64,000 nt of DNA. Source: Eubacteriales bacterium (GTDB taxonomy: Bacteria; Bacillota; Clostridia; Oscillospirales; CAG-382). The stretch spans positions 22,854-86,853 of the forward strand of contig JAZSOO010000036.1 in NCBI GenBank assembly GCA_045536935.1. Direction: 5' to 3'. This document shows, piece after piece, positions 1 through 64,000 of the stretch. Position 1 is the first letter of the stretch. Every line of letters starts with the position of its first letter. Both the position numbers and the translations under genes were made by a program. The notes beneath the pieces are model-generated. The model was given only the letters and a program-made list of their open reading frames with translations. It ran no database searches and was not told where the DNA came from.

Positions 1-27
1 TCTTTCCGCAGGAGAAAGTATAATCTT

Positions 28-1242
28 ATGAAAAACAAAAAGAAAAATTGGATAAAATACCGCCACCGTGTTGTGCGGAATATACTTGCTCCGTTTTTGT
101 ATACCTATTCAAGAATAAAATACGGCATCAAACGGGAACCCTTCAAGGAACAGGGCGACAGAGCATATTTGATATTGATGAACCATCAAACAGCCTTCGA
201 CCAATTCTTTGTTGCGTTCTCCTTCAAAGGTCCGGTCTACTATCTTGCGAGCGAGGATATCTTTTCAAAAGGCTGGGTCTCTTCGCTTATACGCTGGCTT
301 GTAGAGCCGATACCGATAAAAAAACAAACGACAGACGTTACGGCTGTATTAAACTGTATGCGTGTTGCCAAAGAAGGCGGTACAATAGCACTTGCGCCCG
401 AAGGAAACCGTACGTACAGCGGAAAGACCGAGTATATGAGCCCCTCCGTTTCGATGCTTGCAAAAAGACTTCGCCTTCCTATCGCACTTTTCCGCATAGA
501 GGGCGGTTACGGCGTTCACCCCCGCTGGAGCGATAAGACACGAAAGGGAAGTATGCGTGCCTACGTTTCGCAGGTCATCGAATACGAAGACTATAAAGAC
601 CTTACCGACGATGAGCTTTTCGAAATTATCGAAAAAGGACTTTTTGTCGACGAAGGCGTTGCCGACGGGGTTTTCAGATCCGAAAAACGTGCCGAATATC
701 TCGAACGTGCCCTCTACGTTTGTCCCTATTGCGGTTTGACGGAATTTGAGAGCAACGGCAATTTTATCGAATGTAAAAAATGCAACCGCAGGATAGAGTA
801 TTGCGAGGACAAAAGCCTTAAGGGTGTTGATTTCGATTTTCCCTTTAATTTCGTTACCGAATGGTACGAATACCAAAAGGATTTTGTTAATGCACTTAAC
901 GTTACCGAAAATTGTGATAAGCCTCTTTATAAAGACAAAGCAAATCTTTCTGAGGTCATCGTTTATAAAAAGAAAATGCTTCTCCGTGAAAATTGCTCTG
1001 TAAACCTTTACGGCGACAGAATAGCGATCGACGAAGACAGCGAAAACAGGCTTGAATTTCCTTTTTCCGAAGTGACCGCCGTTGCGGTTCTCGGCAGAAA
1101 TAAGCTTAATATCTATCATAACCAAAAGGTTTATCAAATAAAAGGCAGCAAACGGTTCAACGCACTTAAATACGTTAATATCTGTTACCGTTGCAAAAAT
1201 ATCCTGAAAGGTGATGAAAATGGAAAATTTTTGGGACTTTAA
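28..1242 (+). CDS. PlsC-like lysophospholipid acyltransferase with long C-terminal extension
   Basis: 404-aa ORF. Acyltransferase block I NHQTAFD (HX4D) and block III APEGNRT. C-terminal half carries CPYCG...CKKCN, a zinc-ribbon-like Cys4 pair. AGGAG upstream. Confidence 0.75.
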   Translation: MKNKKKNWIKYRHRVVRNILAPFLYTYSRIKYGIKREPFKEQGDRAYLILMNHQTAFDQFFVAFSFKGPVYYLASEDIFSKGWVSSLIRWLVEPIPIKKQTTDVTAVLNCMRVAKEGGTIALAPEGNRTYSGKTEYMSPSVSMLAKRLRLPIALFRIEGGYGVHPRWSDKTRKGSMRAYVSQVIEYEDYKDLTDDELFEIIEKGLFVDEGVADGVFRSEKRAEYLERALYVCPYCGLTEFESNGNFIECKKCNRRIEYCEDKSLKGVDFDFPFNFVTEWYEYQKDFVNALNVTENCDKPLYKDKANLSEVIVYKKKMLLRENCSVNLYGDRIAIDEDSENRLEFPFSEVTAVAVLGRNKLNIYHNQKVYQIKGSKRFNALKYVNICYRCKNILKGDENGKFLGL

Positions 1243-2602
1243 CGTTTGGGGCGGCTTTAACCTTATCGCAGTTTTGTTTATGAGCCTCCTCGTAGCAAAC
1301 CTTCTTAAAAAAACCTTCAAATTCCTAAAAGCCTCTTTGATACCAACGTCGGTTCTCGGCGGCGGTGTTTTGGTCATAATCGCAGGTATCTATAAGGCTG
1401 TAACGGGGAATATAATGTTCGATACCGCATTTTTCGGCGGTAACGGTACGGCGACCCTCGAAATAATTACTTATCATACGCTTGCGCTTGGATTTATCGC
1501 TTCGTCGTTTACAAATTCAAACGAGAAAATGACCAAAAAACGTGCAAACGAAATTTTCGATACGGGCGTTACGACGGTTTCTACATATCTTCTCCAAGGT
1601 ACGCTCGGTATGATAATAACTATCGTTGCCGCAAAATTCATTTCGGGCTTCTTTTCTGCTTCGGGCTTGCTTCTTCCTTTCGGCTACGGTCAGGGTACCG
1701 GACAGGCGCTCAACTACGGCGGGATCTATGAAAATCAATTCGGCTTTGCAGGCGGAAAGAGCTTTGGACTTACCATTGCCGCCTTGGGCTTTATAAGCGC
1801 AAGCCTCGGCGGTGTCGTGCACCTTAATATCCTTCGCAAAAAAGGTAAGATAAAACCTCAAAATACAGAGCAAAACATCATTCGTGCCGAGGAGATTCAA
1901 TCCGCTGACGAAAGTCCTATGCAGGAAAGCGTGGACAAAATGACCATACAGCTTGCATTGATCGCACTTTCATATTTCCTTGCATACGTGCTTATGCATA
2001 TTCTCGGAAACCTTCTCCCGAATATGCGCTCGGTAATATTCGGCTTCAACTTCCTTCTCGGCGTTATTACCGCAACGCTCGTGAAGACGGTTATGAATTT
2101 CCTGAAAAAGAAAAAGATCATAAGACGTGAGCATACGAACAAGTTTTTGATGACACGTGTAAGCAATTTCTTCTTCGATATAATGGTCGTTGCAGGTATT
2201 GCGGCAATAAGATTCGGTGCTCTCGAAAAGTATTGGGGAATCATAATAATTCTCGGCGTTCTCGGTCTTCTCGTTACTTATGCTTATAACCGTCTCGTTG
2301 CAAAAACCTTGTTTAAGGAATATTCCGAAGAACAGTTCCTCGCAATGTACGGTATGCTTACGGGTACGGCAAGCACGGGTATAATCCTTCTCCGTGAGAT
2401 CGACGGCGATTTTGAAACCCCTGTTGCCGATAACTTGGTATACCAGAACTTCCCCGCAATCGTCTTCGGCTTCCCGTTGATGATCCTCGCAACGTTGGCT
2501 CCGGTAAAACCGATTCTAACAACAATAATCCTCTTTGCCTTCTTCGTCGTGCTTAATATAATCCTCTTCCGAAGCAAGATATTCAAAAAACGTAAGAAAT
2601 AA
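1220..2602 (+). CDS. gltS: sodium/glutamate symporter family protein (GltS-like)
   Basis: ORF 1211..2602, polytopic membrane protein. C-terminal MLTGTASTGIILLREID block resembles the GltS/ESS family. Start set at ATG 1220, 8 nt after GAAAGG; 1211 and 1214 are alternatives. Confidence 0.55.
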   Translation: MENFWDFNVWGGFNLIAVLFMSLLVANLLKKTFKFLKASLIPTSVLGGGVLVIIAGIYKAVTGNIMFDTAFFGGNGTATLEIITYHTLALGFIASSFTNSNEKMTKKRANEIFDTGVTTVSTYLLQGTLGMIITIVAAKFISGFFSASGLLLPFGYGQGTGQALNYGGIYENQFGFAGGKSFGLTIAALGFISASLGGVVHLNILRKKGKIKPQNTEQNIIRAEEIQSADESPMQESVDKMTIQLALIALSYFLAYVLMHILGNLLPNMRSVIFGFNFLLGVITATLVKTVMNFLKKKKIIRREHTNKFLMTRVSNFFFDIMVVAGIAAIRFGALEKYWGIIIILGVLGLLVTYAYNRLVAKTLFKEYSEEQFLAMYGMLTGTASTGIILLREIDGDFETPVADNLVYQNFPAIVFGFPLMILATLAPVKPILTTIILFAFFVVLNIILFRSKIFKKRKK

Positions 2603-2651
2603 AGCTGTAAATGCGTATTTCTGTTTCGAATATATGTGATCTATATGTATA

Positions 2652-2680
2652 TTGACTTTTGTTCTTTATATTTATATAAT
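2652..2680 (+). promoter_or_regulatory. sigma-A type promoter upstream of aqpZ
   Basis: TTGACT (2652-2657), 17-nt spacer, TATAAT (2675-2680). Confidence 0.6.
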
Positions 2681-2736
2681 AAAGACGGTAATAGTTTTAA
2701 AAACTGTTATAAATTAAAGTTTGGAGGTATATTTTT

Positions 2737-3405
2737 ATGAACTCGCTCAGAAAGTATGTAGCGGAATTTATCGGTACCTTCGTACTGGTGTTTTTCGCTT
2801 GCGGGACTGCTGCGGTCGTTGGCTGTTCTGCTTCAAACGGTACGGGCTATTTGTTGACGGCATTGGCTTTCGGTCTTGTCATCGTTGCTATGGCGTATTC
2901 GATCGGTAACGTATCCGGTTGCCATATCAACCCTGCAGTTTCTATTGCAATGCTCGTAAGCGGAAAACTCGGCATCAAGGATTTCATCGGCTATATAGTT
3001 GCCCAGTTTGCCGGTGCAACGGCAGGTGCGGCTGCTCTTATGGCGTTCGTCGGCAAAGAAAGCGGACTCGGCGCAAATGCATTGTATGAAAACGACGTTC
3101 TTCTTTCTATCGCTATTGAGATCATTCTTACCTTTGTTTTCGTTATTGCAATACTCGGCGTTACCTCGAAAATCGAGAACGGCGCTGTTGCAGGTATCGT
3201 TATCGGTCTTACGTTGACTCTCGTTCACATTCTCGGCATTTCCTTCACGGGAACTTCCGTAAACCCCGCAAGAAGCTTCGGCCCTGCTTTGTTGGTAGGC
3301 GGAGATGCTCTTTCGAACGTATGGGTGTTCATCGTAGCTCCCCTCGTCGGCGGAATACTTGCAGCTCTTGTTTACAAATTCCTTGATCCTAAAAAGGACG
3401 AGTAA
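2737..3405 (+). CDS. aqpZ: aquaporin Z-like MIP channel
   Basis: Two NPA boxes (HINPAVS, SVNPARS) and 6-TM MIP layout. Blocks GTSVNPARS and GLTLTLVHI match the AqpZ pattern. GGAGG RBS. Confidence 0.85.
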   Translation: MNSLRKYVAEFIGTFVLVFFACGTAAVVGCSASNGTGYLLTALAFGLVIVAMAYSIGNVSGCHINPAVSIAMLVSGKLGIKDFIGYIVAQFAGATAGAAALMAFVGKESGLGANALYENDVLLSIAIEIILTFVFVIAILGVTSKIENGAVAGIVIGLTLTLVHILGISFTGTSVNPARSFGPALLVGGDALSNVWVFIVAPLVGGILAALVYKFLDPKKDE

Positions 3406-3441
3406 TTAAATCGAATCTTCATAACATCAGAATACCAAAAC

Positions 3442-3469
3442 AAAAACGGGACAAAAGTCCCGTTTTTTT
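3442..3469 (+). terminator. intrinsic terminator after aqpZ
   Basis: AAAAACGGGAC-AAAA-GTCCCGTTTTTTT hairpin plus T-run. Near-duplicate of the hairpin at 3702-3727. Confidence 0.8.
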
Positions 3470-3694
3470 GTTTGTCTATGGGCTGCAAAAAAGATATTTA
3501 TATGAATTCGAACCTCTCGTGGCCCACACCGTTCGCATAGTCGTATCGCTCGTTGACTTTCGTCAACTTGCGATACTCCTTGCTCTGCGGTGCTCACTTC
3601 GCAGAAAACGTCTCCCCGAGACCTTTTCTGCTCGTTCCCCCGTCATCCCGTTTCGGGACGACTTTGACTGAATGTTCGAAATCACATATCATAT

Positions 3695-3727
3695 CAAAAC
3701 AAAAAACGGGACGAAAGTCCCGTTTTT
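3695..3727 (-). terminator. intrinsic terminator after tRNA-Pro (bidirectional hairpin)
   Basis: AAAAACGGGAC-GAAA-GTCCCGTTTTT. On the minus strand it is followed by TTTTTTGTTTT. Confidence 0.75.
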
Positions 3728-3732
3728 CGTTT

Positions 3733-3809
3733 TGGTCGGAGTGAGAGGATTCGAACCTCCGGCCTCGTCGTCCCGAACGACGCGCTCTACCAAACTGAGC
3801 CACACCCCG
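3733..3809 (-). tRNA. tRNA-Pro (anticodon CGG)
   Basis: Reverse complement CGGGGTG..GCTCAGTTTGGTAGAGC..CGTCG-TTCGGGA-CGACG..GGAGGTTCGAATCCTCT..CACTCCGACCA folds as a cloverleaf. G37 present and CCA encoded. Confidence 0.95.
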
Positions 3810-3925
3810 AAATATTTCGTGCAAGGCGTATTATACAACAAAGAAAAGCGATTGTCAACCGTAAATCAAAAAATAGAAAACAATAAACCGCCGAGAAAAC
3901 TCCCGACGGTTTATTTCATTTGATC

Positions 3926-4351
3926 CTATTCCTTAATTTTTTCACATTTAATTCGGATAATGCCCGAATCGTCCTTTGCGACGTTGACGGAGAATTCCTT
4001 CTTTTGGTCGCCTTCGGTGAGGTTAAAGGTTATTGTTGCATTGCCCTCGGCAATAGGCTTGAGGACAAGCGTTTTATAAGAAGCCGTACCGCCCCAACCA
4101 AAGGTGCCGTAATCGTTCGTTTCCTCGTTTTCAAGGAAAGTTTCGAACATTTTGCTGTCGGAAATGGTATATTCCCAAACACCGAGAGGTTCAACGTCGG
4201 AGGTCATATAAAAGCTTATAAGATCGGTTCCGTCGTTTTCATAAACGGTAAATCTAACCTCGGTAACAATATCCTTGTCCTCTCCGCAAGCGGTTAACGA
4301 GAAGCAGAGAAGTATTGCAATTAAAATAAATATAAATCTTTTCATGATCAT
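3926..4351 (-). CDS. small lipoprotein of unknown function (faint chagasin/I42 inhibitor resemblance)
   Basis: Signal peptide with lipobox LTAC. The ATG overlaps the pmbA stop (ATGA). The FGWGGTASYKTLVLKPIAEGNATITF block loosely resembles the I42 family GxGG...f.f core; unverified. Confidence 0.6.
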   Translation of the reverse strand: MIMKRFIFILIAILLCFSLTACGEDKDIVTEVRFTVYENDGTDLISFYMTSDVEPLGVWEYTISDSKMFETFLENEETNDYGTFGWGGTASYKTLVLKPIAEGNATITFNLTEGDQKKEFSVNVAKDDSGIIRIKCEKIKE

Positions 4352-5649
4352 TTACCCGAAACGGTAATTCCGTCAAAAGCCATATAGGGAGCAACAACAG
4401 TACCGTCTATTAAAATTTCTTTACTTATATCAACAAGATTGTTGAGCATATCCGCAAGGTTTCCGCTGATCATGGTTTCGCTTAGCGCCGAAACGATCTT
4501 TCCGTCTTCGATAAAGAATCCGTTTTTCGCAACACCCGAAAATTCGCCGTTGGTTCCGGGACTGCCGCCCGAGAATCTACCAATGATAACGCCCTTTTTG
4601 ACGTTCTTTATCATCTCTTCAAGCGGTGTTGTGCCGCCCTCGATAACTATCGAGAAGGAAGAATTCTTTGCACGCTCGTTGCCCGTCTTGTTTGCAACGT
4701 ATTGCGAAAGAAGAAAGCTGTTCAGCCTTCCGTTTTTGATAAAATCAAAATCCTCTGCGATAAATCCCTCTCCCGTGTAGACCTGACCGCAAACAATACG
4801 CTCGTCGCTCGGCTTGAAGGAAACGTTAATGCGCTCGTCGGCAACCTGTTTGCCAAGCTTATCCTTCCAAAGCGAGGTTCCGTCAAGAAGCACGCTGTCC
4901 GATGCAAAATTTTCACAAATATTACCGAAAACCGTTCCAACAAGACAACCGGGTGTGAATATTACAGTCCCCGTAAATTTACCCTCTGTGGGTGCAGAAT
5001 CCAGCTGATTCTCGATATCGGTAAGCTCACGCTCGATAAAAGCACAGTCGATAAAGGGCTTGTCAAGGTCGGCAACGGTAACGTCACTGCCGAAGAAGGA
5101 AGTTGCCTTCTCGCCCTCGTGTGCCGAATACATCAATTCTGCGTTGTAACGACCGCTTTCAGAAAAATACGTGTTGCCCGTCGTGCTCATATAAACACCC
5201 TTCGACGAGGTATGGGTGACAATCATCTGCTCGACGATAATCAAGGGGTGACGGTTTTTAATATCCTCCAAAAGCTCTTTTGTGCGGAAGAAAAGCTTTT
5301 CTCTGTCGGGAACAATCGCACCACGCTTGAAATGCTTTTCGCCGATATCCTTTGCAATCTCCCAAGCGGTGTCGGGGTTTGAGCTTTTTGCGGCGGAAAC
5401 GGCGTTTTCAACGGCTTGTGCAATCGATTCATCATCAAAACGGTTTATCGAAACCGAACCCTTTTTGTTTTCCACAAAAACGGTTACTGTAACACCTCTG
5501 TCAAAAAGAGTTCTGAAAAGCGAAAATTCGTTGCCGTCAACGTTAAATTCGTTCGTTTCGCTTTCACGAACGGAACAGTGTGCCACCTCTGCACCAAGCT
5601 CTTTTGCTTTTTTGAGTATATCTTCGGCAATTCTTTTGTATTTTTCCAT
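4348..5649 (-). CDS. pmbA: PmbA/TldE family metallopeptidase subunit
   Basis: 433 aa, immediately downstream of tldD (1-nt gap). C-terminal Gly-rich block GRFSGGSPGTNGEFSGVAKNGFFIEDGKI is typical of the TldD/PmbA fold. Confidence 0.8.
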   Translation of the reverse strand: MEKYKRIAEDILKKAKELGAEVAHCSVRESETNEFNVDGNEFSLFRTLFDRGVTVTVFVENKKGSVSINRFDDESIAQAVENAVSAAKSSNPDTAWEIAKDIGEKHFKRGAIVPDREKLFFRTKELLEDIKNRHPLIIVEQMIVTHTSSKGVYMSTTGNTYFSESGRYNAELMYSAHEGEKATSFFGSDVTVADLDKPFIDCAFIERELTDIENQLDSAPTEGKFTGTVIFTPGCLVGTVFGNICENFASDSVLLDGTSLWKDKLGKQVADERINVSFKPSDERIVCGQVYTGEGFIAEDFDFIKNGRLNSFLLSQYVANKTGNERAKNSSFSIVIEGGTTPLEEMIKNVKKGVIIGRFSGGSPGTNGEFSGVAKNGFFIEDGKIVSALSETMISGNLADMLNNLVDISKEILIDGTVVAPYMAFDGITVSGK

Positions 5650-5650
5650 C

Positions 5651-7036
5651 TTATCTACCTCCGATCATAACCTTACAGCGTATAGCAGGACCGCCCATAC
5701 CAACGGGCATAGGCTGTTTCTTACCGCAAAAGCCGGAACTGTACCAATCTGCCTTGTCGGAGATCATATCAACGGTTTTTAGCATATTGAATGCAACGCC
5801 CGAGATGGTGGTATCAAGCAAAGCTCTGCCCAATTTACCGTTTTTGATCTCATATCCCATACATACGCCGAACATAAATTCACCCGTCGTGTCTGCCTGG
5901 CCGTTGTTCGAATCGAGAAGGTAATATCCGTCCTCGACCGAAGCAATCATATCTTCAAGCTTGTCCGCACCGGGTAATATAGCCGTGTTACGCATACGTA
6001 TCAAAGGTTCATCGGAGAAAGCCCAGGCACGTGCGTTTCCGCAGGGTTGCATACCAAAATGCTGTGCGGATTCACGGTTGTTGAGATAACCCACAAGTAT
6101 GCCGTTTTCAATAATCTTTGCGTCACTTGCAATAACGCCCTCGTCGTCAACGTATACGGGAAGGGGAGTTTTGTTCCCGAACGCCGTGTGTGCAAAGTCG
6201 GTAAGATTTACGATCTCGCTTGCAACGGGCTTTCCAAGGTTATGCGCCGCAACACTTCCGCCAAGCACTAGGTCGGCTTCAACGGTGTGACCGACAGCCT
6301 CGTGAGCAAGCATACCCGTCATCATACTGCCGAGAATAACCGTCTTTTCCCCTGCATCGGCATAGACACCTTCACGCTTTTGCATAAGCTTTTCATAAAG
6401 AATATCGATTTTCGGGAAAAGCTCTTGGGGATCCTTAAAGTTGTCTTCAAAAGCACCCTCTCCGCCGTATGCTTCAAAAAGCTCAATAGGAGCGCCGCTT
6501 GTCGTTTCCGAATTTAGAAAAACATAAACGTAGGAACGCTGTAAGCAGGTGTGAGCATCGCAACCGTCGGAAATACGGAGGAGCTTTTCCATAGAATCCT
6601 CTCTTGCGGCAACGGTACGGCTTTTAAGGTTTGGATATTTCTTTGCGATATAGCTGTCGATCTCACGTGCAAAATCGATATAAACCTTTTGCTCGGCATC
6701 CTTTATATCGGTTTCGAGAATACGGTTTCCTCCCGTAACAATGGGAAGGGAAGGCTTGCCCTTGTTTATATGCAAACTCATAAAATCTGCATTTTCGGTT
6801 GCGGCACGCAAAACAGCCTCTGCCGCTTCGGGCGAATATTCCGCCATGGACGAAAAACCGTAGGTTCCGTTTTTATAAACTCTCGCCGAAACGCCGGAAA
6901 TGTCCTGCCTTGAGTTGCCCGTAAGGTTACCGCAAACCAAGGTAACTCCTCTTGAACGGGAGTTCTGACCTCGTAGTTCCGTGTGCGACGTAGGTGCAAA
7001 TATCACCTTTTTCGGTGTCAAAATATCTTTAAGCAA
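5651..7036 (-). CDS. tldD: TldD family metallopeptidase
   Basis: HExxxH zinc motif in MLAHEAVGHTVEAD and C-terminal TTGEFMFG block. Start placed at TTG 7036, 7 nt after AAGGAGG. The track ATG at 7075 has no RBS. Confidence 0.85.
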   Translation of the reverse strand: MLKDILTPKKVIFAPTSHTELRGQNSRSRGVTLVCGNLTGNSRQDISGVSARVYKNGTYGFSSMAEYSPEAAEAVLRAATENADFMSLHINKGKPSLPIVTGGNRILETDIKDAEQKVYIDFAREIDSYIAKKYPNLKSRTVAAREDSMEKLLRISDGCDAHTCLQRSYVYVFLNSETTSGAPIELFEAYGGEGAFEDNFKDPQELFPKIDILYEKLMQKREGVYADAGEKTVILGSMMTGMLAHEAVGHTVEADLVLGGSVAAHNLGKPVASEIVNLTDFAHTAFGNKTPLPVYVDDEGVIASDAKIIENGILVGYLNNRESAQHFGMQPCGNARAWAFSDEPLIRMRNTAILPGADKLEDMIASVEDGYYLLDSNNGQADTTGEFMFGVCMGYEIKNGKLGRALLDTTISGVAFNMLKTVDMISDKADWYSSGFCGKKQPMPVGMGGPAIRCKVMIGGR

Positions 7037-7164
7037 AGAAAAACCTCCTTGTTTTTGGTTAAAATATATCATCAAATATTATAGATAGTATAACACCAAA
7101 AACTATGATTGTAAACATCATCGTATTGTTCTTCTTAAAAAATGTTTCTTTGCTTAAAAAAACA

Positions 7165-7193
7165 TTGTATTGTAAAAAGATACGTGATATAAT
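7165..7193 (+). promoter_or_regulatory. sigma-A promoter with extended -10
   Basis: TTGTAT (7165-7170), 17-nt spacer, TGaTATAAT (7185-7193). Confidence 0.55.
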
Positions 7194-7276
7194 ATATCGG
7201 AAAAAGTCGAACCGAAGTTGCTTAAAAAGTTTGTTTTCGGCTATAGATAAGATATGACAAAACAAGGAGAAATTAA

Positions 7277-8323
7277 ATGCTTGTTCCCGTTTTATTGCTT
7301 GTATTAGGCTTCGTTTTATTGATAAAAGGCGGAGATTGGTTTGTGGACGGTGCCACGGGCATCGCACGTAGGTTTCATTTGCCCGAATTGCTGATAGGCG
7401 CAACGGTCGTTTCTATCGGTACAACGTTGCCTGAAGTTATGGTTTCTGCAGGTGCGGCTTTTCAGGGAAGCGGTTCTATTGCATACGGTAATGCTATCGG
7501 TTCTATAATTTGCAATACGTCGTTGATCGCAGCAATAACTATCGCTGTTCGTCCCTCGACGGTTGCAAGAAAAAGTATGGTGTTGCCCGTAGTGTTTTTC
7601 TTCGGTTCTGCCGCTTTATATTGCGGTGTTGCCTATTTTAGCGGTTATTTCAGCCGTACCGTCGGCATACTTTTGTTGTGTGCCTTTGTTATTTATATGG
7701 TTCTTACGGTTTTGCGTATGAAGAAAAACGCAGCTTCGATCGAAACAGTGAAGACCGAAGAAAAGTACGGTGCCGTAACAAGCGAAGAAGAACTCGAAGT
7801 TCGAAGCGGCGAAGATCATGTTGTAGAATCGGCAGATGAGGGAACAAAAGACAGTCTGCTCAAAGATATCGTTCTTTTGGTATTGGGTGCAGTGTTGATC
7901 GCATTCGGTGCTGATTTTTTGGTAGACAACGCCATCATTTTGGCGGAGTATTTCGGTGTATCCGAAAAGGTGATCGGTTTGACCATCGTTGCTTTGGGAA
8001 CGTCTTTGCCGGAATTGGTTACCGCCGTTACAGCGCTTTTGAAGGGGCACGGCTCGCTTTCTTTGGGCAATATAATCGGAGCAAACCTGTTCAATCTTGT
8101 TTTAGTAAGCGGTACAGCGATCACTATAAGTCCTTTCGATATCCCCGTTGCAGGCACGTTGTTTAATGTCAATTCTTCGTTAGTGCTTGATGTGCCGGTT
8201 ATGTTGGGTGTTATGGCAATATTGACGCTTCCTACGCTCTTTAAAGAAAAGCTTTACCGTTGGCAAGGCATCTTACTTTTGGGTATTTACTTTTCGTTTT
8301 GCATTGTGCAATTTGTCATTTGA
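7277..8323 (+). CDS. calcium/sodium antiporter (CaCA/YrbG family)
   Basis: Two alpha-repeat signatures (GNAIGSIICN and GNIIGANLFN), two 5-TM halves and an acidic central loop. Confidence 0.8.
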   Translation: MLVPVLLLVLGFVLLIKGGDWFVDGATGIARRFHLPELLIGATVVSIGTTLPEVMVSAGAAFQGSGSIAYGNAIGSIICNTSLIAAITIAVRPSTVARKSMVLPVVFFFGSAALYCGVAYFSGYFSRTVGILLLCAFVIYMVLTVLRMKKNAASIETVKTEEKYGAVTSEEELEVRSGEDHVVESADEGTKDSLLKDIVLLVLGAVLIAFGADFLVDNAIILAEYFGVSEKVIGLTIVALGTSLPELVTAVTALLKGHGSLSLGNIIGANLFNLVLVSGTAITISPFDIPVAGTLFNVNSSLVLDVPVMLGVMAILTLPTLFKEKLYRWQGILLLGIYFSFCIVQFVI

Positions 8324-8372
8324 TAAATCAGAGGGAACACCCGTATAATTTCCTTATAAAAGGAGAATGAAA

Positions 8373-9869
8373 ATGAACAACTTGAAGAGAACCTCGGGCG
8401 TGTTACTAAGCCTTTCCTCGCTTCCTTCGGAATACGGAATCGGAACGTTTGGCAAGACCGCCGTCGATTTTGCAAGAAGGATTGCGGAAATGGGCTTTTC
8501 CTATTGGCAGGTCCTCCCCTTCACACCCGTTGACTATGCAAATTCACCCTATGGTTCGGACAGCGCATTTGCGGGTAACGAGCTTTATATAAGCCCCGAT
8601 ATGATGGCTGAGGACGGCTTTATAAAAAAAGCCGATGCCGACGTTTTGCGATATAAGGGAACTCCCTTTGTTGCCGATTACGATTTTGCACGCAAAAACC
8701 GTGAAACGTTAATGCGTTTGGCGTATTTCCGTCTTGACGAGGATTTCAAGAAGAAGATAGATTCTTTCATAGAAGAGAAAGAGCTTTTCAACCATTGCTT
8801 CTACCGTGCATTAAAAAGAGAAAACGCAGGCAGACCCTTCTGGGAATGGAAAAGAGGCTCTAACTATAAAACAGCACTTGCTTTTGCCGATAAATACCGT
8901 GAAGAAATACGCTATCACGGCTTTGTTCAATATCTGTTCGCAACACAGTGGGAAAAGACAAAGGCAGAGATAAATGCTTGCGGTATAAAGATAATCGGCG
9001 ATATGCCGATATACGTTTCCCGTGACAGCGCAGACGTTTGGGGCAACCCCGAATTGTTCGATATAGACCCCGATACCTACCAGCCCGAGCGTGTCGCAGG
9101 TGTTCCGCCCGACTATTTTTCCGAGGACGGCCAGCTTTGGGGCAATCCTCTTTATAATTGGAAATATCATAAATCACAAGGGTATTCCTGGTGGATAAAG
9201 CGTATTAAATATTCCTTCACATTGTACGATATGCTCAGAATCGACCATTTCCGTGCGTTTGCTTCTTATTGGGCTGTTGACGGTAAGGCAAAGACGGCAA
9301 AGGACGGCGAATGGAAAAAAGGTCCGGGTATTGCACTTTTCAAGGCTGTCAAGAGTGCGTTGGGCGAAGTTCCGATCATTGCCGAAGACCTCGGAAGCTT
9401 TGGCGAGGACGTTATTGCGCTTCTCGATAAAAGCGGTTTCCCGGGTATGAGAATAATTCAGTTTGGCTTCGAACCCAACGGAGATTCAACTCATCTTCCC
9501 CATAATTATCCGAAAAATTCTATTGCCTATATAGGCACGCACGATAATAATACTCTCCTCGGCTGGCTTTGGGAAGCAACACCGGAGGAACGTGCCTTTG
9601 CGCTTGATTATTGCGGATTCGACCACGGTGATTGGGGTATGGGCGGATATAATGCTCCTGCCTGCCGTAAGATCATTGAAACTGTATGGCGTTCAAGTTC
9701 AAACCTTGCAATAATTCCTTTTCAGGATATGTGCGGTTTCGGCAGTGACGCAAGAATGAATATCCCCGGTGACGACAGCGGAAAATGGAAGTTCCGTGCA
9801 ACAAGGGATATGATGAATTCTATCGATTCGGCATATTTCAAAAAGCTAAACAGACTTTTCCGCAGATAG
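8373..9869 (+). CDS. malQ: 4-alpha-glucanotransferase (amylomaltase, GH77)
   Basis: Blocks LPSEYGIGTFG, LRIDHFRAF, IIAEDLG and IGTHDNNT. ATG 8373 lies 7 nt after AAAGGAG; the track ATG at 8367 is too close to the RBS. Confidence 0.9.
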   Translation: MNNLKRTSGVLLSLSSLPSEYGIGTFGKTAVDFARRIAEMGFSYWQVLPFTPVDYANSPYGSDSAFAGNELYISPDMMAEDGFIKKADADVLRYKGTPFVADYDFARKNRETLMRLAYFRLDEDFKKKIDSFIEEKELFNHCFYRALKRENAGRPFWEWKRGSNYKTALAFADKYREEIRYHGFVQYLFATQWEKTKAEINACGIKIIGDMPIYVSRDSADVWGNPELFDIDPDTYQPERVAGVPPDYFSEDGQLWGNPLYNWKYHKSQGYSWWIKRIKYSFTLYDMLRIDHFRAFASYWAVDGKAKTAKDGEWKKGPGIALFKAVKSALGEVPIIAEDLGSFGEDVIALLDKSGFPGMRIIQFGFEPNGDSTHLPHNYPKNSIAYIGTHDNNTLLGWLWEATPEERAFALDYCGFDHGDWGMGGYNAPACRKIIETVWRSSSNLAIIPFQDMCGFGSDARMNIPGDDSGKWKFRATRDMMNSIDSAYFKKLNRLFRR

Positions 9870-9880
9870 AAGGTATAATA

Positions 9881-10432
9881 ATGCTTGATATATTGGCTCT
9901 CGAAAAAAGCTTTATATTAAATCATATAAAAGAGGGAGATACCGTTGCCGATTTCACAATGGGTAACGGATACGATACCTTGTTCCTTTCCAAAACCGTT
10001 GGAGAAAACGGCAGAGTTTATGCCTTTGATATTCAACAAAGTGCGCTTATCAGCACCGAAAAACGCTTGAAGGAAAACAACGCTCCCAAGAATTATACTC
10101 TTATATGCGATTCCCACCATAACGCAAGGGAATATATAAAAACCCCCATAAAAGCGGGAATGTTCAACCTTGGCTATCTCCCCGGCGGTGATAAATCGAT
10201 AACGACAAAACGGGAAACAACTCTTTCCGCAATCGAAACGGCGATATCCTTGCTTGATAAGGATGCGATCCTGCTCATAGCCGTCTATCCCGGTCACGAG
10301 GAAGGGGAGATTGAGGGAGAGCTTATAAACGAGCTTCTCGAAAAATTCGACAGAAAGCAATATTGCTGTGCGAAATTCAGGATAATCAATTCACCAACAT
10401 CGTCATATTTCTATATTGTTGAATCCAAATAG
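9881..10432 (+). CDS. mnmM: class I SAM-dependent methyltransferase, YtqB/MnmM-like (tRNA mnm5s2U34 methyltransferase)
   Basis: DFTMGNGYDTLFLSKTVGENGRVYAFDIQ matches the B. subtilis YtqB N-terminal block. The upstream part of the track ORF overlaps the malQ 3' end. Confidence 0.7.
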   Translation: MLDILALEKSFILNHIKEGDTVADFTMGNGYDTLFLSKTVGENGRVYAFDIQQSALISTEKRLKENNAPKNYTLICDSHHNAREYIKTPIKAGMFNLGYLPGGDKSITTKRETTLSAIETAISLLDKDAILLIAVYPGHEEGEIEGELINELLEKFDRKQYCCAKFRIINSPTSSYFYIVESK

Positions 10433-10442
10433 AGGTAAAAAA

Positions 10443-11156
10443 ATGATTCTTTACGTAATACGTCACGGCGACCCGATATACGACCCCGACAGTCTCACAG
10501 AGAAGGGACATCTTCAGGCAAAAGCGCTTGCAAAACGTCTTGCCGTAAACGGTCTTGACAAAATCTATACTTCACCGATGAACCGTGCACGCCAGACGGC
10601 ACAGCCCACCTGCGAGCTTTTGGGTATAACACCCGAAATTGAGGATTGGACGAGCGAGGCATATACCTGGCAGGAATTCACCTTCAACGACCCCGAACTT
10701 GACGGAAAATTGAATTGGTGCTTTCACGTTCAGACCACAAGATACAAAACTCCCGAAGTTTTGGCGCTCGGCGATAAATGGTACGAGGCAGAACCCTTCT
10801 GCCAAACCAAGGCAAAGGAAGGCTATGAACGCATACAGCGTGAGTCGGACAAATTCCTTGAAAAGCTTGGCTATAAGCGAGAGGGAATGAACTATAAGAT
10901 CCTTTCGCCCAACGAGGAACGTGTTGCCGTTTTCTGCCACCAAGGCTTTGGCACGACTTGGCTTTCCCACCTTCTTGCGATCCCGCCCGTGCTTTATTGG
11001 TCTACGTTCGATATGAACCATTCGTCAATGACGATAGTCCATTTCAAGAATAACCCCGACGGCTATACCGCACCGATCTGCCTTGCCGTTTCGGATACTT
11101 CGCATTTCCACGCAGAAGGATTACCTCTTAAGTTTGCAAATAAGATTGATATATAA
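10443..11156 (+). CDS. histidine phosphatase family protein (phosphoglycerate mutase-like)
   Basis: RHG catalytic motif in YVIRHGDP and second catalytic His in FCHQGFG. Confidence 0.75.
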   Translation: MILYVIRHGDPIYDPDSLTEKGHLQAKALAKRLAVNGLDKIYTSPMNRARQTAQPTCELLGITPEIEDWTSEAYTWQEFTFNDPELDGKLNWCFHVQTTRYKTPEVLALGDKWYEAEPFCQTKAKEGYERIQRESDKFLEKLGYKREGMNYKILSPNEERVAVFCHQGFGTTWLSHLLAIPPVLYWSTFDMNHSSMTIVHFKNNPDGYTAPICLAVSDTSHFHAEGLPLKFANKIDI

Positions 11157-11157
11157 T

Positions 11158-11189
11158 AAAAAAATGCAGGTTTAATACCTGCATTTTTT
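11158..11189 (+). terminator. intrinsic terminator
   Basis: AAAATGCAGG-TTTAATA-CCTGCATTTTTT. Confidence 0.8.
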
Positions 11190-11190
11190 A

Positions 11191-11398
11191 GTCGAGATTT
11201 TTGCTTCGCAAAATCGATATATTTGCATTCGCAAATTCGATATATCCTCGTTCCTCTCGGATTCGATATGATATAAATCCCTTTTGTTCCGCAGAACATA
11301 TCGAGTTTTTTGCACATCTCGTCAAAAACGAGATGTGCAAAAATCATATCGAATGGCTTTGCCATATATCGAAAATCCCGTAAGGGATTTATATCGAC
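11191..11398 (-). repeat. TCGATAT-linker multi-hairpin element, copy 1 (inverted relative to copy 2 at 36571-36768)
   Basis: Read on the minus strand: TCGATAT + AAATCCC-TTAC-GGGATTT + TCGATAT + ATGGC-AAAG-GCCAT + TCGATAT + long hairpin, then ATATCGA-type linkers in the second half. A 41-nt central block shows 3 mismatches to copy 2. Confidence 0.8.
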
Positions 11399-11419
11399 GC
11401 ATTGTGCCACAGCACAATG

Positions 11420-11662
11420 CTAATTCGAATATTTTTGCTTGGTCTGATCAATTTGCTGTTGCGGCGCCTGCGTCGAAGGATACCAACCCTTCTGCGCCAT
11501 TTTGGAATATATCTCGTTCTGCATACAGAGACAGTCGTTAAGAGCTTGCTTGAATGCGGTGTTAACATTGGGTGTGGGCGATTCGATAGCGCCGTGCATG
11601 AAGATGTCGCAACAATTCTTAACCGAAGTAAGAATGTTGTCCATAATTACCTGATCCTGCAT
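11420..11662 (-). CDS. spore coat protein, CotF-like
   Basis: 80-aa helical protein with a coat-F-like pattern (ILTSVKNCCDIFMHGAIESPTPNVNTAFKQALND...). GAGGAG RBS. Confidence 0.6.
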   Translation of the reverse strand: MQDQVIMDNILTSVKNCCDIFMHGAIESPTPNVNTAFKQALNDCLCMQNEIYSKMAQKGWYPSTQAPQQQIDQTKQKYSN

Positions 11663-11676
11663 AATTGTCTCCTCTC

Positions 11677-11850
11677 TTAAAGCAAATTATAGAAACGGTC
11701 GAAAGTCTGCTGTTGCTTCTTTGCAATATCCGCAACGAAATTGGAAAGCTCGGTATCTCCAAGCTGTGACGAAAAATCCGTACAAACGGTCTTAACCTGC
11801 TTTGTGTGACCGAGAGCGTCCTCGATATAAAGCAATTCTTTTGGTGACAT
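11677..11850 (-). CDS. 57-aa small protein co-transcribed with the cotF-like gene (not in ORF track)
   Basis: My translation: MSPKELLYIEDALGHTKQVKTVCTDFSSQLGDTELSNFVADIAKKQQQTFDRFYNLL. GGAGG lies 6 nt upstream of the ATG. The stop is 14 nt before the next start. Confidence 0.5.
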   Translation of the reverse strand: MSPKELLYIEDALGHTKQVKTVCTDFSSQLGDTELSNFVADIAKKQQQTFDRFYNLL

Positions 11851-11940
11851 AAATAACCTCCGTTGTTTTTTGTTGTAATCATATTTTTGCCGTATAAAAT
11901 TCGTAATATTCCGAAAATTTTTGTTTTGATCTAAATTCCG

Positions 11941-11969
11941 TTGACAATATACGACTTTTTAGTTATAAT
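11941..11969 (+). promoter_or_regulatory. consensus sigma-A promoter of the glutamine synthetase gene
   Basis: TTGACA (11941-11946), 17 nt, TATAAT (11964-11969). Confidence 0.7.
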
Positions 11970-12005
11970 TAAACTCGAAAAAATATTTTCCGTCGGAGGA
12001 AAAGT

Positions 12006-14090
12006 ATGAAAAACATACCCGAAATGTTTGGTTCGTTGGTTTTCAACAGAGAAATAATGAAAGAGCGTCTGCCCGAAGATGTTTATAAATCCTTAAAGCA
12101 TACGATACAGCGTGGCGAAGACCTTGATATTACCGTCGCAAACGTCGTTGCAGAAGCTATGAAGGATTGGGCTGTCGAGCACGGCGCAACCCATTATACC
12201 CACTGGTTCCAGCCTATGACGGGTATTACTGCCGAAAAACACGACAGCTTTGTTTCCCCCGTTAACGACGGTAAGGTTATTATGTCCTTCTCGGGTAAAG
12301 AGCTCATAAAGGGCGAGCCCGATGCATCAAGCTTCCCCTCGGGCGGCTTGCGTGCAACCTTCGAAGCAAGAGGCTATACCGCTTGGGACCCCACCTCCTA
12401 TGCATTTATAAAGGACGGCTCGCTTTGTATCCCAAGCGTATTCTGCTCTTACGGTGGCGAAGCACTTGATAAAAAAACGCCCCTCTTGCGTTCAACGGAA
12501 GCCTTGAACGAACAGGCAATGCGTATTTTAAAGCTTTTCGGTACCGAAGCAAAGCACGTCGAAGCAAACGTCGGTCCCGAACAGGAATATTTCCTTGTCG
12601 ATAAATATCTTTTCAATCAGCGTGAAGACCTTGTTGTTTGCGGAAGAACGCTTTTCGGCGCAAAACCGCCCAAGGGACAAGAGCTTGAAGACCATTATTT
12701 CGGTGCGATAAAGCCGAGGGTTTCCGCATTTATGAAGGAGCTCGACGAAGAACTTTGGAAGCTTGGCGTCGTTTCAAAGACCAAGCATAACGAAGCAGCT
12801 CCCTGCCAGCACGAGCTTGCCCCCATCTACGGAACGGCAAATGCGGCTACCGACCATAACCAATTGACAATGGAAACGATGAAGAAGGTTGCCGACCGTC
12901 ACGACCTTGTTTGTATCCTTCAGGAAAAGCCCTTCGAAGGCATCAACGGCAGCGGTAAACACGATAACTGGTCGCTTTCTACCGATAAAGGCGTAAACCT
13001 TCTTTCTCCCGGAAAGCACCCTCACGAAAACGCACAATTCCTTTTGTTCCTCTGTGCTGTAATAAAAGCGGTTGACGAGCATCAGGACCTTTTGCGTATC
13101 TCTGTTGCGACCGCAGGCAACGACCACCGTCTTGGTGCAAACGAAGCGCCTCCTGCAATAGTTTCGATGTTCCTCGGTGACGAATTGACCGATATCCTCA
13201 ACGCTATCGACGAGGGTGTCCCCTATTACGGCGCAAAAAAAGCTCAAATGGAGATCGGCGTACACGTACTTCCCACGTTCCCGAAGGACACCACCGACCG
13301 TAACCGTACTTCTCCCTTTGCGTTCACGGGTAATAAGTTTGAATTCAGAATGCCCGGCTCCGCTATGTCGGTTGCAGAACCGAACGTTGTTATAAACACC
13401 ATCGTTGCCGAAAGCTTGATGCAGTTCGCTGACGAACTTGAAAATGCGTCCGATTTCCAATCCGCACTTCAAGAGTTGATCCGCCGTACCATTAAGAAGC
13501 ATAAACGCATAATCTTCAACGGCGACGGATATTCAAACGAATGGAAGCTTGAAGCAGAGAGAAGGGGATTGTTGAACCTTCCCACCACAGCCGATGCACT
13601 TCCTCATTTTGCAAGCGATGAGAACATTTCTCTCTTCACCCGCCATAAGGTATATACAGAAAAGGAACTCCGTTCCCGTCACGATATCTTGCTTGAATCC
13701 TATTGCAAGATAATCACTATCGAAGCTTTAACTATGTGCGATATGGCAAGCAGAGATATTATCCCTGCGGTCGATTCCTATATCTTAAAGCTTTCGCAAA
13801 CTATCGCATCGCTTAAATCGATCGGCTCTCCGATACCGCACCATACGTCCGAAACGTTAAAGCGTCTTATTGAGCTTTCCGACGAAATGTCTGCTTCGCT
13901 GAAACGTCTTTTGGCGAACGCAGAACATGCACAGCGTAACCTTAACAGTAAGAATTGCGGTGTCTATTGCCGAGACGAGGTGCTCCCGATCATGTCGGAA
14001 CTCCGCCGCTCCGCCGACGAAGCCGAAACAATAACCGAACGCTCCTTCTGGCCCTTCCCGACATACGGTGATTTGCTATATTATAATTAA
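12006..14090 (+). CDS. glnN: glutamine synthetase type III
   Basis: 694 aa. N-terminal [27 protein letters not shown] and the length are characteristic of GSIII. Core block [10 protein letters not shown]. Confidence 0.85.
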
Positions 14091-14096
14091 TGTATT

Positions 14097-14128
14097 AAAA
14101 AAAGACTTGCGAAAAGCAAGTCTTTTTT
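14097..14128 (+). terminator. intrinsic terminator after glnN
   Basis: AAAAAAAGACTTGC-GAAAA-GCAAGTCTTTTTT. Confidence 0.85.
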
Positions 14129-14149
14129 GTCGTAGTGAACATATAAAAT

Positions 14150-14338
14150 CAACTAATCGTTGGACGTATGTCCACATCATTTTTGCCGTAGGCAAAACAT
14201 CGTTTACACCACAGGTGTAACATCGTTTGTGCGAAGCGCAACTTCGTTTTGTGTCCGGTAATGAGAAACGATGTTGACCTGGCGGTCAAACGATATTTTT
14301 GCTACGCAAAAAACGAAGTTGTGTCCTGCGGACACAAA
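14150..14338. repeat. AACATCGTTT-linker hairpin array (forward arm then inverted arm)
   Basis: Left arm: linker (A)ACATCGTTT-like alternating with hairpins GGAC-GTAT-GTCC, TTGCC-GTAG-GCAA and ACACC-ACAG-GTGT. Right arm: AAACGATGTT, AAACGATAT and AACGAAGTT alternating with GACC-TGGC-GGTC, TTTTGC-TAC-GCAAAA and GTGTCC-TGCG-GACAC. Confidence 0.75.
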
Positions 14339-14344
14339 CACAAA

Positions 14345-14378
14345 AATAAAAGCAAGTCATAAGACTTGCTTTTATTTT
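14345..14378 (-). terminator. intrinsic terminator after the tRNA cluster
   Basis: AGCAAGTC-ATAA-GACTTGCT flanked by A/T runs. Same arm sequences as the glnN terminator but in swapped order. Confidence 0.75.
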
Positions 14379-14456
14379 TGGGGTGGCTGACCGGGTTCGA
14401 ACCGGCGACCCCCAGGGCCACAACCTGGTACTCTAACCAGCTGAGCTACAGCCACC
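14379..14456 (-). tRNA. tRNA-His (anticodon GUG)
   Basis: Reverse complement G(-1)GTGGCTG..CCAGG-TTGTGGC-CCTGG..GCCGGTTCGAACCCGGT..CAGCCACCCCA. The extra 5' G is typical of tRNA-His. Confidence 0.95.
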
Positions 14457-14461
14457 ATATA

Positions 14462-14538
14462 TGGCGTGCCTTGAGGGACTCGAACCCCCGACCTACTGCT
14501 TAGAAGGCAGTTGCTCTACCCAGCTGAGCTAAAGGCAC
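14462..14538 (-). tRNA. tRNA-Arg (anticodon UCU)
   Basis: Reverse complement GTGCCTT..ACTGC-CTTCTAA-GCAGT..GGGGGTTCGAGTCCCTC..AAGGCACGCCA. Confidence 0.95.
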
Positions 14539-14543
14539 ATATT

Positions 14544-14617
<74 letters not shown>

Positions 14618-14658
14618 AAATCATTTAAGGCAACGGAACCGTTACCTTAAATTATAAT

Positions 14659-14922
14659 TTAAGCTAAACCGTTGAGAAGCTTAGTGAACTGGCTCTTCTT
14701 GTGAGCAGCATTGTTCTTGTGAATAATGCCCTTGGAAACAGCCCTGTCTACCATGCCGACAGCTTCGAGATATGTCTTTTCTGCGAGAGCCTTGTCGCCT
14801 TCAGCAACAGCAGCTTTGTACTTCTTAACAGAAGTCTTCATAGCAGATTTGAACATCTTGTTCTGAAGCGTCTTAACTTCGGTAACTTTTACACGCTTTT
14901 TAGCAGATTTGATGTTAGGCAT
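14659..14922 (-). CDS. rpsT: 30S ribosomal protein S20
   Basis: MPNIKSAKKRVKV... is the canonical S20 N-terminus; 87 aa, basic. Confidence 0.95.
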   Translation of the reverse strand: MPNIKSAKKRVKVTEVKTLQNKMFKSAMKTSVKKYKAAVAEGDKALAEKTYLEAVGMVDRAVSKGIIHKNNAAHKKSQFTKLLNGLA

Positions 14923-15065
14923 GCACTTGCACCTCCCATTCGTATTTTGGAACCGTTACATCATAACATACTTTTTCATCTTTTGCAATAGGTATTTGCA
15001 AAAAAGTATAAATTTTTTTAATTATAAGCAAAATAGAAATAAAAAGCATGCGAGGTTTAAAAATT

Positions 15066-15968
15066 ATGTTCCAAAAACGTACCGATCTGGCAATGGAAGT
15101 CCACGAGCTACACGGTGAAAATTCGGGAATAAAGGTCAAAGAAATCACAAAAAAAGGTGTCAATATAACCGAAGCAGAGGTCATGAAGGGAGAAGGCGAG
15201 CGTCTTTCGGGCAAAAGCGCAGGGAAGTATATCACGGTCGATATCGGCAACGTTTGGCAATACGATAAGGAAAAATTCGAAAGTTTAGCAAAAACCTTGG
15301 CAAACGAAATATCTCTCCTTCTTCCCGAAGGCAACGGAAGTGTTTTTGTGGCAGGGCTCGGTAACGAAGAAATAACCCCCGATTCGTTAGGGCCGAGAAC
15401 CGTAAAAAAGCTCCTCGTCACACGTCATATCGAAACTATCGATTCTGCCTTGTATAAAAACGTCGGATTCGGCTCGCTTGCAGCAATAGCATCGGGCGTG
15501 CTCGGACAGACGGGCATAGAAAGCGCAGAGATAATAAAAAGCGTGTCCGAAAATATAAAACCCAAATGTATTATCTTGATAGATTCGCTTGCTTCAAGAA
15601 AGCTGTCCCGACTTGCAACAACCGTTCAGCTTTCCAATACGGGAATATCCCCCGGCTCCGGCGTTTCCAACAAACGCCATACGCTCGATTCCGAATATCT
15701 GAAAGCTCCCGTTGTTTCGATCGGTGTACCGATGGTAGTCGATGCCGCAACACTTGCTTACGATCTGCTTGAGGAATATTGCGGCGGAGAAAACGAGAAT
15801 TTCGAAAACGCAATTTCAAAGATATTAAACAGCAAAGAAACAACAAATTTCGTCACCCCGAAGGATAACGATATGATAGCACGCTCAACAGCAAAGCTTC
15901 TTGCAACGGCAATCAATATTGCAGTTCACAATATGGAAATTTCCGAAATTTCGGAATTTATTGAATAG
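15066..15968 (+). CDS. gpr: germination protease (GPR endopeptidase)
   Basis: RTDLAMEV N-terminus and GLGNEEITPDSLGP active-site block. Conserved rpsT / gpr / spoIIP neighbourhood. Confidence 0.9.
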   Translation: MFQKRTDLAMEVHELHGENSGIKVKEITKKGVNITEAEVMKGEGERLSGKSAGKYITVDIGNVWQYDKEKFESLAKTLANEISLLLPEGNGSVFVAGLGNEEITPDSLGPRTVKKLLVTRHIETIDSALYKNVGFGSLAAIASGVLGQTGIESAEIIKSVSENIKPKCIILIDSLASRKLSRLATTVQLSNTGISPGSGVSNKRHTLDSEYLKAPVVSIGVPMVVDAATLAYDLLEEYCGGENENFENAISKILNSKETTNFVTPKDNDMIARSTAKLLATAINIAVHNMEISEISEFIE

Positions 15969-16022
15969 AACAGTCATATTCAAGCTTCTCTCCGCATATA
16001 ATTTTGCGAGGAAGTGATAAAA

Positions 16023-17144
16023 ATGAGAAGAAGATTAACCGTGACCCAAAGACAAGCAATAACAAAATTAACCAGCCTTCTGCTTGGTATAGCTTTGCTC
16101 TTTTCGGTGTTCTATGCCATACCGCAGATCGTAAAAACTCTGCCTCGCCCAAACGCAAGAAAGGCGTATGCCTTCTTCGGCGGAACAACGGTAATGGCGG
16201 AGGAGAAACCAAGCTTTTCGCTCGGCTTGGGCATTTTAACTTCAGACGAGCCCGAAATAAGCGAACCGGAAGAATCCCTGCCCGAACCACCCGTCGAATC
16301 TGCTCCGCCGGAAAACGAGCCCGAGCCCGAAATACCAATAGCTCCCGGAAAAGATGACCTTCCCGTGTTTGCAAATAACCTTTGCTGGTATTCGATAGGC
16401 GAAAAAGCAGAGCTGAACCTTTTAAACAAAACCGATTTCGATGTCGATCTGAATGACTATCTGAAAAAATCCTTTCCCATAAAGGGAAACATACCGCAAA
16501 ACGAACCCCTTGTGCTGATAGTCCACACCCACGGCACGGAAAGCTATCTTGCATCGGGGCAGGACTATTATTCACCCGACGAACCGTTCCGTTCCGAAAA
16601 AAAGGAAAAAACGGTCGTACATATTGGAGAGGTCTTGAAGACCGAGCTTGAATCGCTTGGGATCCCCGTCATGCACGACGAAACGATGTACGATAAAAAC
16701 GATTACAGCCATTCCTATATAAACGCACAAAAGGGAATAACGAAGATACTTTCAGAAAACCCGTCAATCAAGTTTGTTATCGACCTTCACCGTGATTCCG
16801 TGTTCGATTCATCGGGAAGGAATATAAAACCCCTAACGACGATAGACGGCAAGAAATGCGCCCAGCTTATGTTTGTTGTCGGCACCAACCAAGGCGGCAC
16901 GTACCACCCAAATTGGCGTGAAAACCTGACTGTTGCAACACATCTGCAATCAAAGATGAACTCCCTTTTCCCAACTCTTGCCCGCCCGATAAACCTTCGC
17001 ACCTCTGCGTTTAATCAGGCATTAACAAAGGGCAGCCTTATCCTTGAGGTCGGCTCTTGCGGTAATACGCTTGAAGAAGCCGAAAACGCAATAACCCTCT
17101 TCGCCAAAGCTTATGCCGAAACGATAAAGGAGAATATGTCGTAA
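16023..17144 (+). CDS. spoIIP: stage II sporulation protein P
   Basis: N-terminal TM, low-complexity PE-rich linker, and SpoIIP amidase block LVLIVHTHGTESY...DLHRD. Confidence 0.9.
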   Translation: MRRRLTVTQRQAITKLTSLLLGIALLFSVFYAIPQIVKTLPRPNARKAYAFFGGTTVMAEEKPSFSLGLGILTSDEPEISEPEESLPEPPVESAPPENEPEPEIPIAPGKDDLPVFANNLCWYSIGEKAELNLLNKTDFDVDLNDYLKKSFPIKGNIPQNEPLVLIVHTHGTESYLASGQDYYSPDEPFRSEKKEKTVVHIGEVLKTELESLGIPVMHDETMYDKNDYSHSYINAQKGITKILSENPSIKFVIDLHRDSVFDSSGRNIKPLTTIDGKKCAQLMFVVGTNQGGTYHPNWRENLTVATHLQSKMNSLFPTLARPINLRTSAFNQALTKGSLILEVGSCGNTLEEAENAITLFAKAYAETIKENMS

Positions 17145-17164
17145 TATCTGTGAAATCACAAAAA

Positions 17165-17655
17165 TATGAATGTAGGGGAGGGTTTTATACCCTCCCGTGC
17201 TCTTAATTCGTTGTTGTTTCTTATGTCTGTGTACAAATGAAATAATATGAATTGTAGGGACCGGCGTCCTCGACGGTCCGCCCGTAAAACATCGTTGTTT
17301 CTTCTGTCTGTTCGAAAACAAAATCCAACGGTGTAGGGGAGGGGCAACGGGGTCCCTGAAAACGCTTGCGTTTTTGGGGTAATAAACCCTCCCGAACTCA
17401 AAGAATTTTGTTGTTTTTTATGTCTGTGTTCTATGCCTTAAAGGTTGATTTGCTGACGGTTTATACAACGGATAATTTCGGGCACGGGAGGGTGTAAAAC
17501 CCTCCCCTACAATGTGATTTCTATAAACAACATATTTTTACAAACGGGAGGGTGCAAGACCCTCCCCTACAAAGAAACCAATATAAACAACGAATCCAAA
17601 ACGTTTTCTCAAAATCAAGGTAAACGGACCGTCGAGGACGCCGGTCCCTACAAAA
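17165..17655. repeat. cluster of six GTAG-hairpin (REP/BIME-like) units, 3 forward + 3 inverted
   Basis: Forward GTAG at 17172, 17254 and 17333. Inverted CTAC at 17507-17510, 17567-17570 and 17648-17651. Stems are GGGAGGG/CCCTCCC or GGACCG/CGGTCC. Each unit carries a tail ending CGTTGTTT.T..TCTGTG. Confidence 0.85.
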
Positions 17656-17757
17656 AAACAACAAATTTTTACGTTTTGCGGATATTACATAGGAATTCAA
17701 AACCAACCCACACCGTGACAATAAAAAAGTACGTTGTTCAATAAAACAGCGTACTTT

Positions 17758-17967
17758 TTATTTATTCTCACTAATACCCAAAATGTAATCGCTTGTCACC
17801 CCGTAAAACTGCGCAAGCGTTATTAAATGCCGTATCGGCATCTCGTTTTGCCCGTTTTCATACCTTGAATATACCTGCTGTGTCGTCCCGATTATTACAG
17901 CAATGTCCCTTTGCAAAAGATCTCTGTCCTCTCGAAGCTCACGCAACCGTTCGGGATAGGTCTTCAT
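17758..17967 (-). CDS. XRE-family helix-turn-helix transcriptional regulator
   Basis: 69 aa. LRELREDRDLLQRDIAVIIGTTQQVYSRYENG is a classic Cro/C1 HTH. Confidence 0.85.
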   Translation of the reverse strand: MKTYPERLRELREDRDLLQRDIAVIIGTTQQVYSRYENGQNEMPIRHLITLAQFYGVTSDYILGISENK

Positions 17968-18013
17968 TATTTATCACCTCGAAATTATTTTAACATACAT
18001 CTGAAATGATGTA

Positions 18014-18042
18014 TTGACAATACACCTGATGTGGTGTATAAT
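18014..18042 (+). promoter_or_regulatory. consensus sigma-A promoter
   Basis: TTGACA (18014-18019), 17 nt, TATAAT (18037-18042). Confidence 0.65.
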
Positions 18043-18074
18043 ATCTCCATAAAAATAGAAAGGAAAGCAATTTT

Positions 18075-20123
18075 ATGAAAAAACTAATTTCGTATGCCCT
18101 TATACTCGCAATGTTATTTGCGGTTATCCCTTTATCGGCTTTTGCGGTTTCAGAGCCTATTACAATCAAAATCGGTAGATTTAATACTTACATGGATCTC
18201 GGCGAAGTTTTTGCATGGAGTTCCGCAGATGAATCTGAAACTGTCGAAACTCTATATACGGGAACTCCGGGAGCAAATACCTTTATGCATTTCTACCATG
18301 TTTGGCTGTCTTTTGATTTCGAAACACAAATGTTTGTTGTACAAGACACAGAAACTGGTTGGAATAAATACGAGACGGATTGGCAACTCGGTCCGGGTAA
18401 TCTTATAATTATGGTTTATGCTACGAGTGACTCGTATGACGCAGTTGCTTCTTTACAGATAGGAGACGGTTTGTATTTCGGATACGAAAGTAACGATTAT
18501 GAAAGCACCTTTGGTTATATTGGCATAGTAGACTCCTATTTGTCGACCGAAAAACCCGAGAAATATTGGATTCCTTCTGCCGACTGGGAGGATTCCTATG
18601 GAAACGCTTCGGATGGATCGAGTACTTCATCGGATGACACTTCTGATGATTCTTCTGCAAATCTCAGGTATACGTTGAGCGAAGATGAAACATACTATGC
18701 CGTTTCTGGACTTATTGGTAATGACAAAAATATTACAATCCCTTCAGTTTACAATAATTTGCCCGTCAAAGAAATATCGGATGAAGCTTTCTATCAAAAA
18801 ACTTATTTGTCAAGTGTAATTATTCCCGATTCTATTGAAAGTATAGGCGAACGTGCGTTTTCGTATTGTAGTGCGTTAACCGAAATCACCGTTCCCGATT
18901 CGGTAAAAACGATAGGTATGGCTGCATTTTCGTGGTGCAGAAATCTAAAAACGGTTGTACTGCCTCGAAATTTGGAAGTGATAAGCGATTCCTTGTTTGC
19001 GTACAGCAGCGCACTTGTAGATGTTATTATTCCTGGAACTGTAATTGCAATTGGAGATAATGCGTTTTTATCTTCTGCTAAACTTGCAGAGATAGAAATA
19101 CCCGATTCGGTTAAGCATATAGGCGAATGTGCATTTCGCTCGTGTTCGGCGTTGACCGATATTTCTGTACCTGATTCGATAATAACCGTTGGCTCCGATG
19201 CTTTCGAGGATTGCGAAAATTTGATTTACACTACTTATGATAACGGAATATACTTAGGAAACAAAACTAATCCTTGCGTGATTTTGATGGGAACAATCAA
19301 AAAGAGAATAACTTCTTGTTTTATTAATGAAAACACGAAGGTTATTTATGACAACGCCTTTTCGGAATCGTTGTTCACCAGTTTATCTATACCCAAATCG
19401 GTAACTTGCATCGGCAAAGAAGCATTTTACAGATGTGACACACTCACAGATATAACTTTCCCCGCATCTGTTGTTTCGATAGGAAAAGATGTATTGCTTG
19501 AATGTTATGGTATTGAAACTATAACCGTCGAAGAAGGAAATCAAGCATATCTCAGTACAGGCAATTGCTTAATAGAAGTAGAAACAAAGACGCTTATTGC
19601 AGGTTGCAAAAACAGTGTTATTCCTTCTAACGGTTCGGTTGAAAAAATAGCGGAAAAAGTTTTTTATCGTTGTGAGTATTTGGAAACCATCAATATCCCC
19701 GATACGATAGTTGAAATAGGGGAATATGCATTTGGTTGGTGCTTGATGCTTGGAAAGGTAGTCATACCTGACTCTGTCGAGAAAATAGGTGAAAACGCAT
19801 TCTCGGATTGTGATAATTTGTTTGATATCTATTGTGAAGCAGAATCCAAACCTACGGGTTGGAGCAATCTTTGGGAAGATGGGTATGCAACGGTCCATTG
19901 GGGATACAAAGCCGAACCCGAAATAATCGTTGGCGACATCAACGGCGACGACACAGTAACAGCAGCGGACTATATCGTTACAAAACGTGCGGTTATGAGT
20001 ACATACACTTTAACCGAAGCCCAAATCAAAGCAGGCGACGTTAACGGCGACGGTTCTGTTACGGCAGCAGACTATATAATGCTTAAACGTCACGTTATGG
20101 GTACATACGTGATCGGCGGATAA
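18075..20123 (+). CDS. secreted BspA-type leucine-rich-repeat protein with C-terminal dockerin
   Basis: Signal peptide. Repeated IPDSV..IG..AF..C..L units (LRR_5 type). C-terminal GDINGDDTVTAADY...GDVNGDGSVTAADY duplicated Ca-binding dockerin segments. Confidence 0.8.
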   Translation: MKKLISYALILAMLFAVIPLSAFAVSEPITIKIGRFNTYMDLGEVFAWSSADESETVETLYTGTPGANTFMHFYHVWLSFDFETQMFVVQDTETGWNKYETDWQLGPGNLIIMVYATSDSYDAVASLQIGDGLYFGYESNDYESTFGYIGIVDSYLSTEKPEKYWIPSADWEDSYGNASDGSSTSSDDTSDDSSANLRYTLSEDETYYAVSGLIGNDKNITIPSVYNNLPVKEISDEAFYQKTYLSSVIIPDSIESIGERAFSYCSALTEITVPDSVKTIGMAAFSWCRNLKTVVLPRNLEVISDSLFAYSSALVDVIIPGTVIAIGDNAFLSSAKLAEIEIPDSVKHIGECAFRSCSALTDISVPDSIITVGSDAFEDCENLIYTTYDNGIYLGNKTNPCVILMGTIKKRITSCFINENTKVIYDNAFSESLFTSLSIPKSVTCIGKEAFYRCDTLTDITFPASVVSIGKDVLLECYGIETITVEEGNQAYLSTGNCLIEVETKTLIAGCKNSVIPSNGSVEKIAEKVFYRCEYLETINIPDTIVEIGEYAFGWCLMLGKVVIPDSVEKIGENAFSDCDNLFDIYCEAESKPTGWSNLWEDGYATVHWGYKAEPEIIVGDINGDDTVTAADYIVTKRAVMSTYTLTEAQIKAGDVNGDGSVTAADYIMLKRHVMGTYVIGG

Positions 20124-20133
20124 ATCAATAAAC

Positions 20134-20163
20134 AAAAAAGAGAGGTGCGAACCTCTCTTTTTG
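20134..20163. terminator. bidirectional intrinsic terminator
   Basis: AAAAAAGAGAGGT-GCGA-ACCTCTCTTTTTG between convergent genes. Confidence 0.85.
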
Positions 20164-20901
20164 TTATAATTCAAGCAAAACACTAATCGCCGAAAGGACG
20201 TAGGAACTTGCCGTTTCGGTGCGGAGGATTCGTTTACCGAGCCCTGCAAGAGAGATGTTTTTCTCCTTTGCCTTTGCCGTTTCCTTTTCCGAAAGACCGC
20301 CTTCGGGACCAATTAAAAACCCGATCGTTTCGGGTGTTTCGGTTAGAAGCTCTTTGATGGGAAGCGTTCCGTCACCCTCGTAACAGATAAAACCAATATC
20401 CTTTTGCGAAATTTCTTCAATAGCTTGGTCGTAGGTGATAATACCGCGTATTTCGGGAATAATATTTCTACCGCATTGCGCCGCCGCAGATTCGCTGATC
20501 TTCTTAAGACGCTCAATACGTTTTGAAAAAGCCTTTACGTCGGGACGTGCAACGCAACGCTCGCTCATAACGGCAACGATCTCGTAAGCACCAAGCTCAA
20601 CAGCCTTTTGTATGACCGTTTCAAGCTTGTCACCCTTCGGGAAGCATTGATAAACAGAAACCTTAAAGGGCATTTCGTTGTTTTGCTTTTCGGGTTCGCC
20701 AAGAACGGCAAAAAGACCGTCAGCCGTAATCTCGTCGATTATTGCTTTATAAGAATTACCGTGCATATCGCAAACATGCAAAGTATCGCCCTTTTCCTTG
20801 CGAAGTACACGAAGGATATGGTTCGCATCGGAACCGTCGATATATGCTTTTCCGTCGGCAATACGGTCACTGCCAACGTAGATTCTCGGTATAAATGCCA
20901 T
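20164..20901 (-). CDS. rsmE: 16S rRNA (uracil1498-N3)-methyltransferase
   Basis: RsmE C-terminal SPOUT block IGFLIGPEGGLSEKE. Start at ATG 20901 after GGAG; the track start at 20952 adds 17 unsupported residues. Confidence 0.85.
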   Translation of the reverse strand: MAFIPRIYVGSDRIADGKAYIDGSDANHILRVLRKEKGDTLHVCDMHGNSYKAIIDEITADGLFAVLGEPEKQNNEMPFKVSVYQCFPKGDKLETVIQKAVELGAYEIVAVMSERCVARPDVKAFSKRIERLKKISESAAAQCGRNIIPEIRGIITYDQAIEEISQKDIGFICYEGDGTLPIKELLTETPETIGFLIGPEGGLSEKETAKAKEKNISLAGLGKRILRTETASSYVLSAISVLLEL

Positions 20902-21019
20902 TTTTTCAACTCCGTCGGGTTTGTTGGATTTAGTATACAATATTCCTCGCAATAAGTCAATCGCTGTCGTAAAAAGGATATATCAAGCTGTCCCTGTCGA
21001 GCGAAAGTGTAAAAGGCTA

Positions 21020-21048
21020 TTGACTTTTAAGGGTGTCGGTTGTAAAAT
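21020..21048 (+). promoter_or_regulatory. sigma-A promoter
   Basis: TTGACT (21020-21025), 17 nt, TAAAAT (21043-21048). Confidence 0.5.
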
Positions 21049-21085
21049 ATAGGGGAAATAAAGCATTTACCGGAGGTAATTTGTA

Positions 21086-21379
21086 ATGGAAAATTTTGAA
21101 AGAGAAAATATTTTCACCCTCACCGACGAAGAAGGCAACGAAAGCGAATTTGAGCTTCTCGGCGAACTCACTATTGACGACAATAAATATCTTGCTCTCA
21201 TTCCGCTTGACGGCGATGAAGACGAATACGTTGTTCTTAAGATCGAAGTAGACGAAAACGGCGACGAGCTTCTTGTTACTATCGATGACGATGACGAATT
21301 CGACCGTGTTGCAGACGCTTTTGAAGATACCTTTATGGGCGAAATCGATCTCGACGAAGCAGTAGATTCCGCTGAATAA
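21086..21379 (+). CDS. DUF1292-family small acidic protein
   Basis: 97 aa. FTLTDEEGNESEFELLGELTIDDNKYLALIPLD...YVVLKIEVDENGDE pattern is typical of DUF1292. Confidence 0.75.
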   Translation: MENFERENIFTLTDEEGNESEFELLGELTIDDNKYLALIPLDGDEDEYVVLKIEVDENGDELLVTIDDDDEFDRVADAFEDTFMGEIDLDEAVDSAE

Positions 21380-21600
21380 TTATTAAAAGACGTTTTTGTG
21401 CGTTCTGCGCTATTGTAGAAGCTAATCTTGACGTTTCAGAATAGATGCAGAATGTTCAAAAGAAACCCGAAGCCGTATATTAATACGGCGAGAGGTTTAT
21501 TTTGAACATAGCACAAAAATACAATTGAAAATCGTAAAATTCGAAGAATTTTATTCCTTAAGAACTTATTAAAAGACGTTTTTGTGCGTTCTGCGCTATT
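21380..21600 (+). repeat. perfect 35-nt direct repeat (21380-21414 and 21566-21600) bracketing a 151-bp hairpin-bearing segment
   Basis: Both copies read TTATTAAAAGACGTTTTTGTGCGTTCTGCGCTATT. The enclosed segment starts GTAG and contains a three-tier hairpin at 21454-21507. Confidence 0.9.
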
Positions 21601-21614
21601 ATGAAACGTCAACT

Positions 21615-21800
21615 ATCATCCTGCTGGGTACGTGCATAGTCTTAGGACTCTGCCCTGTGTAAAAACCCACAATTATGAAAGGGAGTCCATATTCCGCTGT
21701 GGTGAAGCAGGCCTCCCGCATGCATTCTGCGTGCGGACGTTGGAAGCACTAAAGCATCGGAGAGGACACCCACCTGCACAAAGCAGGGTTTCATTCTCAC
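21615..21800 (+). ncRNA. candidate structured ncRNA, class unknown
   Basis: GC-rich island in an AT-rich gap with no credible ORF. Nested pairings: 21620-21625/21782-21787, 21632-21635/21776-21779, 21645-21650/21683-21688, and 21716-21724/21728-21736. The last contains a U-G pair valid only on the + strand. Confidence 0.35.
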
Positions 21801-21845
21801 GGGGGCACGGCCTTTGCGGGGTATAATCAATCATCTCAACAAAAA

Positions 21846-21876
21846 TAAAAAGCAGGTTCGAACCTGCTTTTTTTGT
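21846..21876. terminator. bidirectional intrinsic terminator
   Basis: AAAAAGCAGG-TTCGAA-CCTGCTTTTTTT. Confidence 0.85.
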
Positions 21877-21888
21877 TTGCTGGGTGGT

Positions 21889-22461
21889 TTATTTCATCAA
21901 TTCTCCGATATCATAAACGTAATCGGTGCAGACCTGTTTCATCTCGTCGATTTGGTGTTCACAGTCTATATCGTAAATCCCGACAACCGAAAATCCAAGT
22001 TTTTTAACGTCCTTGCAATAGGGCAATCTATCCTCAAAAATAACACATTCCTCGGGCTTAAAGCCAAGTCTTTTTGCCGCTTCGAGAAATATCTTCGGTG
22101 ATTGTGCCTTGTAACAGCCGACCTCGTCACTGCCGATATAAAAATCGATAACCGAGGGAAGGTCGTAACGCTTGAAAAAGTCCTTTGCCGTTGAAAATGG
22201 TGTATCACTTGCGATACAAACGGGAATTCTGTTTTTGTGGAGCAATTCAAGAAATTCAATGGAATTCTTCTTCGGAATAACGTCTTTTGCGTATTTATCC
22301 TCTATGTAGTCCTGAAAAGAAGGGTAGTTATGCGCACCGTATTGGGAAGGGTGGTTCCAAAATTTCATCGATTCGATAAGTGTTCCGTCCATATCGAAGA
22401 TAAAGGCTTTTTTGCCCTTGAAATATTCTTTTTCGGGATTTAGAAGTTCGTATATAGTCAC
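21889..22461 (-). CDS. HAD-superfamily hydrolase (subfamily IA-like)
   Basis: DxDGT motif in FIFDMDGTLIES. Start at GTG 22461, 6 nt after AAGAGG. The longer track ORF would run through the asnS promoter. Confidence 0.75.
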   Translation of the reverse strand: MTIYELLNPEKEYFKGKKAFIFDMDGTLIESMKFWNHPSQYGAHNYPSFQDYIEDKYAKDVIPKKNSIEFLELLHKNRIPVCIASDTPFSTAKDFFKRYDLPSVIDFYIGSDEVGCYKAQSPKIFLEAAKRLGFKPEECVIFEDRLPYCKDVKKLGFSVVGIYDIDCEHQIDEMKQVCTDYVYDIGELMK

Positions 22462-22563
22462 AATATGCCTCTTTGTTTCGTTGTTGAGGATAATATTACC
22501 ATAAAAAGAGCCTTTTTTCAATATATATTGTACGAAAATCGACTTAAAAACTGAAAAAACCGC

Positions 22564-22592
22564 TTGCAATAAGAGGGAAGCGGTGGTATAAT
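22564..22592 (+). promoter_or_regulatory. sigma-A promoter of asnS
   Basis: TTGCAA (22564-22569), 17 nt, TATAAT (22587-22592). Confidence 0.6.
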
Positions 22593-22626
22593 AATAGGAA
22601 CTAATTTTAGGAGGCGAATCGGCTTT

Positions 22627-24033
22627 ATGGCGATAAAAGAAACCTTAACACGTGTTTGTGATATTTATTCCGAACCGCAGTCCTTCGGCGGAAAGCTTGT
22701 CCGCTTGGGCGGATGGATAAAGACTATCCGTTCTTCCAATGCCTTCGGATTCATTGAACTTAACGACGGTACTCATTTTAAGAATATACAGATCGTTTTC
22801 GAAAACGATATTTTGGATAACTATAAAGAAATCACAAAGCTCAATATCCCTGCATCTATTATTGCAGAGGGTGTTCTTGAATTAACTCCCGAGGCAAAAC
22901 AGCCCTTCGAGCTTAAGGCAAAGAAGATTGAAATAACCGGCGAATCCACTCCCGATTATCCTATCCAGCCCAAAAGACACTCCTTTGAGTTTCTCCGCTC
23001 GGTTGCACACTTGCGTCCCAGAGCAAACACCTTCAATGCAGTGTTCCGTGTCCGTTCGGTTGCCGCACAGGGAATCCACCGTTTCTTTGCGGATAAGGGC
23101 TTTGTTTACGTTAACACACCTATCATCACCTCGAGCGACTGCGAGGGTGCAGGCGAAATGTTCAAGGTAACCACCCTTGATATGGCAAACCCTCCCCGTG
23201 ACGATAAGGGTAATATCGATTATTCCAAGGACTTTTTCTGCAAGCCTACAAGCCTTACCGTTTCCGGTCAGCTTGAAGCAGAATGCTTTGCGCTTGCATA
23301 TGCTAACGTATACACCTTCGGTCCGACGTTCCGTGCAGAAAACTCCAATACTGCCCGCCATGCGGCAGAATTCTGGATGATAGAGCCCGAAATTGCATTT
23401 GCCGACCTTGACGACTATATGTCGCTTGCAGAGGAAATGACAAAGTACGTTATCAAATATGTTCTCGAAAGATGTCCTGCAGAAATGGAATTTTTCAATA
23501 AGTTTATCGATAAGGGACTTTTGGAAAGATTAACTGCTCTCGTAGAAAGCGATTTTGCAAGAGTAAGCTATACCGAAGCTGTCGAGATACTCAAAAACAG
23601 CGGCAAGAAGTTTGATTATCCCGTCGAATGGGGTTGCGACCTTCAGACCGAACACGAACGCTATCTCACCGAAGTTGTGTTCAACAAGCCCGTTTTCGTA
23701 ACCGACTATCCGAAGGACATCAAAGCGTTCTATATGCGTCTTAACGACGACGGCAAGACCGTTGCGGCGGCAGATATGCTCGTTCCCGGCGTTGGTGAGC
23801 TTATCGGCGGTTCGCAGAGAGAAGAACGTCTTGACGTTCTCGAAGCACGTCTTGCACAGCTTGGTCTTAACAAGGAAGACTATTGGTGGTATCTCGACCT
23901 TCGCAGATACGGCGGTGTAAAACACGCAGGCTACGGTCTTGGCTTTGAAAGACTTATTATGTATATCACAGGCATTACCAATATCCGCGACGTAGAACTT
24001 TTCCCCAGAACAACAGGAAGCGCGGAATTTTAA
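22627..24033 (+). CDS. asnS: asparagine--tRNA ligase
   Basis: 468 aa class IIb synthetase. N-terminal OB block [22 protein letters not shown], plus motifs [21 protein letters not shown] and GYGLGFERL. Confidence 0.9.
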
Positions 24034-24051
24034 CCACGAGGTATTTTTACA

Positions 24052-25290
24052 ATGAACGTTATCGAACTTAAAAAGAAATATGATGAATATAAGGCGATGA
24101 ACCTAAAGCTTGATATGTCAAGAGGTAAGCCCTCGGCAGAGCAGGTTTCCACAATGGAACGTCTTTTGACCGCAGTACAGAAGAACGAAGACTGCTTCTC
24201 CGAAACGGGCGGTGACTGCCGTAACTACGGCGGTCTTGACGGCATTGACGAAATGAAACGTCTTTTCGGCGAAATGCTCGGCGTAACGTCGGATTATATC
24301 ATCGTCGGCGGTAACTCCAGCCTTAACCTTATGTATGATACCGTTGCACGTTCGATGCTTCACCCCGTTGAAGACGGATGCAAGCCTTGGTCTAAATACG
24401 AAAAGATATCCTTCCTCTGTCCCGTTCCCGGCTATGACCGCCATTTTGCGATATGCGAATATTTTGACATCAATATGATAAATATTCCTCTTTACGACGA
24501 CGGTCCCGATATGGATATGGTAGAATCGCTCGTCGCTTCCGACGAAACGATAAAGGGTATGTGGTGTGTTCCGAAGTACGCAAACCCGCTTGGCTGCAGC
24601 TATTCCGATGAAACCGTCCGCCGTATTGCATCGCTCCGTCCGAAGGCAAAGGACTTCCGTGTTTTCTGGGATAATGCATACGTGCTTCACGACCTCACCG
24701 ATACTCCCGACAGCGTTCTTGAGATCTTCCACGAGGCAGAAAAATACGGCAACGAGGATATGTTTTTCGAATTTGCATCTACATCAAAGATAACCTTCCC
24801 CGGCTCGGGTATTTCATGTATCGCATCAAGCCCGAGAAACATAAAACGTATTCTCAATGCGCTCAAGGTTCAGACTATCGGCCACGATAAATTGAACCAG
24901 CTTCGTCATTCGAGGATCTTCCGTTGCTATGACGACGTTGTGGCGCAGATGAAGGTTCATATGAACATTATCCGTCCCAAGTTTGATATAATCTATTCGG
25001 CTTTCGATAAAGGCTTTGCAGGCGTTGAAAACGTTACTTGGACAAAACCCAACGGCGGTTATTTCTTCACGCTTTCGCTCCCCGAAGGAACTGCAAAGCG
25101 TACCGTTGAGCTTTGTAACGAAGCAGGTCTTGTAATAACTCCTGCAGGCGCAATGTTCCCCTACGGCAAGGACCCCGAGGACAGCAAATTGCGTATCGCA
25201 CCCACGTTCCCGTCCTGCGAAGAGCTTGGCAAGGCTGCAGAGCTTCTAACCGTTTGTGCAAGACTTGCAATCGCTGAAAAGAATGCATGA
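24052..25290 (+). CDS. PLP-dependent aminotransferase (class I/II fold)
   Basis: 412 aa. LDMSRGKP N-terminal block and Schiff-base lysine context FASTSKITFPGSG. Confidence 0.7.
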   Translation: MNVIELKKKYDEYKAMNLKLDMSRGKPSAEQVSTMERLLTAVQKNEDCFSETGGDCRNYGGLDGIDEMKRLFGEMLGVTSDYIIVGGNSSLNLMYDTVARSMLHPVEDGCKPWSKYEKISFLCPVPGYDRHFAICEYFDINMINIPLYDDGPDMDMVESLVASDETIKGMWCVPKYANPLGCSYSDETVRRIASLRPKAKDFRVFWDNAYVLHDLTDTPDSVLEIFHEAEKYGNEDMFFEFASTSKITFPGSGISCIASSPRNIKRILNALKVQTIGHDKLNQLRHSRIFRCYDDVVAQMKVHMNIIRPKFDIIYSAFDKGFAGVENVTWTKPNGGYFFTLSLPEGTAKRTVELCNEAGLVITPAGAMFPYGKDPEDSKLRIAPTFPSCEELGKAAELLTVCARLAIAEKNA

Positions 25291-25293
25291 TTG

Positions 25294-25977
25294 ATGAAAG
25301 ATAAAAACGAAAAAGCGGAAGTAACGCAAAAGCGTGACACTTCCGCTGATAAAAAACGAATTAAGAAGATATTTATAATTATAGCCTCGGTTTTGGCTGT
25401 TCTTGCCATAATCACGGCATTGATTCCTCTTGTTACGGAACTGTTCCAAGATGATTATAGTGACGTTTCCTATAACCCTATGGCGTTTTACGAGGTCGAT
25501 TATAATATAGATATACGCAACGACGAGCTTTATCAAAAGCACAACCGTTCTATCTATTATAACCGCTACGGCAACGAGAGGGTATTGACAAAGGAAAACG
25601 TAACCGATATTTCGCCTGCCGCAGTTTTGTTCTATGATTATATAAACTGTATAATCGACGGCGATTACGGCAAATATCCTTCTTTTTTCACCGAAGAATG
25701 TAAAAATAACGAAAAATTCAAGCTCCCCGCACAGTTCACAACTCAAGGGCTTTATGATATCAATATCACTCTTCACAGCTCTTCCGTTTCGGAAGACGAT
25801 GAAGAAACCGTTGTTGAGATATATGAGGTCAGATACCGTATTTATAAGAATAACGGCTCTTTCCGAAACGATATTCTCCCCGATGAAACAAGAACTCTTG
25901 TGTTTGAACTGAAAATCAAGGACGGCTCGGCTATTATAAACGCAATAGCGCACCGTGCCGTCAAAACATCGGAGTGA
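25294..25977 (+). CDS. membrane-anchored hypothetical protein
   Basis: Basic N-terminus and a single TM (IFIIIASVLAVLAIITALIPLV). No motif I recognise. Confidence 0.5.
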   Translation: MKDKNEKAEVTQKRDTSADKKRIKKIFIIIASVLAVLAIITALIPLVTELFQDDYSDVSYNPMAFYEVDYNIDIRNDELYQKHNRSIYYNRYGNERVLTKENVTDISPAAVLFYDYINCIIDGDYGKYPSFFTEECKNNEKFKLPAQFTTQGLYDINITLHSSSVSEDDEETVVEIYEVRYRIYKNNGSFRNDILPDETRTLVFELKIKDGSAIINAIAHRAVKTSE

Positions 25978-25985
25978 TTTCGCTT

Positions 25986-26693
25986 ATGACCAATAACGAT
26001 TTGATCCGCCAAGCGGAACAATTTGAAAAAAGAATAAGAATTTTAAAAAGCAAGGCAAACAGCTTCTTCGGCGAGCTTGGCAGTGAAGTACGTTCTATCC
26101 GTGAACGTGACCCTGCCGCAAGGACCGATGCAGAGGTTTTGCTTTTGTACCCCGGTCTTCACGCAGTACTTGCACATAGATTGGCAAATTCGCTTTATAA
26201 AAGAGAATTGTTCTTCGCCGCACGTGCCGTCAGCCAAGCGGCAAGAAACGCAACGGGTATTGAAATTCACCCCGCAGCAACGATAGGCAAGGGCTTGTTT
26301 ATCGACCACGGCTGTGCCGTTGTAATCGGAGAAACTACCATAATCGGTGATAACTGTACTATATATCAGGGAGTAACGCTCGGCGGTACGGGTAAGCACG
26401 AGGGTAAACGTCACCCCACTATCGGTAATAACGTAATGGTCGGCGCAGGCGCAAAGGTTCTCGGTCCCGTCGTCGTCGGCGATAATTCAAAGATTGCCGC
26501 AGGTGCGGTGGTTCTTAAAGATATTCCCGAAAACTCAACAGCCGTAGGTATTCCTGCCCGTGTTGTAAGAGGAAAGACGGTCGAAAAGGTTCAAACGCTC
26601 GACCAGATCCATATTCCCGACCCTGTTGCACAGGAAATTAATCTTTTGAAGGAACGTATAGCAGAGCTTGAGAAAAAGCTTGACGAAAGATAA
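25986..26693 (+). CDS. cysE: serine O-acetyltransferase
   Basis: SAT N-terminal block DPAARTDAEVLLLYPGLHAV plus hexapeptide repeats GIEIHPAATIGKGLFIDHG..VIGETTIIGDN. Confidence 0.88.
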   Translation: MTNNDLIRQAEQFEKRIRILKSKANSFFGELGSEVRSIRERDPAARTDAEVLLLYPGLHAVLAHRLANSLYKRELFFAARAVSQAARNATGIEIHPAATIGKGLFIDHGCAVVIGETTIIGDNCTIYQGVTLGGTGKHEGKRHPTIGNNVMVGAGAKVLGPVVVGDNSKIAAGAVVLKDIPENSTAVGIPARVVRGKTVEKVQTLDQIHIPDPVAQEINLLKERIAELEKKLDER

Positions 26694-26716
26694 TTTTAAA
26701 TAATTCAAATTAATAC

Positions 26717-26745
26717 TTGACATTCGCTCGGCTTTGTGATAATAT
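26717..26745 (+). promoter_or_regulatory. sigma-A promoter with extended -10 for tRNA-Arg
   Basis: TTGACA (26717-26722), 17 nt, TGaTAATAT (26737-26745). Confidence 0.6.
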
Positions 26746-26763
26746 ATTAGCCGTTACGAATAA

Positions 26764-26840
26764 GCGCCGTTAGCTCAGCTGGATAGAGTAACTGGCTACG
26801 AACCAGTAGGTCAGGGGTTCGAATCCCTTACGGCGTGCCA
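26764..26840 (+). tRNA. tRNA-Arg (anticodon ACG)
   Basis: GCGCCGT..ACTGG-CTACGAA-CCAGT..AGGGGTTCGAATCCCTT..ACGGCGTGCCA cloverleaf. CCA encoded. Confidence 0.95.
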
Positions 26841-26842
26841 CG

Positions 26843-26882
26843 AAAAAGACCACATTTGTCTACTGACAAATGTGGTCTTTTT
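26843..26882 (+). terminator. intrinsic terminator after tRNA-Arg
   Basis: 13-bp stem GACCACATTTGTC-TACT-GACAAATGTGGTC plus TTTTT. Confidence 0.85.
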
Positions 26883-26884
26883 CG

Positions 26885-27098
26885 AACTAAGTGTGCCTTG
26901 CGGCACGTTAAGCGCACCTTCGGTGCGTGAGGCGATGCTACGCATCGTGAAGCGCCTGCGGGCGTGTAGGGTTCCCGAAAATGAGTTTACGAATTTTAGG
27001 GGTTCCCGTGAGTGGCACACTTAACTTCACATCGTGCGTAAGCACGATACTTCACAGCGGCATCGCCGCTGCTTCACTTGGCGAAGCCAAACTTCACT
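26885..27098. repeat. GTGAAG/CTTCAC-linker hairpin array
   Basis: Left arm: GTGCC-TTGC-GGCAC, GCGCACC-TTCG-GTGCG, CGATGC-TAC-GCATCG and GCGCC-TGCG-GGCG, each followed by GTTAA/GTGAG/GTGAA. Right arm: CTTCAC(A/T) preceding TCGTGC-GTAA-GCACGA, GCGGC-ATC-GCCGC and TGGC-GAAG-CCAA. Confidence 0.75.
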
Positions 27099-27103
27099 AA
27101 ATG

Positions 27104-27132
27104 TTGAAAATTATTGCATTTTATGGTATAAT
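27104..27132 (+). promoter_or_regulatory. sigma-A promoter
   Basis: TTGAAA (27104-27109), 17 nt, TATAAT (27127-27132). Confidence 0.55.
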
Positions 27133-27154
27133 CAGTTTGAACGGAGGAGCCATT

Positions 27155-27508
27155 ATGTCTGAAAGTAAATTAAGAACGCAATCAATGGAATTTGCAGTTC
27201 AAATTATATCTCTCGTAAAATCCCTCAAAGAAAAACGCGAATCTATCATATCTAACCAAATCGGAAGAAGCGGTACGTCCATCGGCGCAAATATCCGTGA
27301 AGCACAATATGCTCACGGAAAAGCTGATTTTATTGCAAAACTCCAAATTGCGCTCAAGGAAGCAAACGAAACGGGCTATTGGCTCGAGCTTCTATATAAG
27401 ACAAACTATATATCCGAGACCGAATACACCTCTTTAGAATCAAACTGCAAAAGTCTTCGTGTTATGCTTGTTTCTTCCATCAACACCGCAAAGGAAAATA
27501 TAAAATGA
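27155..27508 (+). CDS. four-helix-bundle protein (23S rRNA IVS protein / Avd-like family)
   Basis: SIGANIREAQYAHGKADFIAKLQIALKEANETGYWLELL matches the family signature. GGAGG RBS. Start at ATG 27155. Confidence 0.8.
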   Translation: MSESKLRTQSMEFAVQIISLVKSLKEKRESIISNQIGRSGTSIGANIREAQYAHGKADFIAKLQIALKEANETGYWLELLYKTNYISETEYTSLESNCKSLRVMLVSSINTAKENIK

Positions 27509-28011
27509 TAATACTCATCACAGGTGCATCGCACACGGGTAAAACGCTTCTTGCACAAAAACTGCTTGAAAAATATAAATATCCCTATCTGTCGATAGAC
27601 CATTTAAAAATGGGCTTGATTCGAAGCGGCAATACAGAATTAACTCCCTTAAGCGACGATGAAGAATTGACTTCATATCTCTGGCCGATAGTGCGTGAGA
27701 TGATAAAAACTGCAATCGAGAACGACCAAAACCTCATCGTCGAGGGTTGCTATATTCCTTTCGATTGGCAAAAGGACTTTGATGATGAATATCTTGAGCA
27801 CATAAAGTACTATTGCCTTATAATGACCGAAAAATATATACGCAATAACTTCCATGAAATAATAAACCAAGAAAGCGTAATCGAAAAACGCTTGGCAAAC
27901 GATTTTACAATCGAGGAAGCAATCAACGATAACGCAAAAATGCTGACTCTTGCAAAAAAATATAACGCCGACTATATTCTCATCGACACCGAATACAAAA
28001 TCGAAATATAA
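27505..28011 (+). CDS. P-loop NTPase / small-molecule kinase-like protein
   Basis: Walker A GASHTGKT at the N-terminus; 168 aa. The ATG overlaps the stop of the upstream gene (ATGA). Confidence 0.6.
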   Translation: MIILITGASHTGKTLLAQKLLEKYKYPYLSIDHLKMGLIRSGNTELTPLSDDEELTSYLWPIVREMIKTAIENDQNLIVEGCYIPFDWQKDFDDEYLEHIKYYCLIMTEKYIRNNFHEIINQESVIEKRLANDFTIEEAINDNAKMLTLAKKYNADYILIDTEYKIEI

Positions 28012-28024
28012 CAAGCACCCCAAC

Positions 28025-28059
28025 AAAAAACCTCTTTTGTACTAACAAAAGAGGTTTTC
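28025..28059. terminator. bidirectional intrinsic terminator
   Basis: CCTCTTTTGT-ACTA-ACAAAAGAGG flanked by an A-run and a T-run. Confidence 0.85.
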
Positions 28060-28061
28060 TT

Positions 28062-29090
28062 CTATTTATTCAAGCTCTTTGCAATCTGCAAAAGCTCTTT
28101 TCGTGACGAAACACGAAGCTTGGCATAGATGTTCTTGTTGTGGAACTTAAGCGTGTTTTCCGTGATGTTCAATTCCGCAAGCACGTCCTTGGTGCCCTTA
28201 CCGGAAAGATAAAGGTCGTAAACAAGCCTTTCTGTGTGGGTGAGGGTGAGAAGGTCCTTTTCAAACCGTGCGTGAATCTTTTCGGGGATAATATAAGGCT
28301 CTTCGTTTTCTGTTTTGGAAGCGCTTTTCGCCAAAGCAAGCCTTTTTTCGGTTTCCTCGTTCAGCAAACGTATACCCAAAAGGAAAAGCTCGCTGATTAT
28401 GTACGATACCGAAAGCACCTCAAAATCGACCTTGACGAACTGTTCGATAAGCCAAACACCGATATTAACAAATACCGCGGAAAGCAAAATGATCGAATGA
28501 ACAGGGGAGTCGATCTTCTTTTTGGACATAGCGTTCGAAATGAAAAATACCATCGAGCCGAAATACCCAAGAAGATAGACCATATATATTCTGTGCAACG
28601 GCCCGTATACCTTCTTCAATACACTGACGCCGTTAACCTGAATAAGCGAAACTTCCTTATAATATATATCAAGCACACCCGGACTTCCTGCAATAAGAAA
28701 GACCAAAATACCGACAGCCGAAAGCGAGATCAAGACCCATTTCGGGCATTTGATCTTGATGTTGTTGAGAATTATCATCAGCATCGACATCGGCAGAAAT
28801 ACCGAGCCGAGATAGGAGATTCTGTTTGCCCAAAGCGCAAATTCAAGTGTATCGGATATCGAAAGCAAAAGATACCCAAGGTTGACAACGGTAACCGAAA
28901 CAAAAAGGAAGAAAAGCCAAAAATCCTTCTTCTTATTAAAACACGCATATCCGATCACCAAAGCCAGCGATACAAAAAACGTAATGCCGTATATAATTGT
29001 CGTTCCCGTTGTCTTTTCGCCTTCACTGCAAGCAGAGAACAAAAGTAAAGCGAACAGAAAGACAAAGCTCAAAGTCAAATTTCTTTTCAT
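28062..29090 (-). CDS. membrane-embedded LuxR-family (HTH) regulator
   Basis: Lipoprotein-like signal (LLLFSAC), about 6-7 TM helices, then C-terminal LuxR HTH TERLVYDLYLSGKGTKDVLAELNITENTLKFHNKNIYAKL. Start at ATG 29090 after GGAGA. Confidence 0.7.
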   Translation of the reverse strand: MKRNLTLSFVFLFALLLFSACSEGEKTTGTTIIYGITFFVSLALVIGYACFNKKKDFWLFFLFVSVTVVNLGYLLLSISDTLEFALWANRISYLGSVFLPMSMLMIILNNIKIKCPKWVLISLSAVGILVFLIAGSPGVLDIYYKEVSLIQVNGVSVLKKVYGPLHRIYMVYLLGYFGSMVFFISNAMSKKKIDSPVHSIILLSAVFVNIGVWLIEQFVKVDFEVLSVSYIISELFLLGIRLLNEETEKRLALAKSASKTENEEPYIIPEKIHARFEKDLLTLTHTERLVYDLYLSGKGTKDVLAELNITENTLKFHNKNIYAKLRVSSRKELLQIAKSLNK

Positions 29091-29362
29091 TAAATTTCTC
29101 CAAAAAAGTGTGGGTACACCCAAACCTACACCTTTTCCCACCCTATTTTTTTAAAAAAACTCAAACCCCACCCTTTTATCAAGCTAAAGTGTGGTGCTTT
29201 GCAAAAAATAATGTGTATAATGAAGGTGTAAAGTATATATTACTGTGCTGTAAATATAACTTACGTTAGTAATAACATATTATATCATATTTTTTGCTAA
29301 CGGTCAAGGTATATCTAAAACGGCACAAAAAAACAAAATTTTCCGAAAAAGGAGAAAGAAAA

Positions 29363-31411
29363 ATGAAAAAACGCATTTTAAGTTTACTTCTCGTAGGAAT
29401 GATGATTTTGACACTCATCCCCTTGTCAGCATCTGCGGACGAAAAGACGGTAATTACCGAAATCGTCGCAACCTATGATTTTGTCCAACCCACCTACGGT
29501 CAGGAAATCGATAAAGATATCACTTTTGATTTCACGGTCGAGGGCGGTCTTCCCATCACGTTTTCAAGCGAAAGCTTCGACTGGTATAAAGGCGTCGGTG
29601 AAGATTGGGATGACGTTGACTTTGGCTATTTTTCCGACGGTACTTGGTGCCACGACATAAAAGTTGTGCTTGACGATACCGATAATTATGAATTTGCCCC
29701 CGAAGGTGTTGACGTTATAATCAACGGTGTAAAATGGGATACTATCTACTATGACGGTTGGATCAAATCCCCTTCCTTCGAAATTGAATTTGTTGAAGGA
29801 CTTGCTCTTGATTTATTTTCTTACGATAACTATGCTGTCCCCACTAACTATGTCGGACAGGCAATATCCGAATATACCTTCGTTCCCGGTGTAATCGGCG
29901 GCTCAAGACCTTATACCTTCTCCAAATCAAGCGGTCCCGATTGGTTGAACGTTTCTGCCGATGGTGTTCTCACAGGTACTCCTACCGCTATTGGTGAAAA
30001 TGACGCTTTGATAGTCACCGTTACCGATGCTAACGGCGCAACCGATTCCTTGGAGGTTTACGTTTATAATACCTATATGAACCCTGCAGACCGTGAGGTT
30101 ATTTCCCGTGTTGTCGGTACTGTTGAAGTGCCCTCCTTCAAGTGTGGAGATGAGCTTGAATTCGATTCCGCTCCCGTTCTTCTCGAAGGATATCCTGCCA
30201 CCCTTTCTGTTTCCGGTTCCGATTTCTACCTTATCGATTCCGAAGATAATGTCGGCTCCCCCGTATATATCGCAACCTACGGTGAAACGTATATATATGA
30301 CATCTACGTTGCAATCAAGGACGACGCAGGCCGTACACACGTTCTTGACGAAAACCTTGAAGTTGTCATAAACGGCGTATCGACAACTGTTACGCCCAAT
30401 ATTTCTAATTCGGAGTCATTTACATGGGTTAAAGTAATGCAAAAGGTAACGGTAGAGCACTGCTTTGATAACGATTCCGACTCCACCTGTAACGGCTGCG
30501 GTGCGGTTGTCCGTGAGGGCTGTGACCACCGGTACGATGACGATTGTGATGAAGATTGTAATGTTTGCTCGGCATTGCGTGACGTAAATCATAACTATAC
30601 TAACGATTGTGACGCTGACTGTAACGATTGTGGTGAGATCCGCGTGCCTTCGGACCACAGATATTCGGGTTGTAACGATGCATATTGCGACGAATGTGGC
30701 GCATATCGTAACACACCCGTTCATACCTACGATGGCTGTTCCGATACGATATGCAACGTATGCGGAGAAGAAAGAGAACCCGCACATATTTATGATGGCG
30801 CTTTGGATACAACGTGTAACTCCTGCGGTGCAACCCGTATACTTAATTATATCAAATTGAACGAAGAAAAGGTTGCCGAAATCACTTCCGGCGGTCAGTA
30901 TGTTGACTATATCTTCACTCCCGACGTTTCGGGTACGTTTGTTTTCGCTTCTCATTGTGACGATTCGATCTTTGATACAAAGGGATATATATACGATGAG
31001 AACGGAGAAGAATTGTTTTACGATGACGACGGCGCAGAAAACCGTCAGTTCATGTTGGAATACGGATTCGAAGCGGGTGAAACCTATATTTTAAGAGCTA
31101 TGTTCTATGCTAGTTCGCAGACCGGAAGCATTCCCGTATCTCTCGTTTGTAACCACGTTTATGACGACGATTCCGACAACAGATGTAATATTTGTAACTA
31201 TAACCGAAGCGGTGCTATCCTCGGTGATATAAACGGCGACGATGAAGTAAATGCAACCGACTATATCCTTGCAAAACGTGCGGTTATGGAAACCTATACG
31301 TTATCCGAAACCCAAATCCTCGCAGGTGACATAAACGGCGACGGTGAAGTAAACGCCACCGACTATATCCTTCTCAAACGTGCAGTTATGGGTACTTACG
31401 TTATAGGATAA
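29363..31411 (+). CDS. secreted dockerin protein with Ig-like domain, Cys-rich HxY..C..CNxCG repeats and PPC-like domain
   Basis: Signal peptide MKKRILSLLLVGMMILTLIPLSASA. Putative-Ig block PYTFSKSSGPDWLNVSADGVLTGTP. Six tandem Cys units plus one more 3'. C-terminal GDINGDDEVNATDY..GDINGDGEVNATDY dockerin. Confidence 0.8.
   Translation: MKKRILSLLLVGMMILTLIPLSASADEKTVITEIVATYDFVQPTYGQEIDKDITFDFTVEGGLPITFSSESFDWYKGVGEDWDDVDFGYFSDGTWCHDIKVVLDDTDNYEFAPEGVDVIINGVKWDTIYYDGWIKSPSFEIEFVEGLALDLFSYDNYAVPTNYVGQAISEYTFVPGVIGGSRPYTFSKSSGPDWLNVSADGVLTGTPTAIGENDALIVTVTDANGATDSLEVYVYNTYMNPADREVISRVVGTVEVPSFKCGDELEFDSAPVLLEGYPATLSVSGSDFYLIDSEDNVGSPVYIATYGETYIYDIYVAIKDDAGRTHVLDENLEVVINGVSTTVTPNISNSESFTWVKVMQKVTVEHCFDNDSDSTCNGCGAVVREGCDHRYDDDCDEDCNVCSALRDVNHNYTNDCDADCNDCGEIRVPSDHRYSGCNDAYCDECGAYRNTPVHTYDGCSDTICNVCGEEREPAHIYDGALDTTCNSCGATRILNYIKLNEEKVAEITSGGQYVDYIFTPDVSGTFVFASHCDDSIFDTKGYIYDENGEELFYDDDGAENRQFMLEYGFEAGETYILRAMFYASSQTGSIPVSLVCNHVYDDDSDNRCNICNYNRSGAILGDINGDDEVNATDYILAKRAVMETYTLSETQILAGDINGDGEVNATDYILLKRAVMGTYVIG
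31220..31411 (+). repeat. dockerin-coding 3' module, near-identical to 32928-33119
   Basis: By-eye alignment: 192 nt with 4 mismatches, while the upstream coding sequence is unrelated. Confidence 0.85.
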
Positions 31412-31487
31412 AAATCAAAGTCAAAATCAAGGCGAATCTGTCTTGATTTTGACACTAAAAACCAATCGGCTTTAAAGGAAGTATAAA

Positions 31488-33119
31488 ATGAAAAAAAGAT
31501 TACTCAGTTTTCTGCTTTGCGCCGTGATGTTGATTGGCTTAATGCCGACAATGGCATTTGCGTTGGCTGCAAAATTACAAACACCGCAAAACCTCAAATT
31601 GCAAGGTACTGTGTTATCTTGGAGTGCTGTTGACAATGCGGATTTCTATGGTGTTACTTTATATCATCCAAATTACCAATATAGCATTGGCAGTTGGCAA
31701 ACTGATGGAACCAGCATCAATCTTTATAAGTATCTTAAAGACGGAGAAACCTATGGTGCTACCGTAATTGCTTGCAGTAACGGATCTTATCAGATATCCA
31801 CTCCTGCAGAAATACCTTTGACAGCTTGTACTAATGGTGGTGTCCCTATTTACAGAGATGTTAATGTGGTAAACGGTACTTCTTCTAATGCTACCGCATA
31901 CCCTGGTATGTCTGTCCGCTTAGAAGCAAAGCCGGCGCCGGAAGGCATGGTTTTTGACCGTTGGGAGTTGAGTGGTGGATACACCAATATCGGATATAGC
32001 GATACAGATACCGTTATTTATGTACAGGCGATTTGTGACAATGACATAAGTGCCCGTGCTACTTACAAATATCAAGAAAATGTCACTTCAGCCTTTACAG
32101 TTCAGCCGCATGGCGGTGCTGCTTTGGTTGGTGAATCTTTCGGTGTTACCTATGCGATGAATTTTACTCCTCAAGGAACTGTCAAGGTACAAGTAGAGGG
32201 GAATACGCCCGGAAGCTTTACCGATCTAAAGCAAGGAGCAATTAACAGTGCTTCGGTTAAGGAAGATAGTGTAGTAACAAAGACATTCCGTATCATGGCA
32301 TTCGATGGTACTCGAAATATTTATAGTGATGAATTTGTTGTATCGTGGGAAGATGGTCCTCGCTTTATCACTCAGCCTGTTGGCGGCACAGTGGATCATA
32401 ATGTAGATTTTGAAGCTACATATGCTTTGAACTTTACTCCTTTCAGCTGTCGTGTAGAGCGATATAATGATTATTTGGGTCGATGGGTTGAGTTGTCTAA
32501 TGCTTCCGCAACACAGGCAACAATCAGCTCCTACGATTTTAACACTACAAGCAACTATAGAATCAAAGCTATCATTGAGGGCGGTGGAGAAGTATATAGT
32601 GATGAATTTACCGTAACTTGGAGCGATGCAGTTTCAAAATTTATTCAGCATCCTGTAGGCGGGACGGTTGGCTTTGATGAGGACTTCTCGTTCACTTTTG
32701 CTATTAACTTTACTCCCGTATCAAATGTTGCGATTCAAAAGTATAATTCAGGTTTCGACTCATGGGACACGGTTAGTTATTGTACATCTTTGACCTCCGG
32801 TACAATTCTCGGATTCGCTTCCGAAACTACAAATAAGTATCGTCTTGAAGCATACGAAAATGGAACTCCTATTCACAGTAACGAGTTTACTGTTACTTGG
32901 GAAGACGCCGACACTATCGGACACATTCTCGGTGATATAAACGGCGACGATGAAGTAAATGCAACCGACTATATCCTTGCAAAACGTGCGGTTATGGAAA
33001 CCTATACGTTATCCGAAACCCAAATCCTCGCAGGTGATATAAACGGCGACGGTGAAGTAAACGCCACCGACTATATCCTTCTCAAACGTGCAGTTATGGG
33101 CACGTACGTTATAGAATAA
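31488..33119 (+). CDS. secreted dockerin protein with FN3-like N-domain and three ~92-aa repeats of unknown fold
   Basis: Signal peptide. Repeats share (F/I)xQPxGG...NFTP...YR(I/L)(K/E)A...YS(D/N)EF(T/V)V(T/S)W(E/S)D. C-terminal dockerin. Confidence 0.8.
   Translation: MKKRLLSFLLCAVMLIGLMPTMAFALAAKLQTPQNLKLQGTVLSWSAVDNADFYGVTLYHPNYQYSIGSWQTDGTSINLYKYLKDGETYGATVIACSNGSYQISTPAEIPLTACTNGGVPIYRDVNVVNGTSSNATAYPGMSVRLEAKPAPEGMVFDRWELSGGYTNIGYSDTDTVIYVQAICDNDISARATYKYQENVTSAFTVQPHGGAALVGESFGVTYAMNFTPQGTVKVQVEGNTPGSFTDLKQGAINSASVKEDSVVTKTFRIMAFDGTRNIYSDEFVVSWEDGPRFITQPVGGTVDHNVDFEATYALNFTPFSCRVERYNDYLGRWVELSNASATQATISSYDFNTTSNYRIKAIIEGGGEVYSDEFTVTWSDAVSKFIQHPVGGTVGFDEDFSFTFAINFTPVSNVAIQKYNSGFDSWDTVSYCTSLTSGTILGFASETTNKYRLEAYENGTPIHSNEFTVTWEDADTIGHILGDINGDDEVNATDYILAKRAVMETYTLSETQILAGDINGDGEVNATDYILLKRAVMGTYVIE
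32928..33119 (+). repeat. dockerin-coding 3' module, near-identical to 31220-31411
   Basis: See 31220-31411. The downstream hairpin GTCAAAATCAAGG...CCTTGATTTTGAC is also shared. Confidence 0.85.
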
Positions 33120-33162
33120 GAATAAAAGTCAAAATCAAGGACATGCGCCTTGATTTTGACAC

Positions 33163-33268
33163 CTATGAACGTTGCGAGTGCACAAACGTAGTTTGGGCGC
33201 GACGGCGCGAGCGCACAACGTTCCCAAAAAACGAACGAAAACCTATTTTCGTTCGAGAGCGAAGCGAC
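33163..33268. repeat. short hairpin block with AACGTT-type linkers
   Basis: GAACGTTG...CAACGTTC outer pairing and inner GC-rich palindromes. Also a 10-bp hairpin CGAACGAAAA-CCTA-TTTTCGTTCG. Confidence 0.5.
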
Positions 33269-33301
33269 CGTGCAGTTATGGGCACTTATACCATAGGATA
33301 A
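33269..33301 (+). pseudogene. orphan 3'-terminal dockerin fragment (RAVMGTYTIG-stop)
   Basis: CGTGCAGTTATGGGCACTTATACCATAGGATAA repeats the last codons of the neighbouring dockerin genes. No upstream ORF; followed by its own hairpin. Confidence 0.6.
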
Positions 33302-33320
33302 AACAAGGCAAATGAAAAAG

Positions 33321-33351
33321 TTAAAAGCAAGGTTCTCAGCCTTGCTTTTAA
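33321..33351 (+). terminator. hairpin/terminator after the orphan dockerin fragment
   Basis: AAAAGCAAGG-TTCTCAG-CCTTGCTTTT. Confidence 0.6.
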
Positions 33352-33404
33352 CACCTGATTTACGGATAAAACAAACCAAATCCCCCCAAAAAGGAGAATG
33401 AATT

Positions 33405-36400
33405 ATGAAAAAACGATTTTTAAGCTTGACACTCGTGCTTGCAATGCTTCTTTGCATTGTTCCTACTACAGCATTAACGTCATTTGCGGTTGAAACTTAT
33501 CCTATCTACGTTATCGGTGTAGGTATGAACGACGGTGACTATCTTGCCAGCGGCGCAACTTCAACGCAAACAACAAAACCCTCGTCCAGCAACGGATATG
33601 CCTATTATGAAGACGGCATCCTGACTTTGCATAACTTTAAGTATACAGGAAATACGGGGTATATGGATGATTTGATCTATTCGGATACAAATCTTAATAT
33701 CTTCCTCGAGGGAACAAGCGAACTTACCAATACCGATGAAGCCGGCAATTTCGCCTTATGTGCCGAAGAGCGTATCGTTATAAGAGGCGAAGGCGAGCTC
33801 ATTGCAAGGGCGTATATACCGATATTTGCAAATGAGGTATTTATAGAAAAGTCAACTGTAAACGTAGGTGGATATCAACACGGAATTTATGCGTATGACG
33901 GTGATATATACATCTACGATGCTGATGTTTATATAGATTCGGGATATGTCGGTTTATATACCGTTTCCGAAGCGTCAGAAATCGCTATTGAACGCAGCGA
34001 AGTTTATATATACGCAAAAGCATACGCTATATTGGCCGAGGGCGATATTTATATGGACTATAGTAACGTTGAGCTTAATTCAACAGACATAAACTATAGT
34101 GCTTTGCAATGCAACGGTGACTTAACTATCGCAGACGGCATGAGCGGTTGGGCTTCGACAGTTTCCGGCGGTGATTCCTATTCGAAATACGATCCCAAGA
34201 ACCTTGAAAGCTATCAATGGATAGCGTTCAGCATTTCAAGCAAAACCGGCCGTAGCGTAACAGTTGTCGGAGTAACAATGTACCAAGGCGATTATCTTCC
34301 TGTAAACGCAACCAAAACACAGGAAGACATGCCCTCGGGCGGTTATGCATATTTTGACGGGTATTACTTGATTCTCGATAATTATACCTACGAGGGTAAA
34401 GGATTTATATACGATACTAAAAATTACGGAATAATCTCTGATTATTCTCTTAATATAATCCTTGCGGGAAGAAACAGTATAACCATCTCGGACGATTCCG
34501 ACAATGGCGTTTGCGAGGGAATTCGGTCGGGCAGAAACATTCACATCAGCGGCGACGGAACGCTTAATATCAAATCGGATATTTCGCTCATTACCGGTCA
34601 TGGCGGTATTTATATCGACAATACAACGGTAAATACGGTCGGTACAGCCAATTATTACAATGTAACAACGTTCGAAAGAAACATCGAGATCACCGACAGT
34701 ACGGTAACTATCGACAGTTTGGGCGGCGGTTTGCAGTGTTATGATGAAAAGTTGGATATCTACATAACCGGAAGCCACGTAACGATCGACGTAAATGCGG
34801 AATGCATTGTTTCGAAAAGAGATGATGTTGAAGGTTGCCTCTTCGTTCAGGACAGCTATTTGAATTTACGAAATAACGCTTTCAACATAATAGATGCAGA
34901 CTTCTATTGCTCCGATAACCTAACCGTGTTAGCTTCGACGAACAGAAACGGAACCAACGCAGTTACCTATAACCCCGCAAACCTTTCTTCATATCAATGG
35001 ATAGAAGCAACAAGAAAGGTTATAAGCTATATCGACGTTGTTGATATAGACGTTCCCGAAACCACTTTCCACCCCGATTTCGAAGGCAATCTCGACAGCC
35101 CGTATACGATCATCGAAGATATTGACTGGTATGAGATCGATGATGACGGTGATCTTATGGCTGATGTTTTGCATTATGAGCGCTTTGAGGAAGGCAAAAA
35201 ATACCGTGTGTATATAACCGTCAGGGCTGCCGACGGATATGAATTCGACGACATCAATACCACAGCTTACATAGGCCCGAAGCAGGCGAGTAATGCTTCT
35301 GTTCAGACGGGCAACCAAAAATTAAGAACTGTTTGGACAGACTATACCGCAACGGGCAACCCCGAAAACCTAACTCTCAGTATCGGCAATATAACCCTAA
35401 GCGACGGTGATTATCTTGCCTCCGACGCAACGGGCACAACCACAACAGAACCTTCCACGGGCTATGCTTACTATAAAAACGGCGTGCTCTATCTGAACGA
35501 CTATAAAGATTCATATAGCGAGGTTCGATACAAAGAGGGCTTCCTCGAGGTAAACGTAACGGGTGATTGTACTATCGGCTCGTTCGTTGACGACTATGAT
35601 AACAACAGCGATAAAACCTATGGCCTTAAATTCACGGGCGACGGCTCTCTTTCGATAGCAGGATACGGTGAAGGCTGGGACGGCTCTATTACAGCAACGG
35701 GCGGCGACGTTATCTTTGACGGTCCCGACGTAGAGATAGGCGATAACGCATATTGCTTTGAAGGTGTTGAATATATTTGCGTTTACCAAGGCGAGATATA
35801 TGCATATACTGCTCAAAGCGGTGCGTTTGCGATGAACGACGATACCTGGATTTACGTATACGGCGGCAGCTTGGAGCTTTTCGATGCAGGCTGCTTCAGC
35901 GATTTCATTCCCGAAGATATTTACGTACAAGCAGGCAACGTTTACGTTGGCGATAATAGAGATTTTTCGTCCGCAACACTCTGGGACGAAGAAACTCCTC
36001 TTGCCACTTACGAAGGCATTTTGGTTACACCCAAATTTATCGACCGATTTGACGCAGAGGTCGAAGCACCCGAAATAGGCAAAAACCCGTCTTTTGAAGT
36101 AACGACCGCAACCGAACACTGTAACGTTGTTGTATATGATTGGTTTAACGGTGATTTTGAAATGTTAGACGAAGATGCTGTGTTTGAAGCGGGCGTTCAG
36201 TATGCTGTCGGCATTGATTTCTATGTAGAAGACGGCTATACGGCAACCAATAATGCAAAGTTTTACATCAACGGCATCGAGGCTGAATGGATACACGTAG
36301 AAGATAATTGGTATTATGCATATATCATTTACGAACCTCTTGAAGAAGAACCCGAATATATCCTCGGTGACGTAAACGGCGACGGAGCAGTAAATCTTAA

Positions 36401-36554
36401 CGACTATACAATGGCAAAACGTGCTGTTATGGGCACCTATGTTTTAGATGAAACGCAAGCTCTCGCAGCAGATATAAACTGCGACGGACAGATTACACTT
36501 AACGACTATACAATGCTCAAACGTGCAGTTATGGGCACGTACGTTATAGGATAG
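33405..36554 (+). CDS. large secreted dockerin protein (1049 aa), repetitive, possibly beta-helix-like
   Basis: Signal peptide MKKRFLSLTLVLAMLLCIVPTTALTSFA. Three copies of a GDYL..AT.T...P..GYAY...G.L.L.N(F/Y) module. C-terminal GDVNGDGAVNLNDY..DINCDGQITLNDY dockerin. Confidence 0.8.
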   Translation: MKKRFLSLTLVLAMLLCIVPTTALTSFAVETYPIYVIGVGMNDGDYLASGATSTQTTKPSSSNGYAYYEDGILTLHNFKYTGNTGYMDDLIYSDTNLNIFLEGTSELTNTDEAGNFALCAEERIVIRGEGELIARAYIPIFANEVFIEKSTVNVGGYQHGIYAYDGDIYIYDADVYIDSGYVGLYTVSEASEIAIERSEVYIYAKAYAILAEGDIYMDYSNVELNSTDINYSALQCNGDLTIADGMSGWASTVSGGDSYSKYDPKNLESYQWIAFSISSKTGRSVTVVGVTMYQGDYLPVNATKTQEDMPSGGYAYFDGYYLILDNYTYEGKGFIYDTKNYGIISDYSLNIILAGRNSITISDDSDNGVCEGIRSGRNIHISGDGTLNIKSDISLITGHGGIYIDNTTVNTVGTANYYNVTTFERNIEITDSTVTIDSLGGGLQCYDEKLDIYITGSHVTIDVNAECIVSKRDDVEGCLFVQDSYLNLRNNAFNIIDADFYCSDNLTVLASTNRNGTNAVTYNPANLSSYQWIEATRKVISYIDVVDIDVPETTFHPDFEGNLDSPYTIIEDIDWYEIDDDGDLMADVLHYERFEEGKKYRVYITVRAADGYEFDDINTTAYIGPKQASNASVQTGNQKLRTVWTDYTATGNPENLTLSIGNITLSDGDYLASDATGTTTTEPSTGYAYYKNGVLYLNDYKDSYSEVRYKEGFLEVNVTGDCTIGSFVDDYDNNSDKTYGLKFTGDGSLSIAGYGEGWDGSITATGGDVIFDGPDVEIGDNAYCFEGVEYICVYQGEIYAYTAQSGAFAMNDDTWIYVYGGSLELFDAGCFSDFIPEDIYVQAGNVYVGDNRDFSSATLWDEETPLATYEGILVTPKFIDRFDAEVEAPEIGKNPSFEVTTATEHCNVVVYDWFNGDFEMLDEDAVFEAGVQYAVGIDFYVEDGYTATNNAKFYINGIEAEWIHVEDNWYYAYIIYEPLEEEPEYILGDVNGDGAVNLNDYTMAKRAVMGTYVLDETQALAADINCDGQITLNDYTMLKRAVMGTYVIG

Positions 36555-36570
36555 TGTCGCAGACACTATC

Positions 36571-36768
36571 CATCGATATAAATCCCTTGCGGGATTTTCG
36601 ATATATTTTGCATATCTCGCTTATTGCGATATATGCAAAACTCGATATGCATAAATGCTCGAGATGCTCTGCGGAGCAAGAGGGATTTATATCATATCGA
36701 ATCCGAAATTTATGTGGATATATCGATTTCGCATAGCGAAAATATCGAATTGCGAAGCAATATATCGG
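36571..36768 (+). repeat. TCGATAT-linker multi-hairpin element, copy 2
   Basis: ATCGATAT-AAATCCC-TTGC-GGGATTT-TCGATAT..., homologous to the reverse complement of 11191-11398. Confidence 0.8.
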
Positions 36769-36806
36769 CAAAAAACAAAGCAAAACCCCAAAAAGGAGAA
36801 TTAACA

Positions 36807-39800
36807 ATGAAAAAACGAATTTTGAGTACACTACTCGCCATAGTAATGCTCATAGGACTCTTGCCCACGGCGGCGATCCCCGTCTTTGCGGTGGATGTGA
36901 ATGAAATCGACGCCTATGAATCTGACTATCAATATGGCTACTTCTTAGAGGACGGTACGTGGATCCGACTGGTCTATGACTGGGACGATATGGATCAGGT
37001 TTTCAAGAATCTGAAAAGCATGGATGAATATGGATACGTGACCATCAAGCTGATGGATGACCTTTCCGTGTATTGCGGCGAGGATTATACATCGGATTCA
37101 TACAGCATAAAGTCATATGAGGTTTCAGGTCCTGTTTCAGATTGGGAAGATATCAACATTGTTTTCGATTTTAACGGACATACCCTGAACGGCACGGTCG
37201 AAATCGGCGATGTCTATTCTATGGCAAATTTTATCAATTTGACGCTCCTTAGTGGTAACCAGCTCACCTTTACCGACTCTGTGGGTGGCGGTGGAATCAA
37301 CTTCTCTTCCAAGCGCCACCACGACAACAATATTGCGGCACTCCATATCACCACCGTCGGTGAGACGGAGCGTGGCGAGGGTTATAACAAAGAAGATCCC
37401 AACTCCTATCCCGCCAAGGTCACATTCAACGGCGGTACCTATGAAATGTCCGACAGTATAGAATATTATCACGAAGGTACTCGGATAGAAGCTATAGATT
37501 ACAGAGGAACTGTTATTGCAGACTTTGTGGACGTGGAGATTAACGACGGTACCTTTATTGCAAACAGCGGGGGAGTGATCACCACTGGTGGTCTTGATAT
37601 GTGTGCCCGTGAGCTTGCAGCCTTCGGTACAGTAATTGAGAGCTCGTATAATTTCCCAGCTGAAACGTATCCCAGTCCCGGAGTGGTAATACCGTACGAA
37701 GAAACGGGACGTACTGTTATCAACGGCGGTAAGTTCATTTCCGACGGTTATGCCGTCCATCATTTTGATAACAGCGATGTTTGCTCTGAAAATGGTGTCT
37801 TCGAATCAGGTTATTATGAGTATCCATACAAGGGCACTTCCTTAGCTTATCTGGACGGTCATTACCATATGAACTATCCTACCATCAACGGCGGATATTT
37901 CGAAGGTCAGTTGGGCTTCACCGGCCTTACCTATACCTATAGTGAAGGTAACTCCGACCTGAACAGCCGTCCCGCTTCCGAAATCATCCCCGAAGCATCC
38001 ATAATTTTGGGCATTGATAAGGACGGCAACAAGATTACTGATGTTTCCAGTCTGAATTGGAAGGATCTCCACGATATGCAATCGTGCTTTGTGGTTCCTG
38101 CGGATTCAATTAAGATTAATACTACGCCCGAAGGAACGGGCGATCCTATCAAGCTTACGAGAACCGTCAAGCAAAGCGATACCTTTGAAATGAGCTGGAC
38201 GGTACCCTCCTATCTGGAGGGTGAGGTAGTGTGCCAGCCTATGATCACCATTACCCGTCCGAAATCCAACATTGAACCTAAAATATATTCCGACTCAAAG
38301 GTGACGGTAAATTATAGCGAATACCCCAACGACGTAAACGTTGCCTGCGAGTTGTACCTTCTCGCATGGGGCGAGGCACTGATCTTCAAGCAGAACTACG
38401 AGGTAGACGTAAATCGTATCTACACCGTGACCGACGGCTGTATACATTGCTATGCGGCAGGGGAAGATGGCTGGGATGAAGTCGTGGAAGGAGGATCCTG
38501 CTCCTTTAAGATATACCCCAAGGATTACTATGAGCTGACCGATCCCGACAAGCTTGAGGTATACGTTAACGGCGATCTCGTAACACCCGATGAGGACGGC
38601 GTGTATACCGTAGAAAACGTTACCGAGGATCTTGACATCTACTGTGACGGCTCCGCCTTCACAAGCTATTCCAACTTGACAATTACCGCCAATGGAAAAA
38701 CCGTAACGGAAAAGATCTTCGACGGCGGCACCTATACTTTCAAGACTCTTGCTGAGTTCGGTGTGGCGGTGCCTGAAAATTCCACCTTCACCGGTTGGAA
38801 GATCGGCGGTAAGACCTATCAGCCGGGTGAAACTTACACAGTACCCGGAGGAGGGGAAATCAAGATCAATGCCGCATTCACGGGACTTTATAACGTCACC
38901 GTTGAAAACGGTAAAGCATACGCCGACGAGGCACATACCATACCCATCTCGGCGGCTGCAGAGAATCAAGTGATCTACGTCGTAGCAGACCCTGTGCCCG
39001 AGGGCAAGGTGTTCAGCTATTGGAACAGAACCTTCGCTGTCGTGGGCGGTCACGGTTGGTTCGGTGATTCCGAAGCGGCTGTAACGACCTTTACGGTATA
39101 TGACAGCGACGTTGTTCTTACACCCGTCTATGAGACCCTTGTGGACGAGATCGTCATAGGCGGTATGACCAAGCCCTCCGCAGGTGTTGCGATTGACAAC
39201 TCGGATTATTCCTACAAGTGGGGCTGCAGCGTTCCCGCAGATGCCGGCTATACCCTTGGCATCAGCTATTGGTATGACATCACCGACGGAGAACCCGAAT
39301 TCGCAATGAACAGCGGCAACGAGTTTCAAATCGGTCATACCTACCGCTTCAAAGCAAGGATCCACCTGAAGGCTGACCATATTTACCCTGCAGATCCCGA
39401 GGATATTGCGGTAGTGCTTTCCGGTATTGCATCGGACGATTACACGTATAGCATCTATGAGATCGGCTATACATCCGCGACCATCTATTTCGAGTTCACC
39501 TGCCAGCGTGAAGAACCGGATACGGCACTTATCCGTCCGAAGGGTGACGGCACCTCCGGTAATCCCTTCCAAATCACCAATATCGGTGAGCTGTACTGGT
39601 TTGCGGCATTCGTTAACGGCACCGCTCCTTATCCGGATGGCGTTACCGTGGAGCGAAGTGAAGCCTGTGCAATTGTGATGAATGATATTACCGTCAATCC
39701 CGGAATGCTCACGGAGGATGGAGAACTCAACGGCATCTCAGGCTTTGCGCAGTGGACACCGATCGGCTACTATTCCGATTATTCGGGCACCTTTGACGGT

Positions 39801-41237
39801 CAGAACCACACAATCAGCGGTCTGTATTTCCAAAATTTTATCGACTATTCCGAATACGCAGAGGTTGGTTTTGTTGCCGAGCTTCGGAACGGTGGATGCG
39901 TTTGCAACCTGACTGTAGCGGACAGCTATTTTGCTCCTCCTTCCGTAAGCACGGCTCAGTATTACTTGGGCGGTATTGCGGGCAGGATTGATACAGAAGC
40001 ATCTGTAGTGAACTGCCATTTTAACGGCACCATCCAAGGAGGCAGCGGCTACTGGAATAATAGCACCGGCGGTATTGTAGGATACAGTTCCTATTGCGTG
40101 ATCGAGAACTGTACCACCAGGGGCCGTGTGGAAAATTACAGCAGATATGGCGTAGGCGGCATCGTGGGCTATATGTCCGGCACAGTGCGCGGCTGCGTGA
40201 ACTACGCCGCCGTGACGAATACGTGTAATGCCTTTGACAACGGAACCGGCGGTATCGCAGGCGATTTGGGCAGCCGTAGCATCATTAGGGATTGCCATAA
40301 CGAGGGTGTGATTTTCAGTAACTCCTATGTAGGCGGCATCGCAGGTTCTGCAAGCGGTTATTATAACTCCAATACGGACTCTACCTACCGGTCATATATC
40401 CTTCGTTGCTACAACGAGGGAACGATCATAGGCAACACCCTTACTGCCGGTATTGTGGGTTCGATAGGACACAGAGGCGGCTTCCTGACGGTGAAGAACT
40501 GCTATAATGCGGGCACAGCGGATGTCGGCATTGCCGGAATTATCAATGGTACGGAAAATGAGATTCTGTACTGCCATAATGTAGGCACGGTAACAGAAAG
40601 TCCCATCTATTTTTCCGATTATGATGGGGTCACAAACTGCTACTACCTTGCCGACAGCGAGACCGACAGTGTTGACGGCACCACCTATAAAACCGCCGAC
40701 CAGTTTGCCGACGGCACGGTGCTGGCACTGCTGGATAACGGCCACTGGACGCAGGGCGAGGATGATGAATATCCCGTTCTGGGTGAAATTCCCGGCGTTA
40801 CCGTCAGCGGCATGGTGACAAGCTTCGGCAAGGAGTCGGAGCAGACCACCGTTCAACTTTTCCCGTCCGGGTCGGATACACCTGCCTTTAGCGTTACGTT
40901 GACCGGAACCCATGCGATGTACTCTTTCAATGGCGTTGAAGCAGGAACCTACACCATGAAGGTTAGCAAAGCAAAACACGTCACCCGTGAGTATACCGTG
41001 GTTGTTGGTAATAGTTCCATCCCTCTGGATGCCAAGATCTACCTGTTGGGCGATATAAACGGCGACGGAGCAGTAAATCTTAACGACTATACAATGGCAA
41101 AACGTGCCGTTATGGGTACATATACGTTAAGCGATACTCAAAAAGCTGCAGCCGATATCAACGGCGACGGAGAAATCACACTTAACGACTATACAATGCT
41201 CAAACGTGCAGTTATGGGCACGTACGTTATAGGATAA
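36807..41237 (+). CDS. giant secreted dockerin protein (1476 aa) with InlB-B/Listeria-Bacteroides-type repeats, GLUG-motif region and CarboxypepD_reg-like domain
   Basis: ATG 36807 follows AAAGGAG and starts the signal peptide MKKRILSTLLAIVMLIGLLPTAAIPVFA. FTGWKIGGKTYQPGETYTV repeat. GGIAG/GGIVG...NC...G GLUG-like repeats (about 39.9-40.6 kb). C-terminal dockerin. The track start at 36624 lies inside the repeat element. Confidence 0.8.
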   Translation: MKKRILSTLLAIVMLIGLLPTAAIPVFAVDVNEIDAYESDYQYGYFLEDGTWIRLVYDWDDMDQVFKNLKSMDEYGYVTIKLMDDLSVYCGEDYTSDSYSIKSYEVSGPVSDWEDINIVFDFNGHTLNGTVEIGDVYSMANFINLTLLSGNQLTFTDSVGGGGINFSSKRHHDNNIAALHITTVGETERGEGYNKEDPNSYPAKVTFNGGTYEMSDSIEYYHEGTRIEAIDYRGTVIADFVDVEINDGTFIANSGGVITTGGLDMCARELAAFGTVIESSYNFPAETYPSPGVVIPYEETGRTVINGGKFISDGYAVHHFDNSDVCSENGVFESGYYEYPYKGTSLAYLDGHYHMNYPTINGGYFEGQLGFTGLTYTYSEGNSDLNSRPASEIIPEASIILGIDKDGNKITDVSSLNWKDLHDMQSCFVVPADSIKINTTPEGTGDPIKLTRTVKQSDTFEMSWTVPSYLEGEVVCQPMITITRPKSNIEPKIYSDSKVTVNYSEYPNDVNVACELYLLAWGEALIFKQNYEVDVNRIYTVTDGCIHCYAAGEDGWDEVVEGGSCSFKIYPKDYYELTDPDKLEVYVNGDLVTPDEDGVYTVENVTEDLDIYCDGSAFTSYSNLTITANGKTVTEKIFDGGTYTFKTLAEFGVAVPENSTFTGWKIGGKTYQPGETYTVPGGGEIKINAAFTGLYNVTVENGKAYADEAHTIPISAAAENQVIYVVADPVPEGKVFSYWNRTFAVVGGHGWFGDSEAAVTTFTVYDSDVVLTPVYETLVDEIVIGGMTKPSAGVAIDNSDYSYKWGCSVPADAGYTLGISYWYDITDGEPEFAMNSGNEFQIGHTYRFKARIHLKADHIYPADPEDIAVVLSGIASDDYTYSIYEIGYTSATIYFEFTCQREEPDTALIRPKGDGTSGNPFQITNIGELYWFAAFVNGTAPYPDGVTVERSEACAIVMNDITVNPGMLTEDGELNGISGFAQWTPIGYYSDYSGTFDGQNHTISGLYFQNFIDYSEYAEVGFVAELRNGGCVCNLTVADSYFAPPSVSTAQYYLGGIAGRIDTEASVVNCHFNGTIQGGSGYWNNSTGGIVGYSSYCVIENCTTRGRVENYSRYGVGGIVGYMSGTVRGCVNYAAVTNTCNAFDNGTGGIAGDLGSRSIIRDCHNEGVIFSNSYVGGIAGSASGYYNSNTDSTYRSYILRCYNEGTIIGNTLTAGIVGSIGHRGGFLTVKNCYNAGTADVGIAGIINGTENEILYCHNVGTVTESPIYFSDYDGVTNCYYLADSETDSVDGTTYKTADQFADGTVLALLDNGHWTQGEDDEYPVLGEIPGVTVSGMVTSFGKESEQTTVQLFPSGSDTPAFSVTLTGTHAMYSFNGVEAGTYTMKVSKAKHVTREYTVVVGNSSIPLDAKIYLLGDINGDGAVNLNDYTMAKRAVMGTYTLSDTQKAAADINGDGEITLNDYTMLKRAVMGTYVIG

Positions 41238-41253
41238 AATTTAAAATAACGCA

Positions 41254-41400
41254 TTGTAGGGGAGGGTTTTATACCCTCCCGTACTCTTTATACGTAGTTG
41301 TTTCTATCGTCTGTGAAAAAAAGAAAAAACATTTTGCAGCTAAGATTATATACAACAAGATCTTACGGGTTCGGGCGGGTGTAAAACCCGCCCCTACGTT
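41254..41400. repeat. convergent pair of GTAG-hairpin (REP-like) units
   Basis: Forward GTAG 41256-41259 + GGGAGGG/CCCTCCC + tail GTACTCTTTATACGTAGTTGTTTCTATCGTCTGTG. Inverted GGGCGGG/CCCGCCC + CTAC 41394-41397. Confidence 0.85.
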
Positions 41401-41445
41401 CGCTTCGTAATTCTTTTTTATCTTCATTATAAAACGGTACGCAAA

Positions 41446-41476
41446 CAAAAAAAGGGCATCAAACGATGCCCTTTTA
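41446..41476 (-). terminator. intrinsic terminator after ung
   Basis: GGGCATC-AAAC-GATGCCC flanked by A/T runs. Confidence 0.8.
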
Positions 41477-41483
41477 CATTTGA

Positions 41484-42158
41484 TTATTCAATCACCCAAT
41501 CAATTTCTTTTGCGCCGACACTTTTTAAAAACTCGTTACATTTCGAAAAATGCTTGCAACCGAAAAATCCGTTATATGCCGAAAGAGGGCTTGGGTGCAC
41601 CGTTTCAAGAATCTTGTGTTGCTTACCCGTAATAAGACTCTTTTTTGCCCTTGCGTAACCGCCCCAAAGGATAAACACTATCGGCTCGGGACGCTCGTTG
41701 AGAAGCGATATTGCACGGTCGGTGAAGATTTCCCAACCCTTGTTTCTGTGGCTTCCTGCACTTGCGGAACGAACCGTCAGAACGCTGTTAAGAAGCATAA
41801 CACCGTTCTTTGCCCAAGAGGTAAGCTCGCCGTGGTTCGGGGGAGTGATGCCAAGGTCGGATTGAAGCTCCTTGAATATATTAATTAATGAAGGCGGTTT
41901 TTCAATACCCTTCTTCACCGAAAAACAAAGCCCGTGCGCCTGACCTGCACCGTGATATGGGTCCTGTCCGATTATAACGGCACGCACGTCTTTATAATCG
42001 GTATACTTAAATGCGTTGAAAATGTCGTTCATATTGGGGTATATCGGCACGCCCGATCTGAAATATTCGTTCTTCAGAAATTCACGCAATTTTATGTAAT
42101 ATTCCTTTTCTGCCTCGGGAGCAAGAAGCTCGTCCCAACTATTACCGAATTTGAACAT
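41484..42158 (-). CDS. ung: uracil-DNA glycosylase
   Basis: Family-1 UDG motifs GQDPYHG and HPSPLSA. Confidence 0.92.
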   Translation of the reverse strand: MFKFGNSWDELLAPEAEKEYYIKLREFLKNEYFRSGVPIYPNMNDIFNAFKYTDYKDVRAVIIGQDPYHGAGQAHGLCFSVKKGIEKPPSLINIFKELQSDLGITPPNHGELTSWAKNGVMLLNSVLTVRSASAGSHRNKGWEIFTDRAISLLNERPEPIVFILWGGYARAKKSLITGKQHKILETVHPSPLSAYNGFFGCKHFSKCNEFLKSVGAKEIDWVIE

Positions 42159-42222
42159 ATAAAAAACTCCTTGTTTGATATACTTATTCTATCATAAAAT
42201 GTAATAAAATCAATCTTTTTGA

Positions 42223-42251
42223 TTGACAAAAGGCAAAAATGGGTTTATATT
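42223..42251 (+). promoter_or_regulatory. sigma-A promoter of mgtE
   Basis: TTGACA (42223-42228), 17 nt, TATATT (42246-42251). Confidence 0.5.
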
Positions 42252-42257
42252 TATATT

Positions 42258-42423
42258 AATAATGATTAAAAAAGAGGTGAGAACTTAATGGAATCCGGAC
42301 GAAGTAGCGGCATAAAACCCAAAGGTATCTGCGCAGTCGGAAGAAGTTTGTTCTCGCTTTTTCTGTCTGCGTGATAAATTGAGTTTTTGCCGTGTCCAAA
42401 TCTAAAAGAAAGGAACGGCTTTA
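42258..42423 (+). promoter_or_regulatory. ~165-nt 5' leader of mgtE with stem plus U-run (possible attenuator)
   Basis: GAGAAC (42277-42282) pairs with GTTCTC (42349-42354), followed by GCTTTTTC. Class not identified. Confidence 0.3.
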
Positions 42424-43776
42424 ATGGAAACAAAAGATTTTTACGAAAAGGTGATCGAGCTTTTGGAAAAGACCGATTACCAGTCTCTCCGTACGCTGCT
42501 TAATGAATCGGAGCCGTACGATATCGCACTTCTTTGCGAAGAACTTGACGAAAAGGTGCTTCCCATAGTATTTCGTCTTATCTCAAAGGATATTGCGGCA
42601 GAATGCTTTTCGGATATGGATCCGGAGATACAAGAGCTTCTTATCCGACGTATGACCGATGCCGAATTGAAGGCGATGCTCGACGAGATGTTCATCGACG
42701 ATACGGTCGACGTCATTGAAGAAATGCCTGCGAATATCGCAACACGTATCCTTGCAAACTCCGATCCCGAATCCCGTGACCAGATAAACGCAATACTCAA
42801 CTATCCCAAAGAGAGCGCCGGCAGTATTATGACTGTCGAATACGTCCGTCTCGACCGTAATATGAGCGTTGCCGATGCATTTGCACGTATCCGCCGTGTC
42901 GGTATGGAAAAGGAAACTATCTATACCTGCTACGTAACCAGCTCCGACAGAAAGCTGGTCGGTGTCGTAACGGCAATGGACTTGATGTTAAACGACCCCG
43001 ATACGTTGATTTCCGAAATAATGGAAACTAACGTTATCTCTGCCACGACTGATGAAGACAGAGAATCGGTCGTTAAAAAGTTCAGCGACTATGACTTTAT
43101 CGCTCTTCCCGTCGTTGATAAAGAAAACCGTCTTGTCGGTATCGTCACCGTCGACGACGCTATCGACGTTGCTCTCGAAGAAGCAACCGAAGACGTTGAA
43201 AAGATGGCGGCTATTACTCCTTCGGATAAGCCCTATCTCCGTGTCGGTGTTTTTGAGACCTGGCTTAACAGAATCCCTTGGCTGATGATATTGATGCTTT
43301 CCGCAACCTTCACAAGCGCCATTATGTCGGGCTATGAGGAATCGTTGAATAAGCTTGTAATTTTGACTTATTTTATTCCCATGCTTATGGGTACGGCAGG
43401 TAATGCCGGCGGTCAGACCTCGGTAACGATAATTCGTGCGCTTTCGCTCGGTGACGTTGAGACCTCGGATATTTTCCGCATTATGTGGAAAGAACTCCGT
43501 GTTTCGCTGCTTTGCGGTATTGCGCTCGGCGTTGTCGGATTCTTCAAGGCTATGTGGCTTGACGGTGCAGACCCGACGGTTGCGCTTGTCGTTTCGATAA
43601 CGCTTATTGCAACGGTCTTGCTTGCAAAGGTTATCGGTTGCTTGTTCCCTGTGGTTATCAAACAGCTTGGCTTCGACCCTGCCGTCGTCGCAAGTCCCTT
43701 CATCACCACCGTCGTCGATGCCCTTGCGCTCGTCGTCTATTTCGCTGTCGCAACCTCGATTATAACGTATATATAA
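42424..43776 (+). CDS. mgtE: magnesium transporter MgtE
   Basis: MgtE N-domain, CBS pair and C-terminal 5-TM block with GNAGGQ. Confidence 0.9.
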   Translation: METKDFYEKVIELLEKTDYQSLRTLLNESEPYDIALLCEELDEKVLPIVFRLISKDIAAECFSDMDPEIQELLIRRMTDAELKAMLDEMFIDDTVDVIEEMPANIATRILANSDPESRDQINAILNYPKESAGSIMTVEYVRLDRNMSVADAFARIRRVGMEKETIYTCYVTSSDRKLVGVVTAMDLMLNDPDTLISEIMETNVISATTDEDRESVVKKFSDYDFIALPVVDKENRLVGIVTVDDAIDVALEEATEDVEKMAAITPSDKPYLRVGVFETWLNRIPWLMILMLSATFTSAIMSGYEESLNKLVILTYFIPMLMGTAGNAGGQTSVTIIRALSLGDVETSDIFRIMWKELRVSLLCGIALGVVGFFKAMWLDGADPTVALVVSITLIATVLLAKVIGCLFPVVIKQLGFDPAVVASPFITTVVDALALVVYFAVATSIITYI

Positions 43777-43779
43777 TTA

Positions 43780-43808
43780 AAAAGAGAGGAATCGTTCCTC
43801 TCTTTTCT
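43780..43808. terminator. bidirectional intrinsic terminator
   Basis: AAAAGAGAGGAA-TCG-TTCCTCTCTTTT. Confidence 0.85.
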
Positions 43809-43817
43809 CTTGCAGTA

Positions 43818-44888
43818 TTAAGCCGCTAATCCCGGATTGATGCCTATTGAAACGTCATAAGCGCTCTTAAGCATATTTTCAATACTTATTCCGTATCCGT
43901 GTAAGGGATCGTTTACAAGCACGTGCGTGACTGCACCGATAAGCTTACCGTCCTTGATTATGGGAGAGCCCGACATACCCTGAACGATACCGCCCGTTTT
44001 TGAAATAAGATCCTCGTCGGTGATCTTAATCAAAAAGTTTTTCGTGCTTCCCGAACCGTTATAAATATGCTCGATCTCGATTTCATATTCTTCAATGCCG
44101 TTTTCTGAAACCGTTGTAAGAATATGCGCCTTTCCCTCGGTTATTTCGTTTTTCGTTGCAACGGGTATCGCCGTAAGCGAGGGTTTTGGAACTCTCGAGA
44201 ATCGACCGAAAACGCCTTCCTCGCAATTATCCCAAAGCTCGCCTGTTTGCGTTCTTCCGAAACTTCCGTGAAGCTCGCCGGGGGAGTTTTTTTCACTCTT
44301 GACAACGTCGGTTATAACAACGTCAACTACGGTTCCGCTTGACATCGGCAAAAGTATACCCGTTTCCGTGTCGTAAACACCGTGTCCCAAACCGCCGAAA
44401 TCCTGCGTTTCGGGGTCGATATAGGTCACGGTACCGATACCTGCCGTCGAATCACGTACGAGAACACCAATACGGTAAGTCCCGTTCTCGCTGTCACGTG
44501 CAGGAGTTATAGAAACAGTCTTTTCTTCGTTGTTGCGGATAAACGCAATAACAATGCTTTTACCGCCGCTTCCCGATATAAGCGATACAAGGTCGCCTGC
44601 CGTTTGAAATTCCTGCCCGCCCGCACGGATTATAACGTCACCTGCCTGAAGACCGCAGTCTTTCGCAGGGGAAACAACGCCCGAAGCGGTCTCCACACCC
44701 GTTGTACCAAGCACTACTGCGCCTTCCGTGAACATCTTCACACCAAAAGCCATTCCTCCGGGGATAAGCATTTCGATATTACCCACTCCCGTTTGTGCGG
44801 TTTGTGCGCTTGCCGTGGGGGAAGTGAATACAAAAAGAGCAAAAGTTGCCGATAATACTGCAAAAATCTTTTTTAATCTGTTCATCAT
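43818..44888 (-). CDS. spoIVB: SpoIVB peptidase (S55)
   Basis: Signal anchor, PDZ segment (GLQAGDVIIRAGG), and catalytic blocks GTVTYIDPETQDFGGLGH and GMSGSPII. Confidence 0.9.
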   Translation of the reverse strand: MMNRLKKIFAVLSATFALFVFTSPTASAQTAQTGVGNIEMLIPGGMAFGVKMFTEGAVVLGTTGVETASGVVSPAKDCGLQAGDVIIRAGGQEFQTAGDLVSLISGSGGKSIVIAFIRNNEEKTVSITPARDSENGTYRIGVLVRDSTAGIGTVTYIDPETQDFGGLGHGVYDTETGILLPMSSGTVVDVVITDVVKSEKNSPGELHGSFGRTQTGELWDNCEEGVFGRFSRVPKPSLTAIPVATKNEITEGKAHILTTVSENGIEEYEIEIEHIYNGSGSTKNFLIKITDEDLISKTGGIVQGMSGSPIIKDGKLIGAVTHVLVNDPLHGYGISIENMLKSAYDVSIGINPGLAA

Positions 44889-45055
44889 TTCTGCTTCCTG
44901 TCTTTTAAAATTGATTTTGCATCAGAATTAATTTGCGCAGAAGTGAGAATATTATAAGAGGTAAAAAAAACAAGACGAATTTCCTGAAAAATCGTCTTTT
45001 AAAACATCGAAAGATGTAATCTTTATGAAAAAGTATAATTTTGTTAATATTATTA

Positions 45056-45062
45056 TTCGACA
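45056..45062. promoter_or_regulatory. 0A box (TTCGACA = reverse complement of TGTCGAA)
   Basis: Exact 7-mer upstream of spo0A. Confidence 0.45.
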
Positions 45063-45122
45063 TAATAATTATAAAATGCCCAAAAATCCCTAAAAAACGG
45101 GCTTTTAAAACAAAAGACATAA

Positions 45123-45129
45123 TTCGACA
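45123..45129. promoter_or_regulatory. 0A box (TTCGACA)
   Basis: Exact 7-mer. Near-matches TGCGACA at 45133-45139 and TTCGTCA at 45220-45226. Confidence 0.45.
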
Positions 45130-45322
45130 AAATGCGACAAATTTTTTGCCGAAAAACATACCAAAAAAGCGGTTTGAAGAAAAATAAGACTCAAAAAGGC
45201 GAAAAATGTAGTACGAAAGTTCGTCAAAAGCGATTATTTTTATGCAAAATCTATTGCGTGTTTACGATTTTGTATGTTAAAATACTCTCACAGAAAATTA
45301 ATATACAAGGAGTTACATTATT

Positions 45323-46099
45323 ATGGAAAAAGCGAGGGTGCTGATTGCAGACAGCAACAGTGAATTCAGAAGTCAATGTGTCCAAAGCCTTAGAAGGCAG
45401 GATATAGAAGTTGTAGCGGAGGCGGCAGACGGCCAGGAAGCCTTTTCGAAAATGGCAAGAATGAAACCGAACGTCGTAATATCCGATCTTTATCTCGGCA
45501 AGATCGACGGTGTTGGATTAATAAGAACGGCAAAGAAGCAAATGCCCGATGATTTTCCTGCGTTCGTTATGCTTTCAAACTTCCCGAACCAAAGTCTTTT
45601 TGAAGAATGTTGCGAGGCGGGAGCTGCGTACTGTATGATAAAGCCTATTGATTTCATCGCACTTGCCGACAGAGTAAAGCGTCTTGCCGACAAGGGCAGA
45701 AGACGTGGTACGGCGAATATCCCAAGCAAAGCGGATGCGGATCTGGAATCGCAAGTAACAAAAATAATACATCAGATCGGCGTACCTGCACATATTAAAG
45801 GATATCAATATCTTCGTACTGCGATAATAATGACGATAAACAATACCGACGTTATAAATTCTGTAACGAAAGTGCTTTATCCTTCGGTCGCAAAGCAGTA
45901 CGGCACGACAAGCTCACGTGTCGAGCGTGCTATCCGCCACGCAATAGAGGTTGCTTGGGACCGTGGTGACCTTGACGTTTTGAATTCCTTTTTTGGTTAT
46001 ACAGTACAGAATTCGAGAGGAAAACCTACAAATTCCGAATTTATCGCAATGATAGCCGATAACCTTCGCCTTAAGAATAAATCCTACGCAAACGTTTGA
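45323..46099 (+). CDS. spo0A: sporulation master regulator Spo0A
   Basis: Receiver domain plus the Spo0A-specific effector block [20 protein letters not shown]...[18 protein letters not shown]. Confidence 0.93.
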
Positions 46100-46111
46100 T
46101 ATACTTTTTAT

Positions 46112-46141
46112 AAAAAAGCCTGTTTGATACAGGTTTTTTTA
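46112..46141 (+). terminator. intrinsic terminator after spo0A
   Basis: AAAAAAGCCTGT-TTGAT-ACAGGTTTTTTT. Confidence 0.85.
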
Positions 46142-46233
46142 TTTTACCTTGCGCTATATGGGGAATATATCCCCTTAATAAAAATGATTGTAACCCCCAT
46201 AATAATAAAAGTCAATGGGGAGGTTATAATTTT

Positions 46234-46434
46234 ATGATAAAATTCGATAAATTATGGAAAACTCTTGAATCAAAAGGTAAATCGACGTATTGGCTTCGGG
46301 AAAAGTGCGGTATAGATAGCAAAACCGTCAGACGTTTAAAAGCAAATGAAAATATGGAAACAAAAACGCTTGATAAGCTGTGTTCTGCGCTTGATTGTCG
46401 TATTGAAGATATAGCTGAATATGTTGAAGAATAA
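46234..46434 (+). CDS. small HTH (Cro/C1-type) DNA-binding protein
   Basis: 66 aa. STYWLREKCGIDSKTVRRLKANE HTH. GGGGAGG RBS. Confidence 0.7.
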   Translation: MIKFDKLWKTLESKGKSTYWLREKCGIDSKTVRRLKANENMETKTLDKLCSALDCRIEDIAEYVEE

Positions 46435-46456
46435 ACAATATCTTTGAGGTGATAAT

Positions 46457-46699
46457 ATGAGCGTTAAAGATATTGTCGCAAAAAGATTTATGGATATTTG
46501 TGACGAACGCAATATAAAATACAACGAACTTGCAAATCTTTCGGGCGTAACACCGTCTACGGTGTACAGTCTTCTCGATCCGTCGAGGAGAAACGTTTCT
46601 CTCGTAACTGTTAAAAAACTTTGCGACGGATTAGAGATGACTCTCGGCGAATTTTTCTCCTGCGAAGATTTTGATTCTCTCGAACAGGAAATATGCTGA
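46457..46699 (+). CDS. small XRE-family HTH protein
   Basis: 80 aa. YNELANLSGVTPSTVYSLLDPSRRNVSLVTVKKLCDGL. Confidence 0.7.
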   Translation: MSVKDIVAKRFMDICDERNIKYNELANLSGVTPSTVYSLLDPSRRNVSLVTVKKLCDGLEMTLGEFFSCEDFDSLEQEIC

Positions 46700-46729
46700 A
46701 TATATTAAGGAATAATCTTAAAAAACCTC

Positions 46730-46758
46730 TTGACATTGGTGGAAATTTGTGTTAAACT
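46730..46758 (+). promoter_or_regulatory. sigma-A promoter with extended -10 for the rplU operon
   Basis: TTGACA (46730-46735), 17 nt, TGtTAAACT (46750-46758). Confidence 0.6.
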
Positions 46759-46765
46759 TGCATTT

Positions 46766-46845
46766 GCCGCATGTATGGGGTTTTTCAAGTTGCGCAAGCA
46801 CACCTCTTGACAGCGAGTCTTAATGAAAGGAATTGGTGCTTACAA
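46766..46845 (+). promoter_or_regulatory. possible L21 ribosomal-protein leader
   Basis: ~80-nt leader with AAGCAC...GTGCTT pairing just before the rplU RBS. Firmicutes commonly carry an L21 leader here. Not verified against a model. Confidence 0.35.
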
Positions 46846-47154
46846 ATGTTTGCAATCGTGGAAACAGGCGGAAAGCAGTACAAGGTTAGCGAAGGCGATA
46901 TCATCTTTGTTGAAAAGCTCGGTATCGAAGAAGGCGAAACCTATACCTTTGATAAGGTTCTTGCTATCGCAGACGATAACGGCTTTGTTGCAGGTAATCC
47001 TACCGTAAACGCAACCGTTACCGCTACCGTTGTTAAAAACGGCAAGGGCAAGAAGCTTCACATCATTCGCTACAAGCCTAAGAAGGATTCCAAGAAGCAC
47101 ATCGGTCATAGACAGCCCTATACCAAGCTTCAGATCCTCAGCATCTCTAAATAA
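46846..47154 (+). CDS. rplU: 50S ribosomal protein L21
   Basis: [14 protein letters not shown] canonical N-terminus. Confidence 0.95.
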
Positions 47155-47157
47155 GCG

Positions 47158-47472
47158 ATGACAATCGCTACGTTCGTTAAAAAGAACGGAAACTTTTGCG
47201 GTTTCCATATCTGTGGTCATTCCGGTTATTCCGAAGAGGGAAGCGATATTGTCTGCGCCGCTGTCAGTGCGATGGCGATGTTGACGATTAATACGATCTC
47301 CGATTCTTTCGGGCTTGAAACCGAGGTGACTGCCGACGAAAACGGCCCCGTTATTGATTTTAAATTGAAAACGGAAAACAGATATGCATCTGCGCTCATA
47401 TCGGGACTGGCAAACGAATTGTCTGCTCTCGAAAACGATTATCCGAACTATGTTCGTGTGATCATCAACTAA
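47158..47472 (+). CDS. prp: ribosomal-processing cysteine protease Prp
   Basis: 104 aa between rplU and rpmA. GHSGYSEEGSDIVCAAVS block with catalytic His/Cys. Confidence 0.85.
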   Translation: MTIATFVKKNGNFCGFHICGHSGYSEEGSDIVCAAVSAMAMLTINTISDSFGLETEVTADENGPVIDFKLKTENRYASALISGLANELSALENDYPNYVRVIIN

Positions 47473-47496
47473 AATTATCGAAAGGAGCTCATAACC

Positions 47497-47784
47497 ATGC
47501 TCAGATTGTCTATTCAGTTCTTTGCACATAAAAAAGGTGTTGGTTCTACCAAGAACGGTCGTGACAGTGAGTCCAAACGTCTTGGCGTTAAGAGACAGGA
47601 CGGTCAGTTTGTAACTGCCGGCAATATCCTTATGCGTCAGAGAGGTACCAAGATTCATCCCGGCGCTAACGTCGGCCGCGGCTCCGACGACACCCTTTTC
47701 GCTCTCATCGACGGAACCGTCAAGTTCGAACCGATGGCAGGCGGAAGAAAGAAAGTCAGCGTATACGCTGTAAACGCAGATTAG
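47497..47784 (+). CDS. rpmA: 50S ribosomal protein L27 (with cleavable N-terminal extension)
   Basis: MLRLSIQFF|[15 protein letters not shown]; the extension ends in the FF-A Prp cleavage context. Confidence 0.95.
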
Positions 47785-47870
47785 TTTTTGCAATTGTAAA
47801 GAGTTAGTCGGGCATAATAATCCCGACTGCTCTTTATTTTTTTGTAGTTGAAATTGAAGGAGGAATTGCC

Positions 47871-49133
47871 GTGTTTATCGATAAAGTTACAATATATATC
47901 AAAGCCGGTAACGGCGGAAACGGTGCTGTTTCCTTCCGTCGTGAGAAATACGTCGCAAAGGGCGGCCCTGACGGCGGCGACGGCGGACGTGGCGGTAATA
48001 TCGTTTTCGTTGTTGACGAAGGCGAAAATACGCTTCTTAATTTTAAATACCGCCGTAAATTCGTTGCTCCCAACGGTGAAGACGGAAAAGGGAAAAGATG
48101 TCACGGTAAGGGCGGTTCCGACCTTCAAATACCCGTTCCCAGAGGAACGATATTGCGTGACCCCGAAAGCGGACTTGTAATACACGATATGTCCGACGGA
48201 CTTCCTTTTGTTGCCGCAAGGGGCGGTAAGGGCGGTTGGGGCAACTCCCATTTTGCAACCCCCACACGCCAAGTACCCCGTTTTGCAAAAAGCGGTACAG
48301 ACGGACGTGAGCGCAATATAACTCTTGAACTAAAAATGCTTGCCGACGTTGGCTTGGTTGGCTTCCCGAACGTTGGAAAATCAACTCTGCTTTCCGAAGT
48401 TTCGTCTGCAAGACCTAAAATCGCAAACTATCATTTTACAACCCTTTCTCCGAATTTGGGCGTTGTAACTGTTTATGATAAAAGCTTTGTTATGGCGGAT
48501 ATCCCCGGTCTTATCGAGGGTGCGTCCGACGGACTTGGGCTCGGTCACGACTTTTTGCGTCATATCGACCGTTGCCGTCTTATTCTTCATATCTTTGATA
48601 TTTCCGCAAGCGAGCGTGAAGACCCGCTTGAAGATATATTGAAGATAAATTCGGAATTGGAAAAATACAGCCCCGAGCTTGCCTCGAGGCCTCAAATTCT
48701 TGTCGGTAATAAGATCGACCTCGGATACAGTGAGGAACATCTTGACCGTATTAAAAAGTATGCAGAGGAAACGGGAAGCGAGCTATTCTTGATAGCAGGC
48801 GGTCTTGACGAAGGCGTTGCCGACCTCTTGAAAGCCGTTGCTAAAAAGCTCTCCGACCTTCCTCCTATCGTATATTACGACGAAGAGTATATCGAAACCG
48901 AAGAAAAAGAGGATATGTCCGTTTCGGTTGAGGTTGTTGACGGTGTTTATGAAGTCAAGGGCGAATGGCTCATCAGACTTTGTAACGACATCAACTTTGA
49001 CGATTACGAATCTCTCCAGTTCTTCCAAAGAGTGTTGCGTGATAAGGGCGTTATCCAAGCCCTCGAAGACGCAGGTGTTCAGGAAGGCGATACCGTTTCT
49101 ATGTACGGCATAGAATTTGATTTTATGTATTAA
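47871..49133 (+). CDS. obg: GTPase Obg/CgtA
   Basis: GTG start. FIDKV..IKAGNGGNG Obg fold, G1 GFPNVGKST, C-terminal OCT domain. Confidence 0.93.
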   Translation: MFIDKVTIYIKAGNGGNGAVSFRREKYVAKGGPDGGDGGRGGNIVFVVDEGENTLLNFKYRRKFVAPNGEDGKGKRCHGKGGSDLQIPVPRGTILRDPESGLVIHDMSDGLPFVAARGGKGGWGNSHFATPTRQVPRFAKSGTDGRERNITLELKMLADVGLVGFPNVGKSTLLSEVSSARPKIANYHFTTLSPNLGVVTVYDKSFVMADIPGLIEGASDGLGLGHDFLRHIDRCRLILHIFDISASEREDPLEDILKINSELEKYSPELASRPQILVGNKIDLGYSEEHLDRIKKYAEETGSELFLIAGGLDEGVADLLKAVAKKLSDLPPIVYYDEEYIETEEKEDMSVSVEVVDGVYEVKGEWLIRLCNDINFDDYESLQFFQRVLRDKGVIQALEDAGVQEGDTVSMYGIEFDFMY

Positions 49134-50062
49134 TCAAACACGCTTTCAATCAGCTTTTCGCAATTATCGGGCGAATATTTCCAACGGTCGATATGGTCGA
49201 TGTCGGGATAATCGTAATCTGGGATAGAGTTTTCTCTGTCGCTGCAATCGATTATCGCAAGCTTGACTTTCATTCTGTCGGGAATAATGTTTTTAATAAA
49301 AACGGCGGCGCTCTGCCCAACTTCAACGTCTTCACGGCATTCCGCAAGACCTGCAAGGTTCGGCGCAAGCTCAACGAAAACGCCGTAATCCTCGATAGAA
49401 CGAACGATACCTGCGGCTGTCTGACCTGATGTGAACTTTGATGCATTTTCTTCCCAAGTACCCAAGAGTTCTCTGTGAGTCAGCGTGATTCTGCCGAATT
49501 CATCGGCGGTGTTCTTGACAACGGCTTTGATTATTTGTCCGTTGCGGAAACGGTCACGTGGGTGGGAGATTCGAGAGACCGACATACAGTCTATCGGCAA
49601 AAGCGAAATAATACCGCAGCCGATGTCGCAAAAAGCACCAAACGGGTCAAGTCTTGTTATCCTTGCTTCGATAACGTCACCCGTCATAAGATTGCAGATC
49701 TTCTCTCGCATACAGTCACGCTGGGCATCTCTTCTTGAAAGAATTGCTCTCGGAACACCAAATTCGTTCCGTTCAATTCCGATAACCTTAAAGCAAACGG
49801 GCTTGCCGACTCTTGAAATAATGGCAATATCCTTCTCGGGCAGACCCTTTGCTGTGTAAACACATTCGCCGTGAGGAATAATACCGTCAATGTCACCGAC
49901 CTTAACGTGCAAATGACGGTCGTGGTCGCAAAGATAGCTTATCCCTTCAAGAATAATACCCGAATCCATCGCTTCTGCAATAGTTTCGGCGTTTTGGGTG
50001 TAGTATCGGTTGCGCTCGGTCTTCAGACGTTTTCCCTCGTAGCAATAATCATCATACTTCAT
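49130..50062 (-). CDS. S1 RNA-binding domain protein
   Basis: Three S1-like OB units (GDVIEARITRLDPFGAFCDIG, GQIIKAVVKN.., GIVRSIEDYGVFVELAP). Confidence 0.7.
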   Translation of the reverse strand: MKYDDYCYEGKRLKTERNRYYTQNAETIAEAMDSGIILEGISYLCDHDRHLHVKVGDIDGIIPHGECVYTAKGLPEKDIAIISRVGKPVCFKVIGIERNEFGVPRAILSRRDAQRDCMREKICNLMTGDVIEARITRLDPFGAFCDIGCGIISLLPIDCMSVSRISHPRDRFRNGQIIKAVVKNTADEFGRITLTHRELLGTWEENASKFTSGQTAAGIVRSIEDYGVFVELAPNLAGLAECREDVEVGQSAAVFIKNIIPDRMKVKLAIIDCSDRENSIPDYDYPDIDHIDRWKYSPDNCEKLIESVFD

Positions 50063-50124
50063 AAATAATTCGCTCCTTAAATTTTTATCCGTATTCGAAT
50101 TATATGAATTCCGGAGGTCAAACT

Positions 50125-51192
50125 ATGCTTACAAAACTCGCACAAATTGAAAAAAGATATATTGAGATAGAAGAAGCTCTTTCAAATCCCGACGTTATGA
50201 GCGATATGGAGGGATATAAGAAATATATGAAGGAGTATAAAAATCTCGCTCCTATCGTCGAAAAATACCGTGAATATAAAGCGGCGGAAAGCGATATCGC
50301 CGATGCGGAAGAGATACTCTCGATCGAGACCGATCCCGAAATGCGCCTTCTTGCCGAAGAACAGAGGAACGAGGCAAAGGCAAAGCTGGAACCGTTCATC
50401 GACGAGCTTAAAATACTTCTTCTTCCCAAAGACCCCAACGACGATAAAAACGTTATCATCGAGATTCGTGGCGGCGCAGGCGGTGAAGAAGCTTCTCTCT
50501 TTGCGGCGGTATTATACCGTATGTATACGATGTATGCAGAATCTTCGGGATTCAAGGTAGAGCTTTTAAGCGCAAACGAGACCGAGCTTGGCGGCTTTAA
50601 GGAAGTTTCGTTTATGATCGAGGGCGAGGGTGCATATTCGAGATTCAAGTTTGAAAGCGGTGTTCACCGTGTTCAGCGTGTTCCCGAAACCGAAGCACAG
50701 GGCAGAATACAAACCTCAACCGCTACCGTTGCCGTTCTTCCCGAAGTCGAAGACGTGGATTTCGAGCTTGATATGACCGAGCTTGAAATAACCCGTCACC
50801 GTTCCGCAGGCGCAGGCGGTCAGCACGTTAACAAGACCGAATCTGCAGTAAGAATAATCCATATCCCGACGGGTATCACCGTTGACTGTCAGGACGAGCG
50901 TTCGCAGATAAAGAATAAGGAAAAGGCTTTGAAGGTTATGAAAAGCCGTCTTGCCGACCTTTACAACAGCCAAAAGGAACAGGCGGTCGCATCGGAGCGC
51001 CGTTCTCAGGTTGGTACGGGCGACAGAAGCGAGCGTATCAGAACCTATAACTATCCTCAGGGCAGAATTACCGACCATAGAATCGGATATACTATCCATT
51101 CGCTTGAAAGCTTCCTAAACGGCAGACTTGACGATATGATTGATGCTCTCATAAGTGCAGACAGAGCAGAAAAATTAAAACAAGGTTTATAA
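50125..51192 (+). CDS. prfA: peptide chain release factor 1
   Basis: PxT tripeptide context [14 protein letters not shown] and GGQ in [24 protein letters not shown]. Confidence 0.92.
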
Positions 51193-51200
51193 AATAAGTA

Positions 51201-51236
51201 AAAAAGGCTTTGCTAACGTTTGGCAAAGCCTTTTTT
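51201..51236 (+). terminator. intrinsic terminator after prfA
   Basis: GGCTTTGC...GCAAAGCC plus TTTTTT. Confidence 0.85.
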
Positions 51237-51351
51237 GCTTAATACCCCTACAAAACTTCGTTTTGCAGGGAACCCGTCGTTAGTTGACAGAAAAACAAAT
51301 TTGTGGTAGTATTAAAATGAACGAAAATTCGAAACAGAGAGGAAGAATTCT

Positions 51352-54300
51352 TTGAAAGCTTCAAAATACATAGCGTTCGTTCTTGCAATATTAATGATTT
51401 TAGGTGTTGTTCTTGCCATACCGCTAAAGACTGAAGCGGAAACAAACCCCGTTCAGGATTATTTTCTCCGTGTTATCGGCTCGGCGGCAAGAGCAAGCTA
51501 TTACGAAACCGACGTTCTTGCGTCATTGACGATAGGACAGGGTATATATGAAAGCGGTTGGGGACGCTCGACGTTGGCTGTCGGCGCACGCAACCTTTTC
51601 GGCATTAAAGCGTTTTCGAATTGGTCGGGCAAGGTGTTCAACCAACGTGACAAGCTGTTTTACAATTCCTATGCAGAATATCTTTTTGCATCGGGACAGA
51701 CTCACGTTCATACGACTTCCGCTTGGCGTGCTCACGAAACCTGGCTTGAAAGCGTGGAATCGCACAATAATCTTTTCGTGACGAGCAGCAGATATGAGAA
51801 GATCGTGGGCGAAAAGAGCTATAAAACCGCTGCGAATTTGCTCGTTTCCTGCGGATATTGCACCGATTACGGTTATGCAAATAACGTTATAGATATTATT
51901 GAATCCAATAATCTTACCGAGTATGACGATCTCACCCCCGATTCCGACGGTATCGTTGCGCTTGTTGCCGATGCTGACAGAAAATTTGTTGATATCGGCG
52001 AGACCTTCACTCTCGGTATAACCTATTTTCCCTCAAACAAAACGCCCTCGAAGTTAAAATGGGCAAGCGATAACAAATCGGTTGCAACCGTCGATTCCAA
52101 AGGCAACGTAAAGGCTGTCGGTCACGGTACTGCGCTTATAACCGCAACCCTTGCAAACGGCAGAGAGGCCTGCTGTATCGTATACGTCGATTGCAACGCA
52201 ACCGTAATAGAAAGCGACGTTAACGTCAGAAGCTCGGCTTCTGCAACTGCATCGTCAAAGGGTATTTTAAGACGTGGCTCTGCTTTTAAGGTCACCTCTG
52301 ATACTCTCGTTTCCGATTCCTCGGGCAACCGTTTTTATGCCGTAAAAGGCACAACAAAAGACGGTAATACCGTCACGGGCTACGTTGACGAAAGCTATGT
52401 ATATCTAAGCAAGCGCAACCCCGTATCTATCGAGGTTGTCAAAAATAATATAACCCTCGCCGTAAAGGATAAATATACGGTTTATAATATCGTAACTCCC
52501 GGCGATGCGGCAGATAAGACCTTAACGTGGAAAAGCAGTAATACGTCAATTGCAACCGTAAACCAAAGCGGTGTTATAACCGCCGTTAAAGAGGGAAAAG
52601 CAACCATAACCGCAACCGCTGTCGGCGGAGCAAAGGTTAATATAACCGTCAACGTGGCGGAATCAAAAAGAACCTATCCCGCAATAATCACAGCCTACCA
52701 AAGCGTTATTATACGTTCGGAAGCATCTTCTTCGTCAAGCTCTCTCGGCAGACTTGGATTTATGGAAAAGGTAACTATTATCGGCGAACCGAACGGCACG
52801 TATTATAAAGTTAAGGGTACAAACACGTCGGGAAAAGAGGTTACGGGCTACGTAAGCTCGGATTACGTGATGACAGTCCCCGACGATATGACCGTAACCT
52901 ACGGAACGGCAGGCGATAATTTCGGAATATATCAATCGCCGAACACGTCTTCAAGAAAATATACAAAGCTTATCAAGGGCACAAAATTTGCCGTAATCGA
53001 TAAGGTCGGCGATTGGAGCTTTGTCATTGGACTTGCCGAAGAAGACGGCGAAAAGGCTGTTTACGGCTATTGCTCTCTCGGTAATACCGCAACCGACGAG
53101 ACCGATGCACCTCTAACGATAAAAGAGACTATAACCGGCTATAAGGGCGAAACGACCGACACGATAAATATAAGAAGCGGAGCAGGCACAAACTATTCTT
53201 CCTTGGGAACTATCTCCGCAGGAACCGAGCTTAACGTTATGGGAATTGCCGAAAGCGGTTGGTATAGAGTTTCGGTAAAAGTCGATTCAAAACAGATTAC
53301 CGGCTATTGCTCTGCTAAGTATATAAACCTCTTTTCAAGCGGAACAACAACGTCAAATCTTAATTTGAGAAGCTCGGCTTCGACCTCAGCTTCAATAATA
53401 ACCCAAATCCCTCTTGGAACAACCGTAACCATTACGGGTGAAGATGATAACGGCTGGTACGGCGTTCAATACCAAGAGGGTGATACGACCTATTCGGGCT
53501 ATTGCTCGGCTGATTATATCAAGCTCGGCTCAAAGACGTTAAGTGTAACCGTCAATGCCGTTGGAAGCGGTTTAACTTATAAATGGTACTTCAAAAATAA
53601 GGGTGATAGCGAATTCAAGCTGACTACGACATTCACGGGCAATACGTACAGAATAGTAATGGACGAAACCCGTGCCGGAAGACAGATATATTGCGTTGTA
53701 ACCGATAAGGAAGGCAATACCGCAAGATCCGACGTTGTGACGTTAACGATGGGTGCGGCGCTCCAAATTACAAAACAACCGGTATCAACACAAGCAAATA
53801 ACGGCAAGACCGTTACGATAAACCTTTCCGCAAACGGCGACGGACTGACGTATAAATGGTACTTCAAAAATAAGGGTGACAGCGAATTTAAGCTCACCAC
53901 AAGCTTCACGGGCAATTCATATTACATAACGATGAATGCCGAAAGAGCATCACGCCAGGTCTATTGCGTAATAACCGATAAATACGGAAATACGCAAAAG
54001 ACGGATACGGTAACGCTCGGTATGTCGGTTATGATAACCAATCAACCGAAAACCGTTGCCGTACCCAACGGAGAAACCGCAAAAGTTACGATATCTGCAT
54101 CGGGTGAAGGCAAAACCTATAAATGGTACTTTAAAAATAAGGGTGAAAGCGATTTCAAGCTTACCACTACCTTCACGGGCAATACCTATTATATAACGAT
54201 GAATGCGTCAAGAGCATCACGTCAGGTCTATTGCGTAATAACCGATAAATACGGCAATTCTGTAAAATCAAACGTAATAACGCTTGGTATGGCTGTTAAA

Positions 54301-54831
54301 ATTACAGAACAACCTGTTTCGGTTGCCGTCACTAACGGAAATACCGCAAAGGTTACCGTAAATGCATCGGGCGAAGGCAAAACTTATAAGTGGTATTACA
54401 AAGATAAAGGTATGTCCGATTTTGCCCTTACAAAGACCTTCACGGGCAATTCATATTACATAACAATGAACGCAGAAAGAGCGTCACGTCAGGTCTATTG
54501 CGTAATAACCGATAAATACGGCAATTCCGTCACGACAAATACCGTAACGCTCGGTATGGCGGTCAAGATAACCAAACAGCCCGTCTCCGTCACCGTCAAA
54601 AACGGAAGCATAGCTACCGTGACCGTAAATGCATCGGGCGAGGGTAAAACATACCAATGGTATTTCAAGGATACGAATTTAAGCAAGTTCTATCTTACAA
54701 CGTCCTTCACGGGCAATACCTATACCACAACGATGACTGACGCACGCAACGGCAGACAGGTTTACTGCGTCATAACCGATAAATACGGTAATTCCGTAAA
54801 GACGAACACGGTAACTTTGAAAAACAGCTGA
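51352..54831 (+). CDS. secreted GH73 N-acetylglucosaminidase with Big_2, SH3 and five Ig-like repeats
   Basis: TTG start after GAGAGGAAG. Signal anchor. GH73 block GQGIYESGWGRSTLAVGARNLFGIKA. Big_2 blocks (SVATVDSKGNVKAVGHGTALITAT). SH3b-like units. Five 89-91-aa repeats with TYKWY...RQ(V/I)YCV(I/V)TD. Confidence 0.85.
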   Translation: MKASKYIAFVLAILMILGVVLAIPLKTEAETNPVQDYFLRVIGSAARASYYETDVLASLTIGQGIYESGWGRSTLAVGARNLFGIKAFSNWSGKVFNQRDKLFYNSYAEYLFASGQTHVHTTSAWRAHETWLESVESHNNLFVTSSRYEKIVGEKSYKTAANLLVSCGYCTDYGYANNVIDIIESNNLTEYDDLTPDSDGIVALVADADRKFVDIGETFTLGITYFPSNKTPSKLKWASDNKSVATVDSKGNVKAVGHGTALITATLANGREACCIVYVDCNATVIESDVNVRSSASATASSKGILRRGSAFKVTSDTLVSDSSGNRFYAVKGTTKDGNTVTGYVDESYVYLSKRNPVSIEVVKNNITLAVKDKYTVYNIVTPGDAADKTLTWKSSNTSIATVNQSGVITAVKEGKATITATAVGGAKVNITVNVAESKRTYPAIITAYQSVIIRSEASSSSSSLGRLGFMEKVTIIGEPNGTYYKVKGTNTSGKEVTGYVSSDYVMTVPDDMTVTYGTAGDNFGIYQSPNTSSRKYTKLIKGTKFAVIDKVGDWSFVIGLAEEDGEKAVYGYCSLGNTATDETDAPLTIKETITGYKGETTDTINIRSGAGTNYSSLGTISAGTELNVMGIAESGWYRVSVKVDSKQITGYCSAKYINLFSSGTTTSNLNLRSSASTSASIITQIPLGTTVTITGEDDNGWYGVQYQEGDTTYSGYCSADYIKLGSKTLSVTVNAVGSGLTYKWYFKNKGDSEFKLTTTFTGNTYRIVMDETRAGRQIYCVVTDKEGNTARSDVVTLTMGAALQITKQPVSTQANNGKTVTINLSANGDGLTYKWYFKNKGDSEFKLTTSFTGNSYYITMNAERASRQVYCVITDKYGNTQKTDTVTLGMSVMITNQPKTVAVPNGETAKVTISASGEGKTYKWYFKNKGESDFKLTTTFTGNTYYITMNASRASRQVYCVITDKYGNSVKSNVITLGMAVKITEQPVSVAVTNGNTAKVTVNASGEGKTYKWYYKDKGMSDFALTKTFTGNSYYITMNAERASRQVYCVITDKYGNSVTTNTVTLGMAVKITKQPVSVTVKNGSIATVTVNASGEGKTYQWYFKDTNLSKFYLTTSFTGNTYTTTMTDARNGRQVYCVITDKYGNSVKTNTVTLKNS
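53530..54828 (+). repeat. five tandem 267-273-nt coding repeats (Ig-like modules)
   Basis: The xTY(K/Q)WY codon block recurs at 53572, 53845, 54112, 54379 and 54646. Confidence 0.9.
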
Positions 54832-54855
54832 TAGCACCCCGAAAAGGAGAAAAAT

Positions 54856-56121
54856 ATGAAAAGGTTTGCTTCAATTGCGCTTGCGGTAATTATGCTTTTT
54901 GCGATAATTCCGTTTTCTGCTTCCGCAGACGGCGATATCATTTTTCGCTTGAGCGATGATAAAACCTATTATATGGTTTCTGTCTATAACGGCGGCGATG
55001 CCGAAATTACGGTTCCTTCGGTTTATAACGAAAAACCCGTTAGAACGATCGAAAGTATGGCATTTATGTCCTGCCGAGATCTAAAATCGGTAGTCATTCC
55101 CGAGGGCATAACCAAAATCGGCGATTATGCGTTTTCCTATTGTCCTTCGCTGTCTTCGGTCGTAATTCCGAAGAGTGTGACAGACGTCGGAGAATATGCC
55201 TTTTCGGGTTGCAAGAACCTTGCGGATATTTATTGCGAAGCAGATTCAAAACCGGAATCTTGGAATGAAGATTGGAATGCTTCCTGCAAAGCAAGCGTTC
55301 ATTGGGACAGCAACAATATTACGATAACGAAAAATCTTTCCTCGCTTTCTGCTACAAGCGGAAGTGACGTAAAAATATCCGTCGGGGCGATCGGTGTTGG
55401 CTTGACTTATAAATGGTATTTCAAGAACAAAAATGCTTCTTCTTTTGCTTTGACAAATACCTTCAAATCAAATTCCTACAGTATAAAAATGGATTCAACA
55501 CGTGCATCACGTCAGGTCTATTGTGAAATAACGAACGCTTTCGGCAAAACCGTGCGTACAAATATCGCAACGCTCGGTATGGCGGTCGATATAACCAAAC
55601 AGCCCGAAAGTATTGCCGTTCAAAGCGGAAATATCGCAAAGGTCACGGTGAAAGCATCGGGCGAGGGAAAGACTTATCAATGGTATTATAAGGATAAGAA
55701 CGCAACGAAGTTCGCATTGACAAAAACCTTTACGGGCGATTCCTATTATGTAGAAATGAACGGAACACGTGCTTCACGCCAAGTTTATTGCGTGATCACC
55801 GATAAATACGGAAACAGTAAAAAGACAAACACGGTAACGCTCGGTATGGCTGTTAAGATAACAAAGCAACCTATTTCCGTAAAGACTTCAAACGGAAAAG
55901 AGGCAAGAACAACAGTAACCGCATCGGGTGAAGGCAAAACGTATAAATGGTACTATAAGGACAAGGGAATGACCGAATTTAAGTATACGTCTTCCTTCAA
56001 AGGCAATTCCTACTATGTAACCATGACAAACGCCCGTGCAGGCAGACAGGTCTACTGTATCGTTACGGATAAATACGGCAATTCCGAAAAATCAAATATC
56101 GTTACACTTAATAATAAGTAA
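54856..56121 (+). CDS. secreted BspA-type LRR protein with three Ig-like repeats of the same family
   Basis: Signal peptide. LRR_5 units (IPEGITKIGDYAFSYCPSL, IPKSVTDVGEYAFSGCKNL). YCEADSKPESWNEDW cap. Three TY(K/Q)WY...RQVYC(E/V/I) repeats. Confidence 0.8.
   Translation: MKRFASIALAVIMLFAIIPFSASADGDIIFRLSDDKTYYMVSVYNGGDAEITVPSVYNEKPVRTIESMAFMSCRDLKSVVIPEGITKIGDYAFSYCPSLSSVVIPKSVTDVGEYAFSGCKNLADIYCEADSKPESWNEDWNASCKASVHWDSNNITITKNLSSLSATSGSDVKISVGAIGVGLTYKWYFKNKNASSFALTNTFKSNSYSIKMDSTRASRQVYCEITNAFGKTVRTNIATLGMAVDITKQPESIAVQSGNIAKVTVKASGEGKTYQWYYKDKNATKFALTKTFTGDSYYVEMNGTRASRQVYCVITDKYGNSKKTNTVTLGMAVKITKQPISVKTSNGKEARTTVTASGEGKTYKWYYKDKGMTEFKYTSSFKGNSYYVTMTNARAGRQVYCIVTDKYGNSEKSNIVTLNNK
55318..56118 (+). 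repeat. three tandem Ig-like coding repeats paralogous to 53530-54828
   Basis: Same module consensus as the upstream gene. Confidence 0.85.
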
Positions 56122-56125
56122 CCGT

Positions 56126-56153
56126 AAAAGGAGAGGGAAGCCTCTCCTTTTTT
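56126..56153 (+). terminator. intrinsic terminator
   Basis: GGAGAGG-GAAG-CCTCTCC plus TTTTTT. Confidence 0.85.
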
Positions 56154-56189
56154 GGTATATTTATAGATGTAAGATTATGTTTTATGTTG

Positions 56190-56218
56190 TTGACTTGCAG
56201 TATAAAAGGTGGTATAAT
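56190..56218 (+). promoter_or_regulatory. sigma-A promoter
   Basis: TTGACT (56190-56195), 17 nt, TATAAT (56213-56218). Confidence 0.6.
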
Positions 56219-56249
56219 AACGGTATAATATGTAGAACGGAGAATTATT

Positions 56250-58181
56250 ATGGCTTCTCTTTTCAATAACGGTAAAGTAAGACGCGTCATTTTGTTCATA
56301 ATGGATATTTTGATGTTCCTTGGTATAAATGAGGGATATTATCAGGCAACCCGTATATTCTCGAACTCTCCGAATTATAACGACCAAAAATATCTCGTAA
56401 GTTCGTTGGTTCTTTTGGCATCGATAATCTTCTTCAGATTGATTTTCCGTGTATATTCGAACATCTGGAGATATACAAGCACTAAGGCATATTTCAACCT
56501 TATCCTTGCCGATCTTTGCGGCGGTGCGCTTGCAATTGTAATTTCACGTGCATTTCCGGACACCGCTCCTATATATTTAGGCATTTGGCATTCGCTGAAC
56601 GTTGCTTCGCTTACTGCGCTTTTCTCGGTTTTGGCTCGCTTGACCTACCGTTTGATCTATAAAACTCGCAAAGGTCTTGATCCTGAGGGATCTCCTCATA
56701 TCAACGTTGCGATCGTCGGCGCAGGTCAGCTTGGTGCGATCCTTGCGAGTGACCTTACAACGAAACACCGTTCTATCTATAACCCCGTGTTCTTTATCGA
56801 TACCGATAATGCAAAAACGGGCTCGAGAGTACACAACCTTCCTGTTTATAAGGAAAATGCGGCGGTTCTCGACAAGATAAAACGCTATTCCGTAAGCGAG
56901 ATCTTCATCGCAATTGCAAATCTTACGAGTGAAGAAGCGACCCGTATCTACAATTTCTATAGTCTTACGGGCTGTAAGATAAAGCTTTACGACCTTCCCG
57001 TTCGTGATGCAAACCCCAATGGCGTTCCCGGTAAGAGAACGATACGTGAATTCCAGATCGAAGACCTTCTTTTCCGTCAACCCATCAATTTCTTCGATTC
57101 CGAAAGCAAAAACTATTACAGCGATAAGACCGTTCTCGTAACGGGCGGCGGCGGCTCGATAGGTAGTGAGATATGCCGCCAGCTTGCAAAATGCTCTCCC
57201 AAAAAGCTTATTATCGTTGATATCTATGAAAATAACGCATACGATATCCAACAGGAGCTTGTAAGAAAATACGGCGATAAGCTTGATCTTGCCGTTGAGA
57301 TCGCATCGGTACGTGATAAAGAAAGACTTTCCTGCCTTTTCAAGAACTACCGTCCCAATATCGTCTTCCACGCCGCAGCGCATAAGCACGTTCCGCTTAT
57401 GGAACAAAGCGGTTGCGAAGCAATCAAGAACAACGTTTTGGGTACGTATAATACCGCCGACGTTGCGGAAGAATACGGTGTTGAGAAATTCATTTTGATC
57501 TCTACCGACAAGGCTGTTAACCCCCCGAACATTATGGGCGCTTCAAAACGTCTTTGCGAAATGGTCGTACAGTGCAGAACAGACAGCAAAACTTCGTTTG
57601 CGGCGGTTCGTTTCGGTAACGTTCTCGGCTCTAACGGATCGGTAATTCCTCTCTTCAAGCGTCAGATCGCTGCAGGTGGCCCCATAACCATTACCGATAA
57701 ACGCATAATCCGCTATTTTATGACTATTCCCGAAGCAAGCCAGCTTGTTATGCAGGCGGGCGCTATGGCAAATAAGGGCGAGCTTTTCGTGCTCGATATG
57801 GGTAAACCCGTCCGTATTTACGACCTTGCAAGAAATATGATAAAGCTTTCGGGCTTCGAACCCGACGTTGATATCAAGATCGAAGAGATAGGTCTCCGTC
57901 CCGGCGAAAAGCTTTATGAAGAGCTTTTGATGAAGACCGAAACGCTCGATATGACCGAGAATAAGATGATATTCATCGAGCGTGATACTCCTCTCACAAG
58001 AGAACAGGTCGATGAAAAACTTGCTATCCTTAAACAAGCTGTTGAAGAATCCAAATGCGAGATCGGCTCTGCAAAGGTTAAGGAAGCGGTCAAATCCGTC
58101 GTTCCCACGTTCCGTGAACCTAACGAAATCAACAAAGACGCCGCTTCTTCCGACGAGATGAAGGAAGCAAAGGTTGATTAA
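56250..58181 (+). CDS. polysaccharide biosynthesis protein, CapD/PglF-like NDP-sugar 4,6-dehydratase
   Basis: 4 N-terminal TM helices, two Rossmann motifs (VGAGQLG; VTGGGGSIGSE), and an SDR block with AAHKHVPLME. Confidence 0.85.
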   Translation: MASLFNNGKVRRVILFIMDILMFLGINEGYYQATRIFSNSPNYNDQKYLVSSLVLLASIIFFRLIFRVYSNIWRYTSTKAYFNLILADLCGGALAIVISRAFPDTAPIYLGIWHSLNVASLTALFSVLARLTYRLIYKTRKGLDPEGSPHINVAIVGAGQLGAILASDLTTKHRSIYNPVFFIDTDNAKTGSRVHNLPVYKENAAVLDKIKRYSVSEIFIAIANLTSEEATRIYNFYSLTGCKIKLYDLPVRDANPNGVPGKRTIREFQIEDLLFRQPINFFDSESKNYYSDKTVLVTGGGGSIGSEICRQLAKCSPKKLIIVDIYENNAYDIQQELVRKYGDKLDLAVEIASVRDKERLSCLFKNYRPNIVFHAAAHKHVPLMEQSGCEAIKNNVLGTYNTADVAEEYGVEKFILISTDKAVNPPNIMGASKRLCEMVVQCRTDSKTSFAAVRFGNVLGSNGSVIPLFKRQIAAGGPITITDKRIIRYFMTIPEASQLVMQAGAMANKGELFVLDMGKPVRIYDLARNMIKLSGFEPDVDIKIEEIGLRPGEKLYEELLMKTETLDMTENKMIFIERDTPLTREQVDEKLAILKQAVEESKCEIGSAKVKEAVKSVVPTFREPNEINKDAASSDEMKEAKVD

Positions 58182-58190
58182 AAAATCCTC

Positions 58191-58219
58191 TTGACAAACT
58201 AAAATCGTAATGATACAAT
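58191..58219 (+). promoter_or_regulatory. sigma-A promoter with extended -10 for the GntR-ABC operon
   Basis: TTGACA (58191-58196), 17 nt, TGaTACAAT (58211-58219). Confidence 0.6.
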
Positions 58220-58220
58220 A

Positions 58221-58245
58221 AGTGTGCTATCAGAGATAGCACACT
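58221..58245. promoter_or_regulatory. perfect 11-bp inverted repeat at the transcription start (candidate GntR operator; may also terminate the capD-like gene)
   Basis: AGTGTGCTATC-AGA-GATAGCACACT followed by TTTTC. Confidence 0.5.
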
Positions 58246-58267
58246 TTTCTTATTTTGAGGTAACACG

Positions 58268-58639
58268 ATGTTTGTGATCGACAATTCAAGCAAAACCCCA
58301 ATCTATGAACAGATCAAAACGCAGATACTTGCGCTTGTTTCGAGCGGAGTTTTAAAACCGGGCGATAAATTGCCTTCGTTGCGTTCGCTTTCATCGTCGA
58401 TGAGCCTCAATATCAACACTATCAAAAAGGTTTTTTCAGAGCTTGAAAACGACGGAGTAATAATATCCGTTCTCGGAAGCGGCAGCTATGTTTCCGATGA
58501 TGCCGTAAGAAACCCGAAGATCCTTGAAAAAGCCGAAAACGAACTGACTGAAGCGCTGCGGTCGGCAAAATCGGCGGGTGTTACAAAAGAAGAGGTCCTT
58601 TCTTTGATAGAAAAAATCTATGAGGAGGAAATCCGATGA
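58268..58639 (+). CDS. GntR-family transcriptional regulator (YtrA subfamily)
   Basis: 123 aa. PIYEQIKTQILALVSSGVLKPGDKLPSLRSLSSSMSLNINTIKKVFSELENDG winged HTH with a short C-terminal domain. Confidence 0.85.
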   Translation: MFVIDNSSKTPIYEQIKTQILALVSSGVLKPGDKLPSLRSLSSSMSLNINTIKKVFSELENDGVIISVLGSGSYVSDDAVRNPKILEKAENELTEALRSAKSAGVTKEEVLSLIEKIYEEEIR

Positions 58640-59553
58640 TAAAAATAGACGGTGTTTCAAAAAGCTTCGGCAAATTGAAGGTTCTGAATGATATAACCTT
58701 TTCTGTAAATAACGGTTCTATCTACGGCCTTATCGGTTACAACGGAGCAGGTAAGACAACGCTTTTGAACATAATTTCGGGCCTTTTCAAGCCCGATAGG
58801 GGAACGGTGTCTATCGAGCTTAATAGAAAAATGCATAAACCGTTTGACGATCCTTACGTTAAACGTGCATTGTATTACGTCACCGACGATCCCTATTATT
58901 TTCCGAATACAAACCTTGTCGGTATGCGTGATTTTTATTGCGGAATGTATCCCAATTGGAGCGACACAAGCTTTAAAAAGCTGGTTGATCTCTTCGGTAT
59001 CGACCCGAATAAACGTATATCCGATTTTTCGAAAGGTATGAAACGTCAATCGGCAATAATTCTTGCTATGTCTGCCAGACCCGAATATCTTTTGCTTGAC
59101 GAAAGCTTTGACGGACTTGATCCCAATATAAGAACGATAGTAGGCGGACTTTTAACGGAATATATTGCCGAAACGGAAGGTTCGGTAATTGCCGCATCGC
59201 ACAATCTTTACGAGCTTGAAAGTATTTGCGATTCTCTTGGTATGATAAACGGTACAAACCTTCTTCATACGGGCGACATCGAGGATATCAAGTCGGCGGC
59301 GAAAAAATACCGTGTTGCCGTCAATTCTCCGCTTGATACCGATACGGTAGAATCACTCAAACTTAAATTCTTTAAAAACGAGGGCAATATCTATACGTTC
59401 CAAAGCTCCGAACCCGAAGATAAGATAAAGTCTGCCTTTTCAAAGGACAGAGAACTTCTTCTTTTCGAAAGCTTCGGTATGACCTTAAACGAAATATTCA
59501 TTTACGAAACGGAGGGCAAGGGAAATGAAATTGAAGGCATATTCGCAGAATAA
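58636..59553 (+). CDS. ABC transporter ATP-binding protein
   Basis: Walker A GYNGAGKTT, degenerate signature motif FSKGMKRQ, Walker B LLLDESFDGLD. 4-nt overlap with the GntR gene. Confidence 0.88.
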   Translation: MIKIDGVSKSFGKLKVLNDITFSVNNGSIYGLIGYNGAGKTTLLNIISGLFKPDRGTVSIELNRKMHKPFDDPYVKRALYYVTDDPYYFPNTNLVGMRDFYCGMYPNWSDTSFKKLVDLFGIDPNKRISDFSKGMKRQSAIILAMSARPEYLLLDESFDGLDPNIRTIVGGLLTEYIAETEGSVIAASHNLYELESICDSLGMINGTNLLHTGDIEDIKSAAKKYRVAVNSPLDTDTVESLKLKFFKNEGNIYTFQSSEPEDKIKSAFSKDRELLLFESFGMTLNEIFIYETEGKGNEIEGIFAE

Positions 59554-61696
59554 CCCTGCAAAGCATCTTGTATTGCACACGTTAAAACGTTTTCTCTGGC
59601 TTCCTTTTGCAATTCTCGTTTTAAGCGGATTCATTTTCGCAGGAACAGAAATATTAATGGAAAATAGCATTTTGAAAATGCTTATCACAACGGCGACAGG
59701 CTCTTTATACGGCTTTAATAATGAAGAGTTCTGGCCCTATTTTCCGTATTTTCTAATCTTCTTTTCCGTTCTTTCTGCATACGTTATGTTTGCCTTCCTT
59801 TTCAAAAAGAAAAGCTCTCAGGCGATGCTTTTGACGGGTGTTTCAAGAACCGCACTGTTTTTTACAAGATATATTTACGGATTCTTGTCGACGATAATAC
59901 CTGTTTTAAGTATGATGTTGTTGATGCTCGCACTCGGCGCAAGTAAGTTTGAAAACGGAACTCCTTTTGCCGAAAATACGGGAATGATGCTGTTGATAGT
60001 CTGCCTAACGGTGCTCTATACCTATACCGTTGCGGTCATTGCGGCAACACTTTGCGGAAGAATGATAGAATTTTTCGTTGTCTGCACAGTGTTCTGCTTT
60101 GGCGTTCAGGGCTTGATGCTTTTCACCGTGCTTATGTGCGCATCCTTCCTTAACGGGTTCGGCTATACGATAAGGGACGAATCTAACCTGCCCTACAGAT
60201 TCCCGCAACTGTTTGATAAATATTCGGATCTGTCAATAAATACTCTCTTCAAAAACGCCTACTGCGAATACCCCCGATCGGGATACAACGTACCCGAAAA
60301 CGATTACGGTAAAGTTGACCTTTCGGTATACAGTTCGCAAGCAATATGGCTTTTTGTTATAACTCTTGCGCTTGTCTGCCTTGCGATGTATATCTTTAAA
60401 AACCGCAAAGCCGAATTCGACGGCAAGCCGAATTCGAACAAGGCTTTATCGGCTGTATGCTCGGTAATAATATCGCTCGTGCTTTCGTCGCTTATGCTGT
60501 TTGCAGGCAAAAACGCAGGTATACTGTGCGGGATGGCGGTTTTGTTTATCGTCCTCTGCGGAGCAGGCTTTATGTTCTTCAACGGTACGGCAAGAAAAGC
60601 GGCGGTATCGCTTAAATATTCTCTTTCGGGTGTCGTATTGATAGCAGTATTGATTCTCGGTCTGCATTTCGATGTTTTCGGATATTCCTCTAAAACACCC
60701 GATATTTCAGAGATAGAATCGGTTCGAATGAGCTGGAAATGCGACGGCGACTACTTTACGGGCAAGGGAACGTCGGGTTTTGAAAGAATGCTGCAGGCGA
60801 CCTACGTTGATTTCGAAAACTTCCCGGAGCTTACCGAAGAAGCCGACGTAAAGAAAGCCATCGAAGTGCACAAAATGATAATTGAAGACGGCTCACGTGA
60901 AGCAACGGGATATGATTTAGAAAACTATTCCGATACGGTCGTCAATACCGATTACCATATCGTTTATAAGCTCAAAGACGGAACAGAGATGGTACGTTTT
61001 TACAGACAGATGAAGCTTTCAACGCTTTTCAAAACCTATGCTATGGAAGAAACTGCGCCGTATAAAGAGGTTTTGGAGAATAATCTTGTAAACCCATACA
61101 ACCTTGGCTTTTATGAATATGAAAATTCTACCTTTGCGCTTTCGGATAATATGCTCTCCAACGCAGTTCCGATAGAACTCTCTGCCGAAGAAAAGACAGA
61201 GCTTATCAATGCTCTTGCCGCTGACAAGGCAGACGAGACCTACGAAGAACGCTACCACCCCGAAAAAGAATGTGTCGGCGTGCTTTGGCGTTCCTTCCAA
61301 GACGACGGCGTTAAAATACGTACGGGCAGTATGGTATTGATATACGAGCAGGATAAAAATACGCTTGATTGGCTTGAAGAGAAAGGTTTTACAAACGCAT
61401 TTTCGGCGGATTATACCGTAAAATCAATAGAGATATTCAAGCTTAACTATTACGTTAATGAATTCGTAAGCGAAATGGCGGTGGACAGAATCTATAAGCC
61501 TGAATTCAATCAGGATATGTTTATCGGCGCACGCTCGGGTATAAAGATACGTGACGTTGATGAAAACGAATTCGGTTCTATCCTTCGAAAAACACGCTTG
61601 CATTATTTTACGGACAAAGGAAATGAATTCGCTGTTATAACCCTTATCAATAAAAACGGTGAAGAAATAAAGACAACGAAATATCTTGTTGACTGA
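59525..61696 (+). CDS. ABC-associated multi-TM membrane protein with large C-terminal extracytoplasmic domain
   Basis: 723 aa, about 8-10 TM helices in the first 400 aa, then a soluble domain. Overlaps the ATPase gene. Confidence 0.6.
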   Translation: MKLKAYSQNNPAKHLVLHTLKRFLWLPFAILVLSGFIFAGTEILMENSILKMLITTATGSLYGFNNEEFWPYFPYFLIFFSVLSAYVMFAFLFKKKSSQAMLLTGVSRTALFFTRYIYGFLSTIIPVLSMMLLMLALGASKFENGTPFAENTGMMLLIVCLTVLYTYTVAVIAATLCGRMIEFFVVCTVFCFGVQGLMLFTVLMCASFLNGFGYTIRDESNLPYRFPQLFDKYSDLSINTLFKNAYCEYPRSGYNVPENDYGKVDLSVYSSQAIWLFVITLALVCLAMYIFKNRKAEFDGKPNSNKALSAVCSVIISLVLSSLMLFAGKNAGILCGMAVLFIVLCGAGFMFFNGTARKAAVSLKYSLSGVVLIAVLILGLHFDVFGYSSKTPDISEIESVRMSWKCDGDYFTGKGTSGFERMLQATYVDFENFPELTEEADVKKAIEVHKMIIEDGSREATGYDLENYSDTVVNTDYHIVYKLKDGTEMVRFYRQMKLSTLFKTYAMEETAPYKEVLENNLVNPYNLGFYEYENSTFALSDNMLSNAVPIELSAEEKTELINALAADKADETYEERYHPEKECVGVLWRSFQDDGVKIRTGSMVLIYEQDKNTLDWLEEKGFTNAFSADYTVKSIEIFKLNYYVNEFVSEMAVDRIYKPEFNQDMFIGARSGIKIRDVDENEFGSILRKTRLHYFTDKGNEFAVITLINKNGEEIKTTKYLVD

Positions 61697-61701
61697 CACA
61701 C

Positions 61702-61735
61702 AAAAAAGTGATGCGTTTTTACGCATCACTTTTTT
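61702..61735. terminator. bidirectional intrinsic terminator
   Basis: AGTGATGCGT-TTTT-ACGCATCACT plus TTTTT. The PAP2 stop codon lies inside the right arm. Confidence 0.85.
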
Positions 61736-62241
61736 ATACGTTTTATTATTAAGTATGAAATATATCCGCAGACACTTCCGATTATCGAGCCTGCAAGAAC
61801 GTCGCTCGGGAAATGGAGATATAAATAAAGCCGTGAAAATGCAATGAGAAGGGCAAGAATAAGCGCAAAAGTACCGTATTTTTTGTTGTTGCAGAATATG
61901 GCAACAGAAGCCGCAAACGAAGCCGAGCTGTGCCCCGACGGGAATGAAAAATCCGTCGGCTTGTCGGTAATAAGCTTTATGCCTTCCGCAAGGTCAAAAG
62001 GACGTGTTCTTGCAATCAACGGCTTTAACGTGATATTTGTCACCACAAAATTAAAAATAAGAGCTAAACAAACGGCAATACCAATCTTCCTCGTTTTCTC
62101 GAAGAAAAGAAGGATAACACCCGTTAATATCCAGATCCGGCCTGCATCGCCCGAGAAGGTTATAAATTTCATGACCGAATCAAGCAACGGGCAGGAGAGA
62201 TATTCTCTTATAAGATCAAGAATTGCAAATTCAAAATCCAT
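61726..62241 (-). CDS. PAP2-family phosphatase (undecaprenyl-diphosphatase-like)
   Basis: PAP2 motifs KPLIARTRP, PSGHS and SRLYLYLHFPSD. Confidence 0.85.
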   Translation of the reverse strand: MDFEFAILDLIREYLSCPLLDSVMKFITFSGDAGRIWILTGVILLFFEKTRKIGIAVCLALIFNFVVTNITLKPLIARTRPFDLAEGIKLITDKPTDFSFPSGHSSASFAASVAIFCNNKKYGTFALILALLIAFSRLYLYLHFPSDVLAGSIIGSVCGYISYLIIKRIKK

Positions 62242-62242
62242 A

Positions 62243-62749
62243 TCAGAAATTAATGCTTTGGCGAATCGTCATAGCACCCTTTTCGAGCGAAACGGTACCT
62301 GTTCTGCATATTTCAAGGATAGTGAAATCACGCATAAGGTCGATAAAATCGTCGATCCTTCTGCTGTCGTCAGTAAGACGCAAAACTATCGAATCCTTCG
62401 AATAATCAATAGTCGCTGCACCGAATGCTTCTGCCGCAGTTTTAATTTCGTCACGGTCGTTTATATCGTTTTTCATCTTGATAAGCAAAAGCTCACAGCT
62501 GACGGAATTATCAATGGTAAATTCCTTGATAGAGCAAACGTCGGGAAGCTTGTAAAGCTGGTTAACAAGCTGTTGTTTGCCGTTTTCGTCACCGTCAAAC
62601 TTAACGGTGATTCTCGAAAATTCGTTAGATTCGGTCTCGCTCACCGTCAAAGAGCTTATGTTAAACTGTCTGCGTCTGAACATACTCGTAACTCTGTTCA
62701 AAACACCGAATTGGTTCTTGACCAAAACAGCGATAGTATATCTGTTCAT
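62243..62749 (-). CDS. ilvN: acetolactate synthase small (regulatory) subunit
   Basis: ACT-domain N-terminus TIAVLVKNQFGVLNRVTSMFRRRQFNISSLTV. 1-nt gap from ilvB. Confidence 0.9.
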   Translation of the reverse strand: MNRYTIAVLVKNQFGVLNRVTSMFRRRQFNISSLTVSETESNEFSRITVKFDGDENGKQQLVNQLYKLPDVCSIKEFTIDNSVSCELLLIKMKNDINDRDEIKTAAEAFGAATIDYSKDSIVLRLTDDSRRIDDFIDLMRDFTILEICRTGTVSLEKGAMTIRQSINF

Positions 62750-62750
62750 C

Positions 62751-64000
62751 TTAATCTCCTGTTTTAACGATCATTTCGTCAAAGCTTCCGTTAGGGGGAA
62801 GCATAGGCAAAACGAACTCGTCTTTGTCTATCTTGCAATCGATAATATAAGGTCCGTTATGGGAAAATGCCTTGTCAAGCGCAGATTCAAGCGTTTGCAT
62901 ATCACAAACACTCTCTCCTTCTGCACCGAAAGCCTTTGCAATGGCAACAAAATCCGATTTTCTGTCAAGCGTCGTGTTTGAATAATGCTTGTTGAAGAAC
63001 AAGGTCTGCCATTGTCTGACCATTCCGAGAACGCCGTTATTCATAATAACGATAACGATCGGAACGTTATACGTAACCGCCGTTGCAAGCTCCTGAAGCG
63101 ACATACCGAAGCTTCCGTCACCGCTTATAAGAACGCTTCTCTCGCCCGTGCCGAACGCCGCACCGATAGCCGCACCAAGCCCAAAGCCCATAGTACCCAA
63201 ACCGCCCGAGGTTACAAACCTACGGCTCTTTTTGAAAACTAAATTCTGTGCCGACCAAATTTGATGCTGTCCGACGTCGGTGGCAACAGCAGTATTTTCG
63301 CCAATGCGTGCGTTGATGGCGGAAATAAGGTTCTTTGGCGTAAGACCTTCACGCTTGTCCGATAGCTTTTCTTCTTCAATCTTTAATGAATCGATCTTCT
63401 TCTGCCAATCGGGCAGACTTTTTTTGTTTATAAGAGGTAAGAGCTTTAAAAGAGTTTCTTTAAGGTCACCCCTGAGAGAAATTGCCGAATTGACCGTCTT
63501 GTTAAGCTCCGAACCGTCAATGTCAATATGTATTATCTTCGATTTGGGTGCGAATTTATGTCTGTTACCCGTCGAACGGTCGTTAAAACGAACGCCGAGA
63601 GCAATTATAACGTCGGCATCGTTCATTGCGGTCGTGCAGGCATAATGACCGTGCATACCCTGCATACCAAGGAAACGGGGGTGGTCTGTCGGTATTGCCG
63701 AAAGTCCCATCATCGAACAACCGATAGGGGAATCGAGCTTTTCTGCAAGCTCAAGAAGCTCGTCCTTCGCATCTGACGAAATAATACCGCCGCCGAAATA
63801 TATAAAGGGTCTGACAGCTTCATTAATACAATCGGCAGATTGCTGAATACGAATCTCTTTTGCAGATTGCTTTTCAATGGGTTCAATAGGGGAGGAAGGG
63901 GTGTATTCGCATTTTGCGATCTGAACGTCCTTCGGTACGTCGATAAGCACCGGTCCGGGCCTGCCCGAAACGGCAAGCCTAAATGCTTCTCTTATCGTAT
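62751..64000 (-). CDS. ilvB: acetolactate synthase large subunit (5' end beyond the window)
   Basis: SGRPGPVLIDVPKDV and the ThDP motif GGLGTMGFGLGAAIGA...GDGSF..NN. The frame stays open to position 64000 (..IREAFRLAVSGRPGPV), so the track start at 63950 is internal. Confidence 0.92.
   Translation of the reverse strand, partial: TIREAFRLAVSGRPGPVLIDVPKDVQIAKCEYTPSSPIEPIEKQSAKEIRIQQSADCINEAVRPFIYFGGGIISSDAKDELLELAEKLDSPIGCSMMGLSAIPTDHPRFLGMQGMHGHYACTTAMNDADVIIALGVRFNDRSTGNRHKFAPKSKIIHIDIDGSELNKTVNSAISLRGDLKETLLKLLPLINKKSLPDWQKKIDSLKIEEEKLSDKREGLTPKNLISAINARIGENTAVATDVGQHQIWSAQNLVFKKSRRFVTSGGLGTMGFGLGAAIGAAFGTGERSVLISGDGSFGMSLQELATAVTYNVPIVIVIMNNGVLGMVRQWQTLFFNKHYSNTTLDRKSDFVAIAKAFGAEGESVCDMQTLESALDKAFSHNGPYIIDCKIDKDEFVLPMLPPNGSFDEMIVKTGD

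Follow-up and report, generated by a model that had tools for sequence, protein, structure and literature searches.

The window, a stretch of 64,000 nucleotides (64 kb) from a contig of the Clostridia (Oscillospirales), contains eight short units in which the tetranucleotide GTAG is followed by a hairpin, and these units most likely represent GTAG-class REPs (repetitive extragenic palindromes). They fall into two sequence types and form a REP cluster at one locus (locus 1) and a REPIN-like inverted doublet at another (locus 2). REPs are small palindromic repeats of 20-40 nt whose copies are distributed over bacterial chromosomes by a RAYT, a domesticated tyrosine transposase. The units of the window are hairpin-forming, GTAG-tagged, extragenic and dispersed repeats under selection for pairing. 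A REP identity had been proposed for the first of these loci in the first-pass annotation, and it is upheld by the extragenic location of the GTAG hairpins, the covariation of their stems, the co-occurrence of RAYT-type Y1 genes in related Clostridia, the presence of the exact type-B 26-mer of the window in seven RAYT genes and the orthologous site of a relative in which the cluster is absent. For the window itself we infer the link between repeat and RAYT by analogy with other genomes, which carry single-copy HUH/Y1 genes.

Locus 1 (17172-17651) occupies the spoIIP-XRE intergenic region and consists of six GTAG-plus-hairpin units, three forward and then three inverted (+ + + - - -), with the forward GTAG starting at 17172, 17254 and 17333 on the + strand and the inverted CTAC ending at 17510, 17570 and 17651. 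Four of the six units are of type A, with the stem GGGAGGG(T)/(A)CCCTCCC of 7-8 bp and a 5-nt loop, and two are of type B, GGACCG-gcgtcctcga-CGGTCC, with a 10-nt loop. This order of units, with all of their coordinates, and the division into four and two stems had been noted in the first-pass annotation and are borne out. Units 2 and 6, described there as exact reverse complements over about 27 nt, are 100% reverse-complementary over 29 nt (17252-17280 and 17625-17653), and the 43-nt insertion reported in the loop of unit 3 is found at 17344-17386, where it forms its own 11-bp hairpin (CCCTGAAAACGC/GCGTTTTTGGGG). As no other copy of this insertion was found in the window or in approximately 240 fetched loci, the idea that it belongs to another repeat family was rejected. 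The features of locus 1 and its flanks are as follows.

16014-17144, + strand: spoIIP (Pfam SpoIIP match)
17172-17196, + strand: unit 1, GTAG and type-A hairpin (GGGAGGGT-tttat-ACCCTCCC; -8.9 kcal/mol, z -3.9)
17197-17252, + strand: linker ("tail") of unit 1 with GTTGTTTCTTATGTCTGTG, reaching to unit 2
17254-17279, + strand: unit 2, GTAG and type-B hairpin
17280-17331, + strand: linker of unit 2 (GCCCGTAAAACATCGTTGTTTCTTCTGTCTGTTCGAAAACAAAA...)
17333-17393, + strand: unit 3, GTAG and type-A hairpin with the unique 43-nt loop insertion
17394-17429, + strand: linker of unit 3 (..TTTTGTTGTTTTTTATGTCTGTG)
17486-17510, - strand: unit 4, inverted, type-A hairpin; linker 17452-17485
17546-17570, - strand: unit 5, inverted, type-A hairpin; linker 17515-17545
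17626-17651, - strand: unit 6, inverted, type-B hairpin, exact reverse complement of unit 2; linker 17572-17625
17724-17759, bidirectional: intrinsic terminator common to spoIIP (+) and the XRE gene (-), conserved in a relative (L242/L243)
17758-17967, - strand: XRE-type HTH gene (HTH_3 match)

Locus 2 (41256-41397), which the first-pass annotation had missed, adds two further units. Together they form a 142-nt inverted doublet with GTAG on the outside, which is capable of forming a single long hairpin (-27.3 kcal/mol, z -4.4).

41256-41280, + strand: unit 7, type-A hairpin, identical to unit 1; linker 41281-41316 with GTTGTTTCTATCGTCTGTG
41373-41397, - strand: unit 8, inverted, with the compensatory stem GGGCGGGT/ACCCGCCC (GGGCGGG/CCCGCCC)
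41450-41475, bidirectional: intrinsic terminator of the dockerin gene (stop 41237) and the UDG gene (stop 41484)

GTAGGG is invariant in all eight units, with GTAG unpaired at the 5' foot of the stem, and the distance from GTAG to the end of the stem is 25-26 nt in seven of them and 61 nt in unit 3, because of its loop insertion. The stems are perfect throughout and 6-8 bp in length, the eight hairpins reach -8.8 to -12.7 kcal/mol when folded as single-stranded DNA, and the fold z-scores range from -2.8 to -4.7 in seven units, with -2.0 for unit 3 with its insertion. The pattern GTAGGGRNSSG has eight exact matches in the window where 0.38 are expected, a number reached in none of 100 shuffles, and 0.00 matches to the full 26-nt hairpin patterns are expected by chance in the window; a chance origin of the eight-unit set is thus excluded. 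GGGAGGG/CCCTCCC and GGGCGGG/CCCGCCC constitute a compensatory stem change within the window, so that short palindromes, a 5' GTAG, an extragenic location and compensatory stems, all features of REPs of the GTAG class, occur together in units dispersed over two loci in 64 kb. The first-pass annotation had also ascribed a common tail to each unit. One part of it, GTTGT(T/A)T, does follow all eight hairpins (14-16 nt downstream in seven, 34 nt downstream in unit 6), but the further part ..CTTNNGTCTGTG is restricted to the four forward units (17212, 17293, 17409 and 41296).

The presence or absence of the repeats, which the first-pass annotation had proposed to compare among strains, differs among relatives. 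In one relative (L242/L243), with 83% nucleotide identity over spoIIP and the same gene order GPR-spoIIP-XRE-LRR/dockerin, the spoIIP-XRE gap measures 85 nt, against 613 nt in the window, and holds one linker-like stretch and the conserved terminator, which indicates that the locus-1 cluster arose by insertion or expansion. L241, the closest relative (92.7% nucleotide identity), has a conserved left flank and a contig that breaks off within the linker, and a different small palindrome (TGTCATTCTGAGCGTAGCGAAGAATCTC) takes the position of unit 1 of the window; the site is thus a turnover hot spot for small palindromic repeats. A second family of small palindromes (TGTCATYCYGAGCG...GAAGRATCTC), with no copy in the window, adjoins GTAG hairpins in L241 (2583-2632), L242 (4090-4165), L142, L158 and L230, the L241 copy being the one at the position of unit 1. 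Close relatives had no GTAG units in the stretches covered, 11.5 kb of L249 and 18.6 kb of L244.

Larger segments that include the loci also vary among the relatives. The segment 17145-20163, comprising the REP cluster, the XRE gene and an LRR_5/dockerin gene, is missing from L244 (GCA_045651025.1, approximately 80% nucleotide identity), where spoIIP is followed directly by a homolog of 20164-20952, and L242 possesses the XRE and LRR_5/dockerin genes but not the REP cluster. Similarly, a 13.4-kb block (28074-41483) is missing from L249/L250/L251 (87-97% nucleotide identity; one of them GCA_017532245.1), in which the equivalent of window position 28073 abuts that of 41484. This block comprises five long ORFs, including one for a 1537-aa dockerin protein, then the REP doublet, which thus sits at its right edge, and the terminator. 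The best homologs of the SpoIIP and UDG proteins of the window show 94% and 97% identity, respectively.

The linker is reiterated together with the hairpins at locus 1. Its BLAST matches are confined to the close relatives L241 and L242, none of 244 fetched loci contains it exactly, and the sequence that follows the hairpin differs lineage by lineage. The linker was considered as a stand-alone dispersed repeat and rejected, as it is present in the window only after the four forward units. Relatives of the unit 2 linker are located in L242 at 4220-4246 and, without a hairpin, at 2454-2500. The latter stretch, orthologous to the window just past 17144, is approximately 80% identical to the unit 2 linker, falls after the stop codon of spoIIP and ahead of the terminator, and has no GTAG hairpin. 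Given this lone linker, the mobile entity may be either the hairpin alone or the hairpin together with its linker.

Beyond the close relatives, both hairpin types are widespread in the Oscillospirales. A scan for the type-A hairpin with one genome per species identified at least 120 loci, about two-thirds of which, among the matches listed, belong to MAGs of Oscillospirales or other Clostridia and the remainder to other phyla. The hosts include Ruminococcus, Gemmiger (including Gemmiger formicilis ATCC 27749), Faecousia and Acutalibacteraceae. At least 120 metagenome contigs, with very diverse flanks, contain the type-B hairpin in exactly the 26-nt form present in the window. Among the matches listed, neighbouring units are inverted with GTAG on the outside in 73 cases, inverted with GTAG on the inside in 25 and direct in 29 in one set, the corresponding numbers being 58, 17 and 29 in the other. 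Nine different, perfectly complementary stems surround the conserved type-B loop, which shows that the pairing is under selection. None of the scanned genome or metagenome loci shows synteny with the window. Two other Clostridia contigs carry GTAG hairpins in direct tandem, in arrays that resemble the direct runs of the window, L192 (1040-1137, type B, with a period of 36 nt) and L057 (6097-6235, type A, with a period of 57 nt).

Both loci in the window are located between convergent genes, after the stop codon of the + strand gene and before a bidirectional intrinsic terminator, which at locus 1 places the cluster between the spoIIP stop codon (17144) and the terminator at 17724-17759. Since both sites lie between stop codon and terminator, both are probably transcribed as 3' UTR; no promoter was found inside the locus-1 cluster. 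From this position, a role in the transcript such as 3'-end protection is plausible, as stable 3'-UTR hairpins would impede 3'-5' exonucleases. It is unlikely, though, that the hairpins act chiefly at the RNA level, as stabilisers of the 3' UTR or as auxiliary terminators, and that they are kept by selection on the transcript, were multiplied only through local duplication and recombination and are linked to RAYTs by coincidence. In favour of such elements are the position of both sites, the very strong fold of the whole spoIIP 3' UTR as RNA (-229 kcal/mol, z -11.7; unit 2 pairs with unit 6), the linker reiterated along with the hairpins and the single type-A hairpin (41260-41280) that fits a loose terminator pattern. 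The other seven of the eight units are missed by a terminator scan, which needs a T run after the stem; the actual intrinsic terminators, with a GC-rich hairpin and a T run directly after it, are those at 17724-17759 and 41450-41475. Furthermore, the identical 26-mer recurs in both orientations in the at least 120 unrelated contexts, RNA pairing does not explain the invariant unpaired GTAG, and RAYT genes both contain these hairpins and are flanked by them. A role in RNA is compatible with RAYT-driven spread and is not an alternative to it.

Comparison with Rfam gave no match at gathering score for the repeats, with only chance-level matches at E <= 10 in the region 16900-18000. Matches at gathering score are located at 21615-21826, 14382-14617, 3736-3809, 26764-26837 and 46752-46830, the families found being 6S RNA, an L21 leader and tRNA, with five genes, of which three form a cluster upstream of rpsT and spoIIP.

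The first-pass annotation was correct in that no RAYT or Y1 transposase gene is encoded in the 64-kb window, as judged by tblastn. Among the matches listed, ORFs with the motifs MPNHIH, WQ and YIxxNP are, by contrast with the window, found at eight genome loci and seven metagenome loci; the RAYT-bearing loci L245-L248 have no genes in common with the window. The encoded proteins are approximately 165-225 aa in length and carry the motifs RKxxRL..YDY..GAYF(V/I)TICT, V/IIMPNHIH, WQ and YIxxNP, with the HuH and Tyr motifs (MPNHIH, YI..P) invariant across 31 aligned members. They match Pfam Y1_Tnp with 25.5 and 24.3 bits, both above the cut-off (23), and their best NCBIfam match is REP_Tyr_transpos (REP-associated tyrosine transposase), with a score of 66.9 that lies below the curated cut-off of 80. 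The only PDB sequence match is 4ER8, the TnpAREP of E. coli. At E <= 0.001, all matches of a structure predicted with moderate confidence (pLDDT 68.8) are Y1 transposases. The TM-scores to 4ER8 are 0.48-0.55, and its query-normalised value (0.48) is the highest among the structural matches listed. With a type-B member as query, 2576 clusters (90% identity) were returned at E <= 1e-10, two of which, among those listed, are named 'REP element-mobilizing transposase RayT' by JGI, with NCBI labelling others as hypothetical proteins of Clostridia or Ruminococcaceae. Judged by their motifs, profile matches and predicted fold, the Clostridial proteins are of the RAYT (TnpAREP) type and closer to TnpAREP than to TnpA(IS200).

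A different origin for the units, as non-autonomous PATE/MITE derivatives of IS200/IS605 that are moved by a multi-copy TnpA(IS200) rather than by a domesticated RAYT, is very improbable. The fold and the Pfam family are common to IS200/IS605, and the top Foldseek matches by E-value are to ISDra2 TnpA, but the proteins fit the RAYT model far better than that of IS200 (E 1.7e-18 against 5e-4). Each of the three members located on long contigs is a solitary gene surrounded by housekeeping genes (recR, tpiA and pepF), and no tnpB is present among the called genes at the three loci. The repeats, too, bear the REP-typical GTAG tag and not the asymmetric left and right ends of an insertion sequence, and the window contains no IS200-like ORF.

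The RAYT genes themselves carry the REP hairpin in frame, forward near the N-terminus and inverted after the HuH motif, where it encodes peptides such as VGEGLCPLP or VGTGVLDGP and ..GG..PPLQ or GPSRTPVPT, respectively. The number of in-frame copies differs between orthologs, with one to four at the N-terminal site and one or two after HuH. Among the matches listed, the exact type-B 26-mer of units 2 and 6 is in frame within seven metagenome RAYT genes, and in L017 and L074 cognate hairpins flank the RAYT gene in a REPtron layout. The HuH-coding segment is bracketed by hairpins in L024, L060, L074, L083, L115, L118, L134, L185 and L245-L247; in-frame hairpins are known for RAYT subclass 2.4, but their extent here is striking. 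The GTAGGGGAGGG...CCCTCCC hairpin is also found in MAGs of Acidobacteriota, Pseudomonadota and Chloroflexota (L004, L006, L012, L069, L103 and others), and in L103 (Chloroflexota) it is in frame within a RAYT gene. These occurrences point to a hairpin type common to this RAYT clade across phyla.

That locus 1 is the wreck of a RAYT gene with amplified internal hairpins is scarcely credible, as the forward-then-inverted order of the units does recall that inside RAYT genes (where the hairpins are approximately 190 nt apart) and tblastn of a type-B RAYT matches 17218-17289 (E 0.001), but the match is carried by nine hairpin-encoded residues, the sequence between the two runs (17394-17485) has no HuH-like region in any frame, the flanks of the intragenic hairpins are unlike the window linkers at the DNA level and the relatives lack any gene at this site. 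Derivation of the linker from RAYT coding sequence, an idea that stemmed from the resemblance of 'FLCLCTNE' upstream of unit 2 to 'FLTICTKE', with AATATGAAT before GTAG, was likewise rejected; the DNA identity is approximately 50% and the tblastn score comes from the hairpin.

If the units are GTAG-class REPs, their spread can be pictured by analogy with TnpAREP enzymes, from which the mechanism is carried over to Clostridial proteins of subclass 2.4. The mechanism has been established for the enzymes of E. coli, Stenotrophomonas and Marinomonas (PMC8266576, PMC3479197), and the TnpAREP proteins tested recognise the hairpin and GTAG on single-stranded DNA, make a GTAG-guided CT/CA cut beside the hairpin and perform strand transfer (PMC8266576). 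A RAYT encoded elsewhere in the genome would accordingly bind the folded hairpin and GTAG on single-stranded DNA and cut at a dinucleotide next to the hairpin, with GTAG helping in the choice of the site and a 5'-phosphotyrosine link being formed, and the rejoining of the strand elsewhere would give rise to new REP copies. The two opposed three-unit runs of locus 1 would then grow by tandem reiteration of the hairpin and the adjacent linker DNA, a mode of growth described for clusters of GTAG REPs (PMC3733652).

The repeats of the window share many features with the GTAG REP families of Di Nocera et al. 2013 (PMC3733652), including the unpaired 5' GTAG, complementary stem variants and a mostly extragenic location, downstream of genes and between convergent genes. 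In those families the stems are 6-9 bp long, dimers with GTAG on the outside ('HH') are preferred and 'large REP clusters' have been described (PMC3733652), and the form of the window cluster, with opposed tandem runs and a reiterated linker, matches such clusters. The type-B hairpin differs from them in its 10-nt loop that is conserved across species. The hosts in that survey were Proteobacteria, Cyanobacteria, Chloroflexi and the PVC group, with Firmicutes unmentioned (PMC3733652), and no description of GTAG REP elements of gut or rumen Clostridia was found in the literature searched. The statement in the first-pass annotation that such elements are described mainly in proteobacteria is therefore right for the REPs, but RAYT genes are already known in many phyla. 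The repeats thus belong to a type of element already known, and their hosts here are gut or rumen Clostridia.

The Clostridial proteins may be placed in RAYT subclass 2.4 (Quentin et al. 2018, PMC6006769), which corresponds to Group 4 of Bertels et al. 2017 (PMC5581495), an assignment made by comparing motifs and in-frame hairpins with the published description. They have in common with this subclass the NH[IFV]H and WQ motifs, a YIxNNP-like Y motif (here YIYENP and YIDTNP), a length of approximately 170-210 aa and the lack of a C-terminal extension domain, along with long REPs with G-C pairs at the foot of the stem and REPs in frame within the gene in variable number (PMC6006769). Clostridia have been named for RAYT Group 1 only (PMC5581495). 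The very large clade in gut and rumen Clostridia, represented by the 2576 clusters, sets the present proteins apart from the published subclass 2.4.

In the REP/BIME-TnpAREP system of E. coli (4ER8; PMC3479197, PMC8266576), a GTAG hairpin is likewise read as single-stranded DNA by a monomeric HUH/Y1 enzyme, and the linkers between the REPs are conserved as they are in the window. The E. coli REPs, however, have bulged stems and are arranged in alternating BIMEs (Y/Z), and the enzyme is of Group 2 with the HuH motif DHLH, whereas in the window the stems have no mismatches and a run of three direct units is opposed to a run of three inverted units. The orientation of the units does not alternate as in BIMEs in the E. 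coli sense, and 'BIME-like', as the units had been termed in the first-pass annotation, fits their conserved linkers but is a loose term for two opposed tandem runs. Locus 2, with its inverted REPs and spacer that fold as one long hairpin, resembles the REPINs of Pseudomonas (Bertels and Rainey 2011, PMC3116915). The REPIN-RAYT system also features a single-copy transposase among housekeeping genes, which in Pseudomonas is vertically inherited. The Pseudomonas RAYTs belong to Groups 2/3, though, and are accompanied by hundreds of near-identical REPINs, whereas the two arms at locus 2 resemble each other only in part.

A more far-reaching proposition, which must be regarded as unlikely, is that gut and rumen Oscillospirales possess an unusually uniform REP-RAYT system in which one 26-nt hairpin, with its conserved loop and covarying stem, is kept identical in the extragenic copies of many species and also, twice and in opposite orientations, in the reading frame of the RAYT gene, that the hairpin pair of the gene, with the HuH-coding segment in between, may be a substrate of its own product and that the REPs might help in the gain or loss of the strain-variable dockerin blocks 17145-20163 and 28074-41483, at whose edges they lie. 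If this were true, the in-gene hairpin pair would represent a switch that limits itself or a master from which new REPs are copied.

The finding leaves the understanding of how REPs work unchanged, and its most interesting loose ends are the type-B loop conserved across species and the in-frame hairpin pair in the transposase gene. With it, the known range of GTAG-type REPs and of their RAYT partners of subclass 2.4 comes to include a major group of Firmicutes of the gut and rumen, in which the repeats are unannotated and the enzyme is mostly labelled 'hypothetical protein'. In these bacteria the REP repeats may break short-read assemblies; the L241 contig stops within the linker. The repeats also mark intergenic sites whose variability might serve for strain typing, and they probably shape the 3' ends of mRNAs.
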